Assembly (NCBI GenBank): GCA_964356225.1
Contig: CAYHGA010000003.1
Coordinates: 266 to 64,265 of the forward strand
DNA length: 64,000 bases
Source: an uncultured Gammaproteobacteria bacterium
GTDB lineage: Bacteria > Patescibacteriota > Microgenomatia > CAZETR01 > Amesbacteraceae
Reading direction: 5' to 3'
Part shown: positions 1 through 64,000 of the stretch, one piece after another
Position numbering within the stretch: position 1 is the first letter of the stretch
How the letters are laid out: every line of letters begins with the position of its first letter
The notes under the pieces: generated by a model
Databases searched by the model: none
Told to the model about the DNA's origin: nothing
Seen by the model: the letters and a program-made list of their open reading frames with translations, nothing else
Translations under genes and position numbers: made by a program

Positions 1-11
1 ACCCTTCGTTT

Positions 12-1097
12 TTGGTGAGAAATACCCCGGCCCAGCCTGCTCAAATTCAGGAAACCTTCACGCCTCAACACACCTTTACCGATTTTGGCTTTCCACCCCA
101 ACTGGCGGCTAATATTACACTGCGTAACTATCCCGCCCTTACCCCTATCCAGGATCAAGTAATCCCCTTACTTTTAGAAGGCAAAGACGTAATTGGTCTA
201 GCCAACACCGGCACCGGCAAAACCGCCGCTTTTCTCCTGCCTTTTATCAAAAAAGTAAATCAAGACAGGTCCCAAAAAATGCTGATTATGGCTCCCACCC
301 GGGAACTAGCCGTGCAAATTGAAGATGAGCTCAAAATCTTCGCTAAACAAATGAGAATTTTTAGCGCCTTGTGCATCGGCGGAGTAAGCATGCAGGGGCA
401 AATCAGGAGCCTCTACTCCAATCCCAATTTTGTCATCGGCACCCCTGGCCGTCTGAAAGATCTGGCCACCCGCCGCAAGATTATCTTTTCCACTTTCAAC
501 ACCGTAGTTTTGGACGAAGTGGACCGCATGCTGGATATGGGCTTTATCCACAATATGACCGAGATTCTTTCAGCTCTGCCTGCTAATCGTCAAATGGCAT
601 TTTTTTCAGCTACGATGACTCCTTCGGTACAAAAAGTCATGGGGGCGTTTCTTAAAAATCCCGTCACCATTTCTATTAAAACACACGCAGTTCTGAAAAA
701 TATTGCCCAGGACATAATCAGAATGAACGGTAAGCCTAAAATAGACGTTTTGCATGACCTCTTGATTCAAGTCGGTTTCGATAAGGTATTGGTCTTTGGC
801 CGAACCAAATGGGGCCTGGAACGATTGGCCACCGATTTAATCCGGCGCGGGTTTGCGGTCGTGGCCATTCACGGCAACAAAAGTCAAAGCCAGCGCCAAC
901 GTTCACTATTAGATTTCAAGACCAACCGGGTGAAAGTCCTGTTGGCCACCGATGTAGCTTCCAGAGGATTAGATATCGACGACGTCACTCACGTCATCAA
1001 TTTCGATCTTCCCGAATCCTACGAGGACTATATCCACCGCATCGGTCGCACCGGCCGGGCCCACAAAACCGGCATCGCTCTCACCCTGGTGCCCTAA
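12..1097 (+). CDS. DEAD-box ATP-dependent RNA helicase
   Basis: The translated ORF shows a Q-motif (LTPIQ), motif I ANTGTGKTAAF, motif II VLDEVD, SAT (FSATMT) and motif VI HRIGRTGRA. Confidence 0.85.
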   Translation: MVRNTPAQPAQIQETFTPQHTFTDFGFPPQLAANITLRNYPALTPIQDQVIPLLLEGKDVIGLANTGTGKTAAFLLPFIKKVNQDRSQKMLIMAPTRELAVQIEDELKIFAKQMRIFSALCIGGVSMQGQIRSLYSNPNFVIGTPGRLKDLATRRKIIFSTFNTVVLDEVDRMLDMGFIHNMTEILSALPANRQMAFFSATMTPSVQKVMGAFLKNPVTISIKTHAVLKNIAQDIIRMNGKPKIDVLHDLLIQVGFDKVLVFGRTKWGLERLATDLIRRGFAVVAIHGNKSQSQRQRSLLDFKTNRVKVLLATDVASRGLDIDDVTHVINFDLPESYEDYIHRIGRTGRAHKTGIALTLVP

Positions 1098-1114
1098 TTT
1101 GCTACAATCAAGGA

Positions 1115-2851
1115 GTGGCTAAGAGCGTCACCAATTTGCAGATTGCTAAATTATTGAGAAGCGTGGCAGCAGCGCTGGAATTATCGGGGGACGATAACCG
1201 GTTTCGCATAACCGCTTATCAACGGGCCGCAGACGCTATCGAGCATGCCAGCAGCGAAGTTAAAGATTTATGGGACGACGGCAAACTCAAAGAATTAGCC
1301 GGTGTGGGAGAAGGTATAGCCGCTTCTTTAGACGAGCTGTTCAGAACTGGCCAAGTCAAACATTTTCAAAGTATTTTAAAGCCCTTTCCCTCGGCCCTCT
1401 TTGAATTGGTGGAAGTTCCCGGTATCGGTCCTAAAACCGCCCTCAAATTTTGCAAGGAACTGGGCATCACCAAAGCTCACTCTGCTATTTCCGAACTCCT
1501 CAAAGCCGCCAAAAAGGGCCGCATCGACGACCGCTTTATCAAAGCCATACAAGAATATCAGGGTCGCTCCCGGCGGCTGCTGCTGGATGTGGCCCAGACC
1601 ATCGCCAGCTCAATTGTGGAATGGATGAAAAAAAATCCTCACGTTTTACAAATAAACACCTTGGGCAGTCTGCGCCGCCAGGCGTCTAGCGTAGGCGATA
1701 TCGACATCGCCGTCGCTTCTGACCGGGCCAAAGAAGTTATTGAACACTTCACTAAATACCCCCATAAATCCCGAGTGCTAGAGGCAGGGGAGCGTACCGC
1801 CTCCCTTATTCTCCCTAACGAGTACCAAGTCGACCTTATGGTTCAGCCGGAGGCTGCCTACGGGGCCCTTCTGCAGCACTTTACAGGCTCCAAGCACCAC
1901 AACATCGCCCTCCGGGAATTTGCTCTCAAAAAAGGCTACTCACTATCCGAATACGGTATCACTCCCCGTGAGGGACGAAAGGGAAAGGTATTATTGTTTC
2001 CTACGGAAGAAAAATTTTATAACTTCCTGGGTTTAGACTGGATACCTCCAGAACTGCGGGAAGGGGAGAATGAAATTGAATTAGCCAGGGAACACAAACT
2101 GCCCAAACTAATTGAAGTGTCAGACATCAAAGGCGACCTGCAGATGCATAGCAATCTCGACGTACAGCCGTCGCACGACCTCGGTGCGTCCTCAATTGCG
2201 GACATGGCTCTAATCGCTTCCAAACTAGGATATGAATACATCGGCCTGACCGAGCACAATCCAGCTGTATCGGGTCATACACAATCTCAAATTATGGACT
2301 TAATTAAGCGTAAATCAAACGCTATCGAACAATTTAATTCCTCGCGAACAATAAAAGTGTTCAATGGATTAGAAATAGACATTCAGCCCAATGGGCGGCG
2401 TGCCTTGCCTGATTCATGCCTGGATCTGCTTGATTATGCTTGCGTTGCCATTCACTCCAGCTTTCAGGCCCCGCGGTCCCAGATGACCGACCGGGTCTTG
2501 TCCGCTCTGAATCACCCCAAAGTTAAATTCCTGGCCCACCCTACCGCCCGTCTCCTGGGTCAACGTGAAGGCGTGGAATTAGACTGGGACAGACTTTTCG
2601 ATTTTTGCCTTAATCACAACAAATGGCTGGAAATCGACGGCTGGCCAAACAGATTGGATTTGCCGGATACTGTAGCCAAAGACGCCATCAAGCATGAAGT
2701 TAAGTTAGTAATTGATACCGATTCTCATGCTGCCGGACAATTGGTCTACATGCGCTATGGCGTTTCTGTTGCCCGTCGCGCCGGCGCCGCCAAACGTGAT
2801 ATTATTAACACTCGATCTTTAAAGGAGGTGATTTCATGTCTGTCCCCATAA
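1115..2851 (+). CDS. polX: DNA polymerase X family protein with C-terminal PHP domain
   Basis: HhH motif (VPGIGPKTALKF), pol-beta-like palm (GSLRRQ..VGDIDIAV) and a C-terminal PHP-like region. An in-frame GTG at 1115 lies just after an AAGGAG sequence. The ORF-track extension back to 809 overlaps the helicase gene and is rejected. Confidence 0.75.
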   Translation: MAKSVTNLQIAKLLRSVAAALELSGDDNRFRITAYQRAADAIEHASSEVKDLWDDGKLKELAGVGEGIAASLDELFRTGQVKHFQSILKPFPSALFELVEVPGIGPKTALKFCKELGITKAHSAISELLKAAKKGRIDDRFIKAIQEYQGRSRRLLLDVAQTIASSIVEWMKKNPHVLQINTLGSLRRQASSVGDIDIAVASDRAKEVIEHFTKYPHKSRVLEAGERTASLILPNEYQVDLMVQPEAAYGALLQHFTGSKHHNIALREFALKKGYSLSEYGITPREGRKGKVLLFPTEEKFYNFLGLDWIPPELREGENEIELAREHKLPKLIEVSDIKGDLQMHSNLDVQPSHDLGASSIADMALIASKLGYEYIGLTEHNPAVSGHTQSQIMDLIKRKSNAIEQFNSSRTIKVFNGLEIDIQPNGRRALPDSCLDLLDYACVAIHSSFQAPRSQMTDRVLSALNHPKVKFLAHPTARLLGQREGVELDWDRLFDFCLNHNKWLEIDGWPNRLDLPDTVAKDAIKHEVKLVIDTDSHAAGQLVYMRYGVSVARRAGAAKRDIINTRSLKEVISCLSP

Positions 2852-3369
2852 TATTTCTTATCATTGCCGGGGGAATTGCGTTATACGTCATCGGCGTTTA
2901 CAACGGACTCGCTTCCATGCGCACCCGCATTGCCGCTTCACTCCAGGAAATCGGTAACCAGCTCAAACGCCAGGTGGAACTTATTCCCAATCTGGAAGCC
3001 TCGGTCAAAGGTTATCTGGCCCACGAAAAAAGCATTTTAAGCATGTTGGCCGACGCCAGAAAATTAATTTCTAAAGGCCAGGACGCCTCAGCCAAAGTAG
3101 CCGAGCTTTTGCCTAAATTGCAGGTGGTGGTGGAAAGTAACCCCCAGCTCAAAGGTGTAGACGTAGTCAGCCAACTCATGGAAGAATTGCGCGATACATC
3201 AGACAAAATTATGTATTCCCGCCGGACCATGATTGATCTGTCTGCCGACTACAATATTCAGCTGGTCACTTTTCCCAGCTCTGTAGTCGCCAACGTTTTT
3301 GGCTTTAAATCCGAAAAAGGATTGGAAGTTTCAGCTGCCGAAACTAAAACTCCCAAAGTGTCGTTATGA
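2836..3369 (+). CDS. lemA: LemA family membrane protein
   Basis: N-terminal TM helix followed by a typical LemA-like soluble domain; the start overlaps the polX stop. Confidence 0.7.
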   Translation: MSVPIIFLIIAGGIALYVIGVYNGLASMRTRIAASLQEIGNQLKRQVELIPNLEASVKGYLAHEKSILSMLADARKLISKGQDASAKVAELLPKLQVVVESNPQLKGVDVVSQLMEELRDTSDKIMYSRRTMIDLSADYNIQLVTFPSSVVANVFGFKSEKGLEVSAAETKTPKVSL

Positions 3370-4295
3370 TCAACGTTTACGAAGCGGTTGACGCTAATAA
3401 GCGCAAGAGTTGGCTGGTCATGGCCGGTTTTGTGGTATTTATCCTCTTGGCTTCAGTGGGCATCGCCAAGGGTATCGCCGCTTACTACGGTTATCAGGCT
3501 ACCGGGCTGGAATTTACGGGCATCGCCTTAGTCATCTCCGGCCTCATGAGTTTTGCCTCTTATTACTGGAGCGATTCAATCATTTTAAATTTGTCGGGCG
3601 CCAGATTGGCAGACAAACGCCGCGATTTCCAGTTTTACACCGTAGCTGAAAACCTGTGTCTGGCCGCCTCCTTACCCCTGCCCAAATTATACGTTATTGA
3701 CGACACGGCCATGAACGCTTTTGCCACCGGCCGTGATCCCGCCCATGCTTCCCTATGTGCCACAGCCGGACTTCTGGCCAAACTCAACCGCACCGAATTA
3801 GAAGGGGTTGTTGGTCACGAACTGTCTCATATCGGTAACTACGATACCCGCCTTATGGCCGTGGTCACAATTCTTGTGGGACTAATTACCCTTTTGGGAG
3901 ATTGGTTTCTGCGGGCTAGTTGGTTTGGCGGCCGCAGCCGCAGTAGTGATGAAGACCGGGGATTGGGAGCAATTTTCCTAATTTTAGGTTTTGTGCTGGC
4001 TCTGCTTTCACCTATCATCGCCCAAATCATTCAGCTGGCTATCAGCAGACGCCGGGAATATCTGGCCGATGCCAGCAGCGTTAAACTTACCCGTCAGCCC
4101 AGTGGTTTGATTTCCGCTCTCAAAAAACTCGGAGCCGACCGTGAACCTCTGGAAGCGGCCAACAAGGCCACCGCCCATCTATACATCGTTAATCCTCTCA
4201 AAAACCGCCACGACGCCATCGGTTGGTTTGCCGGCCTCTTCAACACCCACCCGCCCTTATCCGCCCGCATCAAAATCCTTGAACAAATGTCCTAG
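3366..4295 (+). CDS. htpX: HtpX-like M48 zinc metalloprotease
   Basis: HExxH motif (HELSHIGNYD) and multiple hydrophobic TM segments. Confidence 0.75.
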   Translation: MINVYEAVDANKRKSWLVMAGFVVFILLASVGIAKGIAAYYGYQATGLEFTGIALVISGLMSFASYYWSDSIILNLSGARLADKRRDFQFYTVAENLCLAASLPLPKLYVIDDTAMNAFATGRDPAHASLCATAGLLAKLNRTELEGVVGHELSHIGNYDTRLMAVVTILVGLITLLGDWFLRASWFGGRSRSSDEDRGLGAIFLILGFVLALLSPIIAQIIQLAISRRREYLADASSVKLTRQPSGLISALKKLGADREPLEAANKATAHLYIVNPLKNRHDAIGWFAGLFNTHPPLSARIKILEQMS

Positions 4296-4311
4296 TTTTT
4301 TGTGCTAAACT

Positions 4312-4572
4312 TTGGGCATGGACATTGCCAAAATCGCCAAGCTAGCAAATTTACCTCTAAACGAAGAGCTAACTAAAAAACTACAAAAAGATTTGGATGC
4401 TACAGTAAAATTGGTGAACGAATTGTCAGAGCTAGATTTAAAAGACGTTGAGCCTACGTCTCAAGTAACGGGTTTGACTAACGTGACACGGAAAGACAAA
4501 ATCGACAAATCCAGAATTTTACCAGTCACTGATTATTTTAAAGTAAAAGCCATATTTAATGATGCTTCTTGA
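4312..4572 (+). CDS. gatC: Asp/Glu-tRNA(Asn/Gln) amidotransferase subunit C
   Basis: An 86-aa protein with a GatC-like N-terminus (IAKLANLPLNEEL), immediately upstream of gatA. Confidence 0.7.
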   Translation: MGMDIAKIAKLANLPLNEELTKKLQKDLDATVKLVNELSELDLKDVEPTSQVTGLTNVTRKDKIDKSRILPVTDYFKVKAIFNDAS

Positions 4573-5929
4573 TTCATCTATTTCTGAAATTGCAGCTAAA
4601 TATCGCTCAGGTGAAATTTCCCCAGTGGACGTTATCAATGAATGCTTTAAAAACATCGAAAAGCACAATTCAACCTTAAACGCTTTTATTACAATTTGTG
4701 ATAAACAAAAAGTTCTTGACCAAGCCAAACTTATAAAATTTGTTACGCCACTATCCGGGATTCCTTATGTCTTAAAAGATGCTTATGTTACCCAGGGCCT
4801 CAGGACAACGGCTGCCTCAAAAATTTTGGAGAATTATGTTCCCGACTATAACGCCACCGTTGTGGAAAAACTAACCCAAGCTGGAGCAATTTTAATCGGC
4901 AAAACCAACATGGACGTCTGGGGTCACGGAGCCAGTTCGGAAAACACGGATTTCGGCCCAGTCAAAAATCCTTGGGATCAATCGCGGGTAGCCGGCGGTT
5001 CCTCCGGAGGTGCGGCCGTAGCTGTATCAGTCCGGATGGCTATGTTTGCTATTGGCGAAGACACGGGCGGATCGATCAGAAACCCTGCTGGTTGGTGCGG
5101 AATATCGGGATTGAAGGTCACATATGGCCGGGTCAGCCGGTATGGTGCAATTGCTTATGCCTCGTCTTTAGACACCGTTGGTCCCATGGCCAAAAGTTCT
5201 CGGGATTTAGCAATTATTTTGGAACAAATTGCCGGGATTGATCCATACGATGCTACCTCCTCACCCGTTGAAGTTCCTAAATATTCTGAAGATTTAAACA
5301 CAGATTTAAAAAAAATAAAAATCGGGATCCCGTTGGAATTAAATTCTCAAATCAAAGAAGCGGTAATAAAATTAAAAGAACTGGGGGCCGAGGTTGTGGA
5401 CATTTCCTTGCCTATGCTCAAATATGCCGTGTCTGTATATTATTTAATCGCCCCATCTGAAACTAGTTCAAATTTAGCCAGATATGATGGGATCAGATAT
5501 GGAACTGGTAGAGAAAACTTTACTCAAGAGAGTATGCGCAGAATTATAATCGGCACATATGCCCTATCAGCTGGTTATTATGATGCATATTACAAAAAAG
5601 CCCAGGCAGCCAGAACCAAAATAATTGGTGACTACAAAAAAGCGTTTACAAAGTGTGATGTGATTATTATGCCAATATCACCATCTATGGCTCCAAAATT
5701 AGGCGAGCTAATTTCCGACCCGGTCAAAAATATGTTGACAGATATGTATGCCGTCACCGCAAATATTTCCGGCATTCCCTCCTTGGCTGTTCCCTGTGGA
5801 TTTGACGAGGGAATGCCGGTAGGGTTTCAGATTCAGGGACCGATGTTTTCAGAAGAACTCCTTTTGCGTTTGGGTCACAGTTATCAGCAAGCAACCGACT
5901 GGCATGTTCGCAAACCGCAACTTTCTTAA
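4559..5929 (+). CDS. gatA: Glu-tRNA(Gln) amidotransferase subunit A (amidase signature family)
   Basis: Amidase signature GGSSGGAAVAV..GEDTGGSIR, about 456 aa. Confidence 0.9.
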   Translation: MMLLDSSISEIAAKYRSGEISPVDVINECFKNIEKHNSTLNAFITICDKQKVLDQAKLIKFVTPLSGIPYVLKDAYVTQGLRTTAASKILENYVPDYNATVVEKLTQAGAILIGKTNMDVWGHGASSENTDFGPVKNPWDQSRVAGGSSGGAAVAVSVRMAMFAIGEDTGGSIRNPAGWCGISGLKVTYGRVSRYGAIAYASSLDTVGPMAKSSRDLAIILEQIAGIDPYDATSSPVEVPKYSEDLNTDLKKIKIGIPLELNSQIKEAVIKLKELGAEVVDISLPMLKYAVSVYYLIAPSETSSNLARYDGIRYGTGRENFTQESMRRIIIGTYALSAGYYDAYYKKAQAARTKIIGDYKKAFTKCDVIIMPISPSMAPKLGELISDPVKNMLTDMYAVTANISGIPSLAVPCGFDEGMPVGFQIQGPMFSEELLLRLGHSYQQATDWHVRKPQLS

Positions 5930-7115
5930 ACTCTGGGTGTCCCAGATGTTATCTCAAGTGAGCATAAACATCATGAATTTTTACGTTGTAACCCGCATTT
6001 TTTCCCTAACCAGCTCTACCACTGCCGTATCGCTGATGTGGATTGCCGGAGCTTTGCCCTGTCTGCTTTTTGCCCCATTCTCCGGCCCGGTCGTGGACGG
6101 CGTCAGTAAACGCAAGTCCATGATTGTCACTAATTTGCTTCAAGCTGCCAGCATCTCCCTCCTCTTTTTTGTTTCTAAGCCCTTCTCTTTTTATTCCGTG
6201 GTCTTTTTGTACTGGTTCTTTGACCAAATCTATATGCCCAGTCAGCAAGCCGCTATTCCCCAGTTAGTGGACAAGAAATTATTACCTGCGGCCAACGGCC
6301 TATTTTTACTCACCCAACAAGCCTCATTACTGGTGGGGTTTGGCTTGGGAGGCCTGCTCATCACCACTCTCGGCAATACTATCACCATCGCTTTTGCCAC
6401 TCTCAATTTAATTATTGCTGCCATTGCGGTCTTTTTCCTGCCCCACGACGCCCCCAAAACGGGATTGCGGGACAAAAGCCCGCTCAAATTCTGGAAAGAT
6501 CTCTCTGTCGGTTACAAATTCATCAAAGACCACCGTGTTGTCATGCTTCCCTTACTTCTAATCGTCTGTACCCAAGTCTTCATTTCCATCACCACAGTTA
6601 TTTTGCCCACCTATACCCACTCCGTTTTGCACATGCAGTTTAGCCGGGCCGCTGTCATGCTAATAGTCCCTGGAGCCCTTGGCGCCCTTTTAATGACCTA
6701 TTTAATTCCCAGGTTTCTCAAACGCTACCGTAAAAAAGATCTTATTCAAGCAGGACTGGGAATCGGAGGAACTGTCCTTTTGCTCCTGTCCGTTATTAAA
6801 TGGTTTCCCTTCGGCCAATTGCTAATCGCCATTCTGGCCGCCATTGGCTTAGGAGTTTCTATCGCCGCCATCACCGTTCCCGCCCAAACTCTGGTTCAGG
6901 AAAAAACTCCCACCTGGATCCGCGGCCGGGTCTATAGCCAGCTTAATTTCCTGATGATTATGGCCACCGCCCTGCCTTTGTTTATCGTCGCCTCGCTTGC
7001 CGACGCCTTAGGAGTTGTCACCATTATGGCCACTTTCGGAATTTTGTTATTAGCCGTTTTTATTTTTATCCGCAAGAAAGGAGACTATGTCCTGGCAAAC
7101 GGTTTTGGGATTTGA
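5904..7115 (+). CDS. multi-pass membrane protein, MFS-like transporter
   Basis: About 12 hydrophobic segments. It is inserted between gatA and gatB. Confidence 0.5.
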   Translation: MFANRNFLKLWVSQMLSQVSINIMNFYVVTRIFSLTSSTTAVSLMWIAGALPCLLFAPFSGPVVDGVSKRKSMIVTNLLQAASISLLFFVSKPFSFYSVVFLYWFFDQIYMPSQQAAIPQLVDKKLLPAANGLFLLTQQASLLVGFGLGGLLITTLGNTITIAFATLNLIIAAIAVFFLPHDAPKTGLRDKSPLKFWKDLSVGYKFIKDHRVVMLPLLLIVCTQVFISITTVILPTYTHSVLHMQFSRAAVMLIVPGALGALLMTYLIPRFLKRYRKKDLIQAGLGIGGTVLLLLSVIKWFPFGQLLIAILAAIGLGVSIAAITVPAQTLVQEKTPTWIRGRVYSQLNFLMIMATALPLFIVASLADALGVVTIMATFGILLLAVFIFIRKKGDYVLANGFGI

Positions 7116-8292
7116 AGTCCACATTGAGCTCTCTACCGCCTCAAAAATGTTTTGCGGTTGTCCTGCAGATCATTTCGGCAAAGCTCCTAATACCCAAGTC
7201 TGCCCGGTTTGTTTGGGCTTGCCCGGAGCTCTTCCGGTCCCCAACGCCCGCGCCATCGAGTGGTGCGTCAAGTTAGGTCTAGCTCTAGGCTGCGACATAA
7301 ATCTTTTCTCTAAATTTGACCGCAAAAATTATTTTTACCCTGATCTGCCCAAAGGCTATCAAATCAGTCAGTATGACCTTCCCTTTTGCAAAAATGGTCA
7401 GCTTCTTGGTCATAAAGTCACCCGGGTGCACCTGGAAGAAGACACCGGCAAACTTCAGCATTCCGGTTCCGAAACTCTCATCGATTTTAATAGAAGCGGC
7501 GTACCCTTAGTCGAAATTGTCACCGGCCCGGATTTTATTTCTTCGGATGACGGAATCCTATTTTTAAAAGAAGTCCAAGCTATCGTCAGAGCTTTAGGTA
7601 TATCCAGCGCTGATATGGAGAAGGGATCGATGCGTTTGGAGGCGAATATTTCAATCAGACGATCAGGCTTATCTGACCTTCCGAATTATAAAGTCGAGAT
7701 AAAAAATGTTAATTCTTTCAGATTTATAAAAAAAGCAATTGATTTTGAAGTAGCTCGGCAAATTCAATTACTTGAAGCGGGTCAAACCCCGGTTCAGGAA
7801 ACCCGCGGCTTCAAAGAATCCACAGGAGAAACTGTCAGTCAGCGTCTCAAAGAAGAAGCCAACGATTACCGTTATTTCCCGGAACCGGACATTCCCCCGC
7901 TTCAATTCACTAAACTGCAAATCGAAGTCTGGCGTTCTGAACTTCCGGCACTCCCGGCTCAAGTTCGCCAAGAGCTTATTACAAAATATCAACTATCGCC
8001 CCAATACGCCGTGATCATAAGTAGCGACCAGAGCATGTATGTCCAGTTTCTGAAAAATCCCTCCAAAGCCACAGCCGATGCCTTGGTCAATAAACGGCCA
8101 TTACAAACCGGCTCAACCGTCAAAATTGACCCCGAAGTAGTAAGCCGAATTTTAGCCGCTAATCCCAAAGCCGTGGCCGATTTTAAATCCGGCAAACAGC
8201 AAGCTCTCTTCTTCCTCATCGGCCAGATCAAAAAAGAACTAGGCGATATTGACATAGCATTGACACAAATGATGATCAGTGACATAGTATAG
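7087..8292 (+). CDS. gatB: Asp/Glu-tRNA amidotransferase subunit B
   Basis: The N-terminus GFEVHIEL...CGCP...CPVCLGLPGALP is characteristic of GatB. Confidence 0.85.
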   Translation: MSWQTVLGFEVHIELSTASKMFCGCPADHFGKAPNTQVCPVCLGLPGALPVPNARAIEWCVKLGLALGCDINLFSKFDRKNYFYPDLPKGYQISQYDLPFCKNGQLLGHKVTRVHLEEDTGKLQHSGSETLIDFNRSGVPLVEIVTGPDFISSDDGILFLKEVQAIVRALGISSADMEKGSMRLEANISIRRSGLSDLPNYKVEIKNVNSFRFIKKAIDFEVARQIQLLEAGQTPVQETRGFKESTGETVSQRLKEEANDYRYFPEPDIPPLQFTKLQIEVWRSELPALPAQVRQELITKYQLSPQYAVIISSDQSMYVQFLKNPSKATADALVNKRPLQTGSTVKIDPEVVSRILAANPKAVADFKSGKQQALFFLIGQIKKELGDIDIALTQMMISDIV

Positions 8293-8294
8293 AC

Positions 8295-8516
8295 ATGTTA
8301 ACTAATTCCGATTTGATAAAAATTGGATCACTCCTTGATAGTAAATTAGACGCTAAACTCGAGAAAAAATTATCCCCAATAGCTAAATCAATTAGAAAGA
8401 TTCAAAAAGACATGAAAACAGTTGTAAATTACTTTGACGCAGAATATTTAAACCACGACTCTAGAATAAGAAAAATAGAAGCTCATATAGGATTCCAACC
8501 ACCAATTTCAATTTAA
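8295..8516 (+). CDS. hypothetical small protein
   Basis: 73-aa ORF between gatB and dnaE with a coiled-coil-like K/E-rich composition. Confidence 0.3.
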   Translation: MLTNSDLIKIGSLLDSKLDAKLEKKLSPIAKSIRKIQKDMKTVVNYFDAEYLNHDSRIRKIEAHIGFQPPISI

Positions 8517-8555
8517 CCGGAAACAGCGGTTAATCCGCTGAGAACAAGGTCCAGT

Positions 8556-11500
8556 ATGTCAGCAAAATTCGTACATCTCCACGTTCACACCGAATATTCT
8601 CTCCTTGACGGCCTGTCCAAAATTTCCCGTCTGGTCCGCCGGGCTAAAGAGCTGGAAATGCCGGCCGTGGCTCTTACCGATCACGGAGTCATGTACGGAG
8701 CAGTTGAATTTTACAAAGAATGTACCAAAGAAAGCGTTAAACCCCTGATTGGCATGGAGGCCTACGTAGTAAACAGGAATCATACTGAAAAGGCCGGCAA
8801 AGGCGAAAATAATCATTTACTGCTCCTGGCCGCAGACCATCAGGGATATCAAAATCTGATGCGCTTGTCTACCATTTCCCATCTCGAAGGTTTTTATTAC
8901 CGTCCTAGGTTCGACAAAGAAACCCTTGTTAAATATCACCAAGGTCTTATTTGTACGTCAGCCTGTCCCAAAGGCGAAATCGCCCAGCTTCTTAATGAAA
9001 ATTCATTCGCCTTGGCCGCAGAAGCCGTAACCTGGTACCAACATCTTTTCGGCGACCGCTACTATTTGGAGATTCAACGCCATCAGTTTGAGGATTATTT
9101 CGATTCGGTTAAGAATAACTCCCGCCTGCTGGATAAACTTCAAAATATGGCCAAAACCGAAAAAATTTGGGTCGACGGTGTTGTCAAATTAAGTAGAGAT
9201 TTAGGTATCAGGTTAGTAGCCACCAACGACGCCCATTATCTGCAAAAAACCGATGCCCCCGCCCAGGACGCCCTAGTCTGCATTTCCACAGGTAAAAATA
9301 CGTCAGATATTGACCGCCTGCGTTATATTGACACCCCCACCTTTCACCTCCGTTCACCGCAAGAGATGGAAAGTATTTTTCCAGATTTTCCCGACGCTTT
9401 AAAAAATACTCTTGCTGTAGCAGAACAATGTGACGTTAAAATCGAGCTGGGCAAATGGTATTTCCCCAACATTGATCTCCCCCCAGGTCTGACGGCCACA
9501 CAGGCATTACAGGAAATGGCTCACAGCAAAACTGATCAGCTGCATGCCAAACGCCTGGAGTATGAGTTGAAAGTTATCTGCTCCAAAGGATACGCTCCCT
9601 ATTTTTTGATGATGGCCGATCTGGTCAATTGGTGTACCGATCATGGAATTATTACCAACACCAGAGGCTCCGCAGCCGGTTCTCTGGTCTCATACGTCAC
9701 CGGAATTACGACCGTCGATCCCATTTTGTATGATCTGCCTTTCGAGCGTTTTCTCAATCCTTTCCGTCCTTCGCCTCCGGATATAGATCTGGATGTGGCC
9801 GATGACCGGCGGGAAGAAGTAATTGCCTATATTACCCACAAATATGGCAGCGAAAAAGTAGCTCAAATTTGTACTTTTGGCCGGATGCTGGCCCGGGCAG
9901 CCGTCCGCGACGTGGCCCGGGTCCAGGGACATCCGTACGCCTTCGGGGACCGCATCGCCAAAGTTATTCCCCTGGGTTCCCAGGGTTTCCCCATGTCTAT
10001 CGAGCGGGCTCTCAAAGAATCCCCGGAGCTAAAAACCATGTACGACTCTGATCCTCAAGTAACAGAAACTGTGGACCTGGCCCGCCAGATCGAAGGCAAC
10101 GCCCGCCACGTCTCTGTGCACGCCGCCGGCATGGTCGTTTCGCCCGAAGCCATGACCAACTACACCCCCCTCCAGCTCGAACCCAAAGGCACCAAAATCA
10201 TCACTCAATATGAATTCCACGCCTGTGAAGAAATTGGCCTGGTTAAATTCGACATCCTGGGTATCCGCAACTTGTCTATTTTAGGGGCCGCTCGCGACCT
10301 CATCGAGAGCTTGCATCACATTACGCTCGATCTGAAACATCTGCCAGCCAACGACAAAGCCACTTTTGCCATGCTCACCCGCGGCGAAACCATGGGAGTG
10401 TTTCAACTGGGGGGCAGCGGCATGACCAAATGGCTCAAGGAACTTAAACCCAACCGTCTGGAAGATATCATGGTCATGATCGCTCTCTTCCGTCCCGGGC
10501 CTATGGCCAATATTCCCGAATACATCGCCCGCAAAAATAAAAAATCTCCAGTCACCTACATGCATCCTAAAATGGCCGACTACTTGGAGAAATCCTATGG
10601 AATCCTCGTCTACCAGGAGGATATTATGTTTACTGGTCTGACATTGGCCGGCTACACCTGGGAAACCATCGATAAGCTGCGTAAAGCCATCGGCAAAAAA
10701 TTGCCCAAAGAAATGGCCCAACAGCACGAAGTCTTTGTAGAGGGTTGTATCAAAACGTCGGGCATGAGCCGGGAAGAAGCCGAAAAAATTTGGGAGTTAT
10801 TCGTGCCTTTCCAGGGTTATGGTTTCAACAAGGCCCACGCCGCTTCTTATGGCATAGTCGCTTACCAAACCGCCTATCTTAAGGCCCATTATCCTGTAGA
10901 ATACATGACCGCTCTCCTGACAGCCGAATCGGGAGATACCGAAAAAATCGTGGAGGCCATTGACGAATGTCGGCGCATCAAAATTCCCGTTTTGCCGCCG
11001 GATATCAACCGTTCAAACGTGGGTTTTGCGGTAGATGATAAATCAATCCGCTTCGGTCTATCCGCCATTAAAAACGTCGGCGCAACCGCCATTTCTTCCA
11101 TTCTCACCGCCCGGGCTTCCAACCCATTTACCAGCTTTACTGATTTTTGTCTCCGGGTTGACTCCCAAAAAGTCAACCGTAAAGTTTTGGAAAGCTTAAT
11201 TAAGGCCGGGGCCATGGACCAATTCGGCAAGCGGGCCGCCTTACTTGCCGCCCTGGATAAAATCCGCGAATTGGGAACCAGTATTAGTAAACTCAAATCC
11301 TCCGGGCAAACCACCTTTTTTGTCTCCTCCGAACAATCCGACCATTCCGACCGGCTTCCCAACATTGATGAATTCGAAAAATCGGTTATGCTGAATATGG
11401 AAAAAGAACTCTTGGGCTTTTATTTAACCGAACATCCTCACGCCGAGAAACTAGCCCAACTTGGACAGCTCATTACTCACCGCATTAGCGAGCTTCCTTC

Positions 11501-12047
11501 CGGCAATCTCTCAGGGCTTAGGGTCACTATCGGCGGCATTATTGAATCCTGCCGCAACGTCATCACTAAAAACGGTAACCAGCCCATGTGCTTCTGCAAA
11601 GTCTCGGACCTAGGCAAAAGCGTGGAAGCGGTAGTTTTCCCCAAAACCTATGCCGCCACCCCCGGCGTCTGGCAGCCGGACAATTTAGTTCTTCTTTCCG
11701 GCAAAGTAGAAATGCGCGACACATCTCCCGAAGAAGCCACCGCGGATTCGCCCGGGCCGGATATCACCATCATCGTGGACTCGGCCGCCATCTTTACCGG
11801 TTCCGACACCAAACTTACTATGAACCATGAACCAAAAACTAATAACTCTATTTCCATCGAGATTCCCAAAAATCTGCCTTCTTCCAAGCTGGTCGCTCTC
11901 AATTCTCTGCTTCAATCGCACCGCGGCCGCACCCCTGCCAGTCTGATATTTTACAAAGGCTCGTCCTCCCAGACTCTACCCCTGCCCTACGGCCTGGATT
12001 GGACACCAAAATTGGCCGACCAAATCAACGAGTTGTTAAAAAGCTGA
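8556..12047 (+). CDS. dnaE: DNA polymerase III alpha subunit
   Basis: 1163 aa with an N-terminal PHP domain (HLHVHTEYSLLDG), polymerase core, and OB/tau-binding C-terminus. Confidence 0.95.
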   Translation: MSAKFVHLHVHTEYSLLDGLSKISRLVRRAKELEMPAVALTDHGVMYGAVEFYKECTKESVKPLIGMEAYVVNRNHTEKAGKGENNHLLLLAADHQGYQNLMRLSTISHLEGFYYRPRFDKETLVKYHQGLICTSACPKGEIAQLLNENSFALAAEAVTWYQHLFGDRYYLEIQRHQFEDYFDSVKNNSRLLDKLQNMAKTEKIWVDGVVKLSRDLGIRLVATNDAHYLQKTDAPAQDALVCISTGKNTSDIDRLRYIDTPTFHLRSPQEMESIFPDFPDALKNTLAVAEQCDVKIELGKWYFPNIDLPPGLTATQALQEMAHSKTDQLHAKRLEYELKVICSKGYAPYFLMMADLVNWCTDHGIITNTRGSAAGSLVSYVTGITTVDPILYDLPFERFLNPFRPSPPDIDLDVADDRREEVIAYITHKYGSEKVAQICTFGRMLARAAVRDVARVQGHPYAFGDRIAKVIPLGSQGFPMSIERALKESPELKTMYDSDPQVTETVDLARQIEGNARHVSVHAAGMVVSPEAMTNYTPLQLEPKGTKIITQYEFHACEEIGLVKFDILGIRNLSILGAARDLIESLHHITLDLKHLPANDKATFAMLTRGETMGVFQLGGSGMTKWLKELKPNRLEDIMVMIALFRPGPMANIPEYIARKNKKSPVTYMHPKMADYLEKSYGILVYQEDIMFTGLTLAGYTWETIDKLRKAIGKKLPKEMAQQHEVFVEGCIKTSGMSREEAEKIWELFVPFQGYGFNKAHAASYGIVAYQTAYLKAHYPVEYMTALLTAESGDTEKIVEAIDECRRIKIPVLPPDINRSNVGFAVDDKSIRFGLSAIKNVGATAISSILTARASNPFTSFTDFCLRVDSQKVNRKVLESLIKAGAMDQFGKRAALLAALDKIRELGTSISKLKSSGQTTFFVSSEQSDHSDRLPNIDEFEKSVMLNMEKELLGFYLTEHPHAEKLAQLGQLITHRISELPSGNLSGLRVTIGGIIESCRNVITKNGNQPMCFCKVSDLGKSVEAVVFPKTYAATPGVWQPDNLVLLSGKVEMRDTSPEEATADSPGPDITIIVDSAAIFTGSDTKLTMNHEPKTNNSISIEIPKNLPSSKLVALNSLLQSHRGRTPASLIFYKGSSSQTLPLPYGLDWTPKLADQINELLKS

Positions 12048-12068
12048 ATCTCAGGTAAAATTCACGGC

Positions 12069-12404
12069 ATGGCAATTAGTGCGACTATCAAAGGCACTCC
12101 AGTCCACGTCGGCGACATCGTCCAAGTGCATCTCAAAGTCGTGGAAGGTGAAAAAGAGCGCATCCAGATTTTTGAAGGCATGATTCTAGGTATTCGCGGC
12201 AGGGGAGACAACCACACTTTTACTGTCCGCAAGGTTTCTTCCGGCAATATCGGCGTCGAACGCATCTTTCCCCTTATTTCACCCTGGATTGTCAAAATTC
12301 AGGTAAAGAAACCGGGCAAAGTCCGCCGTGCTAAACTAAACTATGTCCGTGACCAGTCTTCCCGTCAAGTTAGCCGTATTACTGCTGTTAGCCAGTCTGC
12401 TTAG
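12069..12404 (+). CDS. rplS: 50S ribosomal protein L19
   Basis: The sequence [32 protein letters not shown] is L19-like. Confidence 0.85.
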
Positions 12405-13983
12405 GCTGTGGAATTTAGGAATTCTCCCTAACGGTCTGCATTGGGATGAAATGGATACCGGCTACCAGGCCTACTCCCTCTTAAAAACTGGCAAGGATTA
12501 TTTTGGCAACGTTCTCCCGTTTTTTCCCCATTCATTCGCCGACTACCGTACTCCCGTCTTTATCTACTCCGCTGTACCTTTTGTTGCCTCTTTAGGTTTA
12601 TCCGCCGTCTCCGTTCGCTTAGTCGCCGTCGTTTGGGGTTTACTAAGCATCGTTTTAATTTATCTTTTGGTCCGCGATTGGCTGGCCCCGGCCGTTATGA
12701 CTTTCTCGCAATGGCATCTGCAGTACTCTCGCAAATCTGTAGAAACCATGTCTCTGACTGCCACCTTTCTTCTGGGCTTGGTTTGTTTCCAGCGTGGTCT
12801 GCGCCAGCCCAAGTGGCTCATTTTTTCGAGCTTTGGTTTCGGCTTGGCCATGGCCGCCTATTCCCCCGGCAAACTCTTTGTGCCTTTATTTCTCGTCGTC
12901 CTGATCCTCATAAATCATAAATCATTATTTCTGATTCAGCGCAAATATTTACTGGCGTCAGCTTTGATTCTGGCTCTTTTTGGAGCGGCAATCTTTGGTG
13001 ACATTCTTTTTGGCAAATCCGGCACCCGTTTCCACGATGTAGCCATCTTTACCGACCCCACAATTTCTACAGAAATTAATTACCAGCGCCAGCTCTCCGC
13101 CGAGTCGTCCGGACGGCCCCGGACGGTGGGCATGAGTCCCAGTCTTTTTGATAAATTACTGCACAACAAGCCTCAAGTCTGGATTAACGCTTTTCTTACT
13201 AATTACCTGCGCACCTGGGGAACTGATTTTCTCTTTGTCAAAGGCGATCCCGAGCTTCGCCACTCGCCCTCCCGAGATTCCATCGGCATGCTGCACATGG
13301 TGGAAATCATTCCCCTTCTGGTTGGTCTTTTCGTCTTACTAAAAACTAATAACCAACTAACCAAACTTCTAGGTGCCTGGTTGTTGCTGGCTCCAATTCC
13401 GTCAGCTTTAACCCGTGACGGAGGAGTTCATGCCGCCCGCCTGCTTATTCTCTTTCCCGCTCTGGCCTGGACCATCACTCTAGGCATTCGCCGCCTGCCT
13501 CTCAAACTCTATCTCCTCTTATTCTCAATTTCTAGTTTCTATATTTTCGGTTATTACTTCACTCATTACCGCTTCGAAAGCGCCAAACCCTATCAATGGG
13601 GTTATTCCGACCTGATCAGGACCGCCCTGGCCAGGCAAGACCAATACGACCGGGTGATTATTGACGTGGCCCACGATTCACCGCTCATGGCCTATTTATT
13701 CGTAACCAAATTTTCTCCCCAACACCTTCAAGCTTTCTACCCGCTCCAGGAACAAATTTTGACAGGGGACAGCCGGGCCTTAGTCTTTGGCAAAATATGG
13801 CTTCTACAACCCGGTGGCCGCAACTGGACTGATATCACTCTTCCCGGCCGCAATCTAATCCTAGCCTCCGCCGACCAATCCCTGCTTGAACGCATTCCCG
13901 GCGCTACTCGCATCAACTACCCCGACTCTCTCGCCGCTTTCTACGTCTTCGAAAAATCCTCACCACTTGCAATTAGTAAGTGA
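12343..13983 (+). CDS. GT39/ArnT-like membrane glycosyltransferase (PMT family)
   Basis: Many TM helices and a DE motif in the first loop (HWDEMDTGY), as in the PMT/ArnT family. Confidence 0.6.
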
Positions 13984-14003
13984 AACTACTATAACCAAAT
14001 AAA

Positions 14004-15092
14004 GTGATCAAAGCGCTGGCAGTATTAATCATCTTGATTCTCTCCCTTCTAATTATACGTCGAGTAGTCCTCCGTCGGGAAGCAACCAGCCAAGTAACTC
14101 CTACTCCTCAAACCTCCCAGCCATCTAAATTTACCTTTAAGAACGCAAAGCCTTCTCCTGCTCCCCAAACCAAATTTACCGCTGCCAATCCCTTCGGCGT
14201 CATGATTTCGGGAGACTCTTCGCAAATCAAAGCCCAGACGGCCAAAAAATTGGGAGCAGTGTATTACCGGCCCATTTCAGTTTTCTTGGATAAATGGTCT
14301 GGAACATGTGCAGAATGTGATGCGGCAGTCAGCGGGGGGTTAAAACTTGTTTTGACGGTTAGAAATAACAACGGAGGTCCACAAAATCCTACAACCCCGC
14401 CTACAGATTTGAATACCTATAAAACCAAGTTATCTCAAGTCGTGGACAAATACAAACCTGAAGTATTGATTATCGAAAACGAGGAGAATTCCGCCGCTCT
14501 TTTTTATAACGGAACGGTTCAACAGTATTTACAAGAACTAAAAGCCGGTTGTGAAGTCGCTCACCAAAAAGGTATTAAATGTGCCAACGGCGGTTTAGTA
14601 AGTTCTTTAGTTGTGTTTCTGGTATCAGAAAACTATAAGGCCAACGGAGATACAAATAAGGCAGATGAGTATTTGGATCGCGCTCTGATCGGCGCAAAAC
14701 AACAGTTAATTTCGCAGGTTAATTCAAAAAAAGGCCAAGAACAGATTACCAAAGGCAAAGAACTCTTGGCTGGCTACAAAACCGCAGGGGCAGATTTTAT
14801 GAACTTTCACTGGTATACAGCTGACATCGAAGCTTTAGGTGAGGCAGTAGGTTATTTACGAGCCGCTTCAGGATTGCCGATCATGACTAATGAAGTTGGC
14901 CAACAAGCCAACACCGACCCAAACCAAGTATCAAACGTTATGCAAAAGATAGTTAATTTAGGTCTACCGTACGCATTATGGTTTAGTATGGATACTAATC
15001 CTCCAAATGGAGCCAGAGCGCTAAACGAAACCAACGGCACTCTTCGTCCCAATGGCGAAGCTTACGCCGAATTTATCCACTCCAACTATTAA
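14004..15092 (+). CDS. membrane-anchored secreted protein, possible glycoside-hydrolase-like domain
   Basis: N-terminal signal anchor, Pro/Thr-rich linker and an (IENEEN)-containing globular domain. No firm family assignment. Confidence 0.4.
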   Translation: MIKALAVLIILILSLLIIRRVVLRREATSQVTPTPQTSQPSKFTFKNAKPSPAPQTKFTAANPFGVMISGDSSQIKAQTAKKLGAVYYRPISVFLDKWSGTCAECDAAVSGGLKLVLTVRNNNGGPQNPTTPPTDLNTYKTKLSQVVDKYKPEVLIIENEENSAALFYNGTVQQYLQELKAGCEVAHQKGIKCANGGLVSSLVVFLVSENYKANGDTNKADEYLDRALIGAKQQLISQVNSKKGQEQITKGKELLAGYKTAGADFMNFHWYTADIEALGEAVGYLRAASGLPIMTNEVGQQANTDPNQVSNVMQKIVNLGLPYALWFSMDTNPPNGARALNETNGTLRPNGEAYAEFIHSNY

Positions 15093-15096
15093 ATCC

Positions 15097-15260
15097 TTGT
15101 GAACGTTTTTAATAAAATTCGAACTCATTTTAAACAAAAGTTGGCTCGAACTTCTTTTTAATGAATCGGCGGCTCTCGGCGAATTTGAATTTGGTCTTTA
15201 GGGCGCTCGCAACGGGCGGGGGCGTTGCGAGCGCCCCACCTTGCGAATCTTCGATTTCTT
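15097..15260. repeat. composite repeat R1 (AT-rich module + module b/c + 14-bp perfect GC hairpin 15201-15235)
   Basis: Positions 15097-15140 resemble the start of R2 (gtgaacgttttt..attcgaac). Positions 15140-15205 are an approximately 65-bp direct repeat of 19831-19896 with 3 mismatches. The hairpin is GGGCGCTCGCAACG-GGCGGGG-CGTTGCGAGCGCCC. Confidence 0.8.
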
Positions 15261-15344
15261 TTTTGGTGATCCCGCTAGTACCTTAAACAGACTTGGAATA
15301 TGCTTATTTGTTTGGGCTAAAAAATGCATAATAAAGTACATCAA

Positions 15345-16379
15345 CTATTTTTCTTTTAATACGTAATAACTTGCTTTGCCTTTGCCTTTTCTGCTGATTA
15401 AACCCAGCTCTATTAATTTCTTAATATCCAGTGCTCTAGTCGCCTTTGCCCGATCAACTAATTTAGCATAATCACGGTGAGCGATAAATCCTTTCTCTCT
15501 TATAAATTCAAGGATTTTTAAATGATAGGGTTGCAGCTGAGTTTCTGGATTTATTCCAACCTCTGGAAGCATTTTTTGAACTCTTAAAAGTTCGTCAATA
15601 ATTCCTTCCGTAAAATATTCCATCCAATCTGTAAAATCAATTTTATCTGCCAATTCATAATAATTGCCAAATTCTCCAATAGTTTGAAAATATTTACTAA
15701 CATTTTTGTTATAGTAATTCTCAAAACTAAACAGGTTAAATGTATTGAGTCCCATTTCAGCCAGTAATACCTTTGTGGCAAGACGAGTTGCCCTGCCATT
15801 TCCATCCATAAAAGGATGGATTATTACCATTTGCTTGTGAAAAATCCCAGCTAAAATAAGCGGATCAATTTTATCTTTATTGCTATTTATAAATTTAATT
15901 AGATCTTCTAAAAGTTTTCTTACATCTTTCGTATCAGGAGGCAAATAAATAACCTTTCTGGTCCTAGGATCATTTACAACTACTGGTTTGTCTCTTAATT
16001 TTCCAGATTCAAATTTAGGTAGTAATTCCTTTGTAATCTGTTCATGGATTTTTAGAATAAGAGCAAGAGTTAATCTTATTTGCTCTTTTTCAAGCTTTTC
16101 ATTTAAGTCTTGAAGTGCATGGTTGTAGTTTAAAACTTCTTTCTCACTATCCCTAATATGTTCAGGTTTTAATTTAAGAATTTTTTTTACTTCAGTTAAA
16201 GGTAGAGGGTTACCTTCGATACTGGTTGAGGCATAAGTTGAAACCGCTCTTGCAACTTTTTCGAATTCTAATAAGACAACATGAGGAAATCTTTTATCGT
16301 TTAATTCGTTCACTAGAGTATTAATTCTCTTAATATTAGATAGGAGACGATCCGTAATGGTGTATTTTGGCTGAAACAT
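15345..16379 (-). CDS. Fic/DOC family protein (AMPylase-like), class II with N-terminal inhibitory motif
   Basis: Fic motif HPFMDGNGRATR. The N-terminal STSIEGN matches the (S/T)xxxE(G/N) inhibitory motif. Confidence 0.85.
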   Translation of the reverse strand: MFQPKYTITDRLLSNIKRINTLVNELNDKRFPHVVLLEFEKVARAVSTYASTSIEGNPLPLTEVKKILKLKPEHIRDSEKEVLNYNHALQDLNEKLEKEQIRLTLALILKIHEQITKELLPKFESGKLRDKPVVVNDPRTRKVIYLPPDTKDVRKLLEDLIKFINSNKDKIDPLILAGIFHKQMVIIHPFMDGNGRATRLATKVLLAEMGLNTFNLFSFENYYNKNVSKYFQTIGEFGNYYELADKIDFTDWMEYFTEGIIDELLRVQKMLPEVGINPETQLQPYHLKILEFIREKGFIAHRDYAKLVDRAKATRALDIKKLIELGLISRKGKGKASYYVLKEK

Positions 16380-16391
16380 ATACTCTAATTA

Positions 16392-16559
16392 TAGACGAAT
16401 ATTAGACGATTTACAAGGAGTAAAATTTCGATCCTCGTGACCAAGATGGATCAGAAATCCGTCCTCAATATTCCCCTCAAGCATTTCAAATTCATACCTT
16501 TTATCTTCCTCCTCATAAAGTTCCGGTCCCCTCAAAGGAAGCTCGGAAGGAACTCTCAT
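16392..16559 (-). CDS. small ORF (about 55 aa) immediately upstream of fic, possibly co-transcribed
   Basis: Manual translation gives MRVPSELPLRGPELYEEEDKRYEFEMLEGNIEDGFLIHLGHEDRNFTPCKSSNIRL. Its stop lies 13 nt before the fic start. It is shorter than the ORF-track cutoff. Confidence 0.3.
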
Positions 16560-16594
16560 TTAACTTCTTTTATCTATTTTTAACAATTGTTAAC

Positions 16595-16706
16595 TTGTGA
16601 ACGTTTTTGAACAAATTCGAACGTATTTCAAGTCAAACTGTTAGCTCGCCCCGCCTTGGCGAGGCTCGCAATGTGAGCGCGGCGCCCCCCACCCGCCGCG
16701 CTTCCG
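16595..16706. repeat. repeat R2, left arm of a 112-bp perfect inverted repeat flanking the MFS gene
   Basis: Positions 16595-16706 are the exact reverse complement of 18199-18310. It contains GC hairpins (GCGCGGCG-CCCCCCACC-CGCCGCGC). Confidence 0.9.
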
Positions 16707-16772
16707 TTATTTTTTGCGCGCTCGATTCTTCTCTCACTTCGTTCGAGATATGATTTTTGATATAGTGATTGT

Positions 16773-17972
16773 ATGCTAAACAACTTTAAGGGCATTACTT
16801 GGCGTTATTACGTTTTTTCTTTTCTTGCGGGATTATCTTTTTATACCGCCGCCTTAATCCCATTTTATACTAATTGGGGACACATTTCACTAACTCAAGT
16901 CCAATTCCTACAAGCATGGTTAATGTTTTGGGCTTTTGTTTTGGAAGTACCAACTGGGGTTATTGCAGATAAGTTCGGAAGAAAATATTCAGTTGCTTTA
17001 GGTTGTCTACTAACTTTCTTCTCGTTTTTGATATATGGCTCGTTTCCTAATTTTTCAGCTTTTCTCGTTGCAGAATTTTTGGCAGCTGCTGGTATGGCTC
17101 TAATGTCTGGAGCAAGTGAAGCTCTGCTATACGATTCTTTAAAAGATGAAAATAACGAAAGCAAATTTAAAAATATTTTTGGTCGGTCATTCTCTATTGG
17201 TCAAATAGCGGCAATTATTTCTGCGCCTGTTGGTGGTTTTATCGCATCTAAGTACGGTTTAAATGCTCCGATGTTGTTTACAGCGTTTCCAGTTTTAATT
17301 GCTTCCATAATTTTAGTAACTGCAAAAGAGCCATCACAAAAATATTCAAAATCAGAAAAGAAAAATTATTTAGATATTGCGAGAAACGGCGTATCTTCTT
17401 TTATTCATCATAAAGTACTAAGGTCATTGGCTTTCAACGGAATTTTGGTTTATACAGGGGTTTACTTTTTAGTATGGCTCTATCAACCCATACTACAAAA
17501 TTTGGGTGTTGCAATAATATTTTTCGGATTTATCAGAGCGTTATTCTCTTTGTCAGGAATGGTTTTTAACCATGACTTACAGCTTATTGAAAAACTATTT
17601 GGATCAAATAAACAATTTTTTAATATAACCGCAGTTTTAACTACGATATCCTTATTATTAGTTGCCGTATTCCCAAATATTATTACAGTTTTAATGGCGA
17701 TTGTTTTATTGGGTGGATTAGGTCAGGCAAGATTTACTGCATTGAATTCGTATATGAACCACCACATAGTCTCAGAACAACGCGCGACAACGTTATCAAC
17801 TATTTCAATGTTAAATAGAATTGTTCTAATTGCATTAAATCCTCTGATTGGATTCATGGCAGATCAATCAATAAGAGGAGCATTTCTATTTCTAGCATTT
17901 TTACCATTATTGGCCATTATCTTTGTTCCTATAGATTTGTATAAAAACACTACAGAGACGGTAACTTCATAA
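16773..17972 (+). CDS. MFS transporter
   Basis: 399 aa with about 12 TM helices and MFS-like motifs (GVIADKFGRK). Confidence 0.75.
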   Translation: MLNNFKGITWRYYVFSFLAGLSFYTAALIPFYTNWGHISLTQVQFLQAWLMFWAFVLEVPTGVIADKFGRKYSVALGCLLTFFSFLIYGSFPNFSAFLVAEFLAAAGMALMSGASEALLYDSLKDENNESKFKNIFGRSFSIGQIAAIISAPVGGFIASKYGLNAPMLFTAFPVLIASIILVTAKEPSQKYSKSEKKNYLDIARNGVSSFIHHKVLRSLAFNGILVYTGVYFLVWLYQPILQNLGVAIIFFGFIRALFSLSGMVFNHDLQLIEKLFGSNKQFFNITAVLTTISLLLVAVFPNIITVLMAIVLLGGLGQARFTALNSYMNHHIVSEQRATTLSTISMLNRIVLIALNPLIGFMADQSIRGAFLFLAFLPLLAIIFVPIDLYKNTTETVTS

Positions 17973-18198
17973 GTTTGACGTAAGAAAAATTATTTCTATT
18001 GTTTTTGTAAAATTATTTTTGTATATTGTAAGTGTACTCAACTTTTTCAGGTCGTCTTTTTTAATGGCCGTTCTGGACAATTTAAGGCGACTTAAGTTGA
18101 GTACAACCAGAGCGGCCATTTGAGTTTAGTAATAAGTACTTTAAAATTTTTGCGTTTTTCTTTTTCTGCTTTCAGCGGAATGTTCGAGCCGACTTTTT

Positions 18199-18310
18199 CG
18201 GAAGCGCGGCGGGTGGGGGGCGCCGCGCTCACATTGCGAGCCTCGCCAAGGCGGGGCGAGCTAACAGTTTGACTTGAAATACGTTCGAATTTGTTCAAAA
18301 ACGTTCACAA
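18199..18310. repeat. repeat R2', right arm of the 112-bp inverted repeat
   Basis: Reverse complement of 16595-16706. It is preceded at 18160-18198 by a diverged module-b copy (aaaagtcggctcgaac). Confidence 0.9.
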
Positions 18311-18407
18311 TTTTGGAAATGGAAGCAGAAGTGGGGGCAGCGCTGGCTGCGCCCCCCTCCGCAGACAGCGCTGCAAAGGCCAAATCCAAATTCGCCGAGA
18401 GCCGCCG
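18305..18407. repeat. repeat R3, left arm of a 103-bp perfect inverted repeat flanking the recombinase gene
   Basis: Positions 18305-18407 are the exact reverse complement of 19858-19960. It contains the hairpin GCAGCGCTGGCTGCG-CCCCCCTC-CGCAGACAGCGCTGC and overlaps R2' by 6 bp. Confidence 0.9.
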
Positions 18408-18462
18408 TAAAAAAAGCATGAAGAAAAACGCAAAAATTAAAGAACTTTAAGGAATATAAAAA

Positions 18463-20004
18463 ATGATTAAATATATTGCTTACTGCCGAAAATCCACAGA
18501 TGAAAAAGATAAACAGGTTTTATCTATTGAAGCGCAAATTGCCGAACTCAAGGAGTTTGCCAAAAGAGAGGGCTTAACGGTCTCTGAATTCATTACAGAA
18601 GCCAAGACTGCTAAGATTCCGGGGAGAGTACAATTTGCTGAAATCTTAAAAAGAATAGAGAAAGGACAAGCCAACGGAATATTATCGTGGCACCCCGACC
18701 GTCTCGCTAGAAATTCGATAGATGGCGGGAAAATAATTTATCTTTTGGATACTGGCAAACTCCTTGATTTAAAATTCCCCTCGTTTTGGTTTGAGTCCAC
18801 ACCACAAGGCAAATTCATGCTCTCAATCGCCTTTGGCCAATCAAAATATTATGTCGATAATCTGTCCGAAAATGTAAAGCGAGGAAACAGACAAAAACTT
18901 CGTAATGGTGTCTGGCCCAGTAAAGCACCGTATGGCTATATCAATAACCCCAAAACGAGGGGAATAGATATTGATGAAGAAAAATCAAAAATTGTTAAAA
19001 AATCATTTCAGCTTTTTGCTGATGGAAGTATTTCTTTTACGGCTATTTCTCAATTTATGTTTAAGTTTGGGATTAAGCGAGAAGGAGAAAAACCTGTAAA
19101 AGTTGGTCAAGTTAAAAATATGCTTGCCAATAAATTTTATCTGGGAATTCTCAAATACGCCGGAGAATATTATCAAGGTTCACACAAAACCTTTATCAGC
19201 AAAAAGCTGTTTGACGAAGTTCAAAAACAAGTTGAGAAAATCGAGCGACCAAGACAAAAAGGCCACAATTTCGCTTTTGCAGGTCTGGCGACCTGCGGCG
19301 AATGCGGCGCCGCAATCACGGCGGAACAACATATAAAGAAATACAAAAACGGCACCGGCCAAACTTTTATCTATTACCGCTGTACTAAAAAGTTGAAAGC
19401 CTGTACGCAAAAATATATTTCCGAATCAGATACAGAGGAGCAGTTAAGAAAAATTGTTCGTGATTGCGGCTTGCATGAAGGCTGGGAACCGTATTTTGAA
19501 AAATGGATCACCGAAGCCGAAGAAAAAGACAAACTGACCGCCGAAACGGAAAGTAAAAAACTCGATACCCAAACCCAAGAAACAGAAATCAAATTAAACC
19601 GATTGCTTGACGGCTACCTCGACCAAGTTATTGAGCCGGATATTTACAAACAAAAGAAAAATGAATTATTTGACGAAAAACTGAAGTTAGAGGAGAATAA
19701 ATCACAAATTGAGAAAAATGGAAGTTGTTGGCTCGAACCTATGAGGGAATTCGTAAATTGCGCCTTGCAGGCGCAAAAAATCGCGCGCGCAAAAAATAAT
19801 TGCCATGATTTATCAATCATGGCAAAAAAAGTCGGCTCGAACTTCTTTTTAATGAATCGGCGGCTCTCGGCGAATTTGGATTTGGCCTTTGCAGCGCTGT
19901 CTGCGGAGGGGGGCGCAGCCAGCGCTGCCCCCACTTCTGCTTCCATTTCCAAAATTGTGAGGCGGGTGGGACTCGAACCCACGACCCTTAGCTTAAAAGG
20001 CTAG
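18463..20004 (+). CDS. large serine recombinase (resolvase/invertase-type N-domain + recombinase domain + zinc ribbon)
   Basis: Catalytic-serine region YCRKSTDEKDKQ, recombinase domain and zinc ribbon CGECG...CTKK. The ORF has no stop until it has read through repeat R3' and into tRNA-Lys (C-terminal ...VGLEPTTLSLKG), so the true C-terminus is uncertain, roughly 19830-19900. Confidence 0.85.
   Translation: MIKYIAYCRKSTDEKDKQVLSIEAQIAELKEFAKREGLTVSEFITEAKTAKIPGRVQFAEILKRIEKGQANGILSWHPDRLARNSIDGGKIIYLLDTGKLLDLKFPSFWFESTPQGKFMLSIAFGQSKYYVDNLSENVKRGNRQKLRNGVWPSKAPYGYINNPKTRGIDIDEEKSKIVKKSFQLFADGSISFTAISQFMFKFGIKREGEKPVKVGQVKNMLANKFYLGILKYAGEYYQGSHKTFISKKLFDEVQKQVEKIERPRQKGHNFAFAGLATCGECGAAITAEQHIKKYKNGTGQTFIYYRCTKKLKACTQKYISESDTEEQLRKIVRDCGLHEGWEPYFEKWITEAEEKDKLTAETESKKLDTQTQETEIKLNRLLDGYLDQVIEPDIYKQKKNELFDEKLKLEENKSQIEKNGSCWLEPMREFVNCALQAQKIARAKNNCHDLSIMAKKVGSNFFLMNRRLSANLDLAFAALSAEGGAASAAPTSASISKIVRRVGLEPTTLSLKG
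19858..19960. repeat. repeat R3', right arm of the 103-bp inverted repeat
   Basis: Reverse complement of 18305-18407. It is preceded by module b at 19824-19857 and overlaps the 3' end of tRNA-Lys at 19958-19960. Confidence 0.9.
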
Positions 20005-20030
20005 TGCTCTACCAACTGAGCTACCGCCCC
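19958..20030 (-). tRNA. tRNA-Lys (anticodon UUU)
   Basis: The minus-strand sequence GGGGCGGTAGCTCAGTTGGTAGAGCACTAGCCTTTTAAGCTAAGGGTCGTGGGTTCGAGTCCCACCCGCCTCA folds as a cloverleaf with anticodon loop CTTTTAA. No CCA is encoded. Confidence 0.8.
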
Positions 20031-20058
20031 TCACTGAACTTATCAAGAGCATTTTATA

Positions 20059-20316
20059 TCAAACTTGTCTCTTTATAAACTCACGACCTCTAAACGACTT
20101 AAGTTGCTTTTCACGAGACAACGCCTCGTTTCTAGACCCAAAAACTTCTTTATAAACAAGACTCCAATTTCCACGATTGATTTTAGTATAACTTCTCTTA
20201 CTTGAAATCAATTCACCATTGTGTCTTTTAAGTCGCTTTTCCAAATTACTGGTCTGGCCTATATAGATTTTTCCACTTTTGTTCTTAATAACATAAACTA
20301 CAAATACTTTCTCCAT
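20059..20316 (-). CDS. small GIY-YIG nuclease, YhbQ/UPF0213-like
   Basis: 85 aa with VYVIKNKSGKIYIGQTSNLEKRLKRHN (GIY-YIG). The start codon abuts the shared CTTTTAAGCT anticodon-loop segment of the disrupted tRNA-Lys copy. Confidence 0.8.
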   Translation of the reverse strand: MEKVFVVYVIKNKSGKIYIGQTSNLEKRLKRHNGELISSKRSYTKINRGNWSLVYKEVFGSRNEALSREKQLKSFRGREFIKRQV

Positions 20317-20343
20317 AGCTTAAAAGTCCGCCAGCTGGCGGAT

Positions 20344-20365
20344 CTACCAACTGAGCTACCGCCCC
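20344..20365 (-). pseudogene. 5' fragment (nt 1-22) of a second, disrupted tRNA-Lys copy
   Basis: The first 22 nt are identical to the 5' acceptor and D-arm of tRNA-Lys(UUU). Then a 16-bp palindrome TCCGCCAGCTGGCGGA replaces tRNA nt 24-31, followed by the conserved CTTTTAAGCT and the GIY-YIG ATG. Confidence 0.65.
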
Positions 20366-20417
20366 TCACTGAACTTATCAAGAGCATTTTATATCAAACT
20401 TGTCTCTTTATAAACTC
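20344..20417. repeat. 74-bp perfect direct repeat (copy B) of 20009-20082 (copy A): tRNA-Lys 5' part plus 52 bp of upstream flank
   Basis: The string ctaccaactgagctaccgcccctcactgaacttatcaagagcattttatatcaaacttgtctctttataaactc occurs twice, bracketing the GIY-YIG gene. Confidence 0.9.
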
Positions 20418-20500
20418 TCTCTCGCTTGAAGCGGCCAATCAGAGTTTGAAATCGTTGTCGCGTGGATATTAAAAAACTGATAAAATTGACCTATCCATCC

Positions 20501-20572
20501 GGCTCGATCGTCTAACGGCTAGGACGCGGGGCTTTCATCCCCGCAATCGGGGTTCGATTCCCCGTCGAGTCA
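20501..20572 (+). tRNA. tRNA-Glu (anticodon UUC)
   Basis: GGCTCGATCGTCTAACGGCTAGGACGCGGGGCTTTCATCCCCGCAATCGGGGTTCGATTCCCCGTCGAGTCA; anticodon loop CTTTCAT. Confidence 0.8.
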
Positions 20573-20575
20573 CCC

Positions 20576-21211
20576 ATGAAAGTCTTTCTTGTCAGGCACG
20601 GGCGGTCCGCAGACCGTGAAGCTAAAGTTCGCCAATCATTAAACACTCCTCTTTCCCAATCCGGGATCAATCAGGCACAAGCCGTAGTCGACAGACTCAA
20701 ATCTGAGGAAATTGACATCATTTATTCCAGTCCCTATCTCAGAGCCGCGCAAACAGCTGAAATAATATCTAAAGGGCTAAATCTTCCCCTGCAAGTGCAT
20801 GATCTTACCAGAGAATTAGCCCGGCCCTCTATGGACGGTTTAGATTATCAGGATCCTTTGAATCTCGAGTTTATGAATCAGCTTAAAGAAAACCTTTTTA
20901 ACATAGATTGGAAGTTTCCTGCAGATAGTGAATCATTCAGAGATGTTGCGGCCAGGGCTAGTAAGTTCAGAGATTTTCTTATATCAAGCCCCTTAGAGCA
21001 AAATATATTAGTGATCTCCCACGGTTTTCAAATCACCTGTTTTATTGGTGTGTGTATATTAGGAGATAATTACGATCCACTTACGTTTATGAAACTTGTA
21101 CGCTCTTTATCTATCGAAAACACTTCCATTTCAGAAATGGAATATTTCCCCGAAGATAAACGTTGGAAAGTAAAGCTCATTAATGATCATTTACACATCC
21201 AGGGTATATGA
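20576..21211 (+). CDS. histidine phosphatase family protein (phosphoglycerate-mutase-like)
   Basis: N-terminal RHG motif (LVRHGRS) and the SHG region. Confidence 0.7.
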   Translation: MKVFLVRHGRSADREAKVRQSLNTPLSQSGINQAQAVVDRLKSEEIDIIYSSPYLRAAQTAEIISKGLNLPLQVHDLTRELARPSMDGLDYQDPLNLEFMNQLKENLFNIDWKFPADSESFRDVAARASKFRDFLISSPLEQNILVISHGFQITCFIGVCILGDNYDPLTFMKLVRSLSIENTSISEMEYFPEDKRWKVKLINDHLHIQGI

Positions 21212-21705
21212 AAATCCTAGGTATAGATCCTGGCACAGCCACTACAGGATTTGGAGTGATTGAAACCACTCCGAACGGCTATCTTCTCCTGGATTACGGA
21301 CTGGTGTCCACTGACAAAAAACAAGCCCATGGCCTCCGCTTGGACCTCATCTATAAAGGCATTTCCGGGGTTATCACCAAGCACTCGCCAGAAGTTGTAG
21401 CCATCGAACGCCTGTTTTTCGCCACCAACGCCTTAACTGCCATTGCCGTAGGTCAGGCCATCGGGGTCATTAAATTAGCCGTCCACCATGCCGGCCTGCC
21501 CATTTTTGATTACGCTCCCATGCAAGTCAAAATGATTATTACAGGCTCCGGTAAAGCCGACAAGAAAGAAATCAAATCCACTATCAAAAAAATATTTAAA
21601 ATCCGGGAAAAAAGGGGGCAAAAAGCCCATTTTGACAATTCCGCCGACGCCTTAGCCATCGCCATTTGCCATGCTAAAAAAACTTCTGCTGTTGCTCGCC
21701 CTTAG
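21208..21705 (+). CDS. ruvC: Holliday junction resolvase RuvC
   Basis: MKILGIDPGTATTGFGVIE and the catalytic acidic residues. Confidence 0.85.
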   Translation: MKILGIDPGTATTGFGVIETTPNGYLLLDYGLVSTDKKQAHGLRLDLIYKGISGVITKHSPEVVAIERLFFATNALTAIAVGQAIGVIKLAVHHAGLPIFDYAPMQVKMIITGSGKADKKEIKSTIKKIFKIREKRGQKAHFDNSADALAIAICHAKKTSAVARP

Positions 21706-23017
21706 TGTTGGCGTTGTTAGGGCTTACGATCCCGCTTCAGTTCCCAATAACCGGGTCGGCGTGCATATATTAGATCCCAACGAAATAAACGACGCGGCTA
21801 AACTAATCAACTCCTCTGGTGGAGACTGGGGTTATGTCACGATTCCTATCAGAAGCAACGACCGGGATCGGGACAAATGGTTAAAATTTTTCCAGAATGC
21901 CCGCCGGCTGCACGTAATTCCCATTATCCGGCTGGCCACCTATCCCAATTCCGATGTTTGGGTCGAGCCTAACTCTGCAGATTTAATCGACTTCGCTAAT
22001 TTCCTCAATGACATGCCCTGGCCTACTAACAACCGTTACCTTATCCTCTTTAATGAACCAAATCATGCTAATGAATGGGGCGGCAACCTCAACCCCTATA
22101 ACTACGCTACTCTTTTAATCGATGCTCACCGCATATTCAAGGATCGCTCATCAGATTTTTTTCTCATTTCAGCGGGACTGGACATGTCTTCCCCCAATTC
22201 GTCCACATCTATGGATGCCCGCCAGTATTATCACCTTATGGGTGTCTGGCAGCCGCTCTGGAAGTCTGCGCTGGATGGTTTTGCAGTCCATGTCTACCCT
22301 AATTCCCGGGCCGGAATCGCTAGCTATAAATACGAACCGCTCGACAAGCGGCCGATTTTTATTACAGAAACAGGTTGGGTTGGCCAGCCGGATTTATACC
22401 CTTGGGCTCTTTCCCAAGTTTGGACGGAACCAAACATTGTGGCTGTAACTCCATTCGTTCTTTTCGCCGGAGCAGGGGAGTTCACCAAATTTTCTCTTCT
22501 TAACTCCCCCGCCTATTCCGGTCTGGTTGCCCTTCCCAAAATAGCCGGCAGTCCGCTCCTGGCAAACATTACTCTTTCTCCATCCTACTTTACTCCCGCC
22601 ACACCTCCAGAAACCATGTCGCAAATCTCCAAACTCTCCAAATTACTATCCGATTGGTTCAGCCGAACACACCAGCTTACTATCGGATCTACGACCATCG
22701 ATATTGAAATTGCTGACAACGAAACCAAGCGGGCCCAAGGCCTCTCAAATCGCGTTAGTCTACCGGACCAGTCCGGAATGTTATTTATCTTCCCCGAACC
22801 TGTCCGGCACAGTTTTTGGATGAAAGATATGAACTTCCCTCTGGATTTTATCTGGATTAAGAATGGCACAGCGATTCAACTATCAAAGGACGTTCCCTCC
22901 ACCCAACCCCCGGTCGTCCTTACTCCCGATGACCCTGTAGATCAAGTTTTAGAAGTCAACGCTGGATTTATAGACAAAAATGGTATAAAAGTAGGTGATG
23001 AAGTCCGAAGGAGGTGA
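21671..23017 (+). CDS. secreted GH5-like glycoside hydrolase fused to C-terminal DUF192 domain
   Basis: Signal peptide, an NEPN motif typical of GH5 clan A, and C-terminal GLSNR..GMLFIF..FWMKDMNFPLDFIWI (DUF192-like). Confidence 0.5.
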   Translation: MLKKLLLLLALSVGVVRAYDPASVPNNRVGVHILDPNEINDAAKLINSSGGDWGYVTIPIRSNDRDRDKWLKFFQNARRLHVIPIIRLATYPNSDVWVEPNSADLIDFANFLNDMPWPTNNRYLILFNEPNHANEWGGNLNPYNYATLLIDAHRIFKDRSSDFFLISAGLDMSSPNSSTSMDARQYYHLMGVWQPLWKSALDGFAVHVYPNSRAGIASYKYEPLDKRPIFITETGWVGQPDLYPWALSQVWTEPNIVAVTPFVLFAGAGEFTKFSLLNSPAYSGLVALPKIAGSPLLANITLSPSYFTPATPPETMSQISKLSKLLSDWFSRTHQLTIGSTTIDIEIADNETKRAQGLSNRVSLPDQSGMLFIFPEPVRHSFWMKDMNFPLDFIWIKNGTAIQLSKDVPSTQPPVVLTPDDPVDQVLEVNAGFIDKNGIKVGDEVRRR

Positions 23018-23271
23018 GGCGTATATCTAATCTCAAAGTCGGCGTCGTCACTCATTATTACGATAAAATCGGCGTGGCCGTTGTCGATTTGACCTCGACA
23101 CTCCACACTGGCGATGTCATTAAATTCTCCGGTTCCACCGATTACTCACAGACAGTTTCCTCCCTTCAAGTTGAGCACGAAAAGATCACATCGGCTAAAA
23201 AAGGGGACACCGTAGGGCTGAAAGTGGAACAACCTGTTAAACCCGGAGATGCAGTCCTCAAAGCCGCGTAA
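23014..23271 (+). CDS. hypothetical small beta-rich protein
   Basis: 85-aa ORF, translationally coupled to neighbours. Confidence 0.3.
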   Translation: MRRISNLKVGVVTHYYDKIGVAVVDLTSTLHTGDVIKFSGSTDYSQTVSSLQVEHEKITSAKKGDTVGLKVEQPVKPGDAVLKAA

Positions 23272-23674
23272 ATATATGCTACTGTCTCTTGCCCCCGATA
23301 TTAGTCGGCGGATTTTCCGCCTGCTCAAAAGTCTGGACTTGCCGCACATTCGTCCCGCCCACTTGATTTGCTTCAGAAGTACCGGGTCCACCGGCCGGGC
23401 CACTGCCCGTATTTGGAGTCTGCCCAAAATTTGGCAAATGGCCCTCTCTGTAGAAGCTCATTACTGCATAGAAGTCATTTCCGAAAAATTTGACAGTCTA
23501 TCGACCGACGACCAGGATCGGACATTAATTCACGAACTTCTGCACATTCCCCAAAACTTTTCCGGGGCCCTGGTTCCCCACCGCAATCACAAGTACCGCA
23601 CCTTCCGCCACTATCATGATAAAGTCGAGTCGTTATTTCAAATGCTAAAAAATGATCATCCTTCACGGCGATAA
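23249..23674 (+). CDS. putative HExxH zinc metallopeptidase-like protein (SprT/DUF45-like)
   Basis: HELLH motif. It is short and basic. Confidence 0.4.
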   Translation: MQSSKPRKYMLLSLAPDISRRIFRLLKSLDLPHIRPAHLICFRSTGSTGRATARIWSLPKIWQMALSVEAHYCIEVISEKFDSLSTDDQDRTLIHELLHIPQNFSGALVPHRNHKYRTFRHYHDKVESLFQMLKNDHPSRR

Positions 23675-24179
23675 CCAAGTTACCTCCCGCCAAGCATTGC
23701 TGGCAGCCAAAGAGGGGAGAACCGTTTTAGAATTTACAGGTTCGAATTTGCTTTTAGACCAGTTGGTTAACGCAGTTGAAACAAATTCTCTTTTCGGCCA
23801 GGCAAATACTATCGTTATCGAAAGGGCGTTTGCAAAAAAAGAGATAGTTGAATATTTAATAAATAATCAGGACAAAGATATTATTGTTTGGGAGCCGAAA
23901 GATCTTTCAGCCAAAGTTAAAAATTTTAAAAACGTTCAAAAGTTTGATCTACCCAAATACATCTTTAGTTTTCTAGATAATCCCACAGTACCAGGATTGC
24001 ATTTAGTGCTCCAAACAATGCCGGCAGAACAAATTATGGCTAGTCTGGCCACACGAGCTCATAAACGCGCCAACACTAAATGGCTCCAGGAACTACTCAC
24101 CATCGACTACAAGCTAAAGACCGGCACCCTGCCCTACGATTTGACCGTCGCTCTCGAGCTGTGGTGTGCTAAACTTTAG
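23652..24179 (+). CDS. holA: DNA polymerase III delta subunit (short form)
   Basis: MIILHGDN... N-terminus and an overall delta-like clamp-loader fold. 175 aa. Confidence 0.55.
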   Translation: MIILHGDNQVTSRQALLAAKEGRTVLEFTGSNLLLDQLVNAVETNSLFGQANTIVIERAFAKKEIVEYLINNQDKDIIVWEPKDLSAKVKNFKNVQKFDLPKYIFSFLDNPTVPGLHLVLQTMPAEQIMASLATRAHKRANTKWLQELLTIDYKLKTGTLPYDLTVALELWCAKL

Positions 24180-24182
24180 TCA

Positions 24183-24590
24183 ATGCCAATTCTCTTCGGG
24201 ACCAACGGCATCCGTGGTCCGGCTGACACACTATTTACTAAGCAATTTTGCCTAAAACTGGGATTAGTTTTCGGCACCTGGCTCAAATCCAAAGGTAAAG
24301 AAGGCTATGTCGCCATTGCCTGCGATCCGCGGGAATCCAGCCCCTTCATCAAGCATCATGTAATCCAAGGTCTGGCTTCACAAGGTTGGGAAATTTTGGA
24401 TGAGGGCGTAGTTCCCACACCCGCCCTCACCTACTTCGTCAAGAAATCTCCGGCGGTCGCCGGAGGAGTCATGGTCACCGGATCTCACATTGCCGAAGGC
24501 CTCAACGGTGTCAAGTTATTTATCGATGGTGAGGAGGTCACCAAAGCTCATGAACTGGAAATCGAGCAACTATTCAACTCCCATAATTAA
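24183..24590 (+). CDS. phosphoglucomutase/phosphomannomutase, N-terminal domain I (frameshifted from downstream ORF)
   Basis: FGTNGIRG and the active-site region VTGSHIAEG. The reading frame continues in the +1 frame at about 24585. Confidence 0.6.
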   Translation: MPILFGTNGIRGPADTLFTKQFCLKLGLVFGTWLKSKGKEGYVAIACDPRESSPFIKHHVIQGLASQGWEILDEGVVPTPALTYFVKKSPAVAGGVMVTGSHIAEGLNGVKLFIDGEEVTKAHELEIEQLFNSHN

Positions 24591-26505
24591 ATACGAAAAC
24601 ACTGCTAAAGAATTGTACATAGAAATGCTAAAAAAACTGGCGAACGCACCGTACCCGAAGTGGAAAATCATCACCGACACCGCCAATGGTACCCAAACCC
24701 AAATCATTAAAGATTTACTCTTAGACCTAAACTTGGACTATATTTGTACCGGCGATTGCGATATCCAGTCTCCCGAATTCATCCCTCGGGATACCGAAGC
24801 CCCCGGAGCTTTCGCCGAACTAGCCCGCCAGGTGCTTCTCCAAAAAGCCGATCTGGGTTTTGGTTTTGACATTGACGGAGACAGAATTATTTTCATTGAT
24901 AACCTGGGCCGGTATCTTCCCGGCGACTATTCCTGTACTTTAATTGCCCAAAGCGAGAAATACAAAAACATTGTCACCCCCATTAGTACCAGTTCAGTCA
25001 TTGATTCAATTGGTAAAAAAATTTACCGCACTCCCGTCGGAGCAACTCATGTCATAGCCAAAATGAAAGAGGTTGGAGCTGCCTACGGTTTTGAGCCAAA
25101 CGGAGGCGGCATTAGCAGTGAGATTTTTTATGGCCGTGACGGCGGATCAACCCTCATTAAGATGCTCAATTTATTAAAAAGGAGCAAGAAATCATTAGCC
25201 CAGCTATACGATTCATTACCTAAATACTTCTTATTCAGAGACAAAATTGATTGTCCTTTTGCTAAATATGACCACATTTATAAAGCCGTCCGTGAGAAAT
25301 ATTCACAAATAAACGATCTGGATGGCCTGAAAGTGGATTTAGGTCACGAAGAATGGATTTTATTTAGAGGATCCGGAAACGCACCCGAGTTTCGTGTCTT
25401 CGTCCAAAGCTTGAACGAAAAACGTTCTCAAAAACTCGGCCACGACGCCCTGAACTGGGTTAAATCTCTCTTAACGCACAAGGTCTCTCCTTGTGCGCCC
25501 GGTATCGACAGCCTAAATATTTTAAAATCAATCCAATCTCTGCCGGACCAATGTGCCCAGGTCATCTCCGAAATTTCCCAAGCCACGGTTCCTCCCAGCT
25601 GCAATTTAGTAAACAACATTGTTATCTCCGGAATGGGTGGGTCAGCCCTGGGTGGCCGGGTCATAGCCAGCCTGGAACGCCAAACTCTGGGGATTCCCAT
25701 CACAGTTTCAACTGAATATCACTTGCCAAATTTTGCTAACGAAAAAACTCTGGTAATTATCTCCAGTTATTCAGGGGAAACGGAGGAAACCTTATCCGCC
25801 CTGGCCGAAGCCCGTTCCCGTGGTTGTCAGATTTTCGTGCTTACTACAGGAGGAAAATTAGGCGTATTGGCCGAACAATTTAACCTTCCTCACTATCTTT
25901 TGAACCCCCAACACAACCCCTCCCGCCAACCGCGTATGAGTTTAGGATACGAAGTTACGGCCATATTGGCCCTCCTGTCACGTTGCCAGCTCATTCACCC
26001 CATAAAAGATTTTTCCCGTCTACCCGACTTTTTACGTAGCCGGCAATCTACTATGAACTGTGAACTCTTAGCTAAGAACTTAGTGGATCGCATCCCCGTC
26101 TTTCTAGTGAGTGAACATCTCAAAGGAGCTGCCCACGCCATGAAAAACCAACTCAATGAAAACGCCAAAACTTTTGCAGTGGTTTTCGATTTGCCCGAAG
26201 CCAATCACCACCTTATGGAAGGCTTGGCTCATCCTTCCAGCAATCCCGAAAATTTAGCAGTGGTTATGATCGACTCGCCCCACTATCACCCCGAAGTCCG
26301 CAAGCGCTATCCTTTAACCCGGCAAATTATCACTAAACAGCACATTCCGGTTTTTGATTTCCCTTTGGCCGGTCCTAATTCGGTATTCGAAGCTTTAGAC
26401 GTTATTCAGTCAGGCGCGTACTTAGCATATTACTTATCCCAAGAGTACGGCATTGACCCCGGCCCCATTCCTTGGGTAGACTGGTTTAAAGATGAATTAC
26501 ATTAA
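24490..26505 (+). CDS. PGM/PMM domains II-IV fused to bifunctional phosphoglucose/phosphomannose isomerase (SIS domain)
   Basis: FRGSGNAPEFRV (the PGM domain IV loop) continues without a stop into VISGMGGSALGG...SYSGETEET (PGI/PMI SIS). Confidence 0.65.
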   Translation: MPKASTVSSYLSMVRRSPKLMNWKSSNYSTPIIKYENTAKELYIEMLKKLANAPYPKWKIITDTANGTQTQIIKDLLLDLNLDYICTGDCDIQSPEFIPRDTEAPGAFAELARQVLLQKADLGFGFDIDGDRIIFIDNLGRYLPGDYSCTLIAQSEKYKNIVTPISTSSVIDSIGKKIYRTPVGATHVIAKMKEVGAAYGFEPNGGGISSEIFYGRDGGSTLIKMLNLLKRSKKSLAQLYDSLPKYFLFRDKIDCPFAKYDHIYKAVREKYSQINDLDGLKVDLGHEEWILFRGSGNAPEFRVFVQSLNEKRSQKLGHDALNWVKSLLTHKVSPCAPGIDSLNILKSIQSLPDQCAQVISEISQATVPPSCNLVNNIVISGMGGSALGGRVIASLERQTLGIPITVSTEYHLPNFANEKTLVIISSYSGETEETLSALAEARSRGCQIFVLTTGGKLGVLAEQFNLPHYLLNPQHNPSRQPRMSLGYEVTAILALLSRCQLIHPIKDFSRLPDFLRSRQSTMNCELLAKNLVDRIPVFLVSEHLKGAAHAMKNQLNENAKTFAVVFDLPEANHHLMEGLAHPSSNPENLAVVMIDSPHYHPEVRKRYPLTRQIITKQHIPVFDFPLAGPNSVFEALDVIQSGAYLAYYLSQEYGIDPGPIPWVDWFKDELH

Positions 26506-28753
26506 GTGGTTTAAGGATTTATCCAAAGAGGATATTGCTGTTGCCGGCGGCAAGGGGGCCAATTTAGGCGAACTCACCCGGGCCGGTATTCCCGTCCCTC
26601 CCGGATTCGTAGTTCTCTCATCCGCTTATTACAAATTTTTGGAAGATAATAAACTCCGTCCGCAAATTCACCACATTTTAGCTACCTGTGACGTTTTGGA
26701 TCCGGCTCAACTGGAGACAGCCGCCAAAAAAATTCAAAAGCTCATGTCCGCCGCCTCTATCCCTGCGGAAGTAGCCCAGGAAATATTTACCTCTTACGCC
26801 AAAATCGGTTCTAAAACCGCCGTGGCTGTGCGTTCTTCTGCCACCGCCGAAGATTTGCCGGAAGCCTCGTTTGCCGGTCAACAAGAGTCATATTTGAACG
26901 TCATCGGTGACGCCAATGTGGTAGCCAAAGTTAAACAATGCTGGATCTCTCTCTTTGGCGCCCGCAGTATTTTTTACCGAGTTCAGCAGAAATTCGATCA
27001 CTTCAAAGTCGGTATCGCCGTTCCGGTTCAAACCATGATCCAGTCCGAAATTTCCGGCGTCATTTTTACCGTTGATCCCATGTCCGGTGATCGGGACAAA
27101 ATCATTATTGAAGCCATTTGGGGATTAGGGGACTACATTGTCCAGGGAGTAGTCACTCCCGATCATTTTTCCGTATCCCGCGCCACCAGCAAAATCGTTG
27201 ACAAAAATATTTCTACCCAAGAAATTATGGAAATCAGAAACCGCCAAGGAGTCAAACAAGTCAAGGTTCCATCCCATCTGCGCTCCGTTCAAAAAATTTC
27301 CGACTCTTCGGTTCTTAAGCTGGCAGAATACGGTCAAAAAATTCACCAGCATTATTTCTTCCCCCAGGACATCGAATGGGCCATTGCCAAAGGAAAAGTC
27401 TATTTCACCCAATCCCGACCCATCACCACACTCAATAATGAAAATTCAAAATCCGAAACTCTAAATTCGAAAATTCCGCCGATTCTTAAAGGGGCACCTG
27501 CATCACCAGGTATTATTTCCGGCCCTGTCAAAATAATTTTAGATATCAAAAATATCGGCCAGGTTAAAAAGGGCGACATTATGGTCACAGACATGACCAC
27601 CCCAGATTTCGTCCCAGCCATGAAACGGGCTGCTGGTATCATTACCAACCGCGGCGGGCAGACATCCCATGCCGCCATCGTATCCCGTGAGCTAGGCGTT
27701 CCCTGTGTGGTAGGCACGTCAGTAGCAACCCACACTCTTAAAGATAGTCAAATAGTTACTCTTAATGGATCCACCGGCGAAGTTTTCAAAGGCGCTCTCC
27801 ACCTTCCGTCAATCCAACTTCAAAATCCAACTTCTAACCTCCAACCTCTACCTTCTGATATCAAAACCGCCACCAAGCTTTACGTCAATCTCGCCGAAAC
27901 AGAATTAGCCGATAAAGTCGCTTCCGAAAACGTAGACGGCGTAGGCCTTTTACGGGCCGAATTTATGATCGCCGGAATTGGCACTCATCCCAAGAAACTT
28001 ATTGCCGACAAAAAAGAAGAAGAATTTGTTTCCAAATTGACCGAAGGCTTGGTTACTTTTTGCCGTGCCTTCCATCCCCGCCCCGTAGTCTACCGGGCTA
28101 CAGACTTTAAAACCAACGAATACCGTTCCCTCAAAGGTGGTCAACTTTACGAACCCGAAGAGTCCAACCCCATGCTTGGATTTCGCGGTGCTTACCGTTA
28201 TATCACCCATCCCGAAGTTTTTCAGCTGGAGCTGGAAGCTATTAAGCGGGTGAGAAACCGTCACAAACTCACCAATCTGCATCTCATGATACCCTTCGTG
28301 CATACTCCGGCTGAAATGCAGGAGGTAAAAAAACTGGTGTCTGTCAGCGGCCTATCCCGGAGCAACTCATTCAAACTTTGGATGATGGTAGAAATTCCCA
28401 GTAACGTTATTCTATTGGATGAATTCATTGATGTGGGGATTGACGGCGTATCTATTGGCAGTAACGATCTCACCATGCTCATTATGGGCGTGGACAGGGA
28501 CAATTCGGAAGTGGCCCCGGTTTTCGACGAGCGCAACCCTGCGGTTATGTGGGCTCTGGAAAAAATTATCAAAACCTGCCTCAAGCGCGGCATCACCTGC
28601 GGTATCTGCGGCCAGGCCCCATCTCAATATCCGGAATTGGTCGAAAAATTGGTTTCCTGGGGCATCACCAGCATCTCCGTCAACCCCGACGCTATTGATC
28701 GTACCCGGGAACTTATTTACAATAGTGAATTAAAGCATGTCAACCAAACTTAA
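26492..28753 (+). CDS. ppsA: phosphoenolpyruvate synthase / PEP-utilizing dikinase
   Basis: Pyruvate-binding N-domain, phosphohistidine domain GGQTSHAAIVSRELGVPCVVG and a C-terminal PEP-utilizing TIM barrel. Confidence 0.8.
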   Translation: MNYIKWFKDLSKEDIAVAGGKGANLGELTRAGIPVPPGFVVLSSAYYKFLEDNKLRPQIHHILATCDVLDPAQLETAAKKIQKLMSAASIPAEVAQEIFTSYAKIGSKTAVAVRSSATAEDLPEASFAGQQESYLNVIGDANVVAKVKQCWISLFGARSIFYRVQQKFDHFKVGIAVPVQTMIQSEISGVIFTVDPMSGDRDKIIIEAIWGLGDYIVQGVVTPDHFSVSRATSKIVDKNISTQEIMEIRNRQGVKQVKVPSHLRSVQKISDSSVLKLAEYGQKIHQHYFFPQDIEWAIAKGKVYFTQSRPITTLNNENSKSETLNSKIPPILKGAPASPGIISGPVKIILDIKNIGQVKKGDIMVTDMTTPDFVPAMKRAAGIITNRGGQTSHAAIVSRELGVPCVVGTSVATHTLKDSQIVTLNGSTGEVFKGALHLPSIQLQNPTSNLQPLPSDIKTATKLYVNLAETELADKVASENVDGVGLLRAEFMIAGIGTHPKKLIADKKEEEFVSKLTEGLVTFCRAFHPRPVVYRATDFKTNEYRSLKGGQLYEPEESNPMLGFRGAYRYITHPEVFQLELEAIKRVRNRHKLTNLHLMIPFVHTPAEMQEVKKLVSVSGLSRSNSFKLWMMVEIPSNVILLDEFIDVGIDGVSIGSNDLTMLIMGVDRDNSEVAPVFDERNPAVMWALEKIIKTCLKRGITCGICGQAPSQYPELVEKLVSWGITSISVNPDAIDRTRELIYNSELKHVNQT

Positions 28754-29996
28754 AACTTTATACGCCCGGGAAATTATTAATTCCCGGGCCATTCCTACTA
28801 TCGAGGCCGTAGCTATTTTAGACGACGGCTCCCTAGGTGTCTCATCCGTTCCCTCCGGAGCCTCTGTGGGTACTTACGAAGCCCTGGAACTGGTAGACAA
28901 CGACCCCAACCGCTACCTGGGTAAGGGGGTCTTGACCGCTGTGGGAAACATCAATAACGAAATCGCTCAAAAACTAATTGGCGTTCCTTTTGGCAGCCTG
29001 GCTGAAATTGATGAAACTCTTATCCGCCTGGATGGTGCTCCCAATAAATCCCGCCTGGGAGCCAATGCCATCATTGCCGTCTCCATGAGCATGGCCAAAG
29101 CCATTGCTGTCAGTTCCAAAATGCCGCTTTACCGCTATATTGCTGCTATTGCCCAAAACAATCAGCCCCTATTTATCCCTGCTCCGCTTTTTAACATGAT
29201 TAACGGGGGCAAACATGGCGCCGGCAACCTGGATTTTCAGGAGTTCCACGTTATTCCCAATATGCGCCACTCATATGCTGCGGCATTAGAAACTGGAGCT
29301 ACTATTTACCAGACAATCAAAAAAATTCTTATCCGCCGCGGAGCCATTCATAGCGTCGGCGACGAAGGGGGATTTGCCCCCAACCTTTTCACCAATTTAG
29401 ACGCCTTGGAAGTCCTGACCGAAGCCATCACCGAGCAGAACCACAAAGCCGGCTCCGACGTCGAACTGGGTCTGGATATCGCCGCCAACTCCATTTACAA
29501 AGACGGCCGCTATGTCATCAAAGACAGGAGCTCACCTCTGGAAACCATGGAATTCATTGATTATCTTAAAGATCTTAACGCCCAATATCACCTGCGCATT
29601 CTGGAAGACCCACTGGCCGAAGACGATTGGAAAGGCTGGACCACCATTACCTCCACCTTAGGCACTTCCCTGACTGTAGTCGGAGATGATTTGCTGGTCA
29701 CCAACCCCGAGCGGCTCAAAAAGGGAATTGCCGAAAAAGCCTGTAATTCCATCCTCATTAAACCCAACCAAATAGGGACGGTCACCGAAACCATCGCCGT
29801 CACCAACCAGGCCCGGGCCGCCGGCTGGAAAATTATCGTCTCTCACCGTTCAGGAGACACCAACGACCACTTCATAGCCGACTTTGCCGTGGGCGTCGGA
29901 TCAGAATACGCCAAGTTCGGTGCCCCCGACCGCGGCGAACGGGTGGCCAAATACAACCGCCTCCTCTCCATCGAAACCGAGCTCAAAACAACATGA
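28737..29996 (+). CDS. eno: enolase
   Basis: Full-length enolase with the conserved SHRSGDTND and IKPNQIGT motifs. Confidence 0.95.
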   Translation: MSTKLKTLYAREIINSRAIPTIEAVAILDDGSLGVSSVPSGASVGTYEALELVDNDPNRYLGKGVLTAVGNINNEIAQKLIGVPFGSLAEIDETLIRLDGAPNKSRLGANAIIAVSMSMAKAIAVSSKMPLYRYIAAIAQNNQPLFIPAPLFNMINGGKHGAGNLDFQEFHVIPNMRHSYAAALETGATIYQTIKKILIRRGAIHSVGDEGGFAPNLFTNLDALEVLTEAITEQNHKAGSDVELGLDIAANSIYKDGRYVIKDRSSPLETMEFIDYLKDLNAQYHLRILEDPLAEDDWKGWTTITSTLGTSLTVVGDDLLVTNPERLKKGIAEKACNSILIKPNQIGTVTETIAVTNQARAAGWKIIVSHRSGDTNDHFIADFAVGVGSEYAKFGAPDRGERVAKYNRLLSIETELKTT

Positions 29997-31609
29997 CGTC
30001 TGTCCCCAAACCTGTTGTCTTAGCCATCTTGGACGGCTGGGGACTGGCCCCCGCCGGTCCCGGCAACGCCATTACCGCCGCCCAAACCCCCAACATCACT
30101 TCCTTCTGGAATTCCTATATTCACACCCAGCTTATTGCCCACGGAGAATCGGTCGGCCTGCCCAAATCCGAGCCGGGCAATACTGAAACCGGCCATTTAA
30201 ATTTAGGTGCCGGCCGCATCGTGTACCAAGATCTGCCCCGCATTAATATGAGTATCGCCGACGGCACCTTTTTCCAGAATCCCCAATTTCTGGGAGCCGT
30301 TAAACACGTGGCCGCTCATTCTTCCAGCTTGCATTTGCTGGGTTTGGTCGGCGGCGGCGGCGTCCATTCCGATCTCACTCATCTCTTTGCCCTCCTGCGT
30401 TTCTGCCACGAGCAGCACGTATCTCAAGTTTATCTGCATCTTTTTACCGACGGTCGGGATTCGCCTCCTTCTGCCGCCATGACCTACATCAATCAAGTAC
30501 GGGAAGTCATGGATCGCGAAGGTGTAGGGAAAATTGCCTCTATCATGGGCCGCTACTTCGCCATGGACCGGGATTTCCGTTGGGACCGAACGGCCAAAGC
30601 TTATTTTTGCCTAACTAAAGGAGAAGGTAAACAGGCCGATTCTGTGGACACGGCCATCAGTCAATCTTATTCAGCAAACAAGACCGACGAATTTATCGAA
30701 CCCACGCTCATTGACCCACAAGGAATTATAAAATCCGGGGACGCCGTTATTTTTTACAATTTCCGTATTGACCGGCCCCGCCAGTTAACCAAAGCTTTCG
30801 TCCTGCCCAATTTTGAAGAAACCGCCAATCATACCGGCTTCGACCCCTACGCTGTTAAATATATGGCCAAGCACGTTGAAGATATTTCCGGTAAGCCTCC
30901 CCCATTTACCCGTGGCCCCCAAATTCCCAACCTGTATTTTGTTACCATGACCGAATACGAGCAGCATCTCCCCGTTCAAATAGCTTTCCCTCCCCAAATG
31001 GTAGAATCTCCTTTGGGAAGAATAATTTCAAACGCCGGCCTCCGTCAACTTCGTCTATCCGAATCAGAAAAAGAGCGTTTTGTCACTTATTATTTCAATT
31101 GTCAATACGATCAGTCCTTCCCCGGCGAAGACCGTCTCATCATTCCTTCGCCCAAAGTTTCCACCTATGACAAAAGACCCGAAATGTCCGCTTTGGAGGT
31201 CACACAAACCGCAATTTCTAAAATTCAATCCGACTCCTACGATCTCATTGTTATGAACTATGCCAACCCGGACATGGTCGGCCACACCGGTAACCTCAAA
31301 GCCACTATTACAGCCTGCGGAGTAGTGGACACTTGTCTTGGAGATCTTTCCCGGAATATTTTAAGTAAAGGCGGGGTTTTAATTATTACCGCCGATCACG
31401 GCAACGCCGAAGAAATGATTAATCCCGCCACCGGCGGTATAGATACCGAACACAACGCCAACCCCGTACCCTTTATTCTCATCGGAAACGACTTCCGCAC
31501 CGCCACCCAAATTTCCCAGGGGATTCTCGCTGATGTGGCTCCCACAATACTTTCCCTTCTCAAAATCCCGGCTCCCTCTTCGATGACTGGCCGTAATTTA
31601 TTACGATAG
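29993..31609 (+). CDS. gpmI: 2,3-bisphosphoglycerate-independent phosphoglycerate mutase
   Basis: 538 aa with a metalloenzyme domain (ILDGWG...ADHGNAE). Confidence 0.9.
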   Translation: MTSVPKPVVLAILDGWGLAPAGPGNAITAAQTPNITSFWNSYIHTQLIAHGESVGLPKSEPGNTETGHLNLGAGRIVYQDLPRINMSIADGTFFQNPQFLGAVKHVAAHSSSLHLLGLVGGGGVHSDLTHLFALLRFCHEQHVSQVYLHLFTDGRDSPPSAAMTYINQVREVMDREGVGKIASIMGRYFAMDRDFRWDRTAKAYFCLTKGEGKQADSVDTAISQSYSANKTDEFIEPTLIDPQGIIKSGDAVIFYNFRIDRPRQLTKAFVLPNFEETANHTGFDPYAVKYMAKHVEDISGKPPPFTRGPQIPNLYFVTMTEYEQHLPVQIAFPPQMVESPLGRIISNAGLRQLRLSESEKERFVTYYFNCQYDQSFPGEDRLIIPSPKVSTYDKRPEMSALEVTQTAISKIQSDSYDLIVMNYANPDMVGHTGNLKATITACGVVDTCLGDLSRNILSKGGVLIITADHGNAEEMINPATGGIDTEHNANPVPFILIGNDFRTATQISQGILADVAPTILSLLKIPAPSSMTGRNLLR

Positions 31610-32237
31610 TTATCTCCCCCTTATACACTCCGTCATCCGGCCCAATATACTCATAGATTTTAGTCAATTCTCTGGCCACCACAATATCGGCAGTCGGATA
31701 TTTTTCTTTAAGTAACTTAAGCGTTTTAGACGCCCTCACCGGCGATTCATAAATTACAGTCGTCGTATTGGGCAGGATTTCATATTTGTCGTTCCAAAAC
31801 CCTAAAAACATAAACCTATCGGTCGGTAATCCGCAAGCAGACAGGGCCGCCGTCAGCGCGCTCGGTCCGGGAATCGGTACCACTTTAAACCCGGCCGCCC
31901 GCACCACGCTTACCACTTTATATCCCGGATCAGATATCAACGGCGTCCCCGCGTCCGAAACTAACGCCACATCACCATGAACTAAATAACCAAGTAACGA
32001 ACTAACCATTTTTGCCTCATTCCAATCCCGGACAGAAATAAATCTTGGGGACACTCCTTTAAGGATTATCCTTTTCACCAATTGTCCAGTATGGCGGGTA
32101 TCTTCACAAGCAATGACTGGTACCGTTAGCAATATTCTTTTGGCCCTGACCGTAATATCTTCCAGATTGCCAATCGGAGTCGCTACCACATATAATGTAC
32201 CCACATGCTCGATTTTATCATTCATATCGACATTCAT
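31560..32237 (-). CDS. rsmI: 16S rRNA 2'-O-methyltransferase RsmI (tetrapyrrole-methylase fold)
   Basis: LYVVATPIGNLEDITVRA and GPSA motifs. Confidence 0.75.
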   Translation of the reverse strand: MNVDMNDKIEHVGTLYVVATPIGNLEDITVRAKRILLTVPVIACEDTRHTGQLVKRIILKGVSPRFISVRDWNEAKMVSSLLGYLVHGDVALVSDAGTPLISDPGYKVVSVVRAAGFKVVPIPGPSALTAALSACGLPTDRFMFLGFWNDKYEILPNTTTVIYESPVRASKTLKLLKEKYPTADIVVARELTKIYEYIGPDDGVYKGEITIVINYGQSSKREPGF

Positions 32238-32825
32238 CTGGGTCAGCTTATTTCCTCTTATGGCGTTTTGACCTACGCTATTCTATTTTTGATTATCTTC
32301 GTCGAAACCGGAGTAGTATTCGCCCCATTTTTACCCGGAGACAGTTTGCTGTTCGCAGCCGGGGCATTTTCAGCATTAGGATCTCTTAATCCCTGGTTTG
32401 TATTTATTTTGTTGTCTGTTGCCGCAGTTTTAGGAGACACCTGCAATTATTGGATTGGTCATTTTTTTGGCCAAAAAATTATTGATAATCCCGGAATTCC
32501 TTTAAACCAGGCGCACATAGAAAAAACTAATCATTTTTTTGCCAAGCACGGCGGTAAAACTATCTTTTTAGCCAGATTTATTCCTATAGTACGGACTTTT
32601 GCTCCGTTTGTAGCCGGAATCGGTAAAATGGATTACAAAAAGTTTATTTCATATAATTTGTTCGGAGGCGTGATCTGGGTCGGGTTATTTACTTTCGCCG
32701 GTTACTTTTTTGGCAACGTTTCTTTTATCAAACACAATTTTTCCCTGGTCATCATTGCCATTATTCTGGTTTCGGTTCTCCCTATGCTCCTCCACTTCCT
32801 CAAATCCCTCAAGAAAAAATCCTAA
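32205..32825 (+). CDS. DedA family membrane protein
   Basis: Multiple TM segments and the SNARE-associated/DedA signature (FIPIVRTFAPFVAG). Confidence 0.7.
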   Translation: MLDFIIHIDIHLGQLISSYGVLTYAILFLIIFVETGVVFAPFLPGDSLLFAAGAFSALGSLNPWFVFILLSVAAVLGDTCNYWIGHFFGQKIIDNPGIPLNQAHIEKTNHFFAKHGGKTIFLARFIPIVRTFAPFVAGIGKMDYKKFISYNLFGGVIWVGLFTFAGYFFGNVSFIKHNFSLVIIAIILVSVLPMLLHFLKSLKKKS

Positions 32826-33460
32826 TTCACCACCCCATTATATCTGCGGATTACACCCACACACCGGCCCTGGATGCGAGCGCGAGTTGTAAAAATAGGG
32901 GACATCGTAGAATTAGCCGGTTCCAGGCGGATGCGGGTGGCTTCCTTAAAATAGCGTTTTAACGTGGCAAACCCGTTCTCCAAAAGGGCCACCACTACTT
33001 CCCCGTTTTTAGCTTCTTCTGTCTGCTCGATAACCACAAAATCCCGGTCCAAAATGCCCGCATCAATCATCGAATCTCCCTTAACCTGCAGTACAAAGGC
33101 TCTTCTCTTTGGCGATACCATGGTCGGAGGGATTCCCAGGACCGCGTTGGGATCGGTATACGGCTCAATCGGCGCCCCCGCCGCGATAAATCCCAAGACC
33201 GGCAGTTCCACCGAAGCCGGCGTCTGCGACCGCAGGGCCATGTCTTTTTCCGTAATCTCAATCGACCGCACCGCGCCTTCCCGACGCTTAATCACCCCTT
33301 TTTTCTCCATGGTTTCCAGATGTTCATGGACCGTAGCCAGGCTGGACACTCCCAAAGCTTGCGCAATCTCTGCTAAAGTCGGAGAATAGCCGTTTCTTTG
33401 GATATATTGAGATATGAAATCCAAAATTTGTCTTTGCCTCTTGTATAGCGTCACTGGCAT
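32822..33460 (-). CDS. lexA: LexA repressor
   Basis: Winged-helix N-domain and S24 peptidase C-domain (Ala-Gly cleavage region AAGAP, GDSM catalytic Ser, Lys). Confidence 0.85.
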   Translation of the reverse strand: MPVTLYKRQRQILDFISQYIQRNGYSPTLAEIAQALGVSSLATVHEHLETMEKKGVIKRREGAVRSIEITEKDMALRSQTPASVELPVLGFIAAGAPIEPYTDPNAVLGIPPTMVSPKRRAFVLQVKGDSMIDAGILDRDFVVIEQTEEAKNGEVVVALLENGFATLKRYFKEATRIRLEPANSTMSPIFTTRARIQGRCVGVIRRYNGVVN

Positions 33461-33489
33461 AGTTATAATTTAACCCGAATAAAAACCAA

Positions 33490-35514
33490 ATGTCAAGCAC
33501 CAACTTTAAAATCAAGGCCCCATACAAACCAACGGGCGATCAACCGCAAGCTATCAAAAAGCTAGTGACTAGCGACCAACAGCACCAAGTATTACTAGGT
33601 GTCACCGGTTCCGGCAAGACTTTTACTATTGCTAATGTCATACAAAAAGTTCAGAAACCGACATTAGTTATCTCACACAACAAAACTCTGGCCGCCCAGC
33701 TTTACCAGGAATTCCGCGATTATTTTCCCGACAACGCCGTTTCTTATTTCGTCTCCTACTACGATTATTATCAACCCGAAGCTTATATCCCTCAATCAGA
33801 TACGTATATAGAGAAAGAGACCGATATTAATGACCAGATAGACAAACTTCGTCTGGCGGCCACAACTAATCTCCTCACCCGCAAAGATGTCATCGTTGTG
33901 GCTTCAGTGTCCTGTATTTATAACTTAGGTTCCCCGGCCGAATACGGCAAAACCGTACTGGAACTAGCCCCGGGCCTCAAAGTTTCCCGAAATCAGATAT
34001 TTATGCGCCTCAATGATCTCCAATATTCCCGTTCCAACTTCGGATTTCATAGAGGCACTTACCGCGTCCGCGGCGAAACAATCGATATTTATCTGGCCTA
34101 CGCAGATTCCGCCATCCGCATTACCCACGACGGAAGCAAAATTACAAAATTAGAGCAATTTGACCCCCTCACCGGCAAAAAGGTTAGTCCTTTTTGCTTC
34201 AAAAGGACTAACCTTATTATTTACCCGGCAAAACACTACATCGCCCCCCGTGATAATCAAACAGAAGTTTTTAAGCAAATCCGTCACGATCTTCAATCAC
34301 AAGTGGCTAAATTTAAATCTGAAGGCAAAATGCTAGAAGCTCACCGCATCAATCAGCGGGTTAATTATGATCTGGAAATGATCCAGGAGCTGGGGTATGT
34401 TAATGGAATCGAGAACTATTCCCGGTATTTTGACGGCCGGAAAGTTGGCGACCCGCCTTATTCACTCATGGATTATTTCCCCAAAGATTACCTGTTAATT
34501 GTTGATGAGTCGCACATGACTATCCCCCAAATCCGCGGCATGTATAACGGCGACCGTTCTAGGAAACAAACTCTTATCGATTATGGTTTTAGGCTCCCGG
34601 CAGCCTTGGATAACCGTCCTCTCAAGTTTGACGAATTTATGCGCCGCACCGGCCGGACCATATACTTATCCGCCACTCCTGACGAATGGGAAATTTCCCA
34701 ATCAGAAAATCATGTCGTGGAACAGCTCGTCCGCCCCACCGGCCTCGTCGATCCCCAAATTTCAATTCGTCCCACTTCCGGTCAAATCCAAGATCTAATT
34801 GCCAATTGCCAATTGCTAATTGCCAAACATCAACGAATATTAGTCACTACTCTCACTAAGCGCATGGCCGAAGACTTGGCCTCCTATCTGCAGGAACAAG
34901 GTTACAAGGTTCATTATCTGCATTCCGATGTGGATACTCTGGACCGCCTGGACATCTTAGACGATCTGCGTAAAGGCATCTATGACATCATCGTGGGCAT
35001 TAATTTACTGCGTGAAGGTCTGGATCTGCCCGAAGTTTCTCTGGTCGCAATTTTAGACGCGGATAAAGAAGGTTTTCTCCGTTCCCGCACCTCTCTTATT
35101 CAAACCATGGGCCGGGCGGCCCGGCACGAAGAAGGCCAAGTCATTATGTATGCCGATAAAGTCACCGATTCCATGCGGGCAGCCATAGACGAAGTCGGCC
35201 GCCGCCGCCAAGTCCAGCTAGACTACAATATTAAACACGGCATCTCTCCTAAATCCATCACTAAAGCCATCCGCGAGCGGATTGTGGAAAAAGAAGTCGA
35301 ATCTCCCGTAACTCTTGATCCTCAAGAAATTCTCAAGGGCCGCTCCCTGGACGCTGCCGATATCGACATGTCCAAAGTCAATCAGCTTACCCCCGAAGAT
35401 CACACCAAACTTATCAAACTCATGACAAAACAGATGAACTCCGCCGCTCGCGCCCTGGAATTCGAAGAAGCCGCCCGCCTCCGCGACCGCATCCGCCAGA
35501 TCCATTCACTTTAG
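33490..35514 (+). CDS. uvrB: excinuclease ABC subunit B
   Basis: Helicase motifs (GVTGSGKT), beta-hairpin region and C-terminal UVR domain. Confidence 0.95.
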   Translation: MSSTNFKIKAPYKPTGDQPQAIKKLVTSDQQHQVLLGVTGSGKTFTIANVIQKVQKPTLVISHNKTLAAQLYQEFRDYFPDNAVSYFVSYYDYYQPEAYIPQSDTYIEKETDINDQIDKLRLAATTNLLTRKDVIVVASVSCIYNLGSPAEYGKTVLELAPGLKVSRNQIFMRLNDLQYSRSNFGFHRGTYRVRGETIDIYLAYADSAIRITHDGSKITKLEQFDPLTGKKVSPFCFKRTNLIIYPAKHYIAPRDNQTEVFKQIRHDLQSQVAKFKSEGKMLEAHRINQRVNYDLEMIQELGYVNGIENYSRYFDGRKVGDPPYSLMDYFPKDYLLIVDESHMTIPQIRGMYNGDRSRKQTLIDYGFRLPAALDNRPLKFDEFMRRTGRTIYLSATPDEWEISQSENHVVEQLVRPTGLVDPQISIRPTSGQIQDLIANCQLLIAKHQRILVTTLTKRMAEDLASYLQEQGYKVHYLHSDVDTLDRLDILDDLRKGIYDIIVGINLLREGLDLPEVSLVAILDADKEGFLRSRTSLIQTMGRAARHEEGQVIMYADKVTDSMRAAIDEVGRRRQVQLDYNIKHGISPKSITKAIRERIVEKEVESPVTLDPQEILKGRSLDAADIDMSKVNQLTPEDHTKLIKLMTKQMNSAARALEFEEAARLRDRIRQIHSL

Positions 35515-35530
35515 AGTATAATCACACGTC

Positions 35531-38329
35531 ATGGATTTCATCAAAATTAGGGGGGCCCGGGAACATAATTTAAAAAATATTGATCTGGACATTCCCAAAA
35601 ATAAACTGGTGGTTTTTACAGGTCTGTCCGGCTCCGGCAAATCCTCACTGGCTTTCGACACCATCTACGCCGAAGGCCAGCGCCGCTATGTGGAAAGTCT
35701 TTCCAGTTATGCTCGCCAATTTCTAGGCATCATGGACAAACCCGACGTCGATCAAATCGAGGGTTTATCTCCGGCCATATCCATAGACCAAAAATCCACC
35801 TCCCACAACCCCAGGTCAACTGTGGGCACTGTCACGGAAATTTACGATTATTTAAGATTATTATTCGCCCGCATCGGCCATCCCCATTGTCCCAAATGCG
35901 GCCGGGAAATCACCCAAATGTCCACCCAAGCCATCGTCGACCACATAATTGCTATGGATAAATACTCCAAAATCCTCATCTTATCCCCCATTGTCCGGGG
36001 CCGGAAAGGGGAATACACTGAACTTTTCTCTTCTCTGCGCCAAAAAGGTTACACCAAAATCAGAATCGATGGCAAAATAATTTCTCTTAACGACGATGTT
36101 TTACTTTTAAAAAACAATAAACACGATATCGACGTGGTCATCGACAGAGTAATTGTCGACAAAAAAACCCTTGACCGCACCCGGATTTTTGATTCAGTCG
36201 AATCCGCCCTCAAACTCTCCGATGGTTTGTGCATCGCCGCTGTTATCAAAGACAAATCTTTTAATATTCCCGACCAGCCCAAGGACATGCAAGACCATTT
36301 ATATTCAGAACGTTTCGCCTGTCCCGTAGACAACATCTCCCTGCCGGAAATTGAGCCCCGCATTTTTTCCTTTAATTCGCCTCACGGCGCCTGCCCTAAC
36401 TGTACAGGATTAGGTTATCAGCAAAAAATCAACGCCGACCTGGTTCTCAATCCTCATCTCACTATTTCCGAAGGCGGAATATTACCCTATGCCAGGACCT
36501 TTTTATACGATTCCTGGTTTTCCCGCAAAGTCGCATCCTTGGGCTTTCCTATGCGCATCCCTCTCGCAGAATACACCAAATCTCAAAAACAGGAATTATT
36601 ATACGGCACAAATGAATTTGAAGGCATTCTTCCCAACCTGGAACGCCGCTACAAGGAAACCCAGTCCGACTTTATCAGAACGGAAATCGAACGTTACATG
36701 CGCCGAGAGACCTGCCCTATCTGTAACGGACTTCGCCTCAAACCCGGATCTTTAAGTGTCACCATCAACGGTCAATCCATCGCTGACGTCACTCGGCTCT
36801 CGGTATCTTTATCTCTAAGTTACGTCAGCAACTTAAGTAGCTTAAATAACAGGGAAAAAACCATCAGTACTCCCATTCTTAAAGAGATAAAAGAGCGGTT
36901 AGGTTTTTTGGTGTCCGTCGGTCTGGATTACCTCACTTTAGACAGATCTGCCACCACTCTTGCCGGTGGAGAAGCTCAACGCATCCGGTTAGCTTCGCAA
37001 ATCGGATCGGGTCTGTCAGGGGTGTTATATGTTCTCGACGAACCATCCATCGGATTGCATCAGCGCGACAACCAGCGCCTCATCGACACCCTCAAACGCC
37101 TGCGCGATCTGGGTAACTCCGTAATAGTTGTAGAACACGACGCAGATATAATGCTCCAATCCGACTGGATCGTAGATTTCGGCCCGGGAGCAGGTGAACA
37201 CGGCGGCCGGGTTATCTCCGCCGGCACTCCCGACCACATCAAATCCGATCCTCACTCCATAACCGGTCAATATTTATCAGGTAAAAAACAAATTATGACT
37301 ACGAATGACAATCGTATGACTACGAATGACAAAATATTAACTATCAAGGGAGCCTCCGAGCACAACCTCAAAAACATTAATGTTGAATTTCCCCTGGGCA
37401 AATTCATCTGCGTTACCGGCGTCTCCGGCTCCGGCAAATCCACCCTCGTCAGCGATATCTTGTATCACGCACTGGCCCGCCACTTCAATCCCGAACACAA
37501 AGAAAAAGCCGGCCAATATAAATCTCTAGAGGGCGTAGAACACCTGGACCGGGTCGTCATGGTCGATCAGGCTCCCATTGGCCGCACTCCCCGCAGCAAT
37601 CCCGCCACTTATACCGGTTTGTTTACCACTATCCGCGATATCTTTGCCCTTACCCCCGAAGCTCGCGTCAGGGGCTATTTCCCCGGCCGATTCTCTTTTA
37701 ATGTCAAAGGCGGCCGTTGTGAAGCCTGCGAAGGCGATGGCCAAATCAAAATAGAAATGCAGTTTTTACCCGCTGTCTACGTAGACTGCGAAGTTTGCCA
37801 TGGTCTCCGCTACAATTCCGAAACCTTGGAAGTCCATTACAAAGGCAAAAATATCGCCGAAGTCCTAAATATGACGGTCGAAGAAGCTTTGCAATTTTTC
37901 CAGGCCGTACCAGCCGCATTCGACAAATTGCAGACTCTCAAAGATGTTGGCCTAAATTATATTCATTTGGGTCAGCCAGCTCCGACTCTCTCGGGAGGAG
38001 AAGCCCAGCGGGTTAAATTATCTGCCGAACTGTCCAAACGGGCCACCGGCAAAACCATATACATTTTGGATGAACCCACCACCGGTTTGCACTTTGCCGA
38101 CCTGGAAAAACTTCTCCGCGTCCTACGCCAGTTGGTCGCTACCGGGAATACCGTCGTAGTTATTGAACACAATCCCGACGTCATCAAAAACTCCGACTGG
38201 ATTATTGATCTGGGCCCCGAAGGCGGCGACGCAGGCGGATACCTGGTAGCCGCCGGCACACCCAAGCACATTTCCCATATTAAATCTTCATACACCGGCC
38301 GGATTATTTCTTTCCACCCAATCTCTTAA
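35531..38329 (+). CDS. uvrA: excinuclease ABC subunit A
   Basis: Two ABC ATPase modules ([20 protein letters not shown]) with zinc-finger insertions. Confidence 0.95.
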
Positions 38330-38683
38330 GGGACCGAAATAGAAATCTTTCCAGCCCTTATTAATTTTATCTCTCTCCCGGTCCGGCACATCCTCATGCA
38401 GCAAATCAATATATGTCCGTTGGTTTTCGTATGTTAGCGATATTTGCACCCGGGATGGTTTACTTTTCCCCATCACCCATTCCTGAACTATCATTTTCCG
38501 GGGTTTGACTTCTATATTTTTTCCGTAAATATCCCCATTCCACAAAGAGAACTTAAACCCCGGCTTATCGCTCATTTTAGCCGGTCCCCCTCCCCACTCA
38601 TTAATCAGCGCAGGATTTACCAGCGCTTCCCACACCTTCCCCACCCCTGCGTGCACAATATAGCTCTGTCGGATTACGCTCAC
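38288..38683 (-). CDS. SRPBCC/AHSA1-like small protein
   Basis: 131 aa with an Aha1-like domain pattern ([15 protein letters not shown]). Confidence 0.5.
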
Positions 38684-38703
38684 TATCTATATAATAACAC
38701 AAA

Positions 38704-40359
38704 ATGCGCAAAATTTTATTGGTATTTTTATTGGTTTCTATTGGTAGAGTTTCCGCTTCCGGAGAGTTTCATATTAAGCAAACCGTTGATTATAAATTCG
38801 ATTCTTCCGGCAGCTCAACCGTCGTTATGCATGTTTCCCTGACCAACAATAATGCCAATTACTATGCCTCCCGGTATGAATTAGACTTAGTAGGGGAGAA
38901 TCCCCAAAACATTTCCAGTTGGGACTCTACAGGCCCTCTCAAAATCGTCACTACCCCCACAGCTGCCGATACTACCCATATCACCGCATATTTTAACGAC
39001 GTAGTCACCGGCCTGGGAAAAAACCTTGATTTTACAATTCAATATCAGGGCAAACCGGCTATTCATAACGGACAGGTCTGGGAAATTAATCTGCCTAAAC
39101 TTTCTAACCCCGCTTCCGTTGACGAATATTCCCTAAATTTAATTGTCCCTTCATCATTTGGCCAACCCGCCTACTTGTCTCCCCCGCCCATGTCATCCGA
39201 AAAAAACGTCTACATTTTTACAAAATCACAGCTGAGCCACATCGGAGTAGTTGCTGCTTTCGGAAATTTTCAAACTTTTTCTTTTCGCCTGAAGTATAAA
39301 ATCGACAACCCTTCCCAAATTGCCTTACCTTCCGACACAGCTTATCAAAGAATTTTTTTTGATTCAATAACTCCTCCGCCTATTTCAGTTATCGCCGATG
39401 CCGACGGCAACTGGTTGGCCAGCTTTAATCCTGGTGAAATCGTCGTCTCCGGACAGGCCCATCTGCTCATAGACCCACTGTCCTCCTTTACGGATTCACC
39501 ACCGGAAAAATATCTTTCTTCTACTACTTACTGGCCTGCCGATAATCCTCAAATAATTTCTATCGCCAAATCCCTTAAAACTCCTAAGAAAATTTACGAC
39601 TACGTCGTGACTAACGTTGAATATGATTATGGTTCAGCTGCATCTTCAACCGCCGTCCGCCAGGGCGCTTTAGCCGTTCTTTCTTCAAAGAAAGGGGTCT
39701 GCACTGAATTCACCGATCTTTTTATCGCTTTATCCAGAGCTGCCGGCATCCCTGCCCGCGAAGTAAATGGCTATGGTTACACGACCGACCTGCGTTTGCG
39801 TACACCCCTCCACTCCTGGCCCCAATACTGGGACGCCTCTCGCCGGGTTTGGGTCAGCGTGGATCCTACCTGGGGCCGCACCACCCAAGGAGTCGATTAT
39901 TTCTCCAAACTGGATTTTAACCATCTGGCCTTTATCACTCACGGCCTATCCGATTCTCTGCCGGTTCCGAATTTCCAGGACATCCAAGTTAGTTACGGGT
40001 CATACCACGATTATCTTACCCGGCCCCTTATCACCAAATGGCAGCCTCCCTTATTTATTCTGCCGTTTATTCCCGGCACTTTCCGTCTACAAATCACCAA
40101 TCCTAACTCTCAGGCCGTCTATTCCAACCCCGTAACTCTGCCTCCCTATGGATCAAAGGTCCTGACCGTCCAGTACACTCTTACCCATCCTTTTGATTTT
40201 AGTCCCAAATCCGTCACCCTCATCAATATGACGTATAATATCCCCACAACTTTATTTCTTCCCTGGCAAATTGGCTTTGCTCTCTTTATCTCACTTACCC
40301 TTATCGCCGGGAGTATATATCTTCAAAGACATATCCGGCCACACCCTCTACGTCGGTAA
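38704..40359 (+). CDS. secreted transglutaminase-like cysteine protease domain protein with C-terminal TM anchor
   Basis: Signal peptide, transglutaminase core GVCTEFTDLFIALSRAAGIPAREVNGY and a C-terminal hydrophobic helix. Confidence 0.65.
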   Translation: MRKILLVFLLVSIGRVSASGEFHIKQTVDYKFDSSGSSTVVMHVSLTNNNANYYASRYELDLVGENPQNISSWDSTGPLKIVTTPTAADTTHITAYFNDVVTGLGKNLDFTIQYQGKPAIHNGQVWEINLPKLSNPASVDEYSLNLIVPSSFGQPAYLSPPPMSSEKNVYIFTKSQLSHIGVVAAFGNFQTFSFRLKYKIDNPSQIALPSDTAYQRIFFDSITPPPISVIADADGNWLASFNPGEIVVSGQAHLLIDPLSSFTDSPPEKYLSSTTYWPADNPQIISIAKSLKTPKKIYDYVVTNVEYDYGSAASSTAVRQGALAVLSSKKGVCTEFTDLFIALSRAAGIPAREVNGYGYTTDLRLRTPLHSWPQYWDASRRVWVSVDPTWGRTTQGVDYFSKLDFNHLAFITHGLSDSLPVPNFQDIQVSYGSYHDYLTRPLITKWQPPLFILPFIPGTFRLQITNPNSQAVYSNPVTLPPYGSKVLTVQYTLTHPFDFSPKSVTLINMTYNIPTTLFLPWQIGFALFISLTLIAGSIYLQRHIRPHPLRR

Positions 40360-41428
40360 AGCCAACCGGCTGCGTCAGCGCGTCCGCTCATATTTTCAGC
40401 CCCCGGTAAAACTGGGGCCAAAAACCGCTCAACTCATATCTCGTATCGCTTCGGTCGAACACATCGAAGTCGGATCAGAAATCGAAGCCCTGCTCCTGGA
40501 ATCCAACCTCATCAAAAAATTCCGCCCTCATTGTAACATCGCCTCCAAGGACGGAACCTCTCCTTACTATATTCACCTCACGCACGATAAATTTCCTAAA
40601 CCGCTAGTCAATCACAAGTCCCCGCATGCAATAGCCGGGCCCTTTCTTTCCGGGTTGGTTGCCAGAAAAATTTTGCGCTCCCTTCGCCATATCGCCCCCT
40701 TTCATACCGAGAGTCCCTGTTTTTACCGCCATTTTGGACTTTGTCGTCCTTGCCCCGACAATCCTCTGACCACATCCACCGCTTACAAACAAAATATTAC
40801 CCGCTTAAAAAAACTTTTCCGCGGGCAATTCAAGCAGGTTATGCGTCAGGCAGTTAAAACTTTGGATTTCGAAACTGCCGCTGCTCTGCGCAATCTATTG
40901 CAACAACCTACGCCTCCGGAGGAATTCGTTACCAACCCTAACCTGCTATCAGACCGCCGTCAGGAAGCCCTGGAATCTTTGCGCTTGGCTACTGGCTATT
41001 GGCCATTAGCCCGAATAGAAATGTACGACGTGGCCCATCTAGCCGGCAGTGCAGCCACGGGGGCCATGACCGTGGCCATTAACGGTCAACTTACTCCACA
41101 AAATTATCGCCATTTCACCATCCGTTCCGGCAACGATGACGTGGCCCGACTTACAGAAATGCTCACCCGCCGTCTCAAAACCGACTGGCCAAAACCCGAC
41201 CTTATCGTTTTGGATGGGGGATTGCCCCAACTTTCCCTAGCGCACAAGGAGAGACCTTGTGCGGTCATCGCCCTGGCCAAACAAGAAGAGATAATTTATA
41301 CCTCAACTTCTAAAATTAAACTTCCACGTACACATCCCGGCCTCCAATTATTGCAGAGACTGCGCGACGAAGCCCACCGTTTTTCCCGTCGCTTGCATCA
41401 CAAGCACAGAAGTTTAATAATTAAGTAA
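40310..41428 (+). CDS. uvrC: short UvrC-like excinuclease (GIY-YIG + UVR + RNaseH-like; no HhH)
   Basis: GVYIFKDISGHTLYVGKANRLRQR (GIY-YIG), a UVR-like helix and a C-terminal endonuclease domain. The ORF-track start at 40271 overlaps the upstream gene, so the true start is probably near 40310. Confidence 0.65.
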   Translation, partial: GVYIFKDISGHTLYVGKANRLRQRVRSYFQPPVKLGPKTAQLISRIASVEHIEVGSEIEALLLESNLIKKFRPHCNIASKDGTSPYYIHLTHDKFPKPLVNHKSPHAIAGPFLSGLVARKILRSLRHIAPFHTESPCFYRHFGLCRPCPDNPLTTSTAYKQNITRLKKLFRGQFKQVMRQAVKTLDFETAAALRNLLQQPTPPEEFVTNPNLLSDRRQEALESLRLATGYWPLARIEMYDVAHLAGSAATGAMTVAINGQLTPQNYRHFTIRSGNDDVARLTEMLTRRLKTDWPKPDLIVLDGGLPQLSLAHKERPCAVIALAKQEEIIYTSTSKIKLPRTHPGLQLLQRLRDEAHRFSRRLHHKHRSLIIK

Positions 41429-41838
41429 TGCTTAGGCTTCTTCTCCGCTCCATCGCAATTAATTTAGCCAGCATATACTTGGCCGCTCAAATTCTCTCCG
41501 GGGTTATTACTTACATCGGCGGTTATCAGACTCTTCTTTTAGCCTCACTGGCCATCGCTTTAGTCAATCTCTTTGTCCGCCCCGTCATTAATTTACTTCT
41601 TTTACCGATTCATTTGGTCACTCTGGGCATTTTTCGCTGGGTCGCCAACTTAGTCACCCTATATTTAGTTACTCTTCTCGTACCTAATTTACAAATTCAC
41701 GCCTTCACTTTTCCCGGTCTGGACCTCAAATATGTTATCATTCCCTCCATGCATTTCACCGCTTTCGGCGCCTTTGTAGTGGCCACCATCACTCTTACCT
41801 TCACTTTCCACCTTATTTACTGGCTTCTTCAAGACTAA
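41428..41838 (+). CDS. hypothetical 4-TM membrane protein
   Basis: A hydrophobic 136-aa protein. Confidence 0.4.
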   Translation: MLRLLLRSIAINLASIYLAAQILSGVITYIGGYQTLLLASLAIALVNLFVRPVINLLLLPIHLVTLGIFRWVANLVTLYLVTLLVPNLQIHAFTFPGLDLKYVIIPSMHFTAFGAFVVATITLTFTFHLIYWLLQD

Positions 41839-42050
41839 TGAAAACCTGGCTGACTGTAGCTCAAATCGTCACCGGCATCGCCCTCATCTGCCTGGTGCTC
41901 TTACAAGCCAAAGGTACCGGTCTGGGCCGGGCCTTCGGTTCCATCTCCTATCATTCTAAAAGGGGAGTAGAAAACCTAATTTTTCGCGGAACCATTATCA
42001 TAGCCATCATATTTGTCCTTCTATCCGTACTCAATGTCCTCACCTTTTAA
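41838..42050 (+). CDS. secG: preprotein translocase subunit SecG
   Basis: 70 aa with two TM helices and LLQAKGTGLG. Confidence 0.65.
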   Translation: MKTWLTVAQIVTGIALICLVLLQAKGTGLGRAFGSISYHSKRGVENLIFRGTIIIAIIFVLLSVLNVLTF

Positions 42051-43359
42051 ACAGCTCCGCTTTGGCTTACGCTTGCTGGTAGCTTTTCTTAGCAAATACT
42101 ACCTGGCCACTCTTCTGGGTGCAGTTTTGGGTGCAGCCATTTTAATTCTTTCTCCCCGGCTTCTTCCCTATTTACCCAAAGCCCGACCTACCCTGACCAT
42201 CGCCGTCGTTGGCCGCTACACATCCACCGAAATTCCCTACAGCATCCAGCAAAAAATCAGTCTCGGTTTGACTACTATTTCACCCTCCGGCCAGCCAGCT
42301 CCCGGTCTGGCCACTTCCTGGACCATGGACGCCTCCGGCAAAAGCTACACCTTTAACCTCGCCCCCAACTTACACTGGCAGAATGGCACTCCCATCAAAA
42401 GCCGGGATATTAATTACCATTTCAAAGATACCGATTTTATTTATCCTTCGGACTCCCAAATTGTGGTCAATCTCAAGGAACCATTTTCACCTCTGCCTGT
42501 AGTTCTCTCCCGACCGGCTTTCAAAACCGGGTTGCTGGGAGCCGGATCATACAGGGCCTCACGTCTCAAAAAAACCGGCCAAAACATTGATTCCCTCACT
42601 CTTGTTCCCACAGATAGCTCCTCCCGCCTGCCCCGCCTCCACTATTTCTTTTATCCTTCAGAACAACAAGCCCGCCTGGCTTTTAAGCTGGGAACTGTCA
42701 ATTTTTTGGAAGATCTCCAGGATCCGGCTGATTTAGCCGAATGGCCCTCAATCCGGGTTTCCACTTTTGTACAAAAAGACCGTTACATAGGTATTTTTTT
42801 CAACACACAGACAGTTGAAAAAAGCTTACGCCAGGCTTTAGCATACGCTATCGACAAATCCCGTTGGCCCAATCGGGCGTTTGGCCCGCTGGCCCCCACC
42901 TCCTGGGCCTACAATTCCGACGTTAAACCCTACGACCTGGATTTAGGGCGGGCAAAACAGCTCTTGGCCAAAGTAGGCAAAAAGCCCGATAAAATTGTTC
43001 TCACCACTCTTTCCGTATATCTCCCGGACGCAGAAGCCGTCAAAAGCGACTGGCAAGCTTTGGGTATCCCTACCGAAATCCAGGTCGTCCCCGAAATTAC
43101 TACCGACTTCACAGCTCTCATCATTGGCCAAAAAATTCCCATAGATCCGGATCAATATTCTCTTTGGCACTCTACCCAGGAAACCAATATTTCTCATTTC
43201 AATCATCCCCGGGCCGATAAACTTCTTGAAGACGGCCGCAAAACCCTCGATCAGCAAACCCGCAAAAACATCTATCTCGAATTTCAAAAATTCATCAGCG
43301 AAGAACTGCCCGTCATCTTCCTCTACCACCCCACCACCTACTTCATCTCCCGAATATAA
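42013..43359 (+). CDS. extracellular solute-binding protein, family 5-like (truncated form)
   Basis: N-terminal anchor and an SBP_bac_5-like pattern. It is shorter than typical. Confidence 0.45.
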   Translation: MSFYPYSMSSPFKQLRFGLRLLVAFLSKYYLATLLGAVLGAAILILSPRLLPYLPKARPTLTIAVVGRYTSTEIPYSIQQKISLGLTTISPSGQPAPGLATSWTMDASGKSYTFNLAPNLHWQNGTPIKSRDINYHFKDTDFIYPSDSQIVVNLKEPFSPLPVVLSRPAFKTGLLGAGSYRASRLKKTGQNIDSLTLVPTDSSSRLPRLHYFFYPSEQQARLAFKLGTVNFLEDLQDPADLAEWPSIRVSTFVQKDRYIGIFFNTQTVEKSLRQALAYAIDKSRWPNRAFGPLAPTSWAYNSDVKPYDLDLGRAKQLLAKVGKKPDKIVLTTLSVYLPDAEAVKSDWQALGIPTEIQVVPEITTDFTALIIGQKIPIDPDQYSLWHSTQETNISHFNHPRADKLLEDGRKTLDQQTRKNIYLEFQKFISEELPVIFLYHPTTYFISRI

Positions 43360-44643
43360 CTCTGAACGGTATCTGCCAGTAAGGGATTTTGCCTGTTAAG
43401 GCATAATCCATGGTGCTCCTGACCATCTGGCTGGCTAGTGGTATCTGATTATTCGCCAACCAAATCACCGCTTCTTTCGACATCCGGTGATCCAAAACAA
43501 GATCAAAGACGCCGAGCATGACTTCAGAAAACGAGTTATCCCAAATATAGGTTCTCCTAATATAACTCTCGAATTTTCTTCGGGCCGTTGCGCCATTCCC
43601 ATATTCTTCTAATATTTCAACAAACTCAGCTCCGCTTTCCATGGCTGCACCTATACCGTTTTTTCTTGGCCTGGTGTCTCCGGCGTCCCCATACCTGACA
43701 TAGCCCATTCCTCCATGCTCGTTTTCTGTTGATATCTTGTTCGGGGATCGAACTGTGATTTGACTGACACAAGCACAGTTAGATCTCTGCCTGTTCAAGT
43801 CACCCAGAAGATCTATAACTGCTGGCAAAGCCAGAAACTCTCGAAAACCAGATTGATCTGCTCCGTCTCTGCCCATCATCACAATTGTGGCATACTCCCC
43901 CTTGGGAATGACTGCCGCATACCAAACCTTATCGGTTGGATTTCCAAACACATGCATGCTCTCTCCCAGTCTTTCTCGTACTTTTGTATCCTTTAAACGA
44001 TATTCTCTGACGCTGGCCGGTTGTGTTATCGGTTCATCAAACACCTCTTCTCCAGTATCAATTTGCAAATTTCCTCTGTTGTGACCATAAGATCCCACTA
44101 CCAAATCAGCTGAGATTATCTCACCGTTCGCATACACCACTGTTTTGTCTCGTCCTACTTGAATTTTAGTGACTGGAGATCCTACGACTTTGGCTCCCGC
44201 TTTTTTTGCCTCTTCCAACAACCACGCATCAAATCCCCATATTTGTCGGGTTGCTTCTACGGCTGGTCTCACTGGAGCAAATCCTCTGAAAACGGCAAGG
44301 GCACGAGTGGGAATTTCCACTTCCCCACCTCCGGGAAGATGTACAACGTTTCTATTTATTCTTGTTTGAATCACGACTTCCGGTATATGAAGACCAACGC
44401 TAGCTAATAACGATTCTGTGGTATCTTGCAAAATCCCGGCACAACCCACGCAGGGTTTGATTCTTTCTCCGAAAGTCGGCGTTCTCGTAGGACTTGGTTC
44501 AAAATAGTCACACTTTTTGCCAGACGTGCCAAAAGATACCCCGTCAAAGCTCCTGCCGGTCCGCCTCCTACAATCACCACGTCTTGTGACGATAAAGGAA
44601 ATTCCGGATTTTTTTCTTTAGATGGTCTGGCCTCAATCGACAT
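43343..44643 (-). pseudogene. geranylgeranyl reductase-like FAD-dependent oxidoreductase, split by a frameshift near 44404-44449
   Basis: ORF 44404-44643 encodes the N-terminal Rossmann motif VVIVGGGPAG. ORF 43343-44449 encodes the remainder in another frame. Confidence 0.55.
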
Positions 44644-45107
44644 AGTCAGAGAATTATAGGATATTGTGGCTGTTTTTGCTACTTCATCATCCGAATGTAG
44701 ATTTTGGCTTAATTTGCGCTTGGTAAACCTACGTGAGATTCAATTACATCCACCCGTTTCTCCAACTTCCACCAATCTCGATCCAAAACTCCCACCACAA
44801 ACTCCAAATCCTTCCTGTCTTCTTATAAAATCCCAGTGACAATTCCTGGTACTTGGGTTTGAATAGCTTCATTAACAATTGGTGATACCTGAACTTGGAT
44901 GGCCTTGCTTACTACTACACCAATTTGATTCAAATCACTCTTTCTGTAGTTTTTCCCGCAACAAAAGTCAATCTCGTTTACTGTATCGAAAAGGCCATGC
45001 TTTTCAAAGCAATTTCCTTTTTTAATCCCACCTGAAAGGTGGGATTATTCGCACAACCACACTTACTGGCTGAGCTGGCCGGTCTAGGACCTAGACCGAT
45101 CCCATAA

Positions 45108-45560
45108 CTAACTTTTACTTTCAATAATCGCTATTAGTTCCTTGCCGAATTTTAGAACATGATTTGCCAAAATTATCAGTTTTAAAACTTTTGGTGGCAA
45201 TCCTTCTATCAATATACCTTCATTGGCAAATTGATATCCAAAATCTATTGTAGGATCAACGTGCGATCCACCGTCTTGTTGAGATGCAATTTTAACAAAT
45301 TCCTCATTCGTCATACGAATTTTTTCAGTGTTAGAGGCAAAAAATAATTCCTTTAAGAGAGGTCTATTTGTAGAAGTTTCAATTACGAGAATCCTTAAAA
45401 TTCCGGATAAAGCTTTCGAATATTTCAGATCACCCGAGTTTATTTTCTGAATACTATCATCCAATAAGCTAAGCTGATCCTTTAACTCATTGATTAACTG
45501 GGCATGTGTTTTTGCGACCTTTTTCACAATAGTGTCCAATCTTGCTGCGGGACTTGGATT
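45108..45560 (-). CDS. hypothetical protein
   Basis: The ORF-track version (to 45647) reads through tRNA-Lys(CUU), so the real start is probably a GTG/TTG near 45545-45560. Confidence 0.35.
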   Translation of the reverse strand, partial: NPSPAARLDTIVKKVAKTHAQLINELKDQLSLLDDSIQKINSGDLKYSKALSGILRILVIETSTNRPLLKELFFASNTEKIRMTNEEFVKIASQQDGGSHVDPTIDFGYQFANEGILIEGLPPKVLKLIILANHVLKFGKELIAIIESKS

Positions 45561-45620
45561 CGGACCAAGATAAACAGATTCAAAGTCTGTTGGCCTACCA
45601 TTAGCCGATCCCGCAGTATG

Positions 45621-45692
45621 TGGGCTCGGTGGGAATCGAACCCACAACCGTCTCCTTAAGAGGGAGCTGCTCTACCGTTGAGCTACGAACCC
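45621..45692 (-). tRNA. tRNA-Lys (anticodon CUU)
   Basis: GGGTTCGTAGCTCAACGGTAGAGCAGCTCCCTCTTAAGGAGACGGTTGTGGGTTCGATTCCCACCGAGCCCA. Confidence 0.8.
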
Positions 45693-45709
45693 TGAGCTTA
45701 TCGAATAGG

Positions 45710-45781
45710 TGCCCTCGGAAGGAATCGAACCTTCATCTTATCCTTAGAAGGGATTTGCTCTGTCCATTGAGCTACGAGGGC
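45710..45781 (-). tRNA. tRNA-Arg (anticodon UCU)
   Basis: GCCCTCGTAGCTCAATGGACAGAGCAAATCCCTTCTAAGGATAAGATGAAGGTTCGATTCCTTCCGAGGGCA. Confidence 0.8.
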
Positions 45782-45806
45782 GATCCTCTACGCAATTTTA
45801 CTACAC

Positions 45807-47300
45807 TCACCCCACCACTTCCTCTTTTTTAGTTCCCAAAAACTGCACCCAGCTATCAATAAAGCCCAGAATTACCTTAAATGGGGCCTCAAGTATAAAG
45901 TCGAAAGTAAAAGCCAGGAAATTTAATTTGGACAGCCCCTGGTTTAATATACTTCCGGCCGTCAGAATCGGCAGCCACACCATATCCCATAGAGACGACC
46001 GCTGTTTGCCCTCCTGCTTCACTCTGTAAATTCCGGCCGTTTGCCGGATTCTATGGGCCAGAAAAGCAATTACCGACAGGAAAAACACAAATACCACCTG
46101 AGCCGCAAAATTAAACCGGATTTTAGAAAGTCCGTAAAAAATCAGGCCGAATGTAGCTACAAACACCACCGCATACAATCCGGAAAATATGGTGTACCAC
46201 ACGCTTCTTCTCTGCGCCGGCTTCTCAAGCAATCCATCTTCCTCCTTGGCCAAGGCTTCAAAGTTATTCACTACTAGCCAAGCTCTATTTACAATTTCTT
46301 CTTTTTCTCTGCCCTTTGGCAAGCTTATTTGTCTCGTCACCGCCCACATCAAAGCCGGAGGAAATAGCATATTAGCCACCAGCGGCCACTTGGCCACGCT
46401 ACCAAACAACCATACCTCGGCCGGCATCTCTATCGCCACTGCCACCACCATTTTAGTCAAAAACACATAGATTACGCTTCTGACCGCCGCCGTAGAGATC
46501 CTTTCTCCCATTAATCGCAACTGTTTATCCAAAACTTTGCTCGCTGTCTGGCTAAAATTATTCTTGTCTTCAATCATCTGTCTAAACCCGCCTGGATCGG
46601 CAAAATACATGTCCCGGAGTAGAAGTAGTGCCCCCATCTGACTGCTCACAAATTTTTGCAACCTGTTTAACAGGGGGCTATTCTTAGCCAGACTAACCAA
46701 TCTCCAAGTTTCGTTAATATTCCCTCCAGCTAGTTGCAATATATGATATGCCTGCTGCTCGTCATCTGACTGGGAATAAATTCTGTCCACTGCCATAAAT
46801 ACTAATAGGTCCAAGTTTGGATCGGTCACTTTTACTTTCTGTTTAATCACCTGGAAAGTAAAGTAAGTAAATTTTCCGAAATCCCGGTTTAAATTAAACA
46901 TCTCCTCTATTTCTGCCGAAGCTACCCCCATCAGCCATTCTCGAGGTACTCCGGACTCGAATACTTTGATATAACGCTCCAAAGTTTGCGCCAGTTTCGC
47001 TTCACTCACCTGTTCCAATTCCGCAATCGACACATATCTGGCCCATTTCAATTCGATAAGTAGCAGCTTGGCCAATCCACTCGGGTCTTTTTCATACACC
47101 ATCAGCCTTTTTAGAATTCTTTCAATCGCCGCCCGCCGCACCAAATGATCCGCTCTGTATTCCAGGGCATTTCTGGCTTTCTCATACACCCGGGCCAGCA
47201 CGCTCACTACGCTTTGATCATCATCCCTGGCTCCGCCATCAACCCTCACTCCATAACTTAATTGATCCAAAAAAATCTTTACCGCCGGATGCATACTCAC
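45807..47300 (-). CDS. hypothetical protein with C-terminal multi-TM region
   Basis: A 497-aa soluble N-domain with about 4 C-terminal TM helices. No recognisable family. Confidence 0.45.
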   Translation of the reverse strand: MSMHPAVKIFLDQLSYGVRVDGGARDDDQSVVSVLARVYEKARNALEYRADHLVRRAAIERILKRLMVYEKDPSGLAKLLLIELKWARYVSIAELEQVSEAKLAQTLERYIKVFESGVPREWLMGVASAEIEEMFNLNRDFGKFTYFTFQVIKQKVKVTDPNLDLLVFMAVDRIYSQSDDEQQAYHILQLAGGNINETWRLVSLAKNSPLLNRLQKFVSSQMGALLLLRDMYFADPGGFRQMIEDKNNFSQTASKVLDKQLRLMGERISTAAVRSVIYVFLTKMVVAVAIEMPAEVWLFGSVAKWPLVANMLFPPALMWAVTRQISLPKGREKEEIVNRAWLVVNNFEALAKEEDGLLEKPAQRRSVWYTIFSGLYAVVFVATFGLIFYGLSKIRFNFAAQVVFVFFLSVIAFLAHRIRQTAGIYRVKQEGKQRSSLWDMVWLPILTAGSILNQGLSKLNFLAFTFDFILEAPFKVILGFIDSWVQFLGTKKEEVVG

Positions 47301-47511
47301 GGATTATAGCCGTCAAACTTCAAATTGACAAAAGCAGTCTCACTGTAGTACAATGTATTTATAATTTGAAAAGCGTTTGAGAAAGAGTCGCGTCTTTCAA
47401 GCTGATTGCACAAATGCAATATGGGTAGGCCCATGATAGCCGTAAATGAGGAGAACTCAAAGATCATCGTCAAGGTTGAAACGGGGTCTTTTTTAGTGCT
47501 CTCGAGTTCTC

Positions 47512-47568
47512 AAAATAGGGTGGTACAGTGATTTGCCTCAAATCGCCCCTGACTAACGGGGCGATTTT
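47512..47568 (+). promoter_or_regulatory. T-box-like conserved sequence (AATAGGGTGGTACAGTG) followed by a 10-bp terminator/sequestering hairpin ending 1 nt before the ATG
   Basis: AAATCGCCCC-TGACTAAC-GGGGCGATTT at 47540-47567, then T and ATG at 47569. A possible alternative pairing is GATTTG/CAAATC. Confidence 0.35.
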
Positions 47569-48921
47569 ATGCAAAATGAACTCATTCCACTACAATCTAT
47601 GGGGGTATCAGAAGCTCAAATTGGTCTATTGGCTAGTCATCTAGCCAAAGCGGCAGAATTCATGTGGCCAACCGATCTCGGCATCCCAGAAGCCCTGAAA
47701 TGGATGCATGAATCTTTTGTCAAACACCTTTCTCCCCACGATGCCGATCTTTTGTCGAATGTCATAATCAAAAATTTACCAAGCACAGAAGTGGCATATA
47801 ACGAAGTGGGATATGACTCCTGCCAATCCCACAGAAAACTCTCAAAAGTTGCCGGGGAAGCTATTTTGGTCGGCGGAATGATTTACGAGAGTCAACTTCT
47901 AGGTTTACCCATAAACTTAGAAGAAGCAAAAGCCCTAATCAATTCGCAACTGGATCTGAATCAGGATGATGCAGAAAATTTAACACTAATCGCCAAAAAA
48001 CATGGTGGGGCTCAAGATTTTCTATTTCCCGGAGTCACCCCCTCTAATACAGATACCCCTAGTTTGGCCAGTTATGCAGTGGCCACATTAAGCGGTCAAC
48101 CCCTGACAAGCGTAAGAACTATAACTGGAGTAGGAGGTCTGCGATACGATCAAGATTGGAATTTCGTCACCGACTTTAAAGCCTTTGTAAAATTAAAAGT
48201 CACCGAAGATAAACGGTACTATCCCGGAATAGGTATTTTTTACTTATTTTTGAATAATGACTTATCAGCGTTCCCAACGTTGACCTCAATTGCGTCAGTC
48301 GCACAGTTTAAACAAAAGTTGTCAAAAGTAGAAAACATGCAATTCCAGGGGGTATCTGTATTGTGCAATACGTTTCTACCCAGCTGGTATGAAATGAAAA
48401 AATATCAAGATTTTACTTCCCCAAAGTCTTTGCCCTTAGCAGAAGCATTTCACTCTCCGGCTTACGAATTCGCCATATTGCTTGAAACCATTAAAAAAAT
48501 TGCTACCGGTCAAGTGGAAAAAGCCCTGTTAGAACAATTAGAAATTCTTACAGAAAAATTAGACTATCTGTGGAGCTTCAATTCCACAATTCATCTACCT
48601 TGGACAGCAAACATGGCAGGCCTATCCAATGATTTAATCGGAAAGATAACCAATTTGGTAGGGGATTATGGAATTAGATATGGAATGGGGTATGCTGGAA
48701 AATCTCTGGAAATACGGCAGTTAACGTTTGGTGACAATAGAAAATTCCCTATAGGGTTAGCCGGACAAACCGTTCATATTGTCCGGATATACGAAGAAAA
48801 TGATTGTTTCCAGGGGAACTACCAAGAAAGCTCGCTTAAACCAGGAGACGACTTATGGAAACAAATCCAAAAACTGGGTTTTATGAAAGCGGGGTTAATT
48901 TTATTGGGAAAACATGAATAA
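47569..48921 (+). CDS. hypothetical protein (450 aa)
   Basis: No recognisable motifs. It lies downstream of the structured leader. Confidence 0.45.
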   Translation: MQNELIPLQSMGVSEAQIGLLASHLAKAAEFMWPTDLGIPEALKWMHESFVKHLSPHDADLLSNVIIKNLPSTEVAYNEVGYDSCQSHRKLSKVAGEAILVGGMIYESQLLGLPINLEEAKALINSQLDLNQDDAENLTLIAKKHGGAQDFLFPGVTPSNTDTPSLASYAVATLSGQPLTSVRTITGVGGLRYDQDWNFVTDFKAFVKLKVTEDKRYYPGIGIFYLFLNNDLSAFPTLTSIASVAQFKQKLSKVENMQFQGVSVLCNTFLPSWYEMKKYQDFTSPKSLPLAEAFHSPAYEFAILLETIKKIATGQVEKALLEQLEILTEKLDYLWSFNSTIHLPWTANMAGLSNDLIGKITNLVGDYGIRYGMGYAGKSLEIRQLTFGDNRKFPIGLAGQTVHIVRIYEENDCFQGNYQESSLKPGDDLWKQIQKLGFMKAGLILLGKHE

Positions 48922-49414
48922 AACGCCAAATAAGTTATTTCTATTTGACTGCGATCAAACCTTGTGGTTGACCAACAAGTCCGAATATGTAAGTAGGGTC
49001 GCTTCCGATTTTTATCTCAAACAAGGTATTTTGATCCGAAAAGCCGATGGTGTGGCATTTAATCCCAAAAAGGGGATCGAAAAAATATTTAAATCTATAA
49101 ATGCCAATGGCGGAAGCGTGGGCGTTGTTAGTGACAATCTGCCAGAAGTGGTTGTATCAATATTAAAACTGTTGGGTTGGTGGAAATACATCGACAATGA
49201 AGCATTTAACGTCAGACTTTGGGTTGGTCCATGCCCAAAGGAGATCTTGGTGCAGGAAATTATATCTAAATCCAAGTTCAGAAATTTAAACAAGAAAGAC
49301 GTTTATTGGTTCGATGACAGAGATTATTCAAAAGTCGCCAAAAAAATTGGTGTAAATTTCATCAGATCTACGTTCCTCACCTTAGCCTATTTTAAGCTCC
49401 AGGAATTGTCTTAA
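48914..49414 (+). CDS. HAD-superfamily phosphatase, MDP-1-like
   Basis: N-terminal DxDxT motif (LFLFDCDQTLW), 166 aa. Confidence 0.55.
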   Translation: MNKTPNKLFLFDCDQTLWLTNKSEYVSRVASDFYLKQGILIRKADGVAFNPKKGIEKIFKSINANGGSVGVVSDNLPEVVVSILKLLGWWKYIDNEAFNVRLWVGPCPKEILVQEIISKSKFRNLNKKDVYWFDDRDYSKVAKKIGVNFIRSTFLTLAYFKLQELS

Positions 49415-50414
49415 TTACTGTCTGAATAATTCCCGCCAGTTTAGGTCGTTTTGTCTGTAAAAGTGGCATGTCAACTTGGGAGCCGTGCACAGAGTTTTTT
49501 AAAACTTCATTAGCCCAAGCATCATAAAAATCGTTTGGCAAAAGTCTAATAGCATGATCGAGCACTGCCAAAGCCGCCTGTGCTGTAACCTCGGCAACGT
49601 CCATTACACCACCTTCTCCTGCGTGTGATACTCTTACGGCTCCTGGATAATTAGAGTGGTCTGTACACATTCCTAGTGAAGCGACTGCTATACCCATCTC
49701 TCTTAGTAACGGCACTTCTGGAATCATTGTTTGCCCAATAAGTTTGATGCGTGGCACCGTACATCTTAACCACTCTTCTTGAACGACTGTATTAAACCAA
49801 GGCGGTTCAGAATTAAAATATGTACCATCATTATGATATCCAACGCTCAACCCAGCGTGTTGGAAATATAAATCAACCACAGCTAGTCTTGCTAAACCCC
49901 ACGCTTGGTCAAGAGTTTCCCTCATTCCCAAACTAAATGGCGCCGCCAATGGAGTATGTAGAATTAGCGCACCATCCTCAGCGAAAGTACATTCACGCAT
50001 TCCCGTGCTAGCAAAGGCCAGATCTCCCAAATTAACCAAGTGCCCTGGTAACACTTCCTCAGCCATTCTTCCGGCAGCACTAACCGTATAAACGGCATTA
50101 ACTCCAAGAAGCTTCAAAGCCTGAACATTAGCCCTGTAATTAACATGGCTGGGTATTTGCAGCTTTTGATGTCTGGCCACAAAAATAACATCCTTGCCGC
50201 CGAGATCAAGATGGGCAAACGTTACCGCACCATAGTCGGTTTCTAATACCTCAAAATTTTCAGCTCTGTCACTAAAACCTGTCCCAGCAATAACTGCTTT
50301 CCTTTCCACTCCTGTCAACATGATGGCAGATATTACTATACGGTCAGACCTTTGTAAATCTTTTCTTTTTAAGCAAGATCGAAACACATGATAAAATTTA
50401 ACCGTGGCTGACAC
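49392..50414 (-). CDS. S-methyl-5'-thioadenosine / purine nucleoside phosphorylase (PNP/MTAP family)
   Basis: VIFVARHQKLQIPSHVNYRANVQALKLLG and TMIPEVPLLREMGIAVASLGMCTDH align with MTAP family motifs. Confidence 0.75.
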   Translation of the reverse strand: MSATVKFYHVFRSCLKRKDLQRSDRIVISAIMLTGVERKAVIAGTGFSDRAENFEVLETDYGAVTFAHLDLGGKDVIFVARHQKLQIPSHVNYRANVQALKLLGVNAVYTVSAAGRMAEEVLPGHLVNLGDLAFASTGMRECTFAEDGALILHTPLAAPFSLGMRETLDQAWGLARLAVVDLYFQHAGLSVGYHNDGTYFNSEPPWFNTVVQEEWLRCTVPRIKLIGQTMIPEVPLLREMGIAVASLGMCTDHSNYPGAVRVSHAGEGGVMDVAEVTAQAALAVLDHAIRLLPNDFYDAWANEVLKNSVHGSQVDMPLLQTKRPKLAGIIQTVIKTIPGA

Positions 50415-50853
50415 TTCAAAACATTCATTTCAAATATTGGTCAATGGAGTTGTTTTTAAGGGCGATAGAGTGTTGATATCCCAGCGTTCTTGGGAGGAAG
50501 AACATATGCCCGGGCGCTGGACCATCCCGGGAGGCAAAGTTGACCATGCGGACGATGACATCTTCGATGTATTACAGAAAACACTGCAAAAAGAAGTTTT
50601 AGAAGAGACGGGAGTACAAACCACGAAAGAAATGGAGTTTGTGACGAACAATAGCTACACCAAAGAAAATGGCCAGCACGTCGTGGCGATTATCTTTAAA
50701 TGCCATTACAAATCCGGCCAACCAAAACCTCTGGAAGATACGATTGATTGCAAGTGGTCAACGATTGACGAAGTCAAAACCACCGATTTTCCACCCAATG
50801 TTAAAGAATACATCTTAGCCGCATCACAAACTATATCCTCGGCCACTAATTGA
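50404..50853 (+). CDS. NUDIX hydrolase
   Basis: Nudix box GGKVDHADDDIFDVLQKTLQKEVLEETG. Confidence 0.75.
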   Translation: MADTSKHSFQILVNGVVFKGDRVLISQRSWEEEHMPGRWTIPGGKVDHADDDIFDVLQKTLQKEVLEETGVQTTKEMEFVTNNSYTKENGQHVVAIIFKCHYKSGQPKPLEDTIDCKWSTIDEVKTTDFPPNVKEYILAASQTISSATN

Positions 50854-51179
50854 CCCGCTAATAAAGGAGCACCATTTTCAACAGCCAAATCGTGGGTCAA
50901 GCATCGAACGATGTCCGAACCCAACATTATCAAGCTAACTGGTCAATTATACGATTATTTTATTTCTTTAGACAACTCAAAAGAAATTTTGCAACTGAGG
51001 CCGATGTTGTTACCAAATTGGAATATTACCTAAAAGTCTCGGACCTACATAATCTGACTGACGGTGCTGACTAAATAAAACTAGAAATACTTTTTATCTC
51101 GCAACCTCAAAGAGATTAGTCAAATACTATCTAACCTGAGATTCCTCTCTCATGCCCACACATGACACATCGTAGAGTT

Positions 51180-52022
51180 TCAGATTTCAAGATATGTTAG
51201 AAACTTATATCCAAAACGTGTTATTAAGTAATCCGATGCTCCTCCAATAGATGCGCCTGTCACTTTTAACCTAAATACACCCAGATTAAGAAGCTCACTC
51301 GTGGCTTCAGACGCTTTATTCCTTTCATCGCTTTCAAGATTTCTCGCCCTGTTTAATAAATCACTAGGCCAGCCTTCATTTTTGGGGACTCCAAACTTTT
51401 CTTTCACCTTCTCTGAATTAGTATCAAAATTTGTTTTAAGCCAGAGATCCAGCGGTTGCCAAACTGATTTGCTATGACGGTAGTAATCCCTCCACCAGTC
51501 TATGCTCCTATCCGAATTAGGATTAACCTTTTCTAACTCAAGCTCAATTTCCCCGTCCATCCCAGGAATCACCTCTCTTTTTATGATTGCTAACAGTTCC
51601 AGAGCGTCTAATGAAATCTCTGCCAATGCGCTGTTAAGTCGCTCTAGTTCAAAATCTTCTTTATCTGGATGATTTGTGAATCCTAGAAAAATATCTCTTT
51701 GAATTTTTCGTTTTTTCTCTAATCTTTGCTTCAGATATTGATCCATAAATATCAAAAACCCACCCTTAAACTCCTCACTTTGTACCATTTCAGATCTAAA
51801 CTCATTTGGATGATCATGAATAAAAGTAGTTACTTCTGTCACTCTTTCTTGGTTAAGAGCCATAAATACACCGTAAAGCCCAACGGCTGAATAAAAACAT
51901 AGTTCCCAGTAGGGGTGTAACAGTAAAAATGGTGTGATAGCTGCCGTGAAGTAAGGTATGTTGCCTTGTATTGCTGCGTTTAATCCGGACTTAAATGCCT
52001 TAGTAATAGTATTTCTATCCAT
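51180..52022 (-). CDS. hypothetical membrane-anchored protein (AT-rich gene)
   Basis: An N-terminal hydrophobic segment (FTAAITPFLLLHPYWELCFYSAVGLYGVFMAL) followed by a charged soluble domain. The third gene of a minus-strand operon. Confidence 0.45.
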   Translation of the reverse strand: MDRNTITKAFKSGLNAAIQGNIPYFTAAITPFLLLHPYWELCFYSAVGLYGVFMALNQERVTEVTTFIHDHPNEFRSEMVQSEEFKGGFLIFMDQYLKQRLEKKRKIQRDIFLGFTNHPDKEDFELERLNSALAEISLDALELLAIIKREVIPGMDGEIELELEKVNPNSDRSIDWWRDYYRHSKSVWQPLDLWLKTNFDTNSEKVKEKFGVPKNEGWPSDLLNRARNLESDERNKASEATSELLNLGVFRLKVTGASIGGASDYLITRFGYKFLTYLEI

Positions 52023-52044
52023 GGTAAAGATTATATCTTAGTTG

Positions 52045-52854
52045 TTAAATAATATTGGTATTTTTTCTCCCTTTGAGTCTTTCATCCTTTCCCACTGCTT
52101 GGTCTTTTACCCTTTTATACTTTTCGGCTTGCATAATAGCTAATTTTAATCTGTTATTTTCCTTTTCAAAAGATTGTAGATCAGTTACAAAATTTGGAGA
52201 GAAAGTTATGCGATTATATTTCAAATTTACTCCGTAAAATAAGTCCAATAAACCCATTATTATATTTGCTAAGGACCACAAATCTCCTTTGAGGATAAAT
52301 TTATTTTCCAGGTCAAAGAAAGGAGTTTCTAAACGCACAAGATTTCCAACATTCGTATATTTGAAAGTCCTATGAGTATCTACAAGGTTTGAGTGACTAG
52401 AAAGTTGCATTTGGTCTTTCATGGCTTTTATTGCTTGGGAACCTTTTGAATAATATTTCTCTAACCAATCATATCTCTTCTTCTTAAGTTTTTCGGGAAC
52501 GTCCATTAAACCTTCTGATGTGGTTAAAACAAAGTCTTCTGGTTCAGGATTCGCCAATGCATACGAAGCACTTACTCCAGACTCTAAAATCTGCCGTAGA
52601 TTCATAACAGTTTGTACATGATGACGTCTGATTGTGGAGAGAAGAGCTAACATATGATGTTTTCTAATATGAGCCAGAAAAGAAATAAAAAGCCAGCCTT
52701 CATTTTTCACCCCTGAAACGAAAAACTGAAGTAATTTAACTGATTGAAGAGCGTGTGAAAAGAACTCTCCATAATCTTTTGAGGCATCAATTAGAAGTTG
52801 GTGTTCACTATTTATTATTTCCATTAAATTTGATTGCTCGATTATCTTCTTCAT
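52045..52854 (-). CDS. hypothetical cytoplasmic protein (AT-rich gene)
   Basis: 269 aa with no known motifs. Its start overlaps the stop of the upstream nuclease gene by 4 nt. Confidence 0.45.
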   Translation of the reverse strand: MKKIIEQSNLMEIINSEHQLLIDASKDYGEFFSHALQSVKLLQFFVSGVKNEGWLFISFLAHIRKHHMLALLSTIRRHHVQTVMNLRQILESGVSASYALANPEPEDFVLTTSEGLMDVPEKLKKKRYDWLEKYYSKGSQAIKAMKDQMQLSSHSNLVDTHRTFKYTNVGNLVRLETPFFDLENKFILKGDLWSLANIIMGLLDLFYGVNLKYNRITFSPNFVTDLQSFEKENNRLKLAIMQAEKYKRVKDQAVGKDERLKGRKNTNII

Positions 52855-52857
52855 ATC

Positions 52858-53631
52858 TTATTGACACTGAGAGTCACAGGCCGTTCCATCACCATCAGCA
52901 TCTCTTCTGGAACAGCCACAAGTATTTAATTGATATTGAGCTTCGTCACAAGACATATTTGCACAGGTCTTGGAGCAGTTACAGGCCCATGATCCATCTG
53001 CATTTTGGGCAGGTGGAGCAATAGTCGTTTTAGGTGTGGGGGTAGGAATACTGGCACAAGTTAAACCCCACAGGCCTCTCTGATTGTCTCTAGCATCTTG
53101 TTGGGCAACTATAAACCTTTCCTGATACTTAATATCCGGTGGATATGAAGAAGATTGTGCATAACCTTCTTTGACAAGCAATTCGTTTATTAGTACATCA
53201 CCTTTCCAAACATATCTAAGTAAACGTTTGTATTTATCAGTCTCAGAGACATCCTTTTCTAATCTAACTTTTTGACCTTCTATGAGTTCAGTTGTTTTTG
53301 CTGAGGCTTCTTTGCCGTAGCACTGTATTGGTTTACTGGGGTGAACTGTCTCTGGAGTATCCATGCCAATCATGCGAACCACTTTGCCTCCTTCGATAGT
53401 AAATGTATCCCCATCAATAACATTAGTGACTACTGTGTCGGTAAATAAAGAATCCAACGATGTGGGTGTAGGTGAAGGGACTTGAATTTCGACTGCTTGT
53501 GGCGAAGGCGTGGGTGATATTTGATTATTCTTCTTATTTGAAGAACCACCAAAAATACCAACCAGAACCATTAAGACCATAAAACCAAAAATAAACAAAA
53601 TAATCTTTTTCATTTGAATCAGATTATACAT
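52858..53631 (-). CDS. secreted thermonuclease (SNase-like) with C-terminal Excalibur Ca-binding domain
   Basis: Signal/anchor MKKIILFIFGFMVLMVLVG, SNase motifs GDTFTI..VRMIGMDTPE and a Cys-rich C-terminus with DADGDGTACD (DxDxDGxxC). Confidence 0.7.
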   Translation of the reverse strand: MYNLIQMKKIILFIFGFMVLMVLVGIFGGSSNKKNNQISPTPSPQAVEIQVPSPTPTSLDSLFTDTVVTNVIDGDTFTIEGGKVVRMIGMDTPETVHPSKPIQCYGKEASAKTTELIEGQKVRLEKDVSETDKYKRLLRYVWKGDVLINELLVKEGYAQSSSYPPDIKYQERFIVAQQDARDNQRGLWGLTCASIPTPTPKTTIAPPAQNADGSWACNCSKTCANMSCDEAQYQLNTCGCSRRDADGDGTACDSQCQ

Positions 53632-53668
53632 CTAGGCCTAAAATAAATTACGGCTATAATCAAGACTG

Positions 53669-54829
53669 ATGGCACTCAAAAATCCAATCCTTTGTGGTAT
53701 TGATATTGGTTCTTCTAAAATTGCTTTAATCGTGTCAGTCATGGAGAATGGCCGGATTAGTGTGTTGGGAGTAGCCACAATGCCTTCTAAAGGCATTAAG
53801 AAAGGTCAGATCGTAGATATTGATGGTACTGCAGATGTGGTTAAGGAGTGCTTAAAAGCAGCTGAAAGAATGTCTGGACACACAATAAATTCAGCCTTTG
53901 TATCAATCGGGGGATCACACATCGAAAGTACCAACACCCACGCCGTAGTAGCCATATCTCCTGATCACGATATAAACGATAAGGATTTGGAAAGATTAAA
54001 CGAAATTGCCAAGGCAGTAGCTTTACCCTCCTCAAGGGAAATATTGCACACTTTACCGATAAGCTACACCATAGACGGCCAAACAGGAATAAAGAATCCT
54101 CTGGAAATGTCTGGCTCGAGATTGGAAGTTGTCACCCACATCGTTAGCGGATCAAGTGTAGCCATCAGTAATTTGACTAAATGTATGGAAAAGGTAGGAG
54201 TAAATATCGAAAGAATAGTTTTTGCAGGTGTTGCTTCTGCCGAGGCCATTTTGACGGAGACCGAAAAAGAGCTAGGCGTGGTGTTGATTGATTTGGGAGC
54301 TGAAACTGTAGATATTGTAATAATTTACGAAGGAGCTGTAGTCTATTCTGCAGTAACACCTATAGGCACTAAATATATTACCAATGACATTGCCATTGGA
54401 CTAAAAATCTCTATGGAATCAGCCGAGTCAATTAAGCGGGAAGCCGTTGATCCCACTCTAAAAAGCGATGAAAACATGATAATCAAAGCCAGAGTAAAAG
54501 AAATTTTAGAACTGGTAAATAAAGAGATCAAGAGAAGTAAGTATGGGCTTCAGGTTCCTTTGGGTGTAGTTGTCTGTGGCGGTGGATCTTTGACAGTGGG
54601 CTTAATTGACCAAATAAGACGCATATTGGCTTTTCCAGCCAGAATAGGCAAGGTAGAAGGTTGGAGTGGTTTGACTGATGAAATCGGTTCTCCTGCTTTT
54701 GCCACGGCTGCAGGTTTGATCTTGTATGGATTAAATACACAAACAGATAATACTAAAGGTTTCTCTGCCAAAACTTGGTTTGATAAGGTTACCAACTTAA
54801 TAATAAAAACAATTCGCTCGTTATTTTAA
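53669..54829 (+). CDS. ftsA: cell division protein FtsA (actin-like ATPase)
   Basis: N-terminus GIDIGSSKIALIV and full FtsA domain order, with a C-terminal amphipathic helix (KTWFDKVTNLIIKTIRSLF). No ftsZ follows. Confidence 0.75.
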   Translation: MALKNPILCGIDIGSSKIALIVSVMENGRISVLGVATMPSKGIKKGQIVDIDGTADVVKECLKAAERMSGHTINSAFVSIGGSHIESTNTHAVVAISPDHDINDKDLERLNEIAKAVALPSSREILHTLPISYTIDGQTGIKNPLEMSGSRLEVVTHIVSGSSVAISNLTKCMEKVGVNIERIVFAGVASAEAILTETEKELGVVLIDLGAETVDIVIIYEGAVVYSAVTPIGTKYITNDIAIGLKISMESAESIKREAVDPTLKSDENMIIKARVKEILELVNKEIKRSKYGLQVPLGVVVCGGGSLTVGLIDQIRRILAFPARIGKVEGWSGLTDEIGSPAFATAAGLILYGLNTQTDNTKGFSAKTWFDKVTNLIIKTIRSLF

Positions 54830-55006
54830 TAACTTTATACAAGCCGCCGCTCTATTATCACTACCCAATTTCAAACATTCCATTTTTCGTTCTTCTATAG
54901 TTCTTGGTTTTAGCTCTTTGTAAATCCTGATGCCAAAATAAGCAACAACTACCAAACAGGTTATAAAGATAATTAAGTTTAACGGTTGTCTAATAAAGTT
55001 TTTCAT
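54821..55006 (-). CDS. tiny single-TM protein
   Basis: 61 aa with one TM helix. The last of four overlapping small genes. Confidence 0.35.
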   Translation of the reverse strand: MKNFIRQPLNLIIFITCLVVVAYFGIRIYKELKPRTIEERKMECLKLGSDNRAAACIKLLK

Positions 55007-55009
55007 AAT

Positions 55010-55231
55010 TTATAGTCCTTTCTCATGCAAGCATTTCTTATATGCATAATCATAACAGTCTTCACGCCTACAACTTGCTCGTTCTCCCCATTGTACAGCC
55101 CAATTACAGTAAGACCTTGTTCTTACCGGACGCCACTGGAACCAATAGAACCAACTAGCCATTAAAAACAGACCAAGTAAAATCAATAATATTTTCTGTT
55201 TATTTTCCTTAATCATATTTATTTTTGCCAT
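55010..55231 (-). CDS. tiny single-TM Cys-rich protein
   Basis: 73 aa with a TM helix and four Cys. Confidence 0.35.
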   Translation of the reverse strand: MAKINMIKENKQKILLILLGLFLMASWFYWFQWRPVRTRSYCNWAVQWGERASCRREDCYDYAYKKCLHEKGL

Positions 55232-55638
55232 CTTCCTTCAATTTTTGCTTCAGTACAATTATTAATAAAGCCTTCTCCAAAAGATTGAAGTTCTTTATTT
55301 TGCAACATGTTGTTTGTACATAATTCTGTCAAACAAGATCTTACGGCGTCAAAAAAAGATTCTTCATTCTTATTTGCTATTGCTATACACTCAGTACGAG
55401 CCCTGTTCCATGTGTCTTGTGTTATTTTTTGGCTTTCTCGAAAATTATCTTCCCGTTCTTTTATTAGTTTATCATTCTTTGCAACAGAATCCTTTTCTTT
55501 TTGATATTCAAATATTTGTTTTTCTAGTATTAATTGAGCACTCTCTTTTTTTGGAACGAGTATTACAAAATAGTAAGCAATAGACAGAGATGCAATTAAG
55601 ATAGAAATTCCTAAAAGGATAAGCAAAATCTTTTTCAT
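55219..55638 (-). CDS. small TM + coiled-coil protein
   Basis: 139 aa with an N-terminal TM helix and a charged coiled-coil-like tail. Confidence 0.4.
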   Translation of the reverse strand: MKKILLILLGISILIASLSIAYYFVILVPKKESAQLILEKQIFEYQKEKDSVAKNDKLIKEREDNFRESQKITQDTWNRARTECIAIANKNEESFFDAVRSCLTELCTNNMLQNKELQSFGEGFINNCTEAKIEGRWQK

Positions 55639-56222
55639 ATATTATCAAGGGTCTTTACTTTTTCCCATTGGTCAAATCCATTAAAAATCATCTGCCCTCC
55701 CCAAAGAAAACCGCCAATCCAGATAATCGGTAAACCAAGATATATTGTTAGCCCTCCTAACCCGATTATTGATGTCCCTATGAAAATTTTGGGCCAAGGA
55801 TTAAAGGATCTAAAATTCAATTCTTGGCCACATTTATTGCAATTATTTATTACTCCTATATTTTGACGACTAAATACAAGTTTGCAGTTTGTACAATATA
55901 GCCGAAGGTATTTATTTCCTTTTAGATTTATCTCTTGCATAATCTTGCTAAATGACGCCACATCATTGTTCTCAACTATATCAATCATCGTTTCAATATC
56001 CTCTTCGCTCATATCAGGAGTAACTTTACGTAAGTTTTTTCTGGCCTCTTCTCGTGTGATTCCTATTTTTAATTTATCGACATCCATACAATTTTTGGTT
56101 AAAGGAAAACAAAAAGCTCCCCACCAGTGGCGGCCTCTCAGCCACCCACATCTCTTTCGAGACGTGACCTCAGTGAGAAGCTCTGATGAGGAGCTTTTAC
56201 TCACTGAGGATTTCTGTACCAT
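55635..56222 (-). CDS. zinc-ribbon (CxxC...CxxC) + C-terminal TM protein
   Basis: CTNCK...CNKCGQ followed by a TM helix. The likely real start is the internal Met (MDVDKLKIG) near 56087. Confidence 0.4.
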   Translation of the reverse strand: MVQKSSVSKSSSSELLTEVTSRKRCGWLRGRHWWGAFCFPLTKNCMDVDKLKIGITREEARKNLRKVTPDMSEEDIETMIDIVENNDVASFSKIMQEINLKGNKYLRLYCTNCKLVFSRQNIGVINNCNKCGQELNFRSFNPWPKIFIGTSIIGLGGLTIYLGLPIIWIGGFLWGGQMIFNGFDQWEKVKTLDNI

Positions 56223-56318
56223 GCCTAAAAGTTTGCACCTCTAGGTTTAGGCAACTATTGAAAGTTTAGCATATTTCGAAATTTGCCTTGTGATATTTTG
56301 CGTTTGTAAAATTGGATC

Positions 56319-56645
56319 ATGGTCAAAGAAGATAAAACAGCTCTACTCAAGAAAAGATTCATTGAATACTTTTGTGAATTGCCGGTGCAGAAACTGGCCG
56401 GGGCTTGGATTGGAAAAGATGAGGACACGATTTCCCAATGGAAGAAGAAAGATGCGGATTTTGCGGACCAAATCGGCAAGGCTAAGGCAAACTGGGCAAT
56501 GAAACACTCAAAAGCGATTAAATCCGATGAATGGCTACTCGAACGAATTATGAAGGATCACTTCGCTTCCCGCAACGAACTTGTCGGAGACATGACAGTT
56601 AATATTATCAGACGATCATATCTTGAAAATATAAATGGAGAATGA
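56319..56645 (+). CDS. small DNA-binding protein, terminase small-subunit-like
   Basis: 108 aa, placed immediately upstream of and overlapping terL. No firm motif. Confidence 0.35.
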   Translation: MVKEDKTALLKKRFIEYFCELPVQKLAGAWIGKDEDTISQWKKKDADFADQIGKAKANWAMKHSKAIKSDEWLLERIMKDHFASRNELVGDMTVNIIRRSYLENINGE

Positions 56646-57993
56646 AATTCCGTATCATTTCAAAGCCAGGGATTATCAAATTCCCTTTTTAAGGGAAGTC
56701 GAAAAGGCTGTTGAGGGTAAAAGTGATAAACGATATTTTATGCAGATTTGGCATAGGCGATCTGGTAAAGACAAGGTCAATATAGCCGATATTGTCCCCG
56801 GAAGACTCATCAAAGATCCAATCCTCGTTAAATTCGTCTATCCGACTTTAGTAATGGGTCGAGATAACCTCTGGGAAGGCATAGGCAGTGACGGTTTCAA
56901 GTTCATTGACCATATTCCGGAATTTATTCGGGCCGGCCAGGCTAATCAGTCCCGCATGACCATTCCCATTATAAAAGGTTCAATCTTTCAAATTGCCGGC
57001 ACGGACAATCCCGACTCGCTTAGAGGTGGCAATGCAAAGATGTATGTTTTCTCCGAATGGAGTGAGCATGACCCCTACGCTTGGGACGTGGTAGAACCGA
57101 TTCTTCGGGAAAACGACGGCATTGCCATTTTTAACATGACTCCCAAAGGTGATAATCACGCCCGAGCTCTGTACGAATACGCCAAGAACAACCCTAAATG
57201 GTATGTTGAGGTTTTAACGGCCCAAGATACCAGACTATTTAGTCCAGCGCAATTAGATGAGATTCGGCAGGACATTATCAGCCGTTTTACCGCCAATGGC
57301 CGGAGCGAATCAGAAGCTTTGGCTTATTTCGATCAGGAGTATATGTGCAGCTTCACTTCTCCGGTTATTGGATCATATTATGGAGCGGCAATTCGCAAAG
57401 CCGAAGAAGAAAACCGAATAACCAGCGTTCCCCACAATTCAGGCGTGTCGGTTTCAACCTACTGGGATCTGGGTATTGATGACTCTACGACCATTTGGTT
57501 TCTGCAAACAGTTGGTCAAGAACTCCACTTAATTGATTATTACGAAAACTCCGGAGAAGGGTTGCCCCATTATGTCCAGATCATTCACGGTAAAGGTTAC
57601 ACCTATCAAAACCATTATGCTCCCCACGATATTGAAGTCAGAGAGTTGGGAAGCGGAAAATCGAGAATGGAAATTGCTAAGAGTCTGGGTATCAATTTTA
57701 AGTTATGCCCCAACCTTTCCGTCGATGACGGAATCGAAGCCGCCCGGACAATTTTCTCTCGTTGCTGGTTCGACCAGACGAAATGTGACCGGGGTATCCA
57801 AGCCCTCAAGAACTATAAGAAAGATTGGGACGAGAAGAACAAAATCTTCAGAAACAACCCGAAACATGACTGGTCGAGTCATGGGGCCGACAGCTTCCGC
57901 TATCTGGCAATCGGCTACAGGGAACCAAAGCGGTACATTCCCCAAATTGATTTTGGAGGCGTAAAACCGCTCTACCCAGACTGGTTCGCCTAG
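56635..57993 (+). CDS. terL: phage terminase large subunit
   Basis: Walker-A-like WHRRSGKDK (Terminase_6 style) and a C-terminal RNaseH-like nuclease region (YWDLGIDDSTTIW...DSFRYLAIG). Confidence 0.7.
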   Translation: MENEIPYHFKARDYQIPFLREVEKAVEGKSDKRYFMQIWHRRSGKDKVNIADIVPGRLIKDPILVKFVYPTLVMGRDNLWEGIGSDGFKFIDHIPEFIRAGQANQSRMTIPIIKGSIFQIAGTDNPDSLRGGNAKMYVFSEWSEHDPYAWDVVEPILRENDGIAIFNMTPKGDNHARALYEYAKNNPKWYVEVLTAQDTRLFSPAQLDEIRQDIISRFTANGRSESEALAYFDQEYMCSFTSPVIGSYYGAAIRKAEEENRITSVPHNSGVSVSTYWDLGIDDSTTIWFLQTVGQELHLIDYYENSGEGLPHYVQIIHGKGYTYQNHYAPHDIEVRELGSGKSRMEIAKSLGINFKLCPNLSVDDGIEAARTIFSRCWFDQTKCDRGIQALKNYKKDWDEKNKIFRNNPKHDWSSHGADSFRYLAIGYREPKRYIPQIDFGGVKPLYPDWFA

Positions 57994-58052
57994 AGGTAAC
58001 AATTTAACAGTCTAAACGCTTATAATAGGCTCAATTAACTATTAAGATTAAA

Positions 58053-58874
58053 ATGAAAAAAAGTAAGATCGCGAAATCTCAGACTAGCGTTACGGAAGAA
58101 GTATATTATCCCACGGTTATCCCCGATAAAAGTGATGAACTGGACAGAATAAGTCGAGAGATGCAAATCCGTGATAGGGATAAAAGAGAAGCTGAAAAAA
58201 AACACAAAGAACTTCTACGCCAACAAAGAATAGTAAATACCACTGAAAATAAATACCTTCACACTATTAATCTTCTCCTGGATAGGGCAGAACAAAAAAA
58301 GATAAAAAACACTATTGATAGCAATTCAACTGGGACCGGCTTTTCAGTTAAATGGGAGTTCTTTAATTTCGAGGATAACAATATGTTGAAAAATTTTCTC
58401 AATGAATTAAAGAGCAAAGGTTGCTTTGATTGGCAAGTTAACCCCTTTATGCCCGCTCATGTGGCAGAGTTTATATTCACTAATGTAAATTCTGAAGCAC
58501 TCTCAAAAGAAAAAGTAACCAAAGAAGTCATTCGCTTTGTACCGGGAGAAATCGTACTTTACAACAAGGGAGTTGTTTACTTTAAGCAAGGAGATGGTTT
58601 ACCAGCCTCCATTGATTTTTCTACAGCCCCATGTGAGCAAAAGACAGTGGACGCCCTTATGGAATTAAGGGCAGAAAAACTGGGACAAACTAGTTTTACG
58701 CCTAAAGATATTTTGGACAAATACAGCAAACTACATAAAAAACCTATTACCTTGCGTGACATCGCTATCTCTATTTCAAACATTCAAAAAAGGGTGAGAA
58801 TAAAAGCTCTTGAGAGCCGATTTAATATAGGCTACGATAAAAAAACAAAGACGAGAGTTTTTCAGCTTTCCTAG
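58053..58874 (+). CDS. hypothetical protein (island cargo)
   Basis: 273 aa with a charged N-terminus. No motif recognised. Confidence 0.4.
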   Translation: MKKSKIAKSQTSVTEEVYYPTVIPDKSDELDRISREMQIRDRDKREAEKKHKELLRQQRIVNTTENKYLHTINLLLDRAEQKKIKNTIDSNSTGTGFSVKWEFFNFEDNNMLKNFLNELKSKGCFDWQVNPFMPAHVAEFIFTNVNSEALSKEKVTKEVIRFVPGEIVLYNKGVVYFKQGDGLPASIDFSTAPCEQKTVDALMELRAEKLGQTSFTPKDILDKYSKLHKKPITLRDIAISISNIQKRVRIKALESRFNIGYDKKTKTRVFQLS

Positions 58875-58974
58875 GCTCCATCTCTTACATATTACGTGTA
58901 TTACGCAGATTAGACAGCTTTAGCTTCGAATTTGGTCTATTGACTCGTTCCCGTAATCTAGCGATTGTCGTCTC

Positions 58975-59235
58975 ATGACAAGATTACAAGAAGATAAAAT
59001 CTTCGCTTCGCAGGAGCTTTCATTAGTAGCCGCTTTGGTTTCTTGGGGGTTCCCAATTTTTTCTGTTGAAAGATCCGACCCCAAACGTATTATCTTTGCG
59101 TTTGATAACTCCCCTGAACTCCAAGATGCGGTGCAGGACTTTTGGGATGACTCTGGAGTAGTTTCGCCCAAAAAGTATTTCAGTGCGCTTCGAGAAATTA
59201 AATCAAGAATCTATGGAGGTGGCAATGTTGCTTAA
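58975..59235 (+). CDS. hypothetical small protein
   Basis: 86-aa ORF. Confidence 0.3.
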   Translation: MTRLQEDKIFASQELSLVAALVSWGFPIFSVERSDPKRIIFAFDNSPELQDAVQDFWDDSGVVSPKKYFSALREIKSRIYGGGNVA

Positions 59236-59461
59236 TAAGGCTTCAGTCATACACCAATGTTCTTCTTGTGGATCAAAGGAGCGAATCTATACTCTGAAAC
59301 TCATTTCCTCAGGCCGATCTTTCCCATACCCGATGTATATTCCCCAGATCAAAGAGCTTTGTCAGAAGTGTAATAGGTATATCCGCTTTGTCCCCCAATC
59401 GCCCGAGTTAGTTAACCGTTTTAACAACAGATTGGAGGAAGAGTGGCTCGTAAACGCATGA
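59183..59461 (+). CDS. small zinc-ribbon protein
   Basis: CSSCGS...CQKCNRY four-Cys arrangement. Confidence 0.35.
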   Translation: MRFEKLNQESMEVAMLLNKASVIHQCSSCGSKERIYTLKLISSGRSFPYPMYIPQIKELCQKCNRYIRFVPQSPELVNRFNNRLEEEWLVNA

Positions 59462-59976
59462 TCGATCCAAGTATTTGGGCTGATGAGGACTTCGGCAGGC
59501 TCTCTTCTGATGCAAAAGTGATGTTTATTGGCATGATTTCTAACGCCGATGACGAAGGAAGACTTCCCGGTGATTCCATTTATTTGAGCGCAACAATCTT
59601 TCCCTTCAATGGATTGTCCCCTCAAAAAGCATCAAGAATCTGTAAAGAAATTGAGGAAAAAATGAAATCTGCAACGTTTTTTGTTGAAAAATCGAAAAAA
59701 TACATTCAGCTCGAAAAATTCCTTATCTATCAATCAATAAACAGACCCACCCCTAGCAAGTATCCCCAGCCTCGAAAAGACGAAAAGACTCATGTAGTAC
59801 TCACTGAACAATCATTGAGGACTCATGGAGGACTCACTCCTAATAGAATAGAAGAGAATAGAAAGGAATCTCTTTCAAAAGAAAATCCACCGTATGGTGA
59901 TAATGAGTTTGAGAAAAATGCGTGGGAAGCGGCAAATGAGGTAACAGCTATCCTCAACAGAAGGAGACAAAAATGA
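59443..59976 (+). CDS. phage replisome organizer-like protein (N-terminal domain)
   Basis: MIDPSIWADEDFGRLSSDAKVMFIGMISNADDEGRL matches the phage replisome organiser N-domain pattern. Confidence 0.5.
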   Translation: MARKRMIDPSIWADEDFGRLSSDAKVMFIGMISNADDEGRLPGDSIYLSATIFPFNGLSPQKASRICKEIEEKMKSATFFVEKSKKYIQLEKFLIYQSINRPTPSKYPQPRKDEKTHVVLTEQSLRTHGGLTPNRIEENRKESLSKENPPYGDNEFEKNAWEAANEVTAILNRRRQK

Positions 59977-61577
59977 ATCCCCTAGACCATGCAAAAGTCT
60001 ATTTGGGCCTTGGTTGGTCGTTGATACCAATTGTTCCGGAGACCAAGAAACCGCCAATATTGTGGGGTGAGTTCCAAACTAGAAGGGCAACTTTATCAGA
60101 AATTGAAGAGTGGATAACCAAAGGCTGGTATTTAGCGGTTGTCACAGGAGATATATCCGGAGTGTTGGTGGTTGACGATGACCGGGTTAAGCACGGCCTC
60201 AATGAATGGGGTTTTACTTCACCAATGATCGCTAAGTCTCAAAATAGCGGAAAGCATTATTACTACAAGTACGATCGAGAAATCCATAGCCACTCAAATG
60301 GTGATTTACACATTGATTTGAAAGCATGGCACTCTTATTGCTTATTACCTCCCTTCAACGGTCGAGAATGGCTATCTAGTCTTTCGGAAAACCTAAACAA
60401 ACTAACCTTTATTCCCGACGAAATCGTGAGACTGGTAAATTCTGACAAGGTAGAGAGGGAACAACGCCGGGAACCATTGAGAATGGCCGACTTTATAAAC
60501 ATCCCAGAAGGGGCGAGAACTGACAGTTTACATCGTCTAGGTTGTTCAATTTTTAACCACATGAGCAAGGATGACGGAATGAGAATATTAGCCGGAGTTA
60601 ACCTAACTTACGAACCACCCCTTACTCAGAGTGAATTCGATTACCAAATTTCCAGAGCGTGGGAATTTGTGCAGGCTAATCCGAAGAAGAAACCTCCTGA
60701 ACCTGAAGTTGCTGTACCTCATCAAGACAGGCTTGTGCTAAAAAGCGGAATACCTTCATTAGACGCCATCCTAGGTGGATTCCATTCAGGGGGAGGATAT
60801 ATTATCGGTGGCGAAGAAAAATGCGGCAAAACGAGTCTGATATTGAACTTTGTTCAGTATTTCGTCGAATCAGATCAACGAGTTTTTTACGCCTCAACCG
60901 AACTTAAAGATTATGACGTCCAAAGCTACATGGACTCAATCTCCGGTAAAAAAGGTTGGACAAACCCAAATTTTCACTTTTATGACTTGGGAGAGACAGG
61001 TTCCTTAAAAGAACATCTTGAGATTATCGAGTCGGAATTGGCTTCCGGAACTAGAATCGTAGTGATAGACAACTTAACATCCTATCGTGACCACATTAAT
61101 CTAGCAAAAGACGAGTGGATGCGAATAGCACAGGCCGGAGATAGTTACCGAAAACTGGGCAGAAAATGGGAGGCGGTTGTGCTTATGGTTCTTCACTTAA
61201 ACCAAGGCACGAAACTCAACGAAATCCCCAAGTCGGTAAGGGTACTTCTAGAAAAGGGTGAGGCTGAGAAAATTTTTACCGAAAGTGTTTCGGTTTACGG
61301 ACGGCCCTCAAAAGACAACTTAAAGGGTGGATCAGGTTTCAGAAGCCAAACTTTTGGTCAGATATTAGTTTGGCGTCCATTCCAGGGCTTTTATTTACCT
61401 CACCTAAATAAATTGTGTGGTTTGATTGTGGAAAACAACCGATACGGTCCCACTGGTGAAGTCCGGCTTAATTTTGATGGGGCTACTAAGAAGTTTGAAG
61501 AGGTCGAGCTAACACCTACCGAAAAAGATGATGACAAACCTTATCAATCTGAATTTTCAAATATGGAGCAGATATGA
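59973..61577 (+). CDS. bifunctional primase-polymerase (PrimPol N-domain) fused to DnaB-like/RecA-fold helicase
   Basis: LGLGWSLIPIVPETKKPPILWGEF...VVTGDISGVLVVDDD (Prim-Pol) and a C-terminal SLDAILGGFHSGGGYIIGGEEKCGKTSL Walker A. Confidence 0.7.
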   Translation: MNPLDHAKVYLGLGWSLIPIVPETKKPPILWGEFQTRRATLSEIEEWITKGWYLAVVTGDISGVLVVDDDRVKHGLNEWGFTSPMIAKSQNSGKHYYYKYDREIHSHSNGDLHIDLKAWHSYCLLPPFNGREWLSSLSENLNKLTFIPDEIVRLVNSDKVEREQRREPLRMADFINIPEGARTDSLHRLGCSIFNHMSKDDGMRILAGVNLTYEPPLTQSEFDYQISRAWEFVQANPKKKPPEPEVAVPHQDRLVLKSGIPSLDAILGGFHSGGGYIIGGEEKCGKTSLILNFVQYFVESDQRVFYASTELKDYDVQSYMDSISGKKGWTNPNFHFYDLGETGSLKEHLEIIESELASGTRIVVIDNLTSYRDHINLAKDEWMRIAQAGDSYRKLGRKWEAVVLMVLHLNQGTKLNEIPKSVRVLLEKGEAEKIFTESVSVYGRPSKDNLKGGSGFRSQTFGQILVWRPFQGFYLPHLNKLCGLIVENNRYGPTGEVRLNFDGATKKFEEVELTPTEKDDDKPYQSEFSNMEQI

Positions 61578-61867
61578 AGACTTTGTTTCTCAAAACTAGT
61601 AGCACCTATCTTCTTAAACAGTTTCGGTGTTTCGGCATCCCGGTGATGCGAGAAGGTGACCAAACAATTGGCTTCTTACCCCCCAGCTTTTTTGTGGGAG
61701 TAAATAACCAACTGCTGGTGAGCAAAAGATTAAAACAATGGGCAAAAAACATGGATCCAAATGTGATTCTTACTTTAGGAGAATGGCAACCGTTAAATAT
61801 CTTTTGGGAAAAGGCTATTCCTTCACTCTTGCTGGGTAACTTAATCAAAATATATGACAAACCATGA
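61574..61867 (+). CDS. hypothetical small protein
   Basis: 97 aa, overlapping the upstream stop. Confidence 0.3.
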   Translation: MKTLFLKTSSTYLLKQFRCFGIPVMREGDQTIGFLPPSFFVGVNNQLLVSKRLKQWAKNMDPNVILTLGEWQPLNIFWEKAIPSLLLGNLIKIYDKP

Positions 61868-62035
61868 TTAGCCAAATTGCGCTATCGGAGTTAAAGACAA
61901 TCTTGTTAAAAGATTATGGCTGGTCGGGTGACGATAAAACTACCACCCAGCTTGCAAATTATTTTTTGGTATCTCTTGAAGCGGTACTTTTGAGTCCAAA
62001 AGTTGACAAAACACCCAGAAAGGAGGCAAAGTGAT
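61865..62035 (+). CDS. small ORF (56 aa) immediately upstream of and overlapping the integrase start; RDF/excisionase candidate
   Basis: Manual translation gives MISQIALSELKTILLKDYGWSGDDKTTTQLANYFLVSLEAVLLSPKVDKTPRKEAK. It is not in the ORF track. Confidence 0.25.
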
Positions 62036-63659
62036 AGTCAACGATCTGTCAAAAATGAAAATTATATCCACTGTCCAAAAACGATACTATTTAGTCTACT
62101 TGCGAAAAAGTAGCGAGTCAGAAGACCGCCAAGTTCAAAGTATCGAAGACCAAAGAAAAGAAATTAAGCCCCTAATTGAGGATAGAAGTCTCGAAATTTT
62201 AGAAGTGTTTCAAGAATCCAGATCGGCAAAAGCTCCAGGTAGAGTTGAATTTGACCGCATGGCCAAACTCATAAGCGAGCGAGAGGATATTAAGGGTATT
62301 GTTTGCTGGAAATTAAACCGTCTTAGCCGTAATCCTGTGGACACTGGGGCGCTACAATGGCTGATACAGTCTAAAAAGATCGAAGAGATTGTTACTCCAA
62401 GCAAGACTTATACCGATGTTGATAGTGACTTTATTATGGCTGTGGAAGGCGCTCAAGCCAATAGATTCATACGGGATCTAAAAGAAGACACTTGGCGAGG
62501 CATGAAATCCAAAATTGAAAAAGGGATGGCTCCGGTATTAGCCGTTCCGGGGTATCTAAACGACAAAACAAAAGATCAAGGTAAGAAAGATATTATTGTG
62601 AATCCAGTGCAGTTCCCACTAATGCGTAAACTTTTTGATATGGCTTTGACAGGTAACTATTCGATTACTGATCTTTATGAGCAGGCAGATAAAATGGGCA
62701 TCAGAACTAATCGAGGGAAAAGAATTAGTCATTCTCGAATGGCAGAATTATTGAAAGATATATTTTATATAGGTAAGTTTGTTTATGGTGGTCAGACATA
62801 TGATGGCATCCATAAACCAATGTTATCTATGCAGGAATTTGAACTGTTGCAAGAGATATTCTCCAAAGGAGATAGACCAAGATCATCCGTTCACCACAAT
62901 CCCTATTCTGGGGATCTAATTAAATGTGTCTGCGGAAGATCGCTATCACTTGACCCCAAAGTAAAGACATATAAAAATGGTAAGTCACAAGAGTTTGTTT
63001 ACTTACGATGCAATCGTCCACACTATCAACCCAATAGTGCTTGTCCAAAATCTTCAATCAACATTAAAGATCTGGAAAAACAGATCCTTGAGCAACTGGG
63101 ATCAATCCTCATTTCACCTGATCTTATTAAATGGGGAATCGAAAGATTGAATGAAAAGAATATGGACAAACAAAAGTCTCGTGAAGCTGAAAATCTAGCA
63201 ATCAAACAGGCTTATGATCGAGTGGTAATCCAATTAGATAGTCTTCTTCAATTAAAGCTGTCACCCAATAATATCAATGGAAGTTTATTGTCGGATATGG
63301 AATATGCAGAGCAAAGAGTGATCCTTTTGAAGGAAAGAGATAAATACAATGTCCAACACAGTTCGTTGGACAAGAATAGAGAAGATTGGGCACAGATGGC
63401 TGTGGCAGTGTTTAACTTCGCCGCAAAAGCTCAAGAGAAGTTTGCTACCGGTAATTTGGAAACCAAACGAGACATTTGTAAGATCTTTGGAACCAGCATG
63501 ATTTTGAATGGAAAAAAGCTCGAAGTTTTATCCAGAACGCCGTTTATTTTTATAAAAGATGCTTTAAGAGTCACCGAACCTAACAAAATGCCTATTTATA
63601 GCTCCGAAGCGACACTTCATGCCTTTGAAGATAACTTTGGGGTGGTGTACGGGAGTTGA
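62031..63659 (+). CDS. large serine recombinase (integrase), paralog of 18463-20004
   Basis: YLRKSSESEDRQ catalytic region, recombinase domain and a Zn-ribbon (CVCGRS...CNRPHY...C). GTG start. The 3' end overlaps tRNA-His by 19 nt. Confidence 0.85.
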   Translation: MIVNDLSKMKIISTVQKRYYLVYLRKSSESEDRQVQSIEDQRKEIKPLIEDRSLEILEVFQESRSAKAPGRVEFDRMAKLISEREDIKGIVCWKLNRLSRNPVDTGALQWLIQSKKIEEIVTPSKTYTDVDSDFIMAVEGAQANRFIRDLKEDTWRGMKSKIEKGMAPVLAVPGYLNDKTKDQGKKDIIVNPVQFPLMRKLFDMALTGNYSITDLYEQADKMGIRTNRGKRISHSRMAELLKDIFYIGKFVYGGQTYDGIHKPMLSMQEFELLQEIFSKGDRPRSSVHHNPYSGDLIKCVCGRSLSLDPKVKTYKNGKSQEFVYLRCNRPHYQPNSACPKSSINIKDLEKQILEQLGSILISPDLIKWGIERLNEKNMDKQKSREAENLAIKQAYDRVVIQLDSLLQLKLSPNNINGSLLSDMEYAEQRVILLKERDKYNVQHSSLDKNREDWAQMAVAVFNFAAKAQEKFATGNLETKRDICKIFGTSMILNGKKLEVLSRTPFIFIKDALRVTEPNKMPIYSSEATLHAFEDNFGVVYGS

Positions 63660-63714
63660 ACCCGCTAAAACTGCCTCCACAGGGCAGCGCCTAAACCGTT
63701 CGGCACACACCACC
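63641..63714 (-). tRNA. tRNA-His (anticodon GUG) with encoded G-1
   Basis: G(-1)+GTGGTGTGTGCCGAACGGTTTAGGCGCTGCCCTGTGGAGGCAGTTTTAGCGGGTTCAACTCCCGTACACCACC. Perfect 7-bp acceptor stem, anticodon loop CTGTGGA and discriminator C. Confidence 0.75.
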
Positions 63715-63769
63715 AAAACTTCTCTATTTTACCATTGACAAGTGTAAAACTTTAGACCATACTCAACAC

Positions 63770-63973
63770 ATGGCCAAGAAAGAAACGCCGAAAACCCAAG
63801 TCGTCAAAAAAGATAGCCACTCCAGGTTAATCGGCGGGGCCGTTATTGTGACTTTTGGCTTGATCATTATTCTGAACAATTTCGGGCTTCTTCCCTGGGG
63901 GATTTTAGACGCCGTCTCCAAACTCTGGCCCCTCATTCTTGTCTTCTGGGGCCTGAAAATGCTTCTGAAATAA
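63770..63973 (+). CDS. small 2-TM membrane protein
   Basis: 67 aa, hydrophobic. Confidence 0.3.
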   Translation: MAKKETPKTQVVKKDSHSRLIGGAVIVTFGLIIILNNFGLLPWGILDAVSKLWPLILVFWGLKMLLK

Positions 63974-64000
63974 AGGAGAAGTGTATACTTCACCCACATG

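What the first reader, a model, noticed from the sequence alone, without database searches (positions are those of the whole stretch)
15097..19960. Repeat-bracketed gene cassettes (Fic, MFS, serine recombinase) forming a compact putative mobile or invertible module at tRNA-Lys
Within 4.9 kb there are five copies of a modular repeat family. Each copy has an AT-rich module (gtgaacgtttttgaacaaattcgaac), module b (gtcggctcgaacttctttttaatgaatcgg), module c (cggcggctctcggcgaatttggatttgg) and GC-rich perfect hairpins with C6/G5-7 loops. Each of the three genes is bracketed by copies. The outer copies at 15140-15205 and 19831-19896 are about 65-bp direct repeats with 3 mismatches. The only recombinase in the locus is a 513-aa serine recombinase whose reading frame runs through the right-hand repeat into tRNA-Lys. 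This looks like either the att and recombination sites of a minimal integrative element carrying a Fic toxin-like gene and a transporter, or a recombinase-driven cassette-shuffling locus. I do not recognise it as a described element.
Basis: seen in the sequence. Interest (0 to 1): 0.8.

Follow-up and report, generated by a model that had tools for sequence, protein, structure and literature searches.

The report
tRNA-targeting serine-recombinase element with mirrored ends
The repeats are the recombination-site arms of a small mobile element, one of thousands in Patescibacteria, whose serine recombinase inserts it at the very end of tRNA genes and which keeps a perfect mirror copy of its own joining site inside itself, an arrangement I could not find described.

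Summary
The repeats are real and confined to this locus within the window. They are not five equivalent copies. They form two abutting near-perfect inverted-repeat pairs: IR1 (115 nt) around the MFS gene and IR2 (103 nt) around the recombinase. A diverged outer copy lies at 15097-15289. Modules b, c and one hairpin are the coding 3' end of the 513-aa large serine recombinase (LSR).

The LSR family is very large in Patescibacteria. In about 58 of 65 related loci the ORF runs into a convergent tRNA, covering more than 14 tRNA identities.

The junctions read X-core-A (left), P-core-tRNA (right) and an inverted P-core-A between cargo and recombinase. The shared core is 2-7 nt, at tRNA positions ~71-74. 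The A arm carries a T-loop-like TCGAAC placed 4-5 bp further out than in the tRNA. This is the known attP/attB offset of serine integrases.

The intact element is 16597-19960. Fic is a separate cassette, and 15097-15289 is a solo remnant.

Arms evolve in concert: 13-17 differences between related elements, 0 within. Orientation is fixed, so shuffling is unsupported. A conserved structured leader RNA precedes the LSR. I found no empty site and no published description.

The parts
15097..15289 (+). Solo remnant of a second family member. It consists of an A-type end (15099-15133), the 17-mer AAAAGTTGGCTCGAAC (15136-15151), then the last ~150 nt of a recombinase gene (P2 arm). It translates as VGSNFFLMNRRLSANLNLVFRALATGGGVASAPP..SISFLV, has its own GC hairpin at 15201-15236, and ends in the core GGTGA (15285-15289).
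   Evidence: tblastn 70% over LSR residues 456-499; read directly from the sequence.
15290..15344 (-). Pseudo-tRNA-like 3' end of the Fic cassette (minus strand GTCTGTTTAAGGTACTAGCGGGATCACC). It serves as the target half-site for the solo remnant.
   Evidence: The same end is conserved downstream of Fic homologues in L115 and L110.
15345..16379 (-). Fic/DOC protein (344 aa) with the HPFMDGNGRATR motif. It is an independent cassette, not cargo of the LSR element.
   Evidence: Homologues at 80-86% identity stand alone in housekeeping contexts.
16557..16596 (-). X flank: the native tRNA-trailer-type sequence (AAGTTAACAATTGTTAAAAATAG.. on the minus strand) displaced from tRNA-Lys by the insertion.
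   Evidence: It is 89-91% identical to sequence that directly follows tRNA-Glu in L110 and a tRNA-like end in L115.
16592..16706 (+). IR1 left arm, forming junction J1 (attL-like: X, core GTGA at 16597-16600, A arm). The arm holds an A module with TCGAAC 16 nt from the core and two GC hairpins, the second followed by TTATTTTTTG.
16773..17972 (+). Cargo gene: an MFS transporter (399 aa).
18022..18120 (+). Conserved -10 box TATATT (18022-18027) followed by a structured leader RNA on the recombinase strand. Helix II is 18033-18043/18095-18105 plus 18050-18056/18086-18092. A U6 run lies at 18057-18062. Helix I is 18063-18076/18107-18120, interleaved with helix II.
   Evidence: No Rfam match.
18138..18198 (-). 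Backbone motifs on the cargo side of J2: an inverted copy of the box AAGAAAAACGCAAAAATT (18145-18162) and an inverted 17-mer GTTCGAGCCGACTTTTT (18182-18198).
   Evidence: (I9, I13) and the alignment.
18199..18313 (-). IR1 right arm (A').
   Evidence: I1, 99%.
18305..18407 (-). IR2 left arm (P'). Together with A' and the core TCAC (18305-18308) it forms J2, an intact inverted copy of the joined-ends site P-core-A.
18421..18445 (+). Box AAGAAAAACGCAAAAATTAAAGAAC upstream of the recombinase start.
18463..20004 (+). Large serine recombinase (513 aa). Catalytic R9, S11 and D79-R80-L81-x-R83 are invariant. The ORF runs through IR2R and 44 nt into the antisense of tRNA-Lys.
19800..19825 (-). Intrinsic-terminator-like hairpin plus T run on the tRNA strand, embedded in the recombinase ORF. 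It is the likely terminator for tRNA-Lys read-through.
19858..19960 (+). IR2 right arm (P), with module c and GC hairpin 19891-19928. It forms junction J3 (attR-like: P, core GTGA at 19957-19960, tRNA).
19957..20030 (-). tRNA-Lys(UUU), intact, and the integration target. The crossover falls at tRNA positions ~71-74, and the T-loop TCGAAC lies 12 nt from the core.

Best explanation
Window 16597-19960 is an integrated 3.4-kb mobile element. It belongs to a very large, Patescibacteria-wide family driven by a large serine recombinase (LSR) that inserts at the extreme 3' end of tRNA genes.

Shown from sequence:
- The left junction is X-core-A, where X is the native tRNA trailer.
- The right junction is P-core-tRNA.
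- A third site, P-core-A in inverted orientation (J2), lies between the cargo unit and the recombinase unit. That is why each unit is bracketed by a ~100-nt perfect inverted repeat.
- The core shared by all three junctions is 2-7 nt. It is exactly 2 nt in two elements and corresponds to tRNA positions ~71-74.
- The A arm carries the T-loop box TCGAAC 4-5 bp further from the core than the tRNA does.
- The P arm is also the coding 3' end of the recombinase.

Inferred:
- X-core-A and P-core-tRNA are attL and attR, made by attP (P-core-A) x attB (trailer-core-tRNA) recombination with a 2-bp staggered cut in the last acceptor-stem base pairs.
- The zinc-ribbon domain reads the universal T-loop box. 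This would explain why closely related recombinases sit at many different tRNAs.
- Excision of cargo plus recombinase would give a circle carrying two identical attP sites in inverted orientation.
- J2 is a live attP-type site. In most family members it also sits between the recombinase's promoter/leader RNA and its ORF, so it probably doubles as an autoregulatory operator and couples expression to site integrity.

Not explained: what keeps the paired arms identical (see the Against line).

The outer copy 15097-15289 is a solo remnant of another family member at the pseudo-tRNA end of an unrelated Fic cassette.
For: LSR identity:
- Domain architecture and invariant catalytic residues.
- Roughly 8000 homologues, many at 80-90% identity, and at least 587 loci in species-representative genomes, all Patescibacteria-type MAGs.

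tRNA association:
- A convergent tRNA overlaps the ORF end in about 58 of 65 untruncated loci, covering more than 14 tRNA identities.
- Most of the remaining loci have degenerate or masked tRNA-like ends.

Conserved architecture:
- IR2 of at least 60 nt in 48 elements.
- IR1 in 31 of 39 elements with enough flank. Cargo units are 0.75-5.7 kb.

Junction logic:
- The X|A, inverted P|A and P|tRNA pattern with a 2-7 nt three-way core holds in all 15 elements examined. The core is exactly GC in L017 and L018.
- TCGAAC lies at 16-17 nt in the A arm (40 of 45) and at 12 nt in the tRNA (38 of 45). The shift is +4 in 25 elements and +5 in 19.
- This matches the 5-bp ZD-motif shift between attP and attB of LI integrase (PMC3783163).

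Other support:
- X is homologous to a native tRNA trailer in other genomes.
- J2 appears active: in L057 a tRNA replaces A', and L105 is a chain of units joined only by P|A junctions.
- Cargo is diverse and accessory: transporters, an R-M system, a reverse transcriptase, Shedu.
- The leader RNA with a -10 box lies on the LSR strand in 28 loci. Its order is motif-J2-LSR in at least 20.
Against: - No empty site, circle junction or alternative orientation was found. Contigs sharing the flanking proteins all carry the element or break at the repeats, and two metagenome scans for predicted empty sites found nothing. Mobility is therefore inferred from distribution, not observed.
- A circle with two equivalent attP sites should integrate in both orientations, yet the recombinase points at the tRNA in about 58 of 58 loci and in 24 of 24 contigs of one element. 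This needs an extra assumption, namely selection against the flipped state.
- The P half-site has only a weak T[CG]GAAG-like motif about 13 nt from the centre, so its attP-type status is not established.
- No recombination directionality factor candidate is conserved in the element.
- Conservative serine recombination does not by itself explain why arms stay identical within an element while related elements differ by 13-17 of 95 positions.
- In the distant subfamily (L088, L091) J2 lies upstream of the promoter and leader, so the operator role is not universal.
Confidence: 0.72

Rival explanations
1. Invertible-cassette switch (shufflon or Hin/Min-like). The recombinase flips the IR-bracketed MFS and recombinase segments to switch expression. 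The tRNA association would be secondary.
For: Both units are flanked by long perfect inverted repeats that include the crossover core in inverted orientation, which is exactly the geometry of invertible segments. Cargo genes occur in either orientation relative to the recombinase in different elements.
Against: - The recombinase orientation relative to the tRNA is constant in about 58 of 58 loci and in 24 of 24 contigs of one element across samples.
- The leader RNA motif is always on the J2 side of the cargo unit, so the cargo unit is not seen flipped either.
- All contigs of the source population agree.
- Insertion next to more than 14 different tRNAs needs an integration activity in any case.
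Confidence: 0.1
2. Two independent TIR-bounded transposons sit side by side: an IS-like recombinase unit (P'..P) and a non-autonomous cargo unit (A..A'). Each would be inserted separately by the serine recombinase.
For: - Each unit has its own terminal inverted repeats.
- In L088 and L091 the recombinase unit contains its own promoter and leader.
- In L057 the recombinase unit alone sits between two tRNAs.
- In L105 the units alternate in a chain.
Against: - A conservative serine-recombinase insertion leaves the crossover dinucleotide as a direct repeat on both sides. Here the core flanking each single unit is inverted (TCAC..GTGA) in all elements with an asymmetric core.
- The cores are direct only across cargo plus recombinase together.
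- In most elements the recombinase promoter and leader lie in the cargo unit, so the two units form one functional element.
Confidence: 0.08
3. The mirrored arms exist because the element passes through a single-stranded stage, for example uptake by natural transformation. In that stage A pairs with A' and P' with P, rebuilding one duplex attP from one strand, as the folded attP of CTX phage does. Mismatch correction in that stem would keep the arms identical.
For: - It would explain both the universal inverted attP copy and the strict concerted evolution of the arms: 0 differences within elements against 13-17 between relatives.
- Arm identity starts exactly at the core.
- The elements carry no replication or transfer genes.
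Against: - Serine recombinases are known to act on duplex DNA and cut all four strands.
- There is no evidence here for a single-stranded form.
- The model does not by itself explain the fixed orientation.
- Ordinary gene conversion between 100-nt repeats is a simpler source of homogenisation.
Confidence: 0.08
4. Generic genome-wide REP/MITE-type repeats that merely happen to cluster here.
For: The repeats are short, hairpin-rich and GC-rich in an AT-rich genome (arm GC 0.57-0.61 against 0.32-0.39 in the genes). A solo copy exists at 15097-15289.
Against: - No copy lies anywhere else in the 64-kb window.
- In 80 other genomes the same sequences sit at fixed positions around the recombinase gene.
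- Modules b and c are conserved protein-coding sequence.
Confidence: 0.02

Closest known systems
Phage-type large serine integrases (A118/LI, Bxb1, phiC31, SPbeta SprA)
   Same: - The same domain set and catalytic residues.
- The nearest solved structure is SPbeta SprA (9dxh, E 9e-18).
- Junctions behave as attL and attR with a 2-bp exchange point.
- One half-site motif is displaced 4-5 bp between the element-type and host-type half-sites, as in LI attP/attB.
   Different: - The element is not in a prophage and has no conserved RDF.
- The target is the 3' end of essentially any tRNA gene rather than one fixed attB.
- The site arms are ~100 nt with GC hairpins rather than 40-50 bp sites.
- The integrated element keeps an intact inverted attP copy.
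- The recombinase ORF runs through its own att arm into the target.
LSR transposons and cassettes that excise as circles (Tn4451 TnpX, Tn5397 TndX, SCCmec CcrAB)
   Same: - Small cargo elements moved by an LSR alone, with no obvious RDF.
- Best NCBIfam similarity is to CcrB and XisF.
- SCCmec also inserts at the 3' end of a conserved gene.
   Different: - Scores are far below family cut-offs (96 bits against 900 for CcrB).
- From my own knowledge, those elements have short imperfect end repeats, no internal mirror copy of the joint, and no tRNA targeting.
Tycheposons of Prochlorococcus
   Same: Compact cargo-carrying elements that use tRNA genes as integration hot spots and carry defence or transport cargo. 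A minority have an LSR.
   Different: - 910 of 937 tycheposons and related cryptic elements use tyrosine recombinases, and many carry replication genes.
- No double inverted-repeat architecture is described for them.
- The host phylum and recombinase lineage differ.
Serine-invertase systems (Hin, Gin, Min of p15B) and shufflons
   Same: Segments are bracketed by inverted recombination sites next to a serine recombinase gene.
   Different: - Those systems use small serine recombinases, 26-bp sites and an enhancer, and both orientations coexist (my own knowledge).
- Here the orientation is fixed, the enzyme is an LSR, and the element is inserted at many different tRNAs.
Yeast 2-micron plasmid and the folded attP of CTX phage (analogies only)
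   Same: - The predicted excised circle would have two identical inverted repeats, each holding the recombination site, dividing it into two unique segments, one of which encodes the recombinase. This is the 2-micron layout.
- Inverted att copies that could pair in a single strand resemble CTX phage.
   Different: - Both analogues use tyrosine recombinases.
- No replication origin or single-stranded stage is evident here.
- These comparisons rest on my own knowledge and were not tested.

Membership tests
Large serine recombinase (serine integrase) superfamily | N-terminal resolvase catalytic domain with catalytic Ser and the DRLxR motif | tested here: met
   PF00239 E 2.9e-20. R9, S11, D79, R80, L81 and R83 are invariant in 24 sequences.
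Large serine recombinase (serine integrase) superfamily | Recombinase domain plus zinc ribbon with an embedded coiled coil | tested here: met
   PF07508 E 1.7e-12 and PF13408 E 1.2e-9. Long helices 339-419 appear in the model, which has low overall confidence.
Serine-integrase att system | Hybrid junctions sharing a 2-bp crossover with an element-borne site | tested here: met
   The three-way shared core is 2-7 nt in 15 elements and exactly GC in L017 and L018. This is sequence inference only; no activity was tested.
Serine-integrase att system | The same outer (ZD) motif in attP-type and attB-type half-sites, about 5 bp closer to the centre in attB | tested here: met
   TCGAAC lies at 16-17 nt in the A arm and at 12 nt in the tRNA, a shift of +4 or +5 in 44 of 45 elements. 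Reference: PMC3783163. The P half-site could not be assigned.
Serine-integrase att system | A recombination directionality factor encoded in the element | tested here: inconclusive
   No conserved extra ORF was found. Cargo differs in every element, and the smallest cargo units hold one 122-133-aa ORF.
Prophage | Phage structural or replication genes; relatives in viral contigs | tested here: not met
   The element holds only an MFS gene and the LSR. Only 3 weak hits were found in 2.9 million viral contigs.
Serine invertase / shufflon | Both orientations of the bracketed segment coexist | tested here: not met
   One orientation in about 58 of 58 loci, in 24 of 24 contigs of one element, and in all contigs of the source population. 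Assembled contigs cannot exclude a rare minority state.
Serine invertase / shufflon | Small serine recombinase with a C-terminal HTH | tested here: not met
   The protein is a 513-aa LSR. The Mpi-type invertase model scores 19.7 bits against a cut-off of 272.
REP / MITE repeat family | Many dispersed non-coding copies unlinked to a particular gene | tested here: not met
   No copy lies outside 15097-19960 in 64 kb. In other genomes copies are always positioned around the LSR. The whole source genome was not available.
SCCmec Ccr recombinases | Score above the NCBIfam equivalog cut-off | tested here: not met
   CcrB 96.5 bits against 900; CcrA 73 bits against 700.
IS-like unit with a serine transposase (IS607, Tn4451 type) | Crossover dinucleotide directly repeated on both sides of the mobile unit | tested here: not met
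   For the recombinase unit alone the flanking cores are inverted (TCAC..GTGA). They are direct only for cargo plus recombinase together.
Rfam RNA families (for the leader motif) | Match to a curated covariance model | tested here: not met
   Only tRNAs matched at E<=1 in the window region, plus sub-threshold chance matches outside the motif. In five other loci the only match overlapping the motif was a chance-level one far below the gathering score (psRNA6, 18.5 bits against 60, L021).

The most novel reading that the evidence does not exclude
A previously undescribed class of serine-recombinase mobile elements, present in thousands of copies across Patescibacteria. These elements would:
- recognise a universal feature of tRNA genes (T-loop box plus acceptor end) and so use nearly any tRNA as a landing site;
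- carry inside themselves a mirror copy of their own attachment site, kept identical to the outer arms by an unknown copying process;
- place the recombinase under a conserved two-helix leader RNA switch.

If the mirror site and the RNA take part in the reaction (for example a folded single-strand attP, or RNA- or tRNA-sensed control of recombination), this would be a new mode of serine-recombinase transposition.
Probability: 0.3. Interest if true: 0.88.

Novelty: new variant of a known kind. Interest (0 to 1): 0.74.

Why it matters
- Serine integrases are prized genome-engineering tools because they need no host factors, but each normally has one fixed target. A natural family that reads the universal T-loop/acceptor end of tRNA genes would offer ready-made landing sites in almost any organism. 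It would also be a natural experiment in how the zinc-ribbon domain reads DNA.
- Biologically, these elements appear to be a main vehicle for accessory and defence genes in the tiny genomes of Patescibacteria, where mobile elements are poorly characterised.
- Their retained live attP could drive tRNA-to-tRNA rearrangements.
- The strict concerted evolution of the arms and the conserved leader RNA are unexplained features that can be tested directly.

Tried and rejected
- **Empty-site search.** Look-ups of the exact flanking proteins (GH-like, MFS, LSR, His phosphatase) returned only contigs with the same arrangement or contigs that break at the repeats. Two metagenome scans for predicted empty junctions, one for the window and one for L106, gave 0 hits.
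- **Inversion evidence.** None in any contig. The 1.4-1.5-kb MFS contigs ending in both arms are the usual assembly behaviour at inverted repeats and are uninformative.
- **Viral origin.** Rejected.
- **Rfam.** Nothing but tRNAs for the hairpins or the leader motif.
- **Structure prediction of the LSR.** Mean pLDDT 61 and pTM 0.31. This is too poor to decide whether residues 420-513 fold, so no fold search was run.
- **Small ORF on the minus strand over the leader motif (50 aa).** Rejected. It is not conserved (stop after 8 codons in L014), and the G.U pattern places the structure on the plus strand.
- **Bridge/guide-RNA idea for the leader.** Only eyeballed, with no obvious complementarity to the cores. 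Not pursued.
- **Module a as a degenerate tRNA 3' half.** Only the TCGAAC box is shared, at a different spacing. Kept as a minor alternative.
- **Fic as cargo.** Rejected.
- **Literature.** Eight search calls, one rejected for a malformed term. None found a description of this family. One search located the LI integrase reference.

Full report
**1. The observation**

- Module searches with up to 3 mismatches give 3, 3 and 2 hits in the 64-kb window, against 0.00 expected. All hits lie between 15097 and 19960.
- The repeat finder shows the copies are not five equivalent units but a precise geometry.
  - IR1 is 16592-16706 / 18199-18313 (115 nt, 99%) and brackets the MFS gene.
  - IR2 is 18305-18407 / 19858-19960 (103 nt, 100%) and brackets the recombinase gene.
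  - The two pairs abut and share the 4 nt TCAC.
- A more diverged direct copy lies at 15133-15234 (84% to 19824-19925).
- The genes are Fic (15345-16379, minus), MFS (16773-17972), and a 513-aa protein with Resolvase, Recombinase and zinc-ribbon domains (18463-20004).
- That ORF ends 44 nt inside the antisense of tRNA-Lys(UUU), 19957-20030.
- The window is a Hainich groundwater contig, ERZ1292616, 69.6 kb.

**2. Modules b, c and the hairpin are coding sequence of a very large recombinase family**

- A protein search returned about 8000 relatives, over a hundred clusters at 60-90% identity. Where named, they are from Patescibacteria.
- In an alignment of 24 of them, the C-terminus ..KKVGSNFFLxxRRLSAxLNxxFAALSAEGGAASAAPxxxSISxxV is conserved. 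This is the translation of modules b and c, the GC hairpin and the spacer.
- The sequences diverge only afterwards, into G-x-E-P-x-T-like tails that are antisense translations of different tRNA T-arms.
- One homologue has an N-terminal extension that is the translation of an upstream inverted copy of the same arm.
- The copy at 15140-15290 translates in frame as VGSNFFLMNRRLSANLNLVFRALATGGGVASAPP..SISFLV. It is the 3' end of another family member, and its hairpin has a different but still complementary stem.

**3. The family is tied to tRNA 3' ends**

- A scan of one genome per species found at least 587 loci, and 80 were fetched.
- In about 58 of the roughly 65 loci not cut at the 3' side, a convergent tRNA overlaps the end of the ORF.
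- The tRNAs include Lys, Leu, Arg, Tyr, Glu, Pro, Trp, Val, Gln, Gly, Ile, Ser, Ala and Met.
- Most exceptions have degenerate or N-masked tRNA-like ends.
- Recombinases more than 80% identical to the window's sit at Lys, Leu, Arg, Tyr and Glu tRNAs.
- No locus has the tRNA only on the 5' side.

**4. The double inverted repeat is a conserved design**

- IR2 of at least 60 nt is present in 48 elements.
- IR1, abutting IR2, is present in 31 of 39 elements with enough flank. It encloses 0.75-5.7 kb.
- This holds for recombinases down to about 45-55% identity and in chromosome-level assemblies (L052, L062).
- The enclosed cargo differs in every element. It includes MFS, EamA, VTT and ABC transporters, a CN hydrolase, an EEP nuclease, a HindIII-type R-M pair, a reverse transcriptase and a Shedu SduA protein.

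**5. Junction logic**

In all 15 elements examined the three junctions follow one pattern:

- J1 is X-core-A.
- J2, read on the other strand, is P-core-A.
- J3 is P-core-tRNA.

The stretch shared by all three is 2-7 nt and corresponds to the last acceptor-stem pairs, the discriminator and sometimes CCA. In L017 and L018 it is exactly GC, so the exchange point is confined to 2 bp, as expected for a serine recombinase. By alignment with those elements, the central dinucleotide in the window is GA (19959-19960, tRNA positions 71-72).

The A arm always contains TCGAAC or a one-mismatch variant.

| Half-site | Distance of TCGAAC from the end of the shared core | Count |
|---|---|---|
| A arm | 16-17 nt | 40 of 45 |
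| tRNA (T-loop) | 12 nt | 38 of 45 |

The shift is +4 in 25 elements and +5 in 19. For LI integrase, the zinc-ribbon motif lies at positions 16-24 in attP and is shifted 5 bp toward the centre in attB (PMC3783163).

I therefore read A as an attP-type half-site that mimics the T-loop box, and the tRNA as the attB-type half-site. The inner parts of P and A share a TTTTGGAAA-like dyad. The outer P motif is weak (T[CG]GAAG about 13 nt out), and I could not classify it.

**6. Boundaries in the window**

- The sequence left of J1 (16557-16596) is 89-91% identical to sequence that directly follows tRNA-Glu in L110 and a tRNA-like end in L115. It is a native tRNA trailer, as expected for the displaced half of attB.
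- The intact element is therefore 16597-19960.
- Fic is not its cargo. Fic homologues at 80-86% identity are widespread in Microgenomates. They stand alone between housekeeping genes, with no recombinase nearby.
- Fic homologues end in a conserved pseudo-tRNA-like sequence, GTCTGTTTAAGGTACTAGCGGGATCAC.
- In the window that end is joined, through the core GGTGA, to the P2 arm of the 15097-15289 copy. The other side of that copy is a short A module followed directly by the 17-mer AAAAGTTGGCTCGAAC.
- That 17-mer occurs both after A arms and before P arms. The copy is best read as a solo: an internally deleted element inserted at a pseudo-target.

**7. Is J2 active, and do the units flip?**

- In L057 the A' half of J2 is replaced by a tRNA-Glu in the predicted orientation, so the recombinase unit lies between two tRNAs. 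This is the expected product of J2 recombining with another tRNA.
- L105 is a chain: tRNA-Lys | recombinase 2 | cargo | recombinase 1 | next cargo. Every internal junction is P|A, in both orientations.
- Flipping is not seen. Orientation is constant across loci, across 24 contigs of one element and in the source population.
- The leader motif is always on the J2 side of the cargo unit.

**8. Concerted evolution**

Related elements differ at 13-17 of 95 P-arm positions (L055/L056, L033/L038, WIN/L014, WIN/L021). Within each of these elements the two arms are identical. IR1 is 100% identical in 19 of 30 elements.

Conservative exchange at the core cannot produce this. Possible causes are gene conversion, break repair at the core, or pairing of the arms in a single-stranded stage. 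I could not discriminate between them, and this remains the main unexplained feature.

**9. A structured leader RNA**

Beyond the A' arm the backbone is conserved across subfamilies. In order it contains:

- the 17-mer;
- a small variable hairpin;
- a box AAGAAAAACGCAAAAATT, mirrored on the recombinase side;
- a ~100-nt element found in 28 loci.

On the recombinase strand the ~100-nt element forms two interleaved helices with strong covariation.

| Helix | Cells paired | Pairs changed on both sides |
|---|---|---|
| Helix I | 98.6% | 10 of 14 |
| Helix II-c | 96.5% | 7 of 11 |

- None of 500 shuffles reached the observed scores.
- Many G.U pairs would be C.A on the other strand, which places the structure on the recombinase strand.
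- The element is preceded by an invariant TATAxT box, often TGnTATAAT, about 7 nt before helix II.
- The connecting loops (U6, then 1-2 nt) look too short for both helices to be fully formed at once, so I read it as a conformational switch. This is an inference.
- The order is motif-J2-LSR in at least 20 elements. It is J2-motif-LSR, 31-47 nt before the start codon, in L088 and L091. It is therefore the recombinase's leader.
- No Rfam family matches.

**10. Comparison with known systems**

- The enzyme is a bona fide LSR but belongs to no curated subfamily. CcrB scores 96 bits against a cut-off of 900, XisF scores 95 against 375, and the nearest structure is SPbeta SprA.
- It is not phage-borne.
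- It works like a serine-integrase element (attP x attB giving attL and attR). It resembles Tn4451/SCCmec-type cassettes in size and in lacking an RDF, and tycheposons in using tRNAs and carrying defence cargo.
- It differs from all of them in five respects:
  - pan-tRNA targeting through a T-loop mimic;
  - ~100-nt arms with covarying GC hairpins;
  - an intact inverted attP retained inside the integrated element;
  - an ORF that reads through its own att arm into the target;
  - the leader RNA.
- Six literature searches found no description.

**11. Verdict**

- The interpretation as an integrative element at tRNA-Lys is right in kind but wrong in extent. The shuffling alternative is not supported.
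- The locus is one member of a large, apparently undescribed variant of serine-recombinase elements.
- Mobility itself and the roles of J2, the hairpins and the leader RNA are inferred, not shown.

Noticed in passing
window 20008-20417: A perfect 75-nt direct repeat (20008-20082 / 20343-20417) brackets an 85-aa GIY-YIG endonuclease ORF (20059-20316, minus). The repeat consists of the 5' part of tRNA-Lys plus its upstream region. The upstream copy continues as a tRNA 5' half with a different anticodon stem, up to the anticodon loop, and is followed directly by the ORF start. Contig L011 from another sample has a single copy and no ORF. This is either a presence/absence polymorphism of a homing-endonuclease cassette that rebuilds the tRNA 5' half, or an assembly collapse.
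   Followed up: partly
window 62031-63713: A second large serine recombinase (542 aa, 27% identical to the first) also reads into a convergent tRNA (tRNA-His, 63638-63713), but has no long inverted repeats. Targeting of tRNA 3' ends may be broader among Patescibacteria LSRs than the family studied here.
   Followed up: partly
window 18022-18120; 27 further loci (e.g. L033:5574-5681, L014:5565-5672): A conserved ~100-nt RNA with two interleaved, strongly covarying helices lies behind a TATAxT box, on the recombinase strand. It has no Rfam match. It may be a new regulatory leader or switch.
   Followed up: yes
window 15290-16596; L110:5923-7078, L115:5925-7118: The Fic gene is a highly conserved (80-86% aa) stand-alone cassette found in different housekeeping contexts across Microgenomates. 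It ends in a conserved pseudo-tRNA-like sequence. Many of its contigs are only 1.2-4 kb long, as if flanked by repeats. It may itself be mobile or act as a decoy target.
   Followed up: partly
L013:7396-7519 and L052:7396-7521 (P-arm hairpin loops): An identical ~25-nt insert (GCCCTACGTTCCTCAGGGTAAAG, itself a mini-hairpin) sits in the loop of the P-arm GC hairpin in two different subfamilies. It appears as an extra APYVPQGK in protein P0007.
   Followed up: no
L057:5802-7588: A recombinase unit is flanked by tRNA-Glu(UUC) on one side and tRNA-Glu(CUC) on the other, in inverted orientation, with no A arm. This is what recombination of the internal site with a second tRNA gene would leave. Such events would rearrange chromosomes between tRNA genes.
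   Followed up: partly
L105:4467-9560: A chain of units fills the region next to tRNA-Lys in a genome syntenic with the window: tRNA-Lys | LSR (478 aa, different arm type) | cargo | LSR (513 aa) | A-type end of a third element carrying a type I R-M system. The same tRNA site is thus occupied by different family members in related genomes.
   Followed up: partly
window 19800-19825 (minus strand): An intrinsic-terminator-like hairpin with a T run lies on the tRNA strand inside the recombinase ORF (the codons for NNCHDLSIMAKK). The same tail, TTATTTTTTGCGCGC, follows the second hairpin of the IR1 left arm (16707-16721). The element seems to supply terminators that insulate its att sites.
   Followed up: no
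window 16557-16596; L110:5120-5154; L115:4669-4707: A conserved tRNA-trailer sequence containing the palindrome TTAACAATTGTTAA follows tRNA 3' ends in several Microgenomates genomes. Its function is unknown (terminator or processing signal?).
   Followed up: no

Follow-up and report, generated by a model that had tools for sequence, protein, structure and literature searches.

The locus and its two inverted repeats

In the window, by which we mean the whole 64-kb stretch of DNA analysed here, a repeat search showed that positions 16595-16706 and 18199-18310 are exact reverse complements over 112 bp (IR1), which bore out the initial annotation; with the arms extended to 16592-16706 and 18199-18313, the repeat covers 115 nt at 99% complementarity, and 1492 nt lie between the arms. 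A perfect inverted repeat of 112 bp cannot have arisen by chance in 64 kb. The gene between the arms was correctly described as a complete MFS gene, its ORF beginning 66 nt past the left arm and ending 226 nt short of the right arm, and the serine recombinase placed nearby was likewise found, with an ORF that starts at 18463, 152 nt past the right arm of IR1. The search also returned a second perfect inverted repeat (IR2, 18305-18407 and 19858-19960, 103 nt, 100%), which had been overlooked and is the only repeat in the window comparable to IR1. IR2 brackets the recombinase gene. The two repeats overlap by 6 bp, the common core TTGTGA, where the left arm of IR2 meets the right arm of IR1; the right arm of IR2 coincides with the 3' end of the recombinase ORF and lies directly against a tRNA-Lys(UUU) gene. 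The features of the locus are as follows.

15097..15269, + strand: degenerate remnant of an older element (S0), seen as repeat families D1, D3, I3 and I4 and by HMM
16595..19960, + strand: E1, the whole integrated element, 3366 bp, with three sites that carry the core TTGTGA
16595..16706, + strand: left arm of IR1, forming P' arm A of S1, the attL-like site made up of host X, core and P'
16707..16772, + strand: backbone segment M-start, inside the left arm, with TTATTTTTTGCGCGCTCGATTC and a small hairpin; kept in nearly all relatives
16773..17972, + strand: MFS transporter cargo gene, 399 aa (PF07690, E=1.4e-29)
18020..18120, + strand: promoter-like extended -10 TGTATATT (18020-18027) and pseudoknotted RNA, from an alignment of 48 homologues
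18145..18198, + strand: backbone segment M-end, with AATTTTTGCGTTTTTC (18145-18160), a variable small hairpin and GTTCGAGCCGAC(T)5 (18182-18198)
18199..18407, - strand: S2, an internal complete attP-like site (P arm, core, P' arm), matched by both arm HMMs
18463..20004, + strand: large serine recombinase (Int), 513 aa, with Resolvase, Recombinase and Zn_ribbon_recom domains
19858..19960, + strand: right arm of IR2, forming P arm b of S3, the attR-like site made up of P, core and tRNA 3' end; repeat search and HMM
19957..20030, - strand: tRNA-Lys(UUU), the target gene (ARAGORN; Rfam tRNA, 73 bits)

Site anatomy, tRNA target, recombinase and backbone RNA

Read from left to right, E1 comprises the attL-like site, the cargo, the backbone RNA, the inverted attP-like site inside the element, the recombinase gene and the attR-like site. 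The first six bases of arm A are the core TTGTGA (16595-16600); the conserved ACGTTTTTGAACAAATTCGAAC comes next, ahead of two GC-rich hairpins, and a P'-arm HMM, built on a consensus aligned over 31 elements, matched the window at 16597-16639 (E=1.9e-10). In S2, the reverse complement of A (18199-18310) and the reverse complement of b (18305-18407) share the core TCACAA at 18305-18310, and the two arms show imperfect dyad symmetry around it; such P and P' arms abut with an overlap of 2-11 bp in 31 of the 31 curated relatives. The junction of P with the tRNA in S3 lies at 19955-19960. The three sites therefore combine one core with swapped flanks, namely X/A at S1, b/A (inverted) at S2 and b/tRNA at S3; IR1 is the P' arm at S1 paired with the P' arm at S2, and IR2 is the P arm at S2 paired with the P arm at S3. 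Hybrid sites that share a core in this way (GTGA, GTGC, GC or GTGG) were likewise observed in at least 25 relatives. The suggestion that the repeat is tied functionally to the adjacent large serine recombinase gained support from this anatomy, since the complete recombination site adjoining the gene has the right arm of IR1 as one of its halves.

The element lies in a low-GC island (0.33-0.42 vs 0.45-0.52 in the host flanks) and contains only int, the MFS gene and the RNA; autonomous replication functions are absent. An IS or composite transposon, moved by a DDE or other transposase, was rejected, as E1 has no transposase, its outer ends A and b are not mutual inverted repeats, and insertion is site-specific at tRNA ends. 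The remnant S0, located at the outer edge of the island, consists of a core with a 37-nt P'-like arm (84% to A; HMM match at 15099-15139, E=7e-7), and of a stretch resembling a recombinase 3' end with a P-like arm that ends in TTGGTGA (HMM match at 15207-15269, E=2e-7). In the Fic module between the remnant and E1 (15270-16594), neither the arm HMMs nor a motif scan recognised any arm or backbone motif.

The final bases of the tRNA-Lys acceptor stem are the core, and the discriminator A with CAA at the CCA position is supplied by the P arm. In 27 of 30 relatives, the end of b lies only a few bp from the start of a minus-strand tRNA gene, and the related loci use 16 or more tRNA species as targets. 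The distance from TCGAAC to the core GTGA is 12 nt in the tRNA flanks vs 16 nt in the P' arms; judged by its sequence, the P' arm A is a putative mimic of the tRNA T-arm. An attB/attP half-site offset of this kind is reportedly known for large serine integrases. On the other side of the element, the host flank of S1 in three relatives (L031, L018 and L033) holds the next tRNA of an array, which indicates that S1 is a host junction. Solo or tandem P/P' sites and remnants occur upstream in several loci (S0 in the window, L026, L122, L147-149, L177 and L179), which fits serial insertion at one tRNA end. No empty attB of E1 was found in other assemblies via the flanking host proteins (GH-like, 14004..15092; His_Phos, 20576..21211), and when the flanks of 48 elements were joined and searched in about 170 loci, no empty X/tRNA or H/tRNA was obtained, all matches being to the P arm.

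The domains of Int are PF00239 (residues 5-151, E=2.9e-20), PF07508 (172-259) and PF13408 (272-327). Its closest solved structure is SPbeta SprA/YokA (E=9e-18, aligned over residues 4-416), and the N-terminal AYCRKST aligns to the catalytic region of SprA. Against the NCBIfam models of CcrA/B/C and XisF, Int scored 63-97 bits, far below the cut-offs of 375-900, which places it in a separate clade; the Mpi/invertase model gave 19.7 bits (cut-off 272). A Hin/Gin-type invertase, of about 190 aa with a C-terminal HTH, was rejected on the length of 513 aa and the integrase-type domains, and a phage origin was rejected because 2.9 million viral contigs yielded no Int relative. The coding sequence of int runs into the P arm with its last 35 conserved codons, and the ORF then crosses the core and ends antisense within the tRNA gene, the tail reading ...SKIV/RRVGLEPTTLSLKG to the stop. 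Most Int tails in relatives read ...G[FIL]EP..., that is, the antisense of the T-arm. No Int variant with an attP-context tail was present for this population in the 90% cluster. Inspection of the backbone revealed no conserved small ORF that would be a candidate recombination directionality factor (RDF), the smallest cargo segments being 583-666 bp; what is conserved in them is the RNA. Excision is a prediction from the site anatomy.

The backbone ends are conserved, and the cargo between them is unrelated from element to element. M-start is the reverse complement of 19778-19795 within the recombinase ORF, and AATTTTTGCGTTTTTC forms a conserved 16-nt inverted repeat with 18423-18438, the pair bracketing S2. 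The RNA consists of three helices, P1 (18034-18042/18096-18104), P2 (18048-18055/18087-18094) and P3 (18063-18076/18107-18120). Over 48 distinct homologues, 91.7% of cells were paired vs 75.3% in shuffles (0/500), and P3 was 99.6% paired, with 7 pairs altered on both sides; U.G pairs assign the RNA to the + strand, and the fold z-score was -3.6. A search for a known family gave no Rfam match at E<=1.

Conservation of the layout and the proposed mechanism

More than 100 related loci with the same layout were found in Patescibacteria (Microgenomates). Among 8000 candidates scored, 7937 matched the Int protein, and loci were confirmed in species-representative genomes (227) and in JGI metagenomes (more than 578). 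Self-BLAST detected both abutting repeats in 35 of 80 genome loci, and the arm HMMs added about 50 genome loci and about 75 of 80 metagenome loci with the E1 layout; by these HMMs, the majority of 160 loci showed the pattern P'+ ... (P- P'-) INT> P+, with Int identities as low as about 55%. Within an element, the median identity of the arms was 98.9%, vs 61-66% between elements, and the best match of an arm was its own partner in 30 of 31 elements for both arms. These values demonstrate concerted evolution of the arms, with which the gene conversion or recombination between arms proposed in the initial annotation is in agreement. Searches of the open-access literature returned no account of the family or of any serine-integrase element with an internal inverted attP, and this element family of ultra-small groundwater bacteria is apparently undescribed.

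The cargo is unrelated between most relatives and differs in nearly every locus, with genes on either strand, which indicates that the repeat is not specific to the regulation of an MFS transporter. The MFS product itself resembled efflux pumps of the Tet(40)/TetA(P) type only weakly, with scores far under the cut-offs. A search of 80 loci for MFS, Fic and the 56-aa ORF gave only weak MFS matches on either strand; since the shared cargo was too weak for a gene-by-gene comparison of orientation, the backbone motifs were used as orientation markers. With these markers, the cargo had the same orientation in 80 of 84 scored relatives, three lacked markers and one was flipped (L162). In the population of the window, all independent assemblies that span an arm show the window orientation. 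One flip in 84 and none in the population do not correspond to a routine phase-variation switch. The MFS gene is exchangeable cargo and not a phase-variable gene, so that its description as a mobilisable passenger is upheld.

Rare junctions of other types were observed, which together with the standard one make up all four that a two-repeat circle and its isomers should give. The standard junction is V-start/attP/M-end; V-end/attP/M-start is present on a 3228-bp contig (L108), V-end/attP/M-end beside a host junction (L110) and V-start/attP/M-start in L162. In L108, the passage from int-b into A and M-start is the junction predicted for the circle, although an integrated, double-flipped form would look identical. 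No closed or unambiguous circular contig was found among the related loci examined. Integrases of the canonical large serine type are not known to act on attP paired with attL, attR or a second attP, and Int-catalysed flipping is thus put forward only as a proposal; recombination of the RecA type over about 100 bp could explain the rare flips. One arrangement accounts for about 98% of observations, a bias that is unlike a freely flipping element of the 2-micron kind and would need selection or a mechanistic asymmetry.

We consider it probable that IR1 belongs to an integrative element of the site-specific kind (16595-19960) that entered the tRNA-Lys(UUU) gene at its 3' end and has a circular form with two inverted attP sites. 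The attP of Int would be composed of the P arm, the core and the P' arm, the P arm b also holding the final 35 conserved int codons. Recombination of S1 with S3 would release a circle of 3.37 kb, also in this population, in which two inverted 209-bp copies of attP would separate a cargo segment (the MFS gene and the backbone RNA) from an int segment. Through Int, nearly any tRNA gene could then receive such a circle at its acceptor/T-arm end, and the insertion would rebuild the tRNA 3' end. Occasional recombination or gene conversion between the attP copies would keep the arms identical, with either segment flipping on rare occasions. For the origin of the inverted duplication, several routes were considered and rejected, namely integration of a dimer, inversion against a second tRNA, and tandem insertion followed by deletion; none cleanly reproduced the layout.

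As an extension of this proposal, which we regard as speculative and rather unlikely, the internal inverted attP would make the element a self-contained machine with no need for a directionality factor. The B arm, on the host side of the target, seems to play no part, as it is not conserved and elements stack in tandem at attR; attR would then stay available as a partner of the internal attP. In that case, no protein other than Int would be needed to flip the int segment back and forth with the junction sequences unchanged. In one state, int may be read from the backbone promoter via the pseudoknotted leader RNA and the attP "operator" and so be kept low; in the other, read-through into int from the tRNA promoter would produce a burst. 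The symmetric ends would also allow cargo modules to be exchanged between elements by double site-specific recombination.

Another, still less probable account treats E1 as two separate modules, a cargo module with P' ends and an int module with P ends, which the recombinase would join, swap or re-orient at the cores in a manner akin to recombinase-mediated cassette exchange, the repeats rendering the modules independent of orientation and exchangeable. The extreme diversity of cargo behind near-identical backbones (Int 85-90% identical) would be expected of such modules, as would the occurrence of all four module junction types, and arrays with several P'+ sites (L112, L059, L061, L079, and S0 with S1 in the window) point in the same direction. 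One locus (L109) has a single cargo module between two outward-facing int modules, followed by a further P'-like arm and a 9-kb type I restriction-modification cargo. However, a free cargo-only or int-only module with host DNA on both sides was not found, the arrangement is about 98% uniform, and M-start, the RNA and M-end would permit replacement of the cargo via ordinary homologous recombination.

Two further explanations appear improbable. The first, that of the initial annotation, holds that the 1.5-kb MFS segment is flipped as a matter of routine by the recombinase at the 112-bp arms, which would switch its expression relative to outside promoters. A perfect repeat around a complete gene next to a serine recombinase invites this reading, and the inner segment forms a separate contig in several samples (L005-L009; exactly 16707-18198 in L008), as would be expected of an unresolved or two-state repeat; the flipped cargo of L162 may also be counted in its favour. 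Such breaks are nevertheless explained simply by a repeat that exceeds the assembler k-mer, and the evidence on orientation given above speaks against the inverton, as do the presence of unrelated cargo genes on either strand, the type of the enzyme (an integrase and not an invertase of the Hin/Gin type), and the finding that the arms are P' halves in a three-site system of att-like sites that also takes in the recombinase gene and ends at the tRNA. The second and equally improbable explanation is that the internal attP serves mainly as an operator or insulator, at which bound Int autoregulates int between the backbone promoter/leader RNA and the int start, the GC hairpins terminating read-through and recombination being incidental. 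It is favoured by the position of S2, which follows the extended -10 and the structured leader RNA (18020-18120) and precedes the int ATG at 18463, by the 16-nt inverted repeat that brackets S2 (18145-18160/18423-18438), and by the nearly invariant orientation. About 50 bp would suffice for an operator, however, and regulation by itself would not account for 209 bp that are nearly identical to the outer arms, or for hairpin parts that evolve in concert although they are non-binding.

An assembly artefact, in which integrated and excised forms were misjoined or a repeat was collapsed, is very improbable even though numerous short contigs terminate within the arms, because independent contigs reproduce each junction (L002, L004 and L011-L014, from independent samples and assemblers), with the host/A-MFS junction in L004 (ERZ1292621) and rcA/B-recombinase-b/tRNA in L002 (ERZ1292622); the layout recurs in more than 100 assemblies of unrelated studies, including CP011210 (L048), a record titled "complete genome", and each arm copy is preceded and followed by two different sequences, so that both contexts must exist in the reads.

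Few mobile elements are recognised in the ultra-small Patescibacteria (CPR), in which the family described here is abundant, and as it carries a different passenger gene almost every time, it may be a main route of gene exchange in these bacteria. For the recombinase field, it provides a serine integrase clade whose targets are the conserved T-arm/acceptor ends of numerous tRNAs, a conserved inverted attP inside the element, with a purpose that can be tested directly in vitro, and, adjoining it, a conserved pseudoknot RNA with strong covariation. If the reading without a directionality factor were true, it would amount to a new logic of control and diversification for a serine-integrase element, with a new class of RNA. 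Very small integrases with broad and predictable targets are also of practical interest in genome engineering.

Comparison with known systems

E1 shares with the elements of large serine recombinases (phiC31, Bxb1, A118, SPbeta SprA, SCCmec CcrAB and the XisF element) an enzyme with Resolvase, Recombinase and zinc ribbon domains, compact att sites that are imperfectly dyad-symmetric about a short core, hybrid attL and attR at the edges of the integrated DNA, and a position of int at one end of the element. Unlike these, the E1 family aims at the 3' ends of many different tRNA genes, and in a survey serine integrases were not known to target tRNA gene 3' ends (PMC7192596). E1 further differs in that attP overlaps the stop region of int and a second, inverted complete attP is kept inside, and an RDF gene is not evident in elements of the family down to about 2.5 kb.

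Among small elements, Tn4451 and Tn5397 (TnpX/TndX) resemble E1 in size, in the large serine recombinase, in the circular intermediate, which for E1 is putative, and in having no obvious separate RDF; they differ in lacking long inverted repeats and an internal attP, and their targets are GA-containing sites that resemble the element joint, not tRNA genes. Genomic islands that target tRNAs, including the tycheposons, are likewise small islands at tRNA 3' ends with variable cargo, and tandem insertion at one tRNA leaves remnants there as well. Tycheposons, however, use tyrosine recombinases in 910 of 937 elements and often carry replication genes, and an internal inverted attP has not been described for them.

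The Hin/Gin/Cin/Pin invertons and shufflon-like systems have, as E1 does, a serine recombinase gene beside or inside segments with inverted sites, and in multiple-inversion systems adjacent invertible segments share a middle site, as the two segments do in E1. Such systems rely on small invertases that act at 26-bp sites with a Fis-dependent enhancer, and either orientation is commonly seen; E1, in contrast, has an integrase-type enzyme, repeats of more than 100 bp, outer sites that are hybrid with host and tRNA DNA, and rare flips.

The putative circle of E1 resembles the yeast 2-micron plasmid, with FLP/FRT in 599-bp inverted repeats, and inverted-repeat genomes of the plastid type. In the 2-micron plasmid, as would be the case in the circle, two long inverted repeats of identical sequence, which contain the recombinase site, separate two unique segments; the repeats show concerted evolution, and there are isomers that differ in segment orientation. 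E1 departs from this plasmid in its serine instead of tyrosine enzyme, in having no replication gene, in its chromosomal location and in the predominance of one isomer at about 98%.

Two abutting inverted repeats and three junctions

A repeat search of 15000-20500 and of the whole window placed inverted repeat arms at 16592-16706 and 18199-18313, and the perfect inverted repeat described in the initial annotation was recovered as exact over 112 bp (16595-16706 and 18199-18310) with a spacer of 1492 nt. The MFS gene reported between the arms was confirmed as ORF 16773..17972 (PF07690), and the serine recombinase gene reported beyond the right arm (int) as a 513-aa ORF at 18463..20004 with Resolvase, Recombinase, and Zn_ribbon_recom domains. 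Missed in the first reading, another perfect inverted repeat, of 103 bp (18305-18407 and 19858-19960), encloses the recombinase gene, and its left arm has six bases, TCACAA (18305-18310), in common with the right arm of the first repeat. Its outer end touches the 3' end of a tRNA-Lys gene. This gene and the three sites formed with the arms are:

19957-20030, minus strand: tRNA-Lys(UUU) gene (ARAGORN)
16595, plus strand: S1, host side X joined to the 112-bp arm A; structure of attL (host-P')
18310, read on the minus strand: S2, the 103-bp arm b joined to A; built like a full attP, with b as the P arm, the core, and A as the P' arm
19955-19960, plus strand: S3, b joined to the tRNA; structure of attR (P-tRNA)

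By sequence reading, the core TTGTGA was the same at S1, S2, and S3 with the flanks swapped, the signature of site-specific recombination. The G+C content was 33-42% across 15.1-20.0 kb, compared with 45-52% on both sides. Arm b codes for the C-terminus of the recombinase (its last 35 conserved residues), whose ORF crosses b and the core to a stop codon antisense within the tRNA gene (tail SKIV, then RRVGLEPTTLSLKG), and a minus-strand 52-aa "gene" (18261..18419) is the duplicated C-terminal coding part running into A (SKIV, then NVFEQIRTYFKSNC and stop). Two short motifs of the recombinase 3' coding region (window 19776-19842), AAATCGCGCGCGCAAAAAATAA and AAAAAGTCGGCTCGAAC, reappeared inverted as the first (16707-16730) and last (18182-18198) bases of the cargo segment; these recurrences might go back to the inverted duplication itself.

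The window derives from a 69.6-kb contig of a Hainich groundwater metagenome (well H52, ERZ1292616). One contig from ERZ1292622 (L002) corresponded to window 18256-20082, resuming at 20343, and one from ERZ1292621 (L004) to 13954-18197; the X-A junction was spanned by L011, L013, and L014, and L008 was exactly the inner unique segment 16707-18198. Because contigs of other samples reproduced the junctions, the repeat layout is not an artefact, and the frequent contig breaks within the arms are as expected of repeats that exceed the k-mer.

A recombinase family at tRNA gene ends

Of the 8000 candidates scored against the recombinase, 7937 were significant, and a scan of one genome per species yielded 227 confirmed loci; the viral contig collection contained no relative. 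Dozens of relatives were 80-90% identical yet 500-604 aa long, that is, with variable tails. Int is a distinct clade: the best solved relative was SPbeta SprA (E=9e-18), and all scores were under the curated subfamily cut-offs. All 80 fetched genome loci came from Patescibacteria, mostly Microgenomates (Woese-, Gottesman-, Shapiro-, Roizman-, Levy-, Davies-, Collier-, and Beckwithbacteria, together with WWE3). Self-comparison of these loci revealed the same abutting inverted-repeat pair in 35 with a long enough contig, including CP011210 (L048), a record titled "complete genome," and the arm HMM pattern P'+ ... (P- P'-) INT> P+ was found in most of the 80 genome loci and approximately 75 of 80 JGI metagenome loci. 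In the Woesebacteria genome MGGS01, five or more family members occupied different tRNA genes (L018, L029, L050, L056, and L062); their recombinases were 62-92% identical to the query, which makes them separate elements and not copies of a single one.

A minus-strand tRNA gene started no more than a few bases from the end of b in 27 of 30 loci, the targets being tRNAs for Lys(UUU, CUU), Glu(CUC, UUC), Arg(GCG, UCG), Val, Leu(CAG, CAA), Tyr, Pro, Trp, Gln, Ile(UAU, GAU), and Ser. In any element, GC or GA was the shortest core common to all three sites; it lay within GTGA, GTGC, or GTGG and matched the two final bases of the tRNA acceptor stem. The P arm of the element provides the discriminator A and a CCA-like end, and thus the tRNA stays whole. 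The host-side arm X showed no conservation among elements and held the next tRNA of the array in three loci (L031, L018, and L033), indicating that S1 truly borders host DNA. The P' arm contains AAATTCGAAC, which resembles the T-loop region, and TCGAAC begins 16 nt from GTGA in P' arms versus 12 nt in tRNA flanks. Large serine integrases reportedly read attP and attB half-sites via such a shifted zinc-ribbon motif, and as a lead, the offset might represent this half-site shift.

Variable cargo and a conserved backbone RNA

The MFS gene is passenger DNA. Cargo ORFs differed in almost all elements and lay on either strand, within segments of 583 bp to 7.4 kb, examples being MFS, EamA, carbon-nitrogen hydrolase, aldo-keto reductase, methyltransferase, an HTH protein, a TAT-signal protein, and a 1362-aa surface protein. 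Despite the varied cargo, the segment ends were conserved, with TTATTTTTTGCGCGCGCGATTT directly after the left arm and, at the other end, a module of ~180 nt in which an extended -10 (TGTATATT) is followed by a structured RNA, then by AATTTTTGCGTTTTTC (which recurs inverted immediately before int), a variable hairpin, and finally GTTCGAGCCGAC(T)5.

The backbone RNA (window 18034-18120, plus strand, ~90 nt) comprises two nested helices and an H-type pseudoknot helix. In an alignment of 48 distinct sequences, 91.7% of cells paired, compared with 75.3% in shuffles (observed value reached by 0 of 500), and the covariation score was 0.429 versus 0.175. In the pseudoknot helix, pairing was 99.6%, and both sides had changed in seven pairs. 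Pairing fell to 30-47% when partners were slid by 1-3 columns. On the evidence of conserved U.G pairs, the RNA lies on the int strand; Rfam contained no match for it. Together with the extended -10 box (window 18020-18120), it lies upstream of the internal attP and int, with homologues in 47 loci; possible roles include a leader of int, a cofactor of the recombinase, and a riboswitch-like element.

Arm evolution, repeated insertion, and an integration model

The two copies of an arm within one element were 98.9% identical (median) and perfect in 12-13 of 31 elements, compared with 61-66% between elements (88% for the best other element), and the own partner was the top match for both arms in 30 of 31. 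As the layout was kept down to ~55% Int identity, the arms evolve in concert, rather than stemming from a recent duplication, which the initial annotation had named beside ongoing gene conversion and recombination between the arms. Its proposal of an invertible cassette was not supported, as flips were rare: with backbone motifs as markers, cargo orientation was standard in 80 of 84 relatives, without markers in three, and inverted in one (L162), and every arm-crossing contig of this population had the window orientation. This near-uniformity argues against free flipping and for selection or asymmetry.

Searching Int homologues for tails reading into A yielded L108, L109, and L110. In L110, int reads into b joined to A beside M-end (backbone at a cargo-segment end), and the far arm borders host DNA; these junctions indicate that the int segment is flipped. 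The 3228-bp contig L108 reads B (the arm copy adjoining the int start), int, b joined to A, and M-start through to M-end, a junction expected of either an excised circle or a doubly flipped insert. L109 showed two outward-facing int modules around one cargo module. This region (6300-21542 of JGI Ga0434945_000381) is at the syntenic tRNA-Lys/tRNA-Glu locus of a related organism, and beyond its int modules lay a further P'-like arm and then a type I restriction-modification cargo of 9 kb.

A complete P-P' site or extra P' arms occurred upstream of the element in several loci, and also at window 15097-15269, indicating that insertion recurred at one tRNA end and moved older copies outward. There, nhmmer and the repeat search detected a degenerate arm pair (P' 15099-15139, P 15207-15269) at the outer border of the low-GC island. 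This 172-bp remnant, consisting of a 37-nt P'-like arm, a stretch like the recombinase 3' end, and a P-like arm ending TTGGTGA, looks like an older, collapsed element; several assemblies have a break at it. Two genes lie between the remnant and S1:

15345..16379, minus strand: Fic-domain gene (PF02661)
16389..16559, minus strand: 56-aa ORF

Their low-GC segment (15270-16594) had no recognisable arms or backbone motifs and was assignable to no element. On the other side, a 335-bp insertion (window 20008-20417) carries an 85-aa GIY-YIG nuclease ORF (20059..20316, minus strand) and is bounded by a perfect 75-bp direct repeat, namely the first 23 nt of tRNA-Lys and 52 nt upstream. The insertion was present in the window and in L100 and missing from the otherwise identical contig L002 of another sample, and is thus a presence/absence polymorphism within the population.

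The best-supported reading takes 16595-19960 as a large-serine-recombinase element in its integrated state; as a circle, it would have two attP copies in inverted orientation. Integration via one copy would split that copy, leaving its A half on the left and its b half on the right of the element, and would keep the second intact inside; one split and one intact copy give exactly the two abutting inverted repeats observed. Candidate purposes of the internal attP are homogenising flip-flop recombination in the style of the 2-micron plasmid, module exchange, an RDF-free switch with attR as partner, and int autoregulation, the last because the site is flanked by the backbone promoter/leader RNA on one side and the int start on the other. 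Neither a search for the flanking host proteins in other assemblies nor one of the joined flanks against the fetched loci revealed an empty site; the fetched loci included no proven circle, the 90% Int cluster no attP-context tail from this population, and the backbone no directionality factor or conserved small ORF. We therefore infer excision and integration from the site anatomy and the family-wide pattern. In the open-access full texts searched, neither this family nor a serine-integrase element with an inverted attP inside it was described. On this reading, the locus is a site-specific integrative element with three unusual features, namely the serine-integrase targeting of tRNA ends, the conserved internal inverted attP, and the new structured RNA.

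Follow-up and report, generated by a model that had tools for sequence, protein, structure and literature searches.

The locus considered here, part of a 64-kb stretch of DNA (hereinafter the window), raises the question of what is formed by a serine recombinase gene that is enclosed by two long inverted repeat arms and runs into a tRNA gene. The preliminary description of the window had proposed that the recombinase could invert or excise itself. A repeat search and blastn agree that the arms (18305–18407 and 19858–19960) are 103 nt long, 100% complementary, as originally described, and spaced by 1450 nt; the sole further occurrence of this repeat within the 64-kb window is a partial copy at 15136–15199. 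A second inverted pair, of 112–115 nt and 99–100% identity (16592/5–16706 and 18199–18310/13), overlaps the left arm of the first pair by 9 nt according to the repeat search or by 6 nt according to blastn, the latter being the value reported previously; the 6 nt common to the second pair and this left arm are TCACAA (18305–18310). In the following, the arms of the 103-nt pair are denoted R and those of the second pair L. The right R arm shares the last 3–4 nt of a tRNA-Lys(ttt) gene on the minus strand (19957–20030 in ARAGORN; 19958–20030, 73 bits, in Rfam), and an Rfam search of 14000–22000 at E<=1 yielded two tRNAs and two weak chance matches, and nothing else.

The rec ORF (18463–20004, plus strand; 513 aa) encodes what is, by domain content, a large serine recombinase (LSR), in agreement with the initial description. 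The catalytic domain matches Pfam Resolvase (2.9e-20, residues 5–151), followed by Recombinase (PF07508; 1.7e-12, residues 172–259) and Zn_ribbon_recom (PF13408; 1.2e-9, residues 272–327). The motif YCRKSTDEKDKQ includes S11, which is almost invariant among 37 homologues, and WHPDRLARN is also found in the Rec sequence; C278, C281, C307 and C314, compared across the same 37 homologues, are invariant. The AF2 model of Rec, which is of moderate quality (overall mean pLDDT 64.7, pTM 0.33), contains two long helices, 339–386 and 392–419 (pLDDT 72–89). The closest solved structure is that of the SPbeta integrase, and Rec is at most 27% identical to any phage or plasmid LSR; against the NCBIfam Mpi invertase model it scores 19.7 bits, the cut-off being 272.

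The comparison set comprised 81 loci, namely 80 relatives (56–92% identical) and the window. The R-arm pair surrounds rec in 62 of the 81 loci, the L-arm pair is found in 43 and both are found in 33; in the 43 loci the L pair adjoins the R pair and encloses variable cargo. A tRNA gene on the opposite strand adjoins the right arm in 58 of 64 loci, and 21 isoacceptors are represented. The arms within an element show a median identity of 98.1% and are perfect in 18 of 58 cases, whereas between elements the mean identity is 58%; the arms were never found outside the element family. These sequence comparisons support the assignment of the repeat to the recombinase element. The protein search gave at least 7,900 matches, and species-representative genomes of at least 10 candidate classes contain 217 relatives; in the searched collections, which lack the genome of the window itself, the closest rec is 89–92% identical. 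Relatives were sought in IMG/VR and none was found, and a literature search returned no published description of the element family, which is widespread in Patescibacteria and apparently undescribed.

As had been pointed out, the rec ORF has no stop codon ahead of the tRNA and the right arm lies inside it; the stop codon (20002–20004), however, is located 48 nt inside tRNA-Lys and not 3 nt, as had been stated. The feature that ends 3–4 nt inside tRNA-Lys is the repeat arm, not the ORF. The rec frame is open across the R arm in 62 of 62 loci, compared with 19/62 and 24/62 for the other two frames, and no homologue stops ahead of the arm. The R arms of rec-less satellites (see below) are also open in this frame (10/10), although these are close kin of the arms of autonomous elements and so are not independent of them. 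Selection of the protein type extends to approximately 19722, and little constraint on the protein is evident in the tail specified by the R arm plus tRNA. Because the R end lies within the 3′ end of rec, the ORF always crosses the junction and stops in whatever follows; about 6 of 120 homologue C-termini read ...NVFEQIRTYFK, as from a continuous R.L junction, and such junctions 3′ of rec are found in loci L082, L084, L081 and L011.

The 6-nt core TTGTGA is common to three junctions in the window. It marks the left end of the distal L arm (16595–16706, plus strand; core at 16595–16600), where L meets the unconserved leftward sequence X; it recurs as TCACAA at 18305–18310, within the inverted R.L junction formed by the proximal L arm (18199–18310, minus strand; recovered by the repeat search, by blastn and in relatives) and the left R arm (18305–18407, minus strand); and it ends the right R arm (19858–19960, plus strand; core at 19955–19960) at the tRNA gene. 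The X/L and R/tRNA junctions have only TTGTGA in common, and 16560–16600 contains no tRNA fragment; the non-tRNA flank of one relative (L002) gave no Rfam matches. In most of the 43 loci the L arms start at GTGA; the R arms part exactly after GTGA, with subfamilies ending in GTGC, GTGG, GTTG and others, and the bases at the very end of R agree with the sequence on both the tRNA and the L sides.

Our preferred reading, to which we assign a rough probability of 0.6, is that 16595–19960 is one integrated mobile element, with ends L and R, of a Patescibacteria-specific, LSR-driven family. Most likely, Rec would join R.L, an attP-like site, to an attB that consists of the last tRNA bases and the downstream sequence, with the crossover in the 2–4 nt around the discriminator and the first acceptor base pair (TTGTGA here). 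Integration would leave X/L (attL-like) on one side and R/tRNA (attR-like) on the other, and the tRNA would stay intact. Autonomous, that is rec-carrying, members also contain R.L a second time, in inverted orientation (18199–18407); on this reading, the 103-nt repeat pairs the R portion of the internal copy with the true right end, and the 112-nt repeat pairs its L portion with the true left end. The internal copy is flanked by two conserved boxes denoted “up” (AAGAAAAACGCAAAAATT): one, 25–42 nt 5′ of the rec start codon (18421–18438, plus strand; conserved to relatives at 56% identity), faces rec, and the other (18145–18162, minus strand; found in the repeat search and conserved in relatives) faces a structured motif and the cargo. 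From the sequence we infer that Rec catalyses the joins, where it would cross over and that the whole L...R unit would be excised, and only infer, from the three junctions that share TTGTGA, a 2-bp crossover between non-identical sites. No recombination directionality factor (RDF) was identified in the element, so that excision is an assumption. BLAST of flank against flank among the loci gave complex cases only (L034/L037, L056 and L070) and no clean empty site, and neither an empty site nor a circular form was directly observed in the collections, from which the window's own genome is absent.

The arms and their surroundings carry further conserved signals. Within the 3′ end of rec, all three codon positions of the stretch 19723–19857 (plus strand) are conserved, and the constraint there is on the DNA itself. 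The stretch contains another GGCTCGAAC, box a, the palindrome pal (19800–19825) and the tRNA-side copy of box b (19826–19842, plus strand). On the minus strand, pal and its T-run are predicted to form an intrinsic terminator pointing at the tRNA. The inverted partner of this box b, AAAAAGTCGGCTCGAAC, with the tRNA T-arm-like GGCTCGAAC, is located at 18182–18198 (minus strand). Box a in inverted form (TTATTTTTTGCGCGC...; 16707–16730, plus strand; repeat search) is a T-rich tail after the second L hairpin and looks like an inward-facing terminator. Among the 43 loci with the second pair, the inverted box a follows the distal L in 28 and the proximal L in none, whereas box b and/or “up” adjoin the proximal L in all 43 and neither adjoins the distal L.

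The hairpin of each R arm has a stem of 15 nt and a loop of 8 nt, the loop being rich in C on the left and in G on the right. Explicit pair counting, which replaced RNAalifold for the R arms, reveals 69 double changes against 26 expected, a value reached in 0 of 500 shuffles; RNAalifold recovers only 3 pairs on divergent arms because the register of the hairpin shifts among them. The long hairpins had been compared with att sites; they are indeed present in each arm but are not the att core, since they sit at least 28 nt from the junction, past whose terminal GTGA the R arms part. Between the cargo and the proximal L lies the structured motif mentioned above, a pseudoknot of approximately 90 nt (18026–18120, minus strand) with helices P1, P2 and P3 and an alternative P4, defined by covariation: 91% of the cells are paired, and 205 double changes compare with 70 after shuffling (0/500). 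This motif has no Rfam match and is new; an RNA leader and a small RNA are both conceivable roles for it. Small ORFs in the L arms (e.g., 18092–18298) were considered as genes and dismissed, as their frames shift from locus to locus.

The covariation of the R hairpin, together with the terminator-like structures that point inward at both element ends and the fact that insertion cuts the tRNA off from the sequence that originally followed it, would fit arms that act mainly at the level of RNA or transcription, with the GC-rich hairpins insulating, or marking for processing, the displaced 3′ end of the tRNA and the rec mRNA, and with a duplication that exists since both flanks of rec need one signal. 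We consider this quite improbable: the R hairpin, as read from the sequence, has no T-run on either strand, approximately 60 nt of non-hairpin sequence per arm are conserved as well, up to the exact junction, and the L pair and the satellites are left unexplained.

The identical cores in inverted orientation at the internal R.L (18305) and at R/tRNA (19955) constitute the geometry needed for inversion by a serine recombinase, and a Hin-like, self-inverting switch could be envisaged in which Rec recombines these two sites and flips 18408–19857. The element would then alternate between a state with rec convergent with the tRNA and insulated by pal and a co-directional state driven by tRNA read-through, with an altered C-terminal tail of Rec. 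The tRNA-proximal end of the flipped form would equal inverted R, 13 nt and “up”, as in 12 of 12 satellites; the very high identity of the arms within an element also agrees with flipping, as does the gene order of L084 (rec to R.L, b, “up”, cargo, a and inverted L), a short contig compatible with the flipped state. However, L084 ends within the left arm, short of the tRNA, and could belong to a chain of modules such as that in L081. Beside the tRNA, rec is convergent with it in 58 of 58 genome loci, with the tRNA upstream of rec in none, and a metagenome scan aimed at the flipped junction returned 12 loci, none of which contains rec; moreover, Rec is a 513-aa LSR and not a small invertase with a C-terminal helix-turn-helix (HTH). 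Such a switch thus appears unlikely. The earlier suggestion of self-inversion or excision stands insofar as inversion is chemically allowed, but no flipped copy was found beside a tRNA, and the sites bounding 18305–19960 are inverted. The unit with directly oriented ends, which could excise, is 16595–19960 (from X/L to R/tRNA).

The cargo between the L arms is different in every locus, and no extra gene is conserved in the element. In the window, the cargo is a gene for an MFS transporter (16773–17972, plus strand; 399 aa; MFS_1, 1.4e-29); the range includes transporters, restriction-modification genes, Fic-type genes and glycosyltransferases. Over 5.7 kb that take in the tRNA, R and “up”, L086 and L091 match at 99.3% identity, and the cargo beyond this stretch differs. 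L082 and L030 have cargo that is 99.3% identical, a 201-nt R.L that is 100% identical and rec genes at 87%. The window and L083 occupy the same tRNA-Lys site with unlike cargo; an attP x attB event as the source of the inversion between the two was considered and is not supported, as the predicted inverted R beside tRNA-Glu is missing. Chains of modules are also observed, as in L081. The rec-less satellites have the order tRNA, inverted R, “up”, cargo, a, inverted L and X in all 12 metagenome matches, with diverse cargo and L and R ends only. A miniature rec-less derivative in the window itself (15097–15269, plus strand) consists of the first ~41 nt of L, box b, a 15-nt linker and an R arm with a variant hairpin; on direct reading it has an L-like start, GTGAACGTTTTTAATAAAATTCGAAC, and ends in GGTGA, and its positions 15143–15187 are identical to 19834–19878.

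Satellites that lack the internal copy (L, cargo, inverted “up”, 13 nt and R), the minimal L-b-15 nt-R unit at 15097–15269 and the perfect inverted b boxes that bound the rec-containing block are all features expected of a nested transposon, in which the rec segment had been inserted independently into a simpler L...R satellite, with terminal inverted repeats in the form of either the R arms (103 nt) or the b boxes (17 nt; 18182–18198 and 19826–19842) and with the large repeats as by-products that now lack a function. This scenario is improbable as well, given that a serine recombinase cannot excise a segment between inverted sites with a non-palindromic core, and that R joined to inverted R, or inverted L joined to L, is found in no locus. 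Furthermore, architecture and polarity are kept down to 56% Rec identity while the arms are near-identical, which points to ongoing function or homogenisation rather than to a frozen accident.

Related contigs break within the left arm in many cases (L008, L012, L023, L037, L078, L082 and L084), which implies that assemblers struggle there and brings to mind a chimeric or fold-back join at the repeat. The probability that the locus is such an artefact is nevertheless close to nil: the same architecture is present in more than 60 assemblies from different groups and assemblers, including CP011210 (L032), which was deposited as complete, and the repeats are element-specific.

Within the preferred reading of one integrated element, least confidence attaches to what the internal R.L copy does. 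Our guess is that it may serve as a Rec-binding site in the control region between rec and the cargo, and thus in autoregulation, like res in Tn3, and may also act as the point where modules are swapped or become linked in series, with the rec segment flipping only rarely. Were this copy fully competent as an attP, elements should also have integrated through it, yet the resulting polarity is seen in 0 of 43 loci, and rec is present in 0 of 12 targeted matches. The two halves of R.L share the inner motif ACNNTTTTGRA, and the outer TCGAA-like motif is displaced by 3–4 nt in L; by the spacing of this outer motif, R resembles the tRNA-type (attB-type) half-site more than the attP-type one. R.L therefore departs from a canonical attP, and the usual attP x attB rules may not hold. 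The origin of the internal copy, and the identity of the arms in the face of no visible flipping, are left unexplained by the integrative-element model.

A more radical possibility, which we regard as doubtful, is that the internal R.L and the pseudoknotted motif are parts of a transposition or cassette-exchange mechanism so far undescribed for serine recombinases. The internal R.L might, for instance, act as a resident docking site; Rec would swap or string cargo modules there to build arrays at tRNA genes, and the structured RNA might regulate this step or help it along. Several more specific schemes were discarded. A palindromic attP (R joined to inverted R, or inverted L to L), with one circle per repeat-bounded module, predicts junctions found in no locus; on the plus strand, the core reads GA at X/L and TC where inverted L meets inverted R, which places the two junctions bounding a module in opposite orientations. 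Integration of a folded single strand, with arms pairing to rebuild a duplex R.L, gives, on paper, hairpin-capped chromosome ends. Finally, pal plus b as a pseudo-attB for insertion of the internal copy predicts a junction order different from that observed.

Among known systems, the element resembles the LSRs of phages and integrative and conjugative elements (phiC31, Bxb1, A118/LI, SPbeta SprA) in the combination of resolvase, recombinase and zinc ribbon domains, the last with a putative long helical, coiled-coil-like insertion, and in junctions with few bases in common and no long direct repeats. The displacement of the outer motif in R.L also recalls the offset of attP and attB half-sites reportedly seen in large serine integrases. 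Unlike those systems, the element targets many tRNA 3′ ends instead of one site, its rec ORF runs through the att site without a stop codon of its own, it contains the joined ends once more in inverted form, and an RDF is not evident. With the invertases Hin, Gin, Cin and Pin it shares, in the case of Hin, a recombinase gene between inverted recombination sites and, for Hin and Gin, a cis element inside the recombinase coding sequence (their enhancer compared with 19723–19857); however, Hin/Gin-type invertases are proteins of ~190 aa with a C-terminal HTH and 26-bp sites, as against the 513 aa and LSR domains of Rec, and both orientations coexist in those systems, whereas the element shows one orientation beside tRNAs (58/58).

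Islands that integrate at tRNA genes, including tycheposons, are likewise small cargo elements with variable cargo and rec-less satellites. Such islands mostly employ tyrosine recombinases and are flanked by direct repeats of the 3′ part of the tRNA; the element, in contrast, has no such repeat but a 6-nt core and two pairs of inverted repeats. Tn4451 (TnpX) and Tn5397 (TndX) are small elements that an LSR moves through a form with joined ends; their crossover dinucleotide is GA, which would match the GA that ends GTGA in the element. They differ in having other targets and in lacking tRNA specificity, an inverted duplicate of the ends inside the element and a read-through ORF. In res of Tn3 and gamma-delta, too, a serine-recombinase site lies between divergent units and its binding also represses transcription, but res sites are direct repeats that resolve cointegrates, whereas the copies in the element are inverted and repression is only putative. 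Integrons use the tyrosine recombinase IntI and folded attC sites, unlike the serine recombinase found here, with cargo between inverted L arms of more than 100 nt.

Patescibacteria, or the Candidate Phyla Radiation (CPR), have tiny genomes and few recognized routes of gene exchange. Given that the element family is abundant and that its cargo is varied and unlike even in near-identical genomes, it may be a main vehicle of accessory-gene flux in these bacteria. Its recombinases form a serine integrase clade aimed at a universal feature, the acceptor/T-arm end of tRNA, and enzymes whose target is short, conserved and tRNA-like are also of interest as tools for genome engineering. For recombinase biology, the family adds an ORF without a stop codon inside the element and a conserved architecture of duplicated ends. 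If true, the cassette-exchange reading would make the family a gene-capture system of a new type in the CPR.

The perfect 103-nt inverted repeat around a serine recombinase gene, from which the preliminary description started, was recovered at the same positions (18305-18407 and 19858-19960) by repeat search and blastn in the window. It encloses a 513-aa ORF (18463-20004) in which a Pfam search detects the Resolvase, Recombinase and Zn_ribbon_recom domains; the gene is therefore that of a large serine recombinase (LSR), here named Rec. A second repeat pair of 112 nt and 100% identity adjoins the first (16595-16706 with 18199-18310). Denoting the 103-nt unit R, the 112-nt unit L and the sequence left of the distal L X, the plus-strand order is X, forward L, cargo encoding an MFS transporter, reversed L, reversed R, rec, forward R and, on the minus strand, tRNA-Lys(ttt) (19957-20030; ARAGORN, Rfam). 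The 6-nt core TTGTGA is found at the X/L junction (16595-16600, plus strand), at the L/R junction of the internal copy of the joined ends, R.L (18305-18310, minus strand), and at the R/tRNA junction (19955-19960, plus strand). As originally proposed, no rec stop precedes the tRNA, but the end a few nucleotides inside it belongs to the right R arm (4 nt), whereas the ORF stops after a further run, 48 nt into tRNA-Lys.

At least 7,937 relatives of Rec reach E ≤ 1e-3 among the best 8,000 candidates of a protein search. A scan of species-representative genomes yielded 217 relatives, of which 80 loci were kept, making 81 with the window. All kept loci come from Microgenomates/Patescibacteria MAGs, some of them deposited under "Gammaproteobacteria" or "Pseudomonadales" bin names, and one is from a genome deposited as complete (CP011210). 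The inverted pair surrounds rec in 62 of the 81 loci, the second, adjoining pair, enclosing 0.6-5.7 kb of unrelated cargo, is present in 43, and both are visible in 33; in many loci the contig ends at the repeats. Among the 64 loci whose sequence extends far enough, 58 have an opposite-strand tRNA gene adjoining the right arm, with 21 isoacceptors represented in all. Arms within one element are nearly identical (median 98.1%, perfect in 18/58), compared with a mean of 58% between elements. In no homologue does the protein stop short of the arm, and arms were never found outside this family, the opposite of the outcome that the preliminary description named as a refutation. The repeat pair is a hallmark of the family rather than a local accident. 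In L003, one of the related loci, both R arms (7396-7521 and 5831-5963) carry the same insertion of ~21 nt in the hairpin loop, a clear case of two arms changing together. Several loci (L004, L009, L012, L016, L019, L023 and others) come from bins (binchicken co-assemblies according to the record titles) deposited as "uncultured Gammaproteobacteria", "Pseudomonadales" or "Saccharibacteria"; because they contain a Microgenomates-type element with 84-91% Rec identity, these bins are probably mislabelled or the contigs misbinned.

In homologue alignment, which had been proposed as the way to locate the true C-terminus, the C-termini are alignable through ...KKVGSNFFLMNRRLSANLNFAFAALSAEGGAASAAP..SISKIV and diverge beyond. 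Past this point, most homologues run into reverse-complemented tRNA sequence (GFEP, GIEP or GLEP motifs) and ~6 of 120 into NVFEQIRTYFK, the translation of L. By codon-position diversity, protein-type selection extends to about nt 1260 of rec (19722 in the window), conservation is equal across the three codon positions in 19723-19842, a sign of DNA-level constraint, and the codon-position bias in the R arm is weak. In the AF2 model, confidence is low from residue 437 onwards, the last strands are at 462-469, and 470-513 have no confident structure. Even so, the arm is free of stops in the rec frame in 62/62 loci, compared with 19/62 and 24/62 for the other two frames. Taken together, these data place the probable end of the folded protein around residue 470, which is encoded ~15 nt past the start of the arm. 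There is no rec stop codon inside the element, and the tail accordingly is set by sequence past the junction.

The stretch at 19723-19857 contains two T-arm-like GGCTCGAAC motifs, the short conserved box a and a 26-nt palindrome; all four copies of GGCTCGAAC in the window lie in parts of the element. On the tRNA strand, terminator scoring recognises the palindrome, together with the TTATTTTTT that comes after it, as an intrinsic terminator, and the same T-rich box directly follows the distal L. Inward-facing terminators thus appear to be present at both ends of the element, a sensible arrangement given that insertion cuts the tRNA gene off from its own downstream sequence.

Comparison of the arms shows that the two R arms of each element part exactly after GTGA (GTGC, GTGG, GTTG or GTAG in subfamilies), the last bases being common to the tRNA side and the L side, and that the distal L arms start at the same point, beside the non-conserved X. 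Such a pattern is what conservative site-specific recombination should leave if the crossover is very short; X/L would act as attL, R/tRNA as attR and R.L as attP-like joined ends. Only X/L and R/tRNA are directly oriented, and therefore 16595-19960 is the unit that could excise. Judged from the sequences, R.L is an imperfect palindrome in which ACCATTTTGGAAATCGAA and ACGTTTTTGAACAAATTCGAAC flank a central GA, and an outer TCGAA-like motif lies 3-4 nt farther out in L than in R, a spacing that fits LSR half-site logic. In tRNAs, TCGAA (T loop) is located at the R-like distance, which explains how one enzyme can use many tRNAs and implies that R.L is no textbook attP. The hairpin noted in each R arm (stem 15 nt, loop 8 nt) is real, with 76% pairing in the true register compared with 24-50% in slid controls and 69 compensatory double changes vs. 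26 in shuffles (0/500), but it lies at least 28 nt from the core; although its size had been compared with that of LSR att sites, it is not the att core.

The suggestion that the recombinase could invert or excise itself holds for the geometry, which allows inversion of the rec segment, but the unit that could excise is 16595-19960 rather than the inverted-site segment 18305-19960. One locus, L084, has the order expected from a flip (rec, R.L, box b, the "up" box, cargo, a, reversed L); however, it ends inside the left arm, and rec is convergent with the tRNA in all 58 tRNA-adjacent genome loci. Moreover, the polarity of the cargo module is identical in 43/43 loci, with b and/or "up" at the proximal L in each, b/"up" never at the distal L and reversed a never at the proximal L, and metagenomes scanned for the flipped state gave 12 loci, all of them rec-less satellites. 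Flipping is therefore rare, transient or selected against, and the same data argue against use of the internal R.L copy for integration elsewhere than at the outer ends.

This internal copy (18199-18407) is confined to rec-carrying members. It is flanked by two inverted 18-nt "up" boxes (18145-18162 and 18421-18438), one 25-42 nt upstream of rec and the other upstream of a structured motif and the cargo. A pair of inverted 17-nt b boxes (18182-18198 and 19826-19842) also brackets it. By analogy with Tn3 res, our preferred guess is that Rec would bind the copy and so regulate both rec and the unit next to it, and that modules would be exchanged and chained at this joint. Its arms stay nearly identical to the outer ends while no flipping is visible; gene conversion may be acting, or the copy may re-form frequently. 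The conserved structured motif of ~90 nt (18026-18120, minus strand) sits on the cargo side, downstream of the "up" box, recurs in L002, L006, L021, L032, L084, L086-L093 and other loci, including rec-less satellites, and has no Rfam match. In its pseudoknot, made up of helices P1, P2 and P3, 91% of cells are paired and there are 205 double changes vs. 70 in shuffles (0/500). Covariation is also seen for an alternative helix, P4, and suggests that the motif is a switch of the terminator/antiterminator type or a small RNA.

With respect to known systems, no phage or plasmid LSR shares more than 27% identity with Rec, which scores far under the NCBIfam cut-offs for CcrB and XisF and has the SPbeta integrase as its nearest solved structure. 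In the way it works, the element resembles a serine-integrase genomic islet located at tRNA genes. It is set apart by targeting the ends of multiple tRNAs, by an ORF that reads through the junction, by the inverted copy of its ends that it carries internally, by the satellites and by the dedicated structured motif. No description of it was found in the literature searched, coverage of which was incomplete; that the duplicated-ends design is a truly new mechanism seems to us unlikely.

In the window, a 173-nt miniature of the element (15097-15269), directly after the stop of ORF 14004-15092, consists of the first 41 nt of L, box b, 15 nt and an R arm with a different, covarying hairpin; no tRNA is called beside it, and the bases that follow, TCCCGCTAGTACC, may be a remnant. 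Between the miniature and the main element lie, in 15345-16559 (minus strand), a Fic/DOC-family gene (344 aa; Pfam Fic, 7.7e-19) and a 56-aa ORF; the two may form a pair of the toxin-antitoxin type, in an island with element ends as its borders. On the other side, a 75-nt perfect direct repeat (20008-20082 = 20343-20417), comprising the 5′ part of tRNA-Lys and its upstream region, brackets a GIY-YIG nuclease ORF (20059-20316, minus strand; Pfam, 1.5e-16), and 20320-20365 resembles the 5′ half of tRNA-Lys interrupted by the palindrome TCCGCCAGCTGGCGGA. In the related locus L083, tRNA-Lys and tRNA-Glu are adjacent, without the GIY-YIG insert. Relative to L083 5420-7827, the window is inverted from the miniature to tRNA-Glu (~15094-20575), the endpoints being the L end of the miniature and the 3′ end of tRNA-Glu; downstream of tRNA-Glu, L083 matches the window from 15093 back to 12670 at 76.7% identity. 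A simple attP x attB inversion does not fit these junctions. Elsewhere, truncated R ends or rec fragments (15-150 nt) precede some distal L arms (L034 vs. L037, L056, L070), and the flank left of L in L034 is the inverted homologue of the L037 flank past the tRNA; in these cases the joints of elements seem to have undergone rearrangement or deletion.

The 12 satellites share the order tRNA, reversed R, 13 nt, "up" box, (structured motif), cargo, a, reversed L and X, with L and R directly oriented and the internal copy absent; these metagenome contigs (L085-L096) have diverse cargo at the 3′ ends of tRNA-Lys or tRNA-Glu. In the JGI contig Ga0434945_000381 (L081), a single cargo module at tRNA-Lys is shared by two different recombinases (45% identical) that point outward on either side of it, and type I restriction-modification cargo follows R.L3. 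Over 5.7 kb that take in the tRNA, R and "up" box, satellites L086 and L091 have 99.3% identity, with different cargo beyond; L082 and L030 share 99.3% identical cargo and a 100% identical 201-nt R.L, whereas their rec genes are only 87% identical; the window and L083 carry the element at the orthologous tRNA-Lys with different cargo; and L081 is a chain (tRNA-Lys, reversed R2, REC2, R2.L, cargo, reversed L.R, rec, R.L3, restriction-modification cargo). These comparisons, with the satellites and the miniature in the window, are evidence that the elements move and exchange modules.
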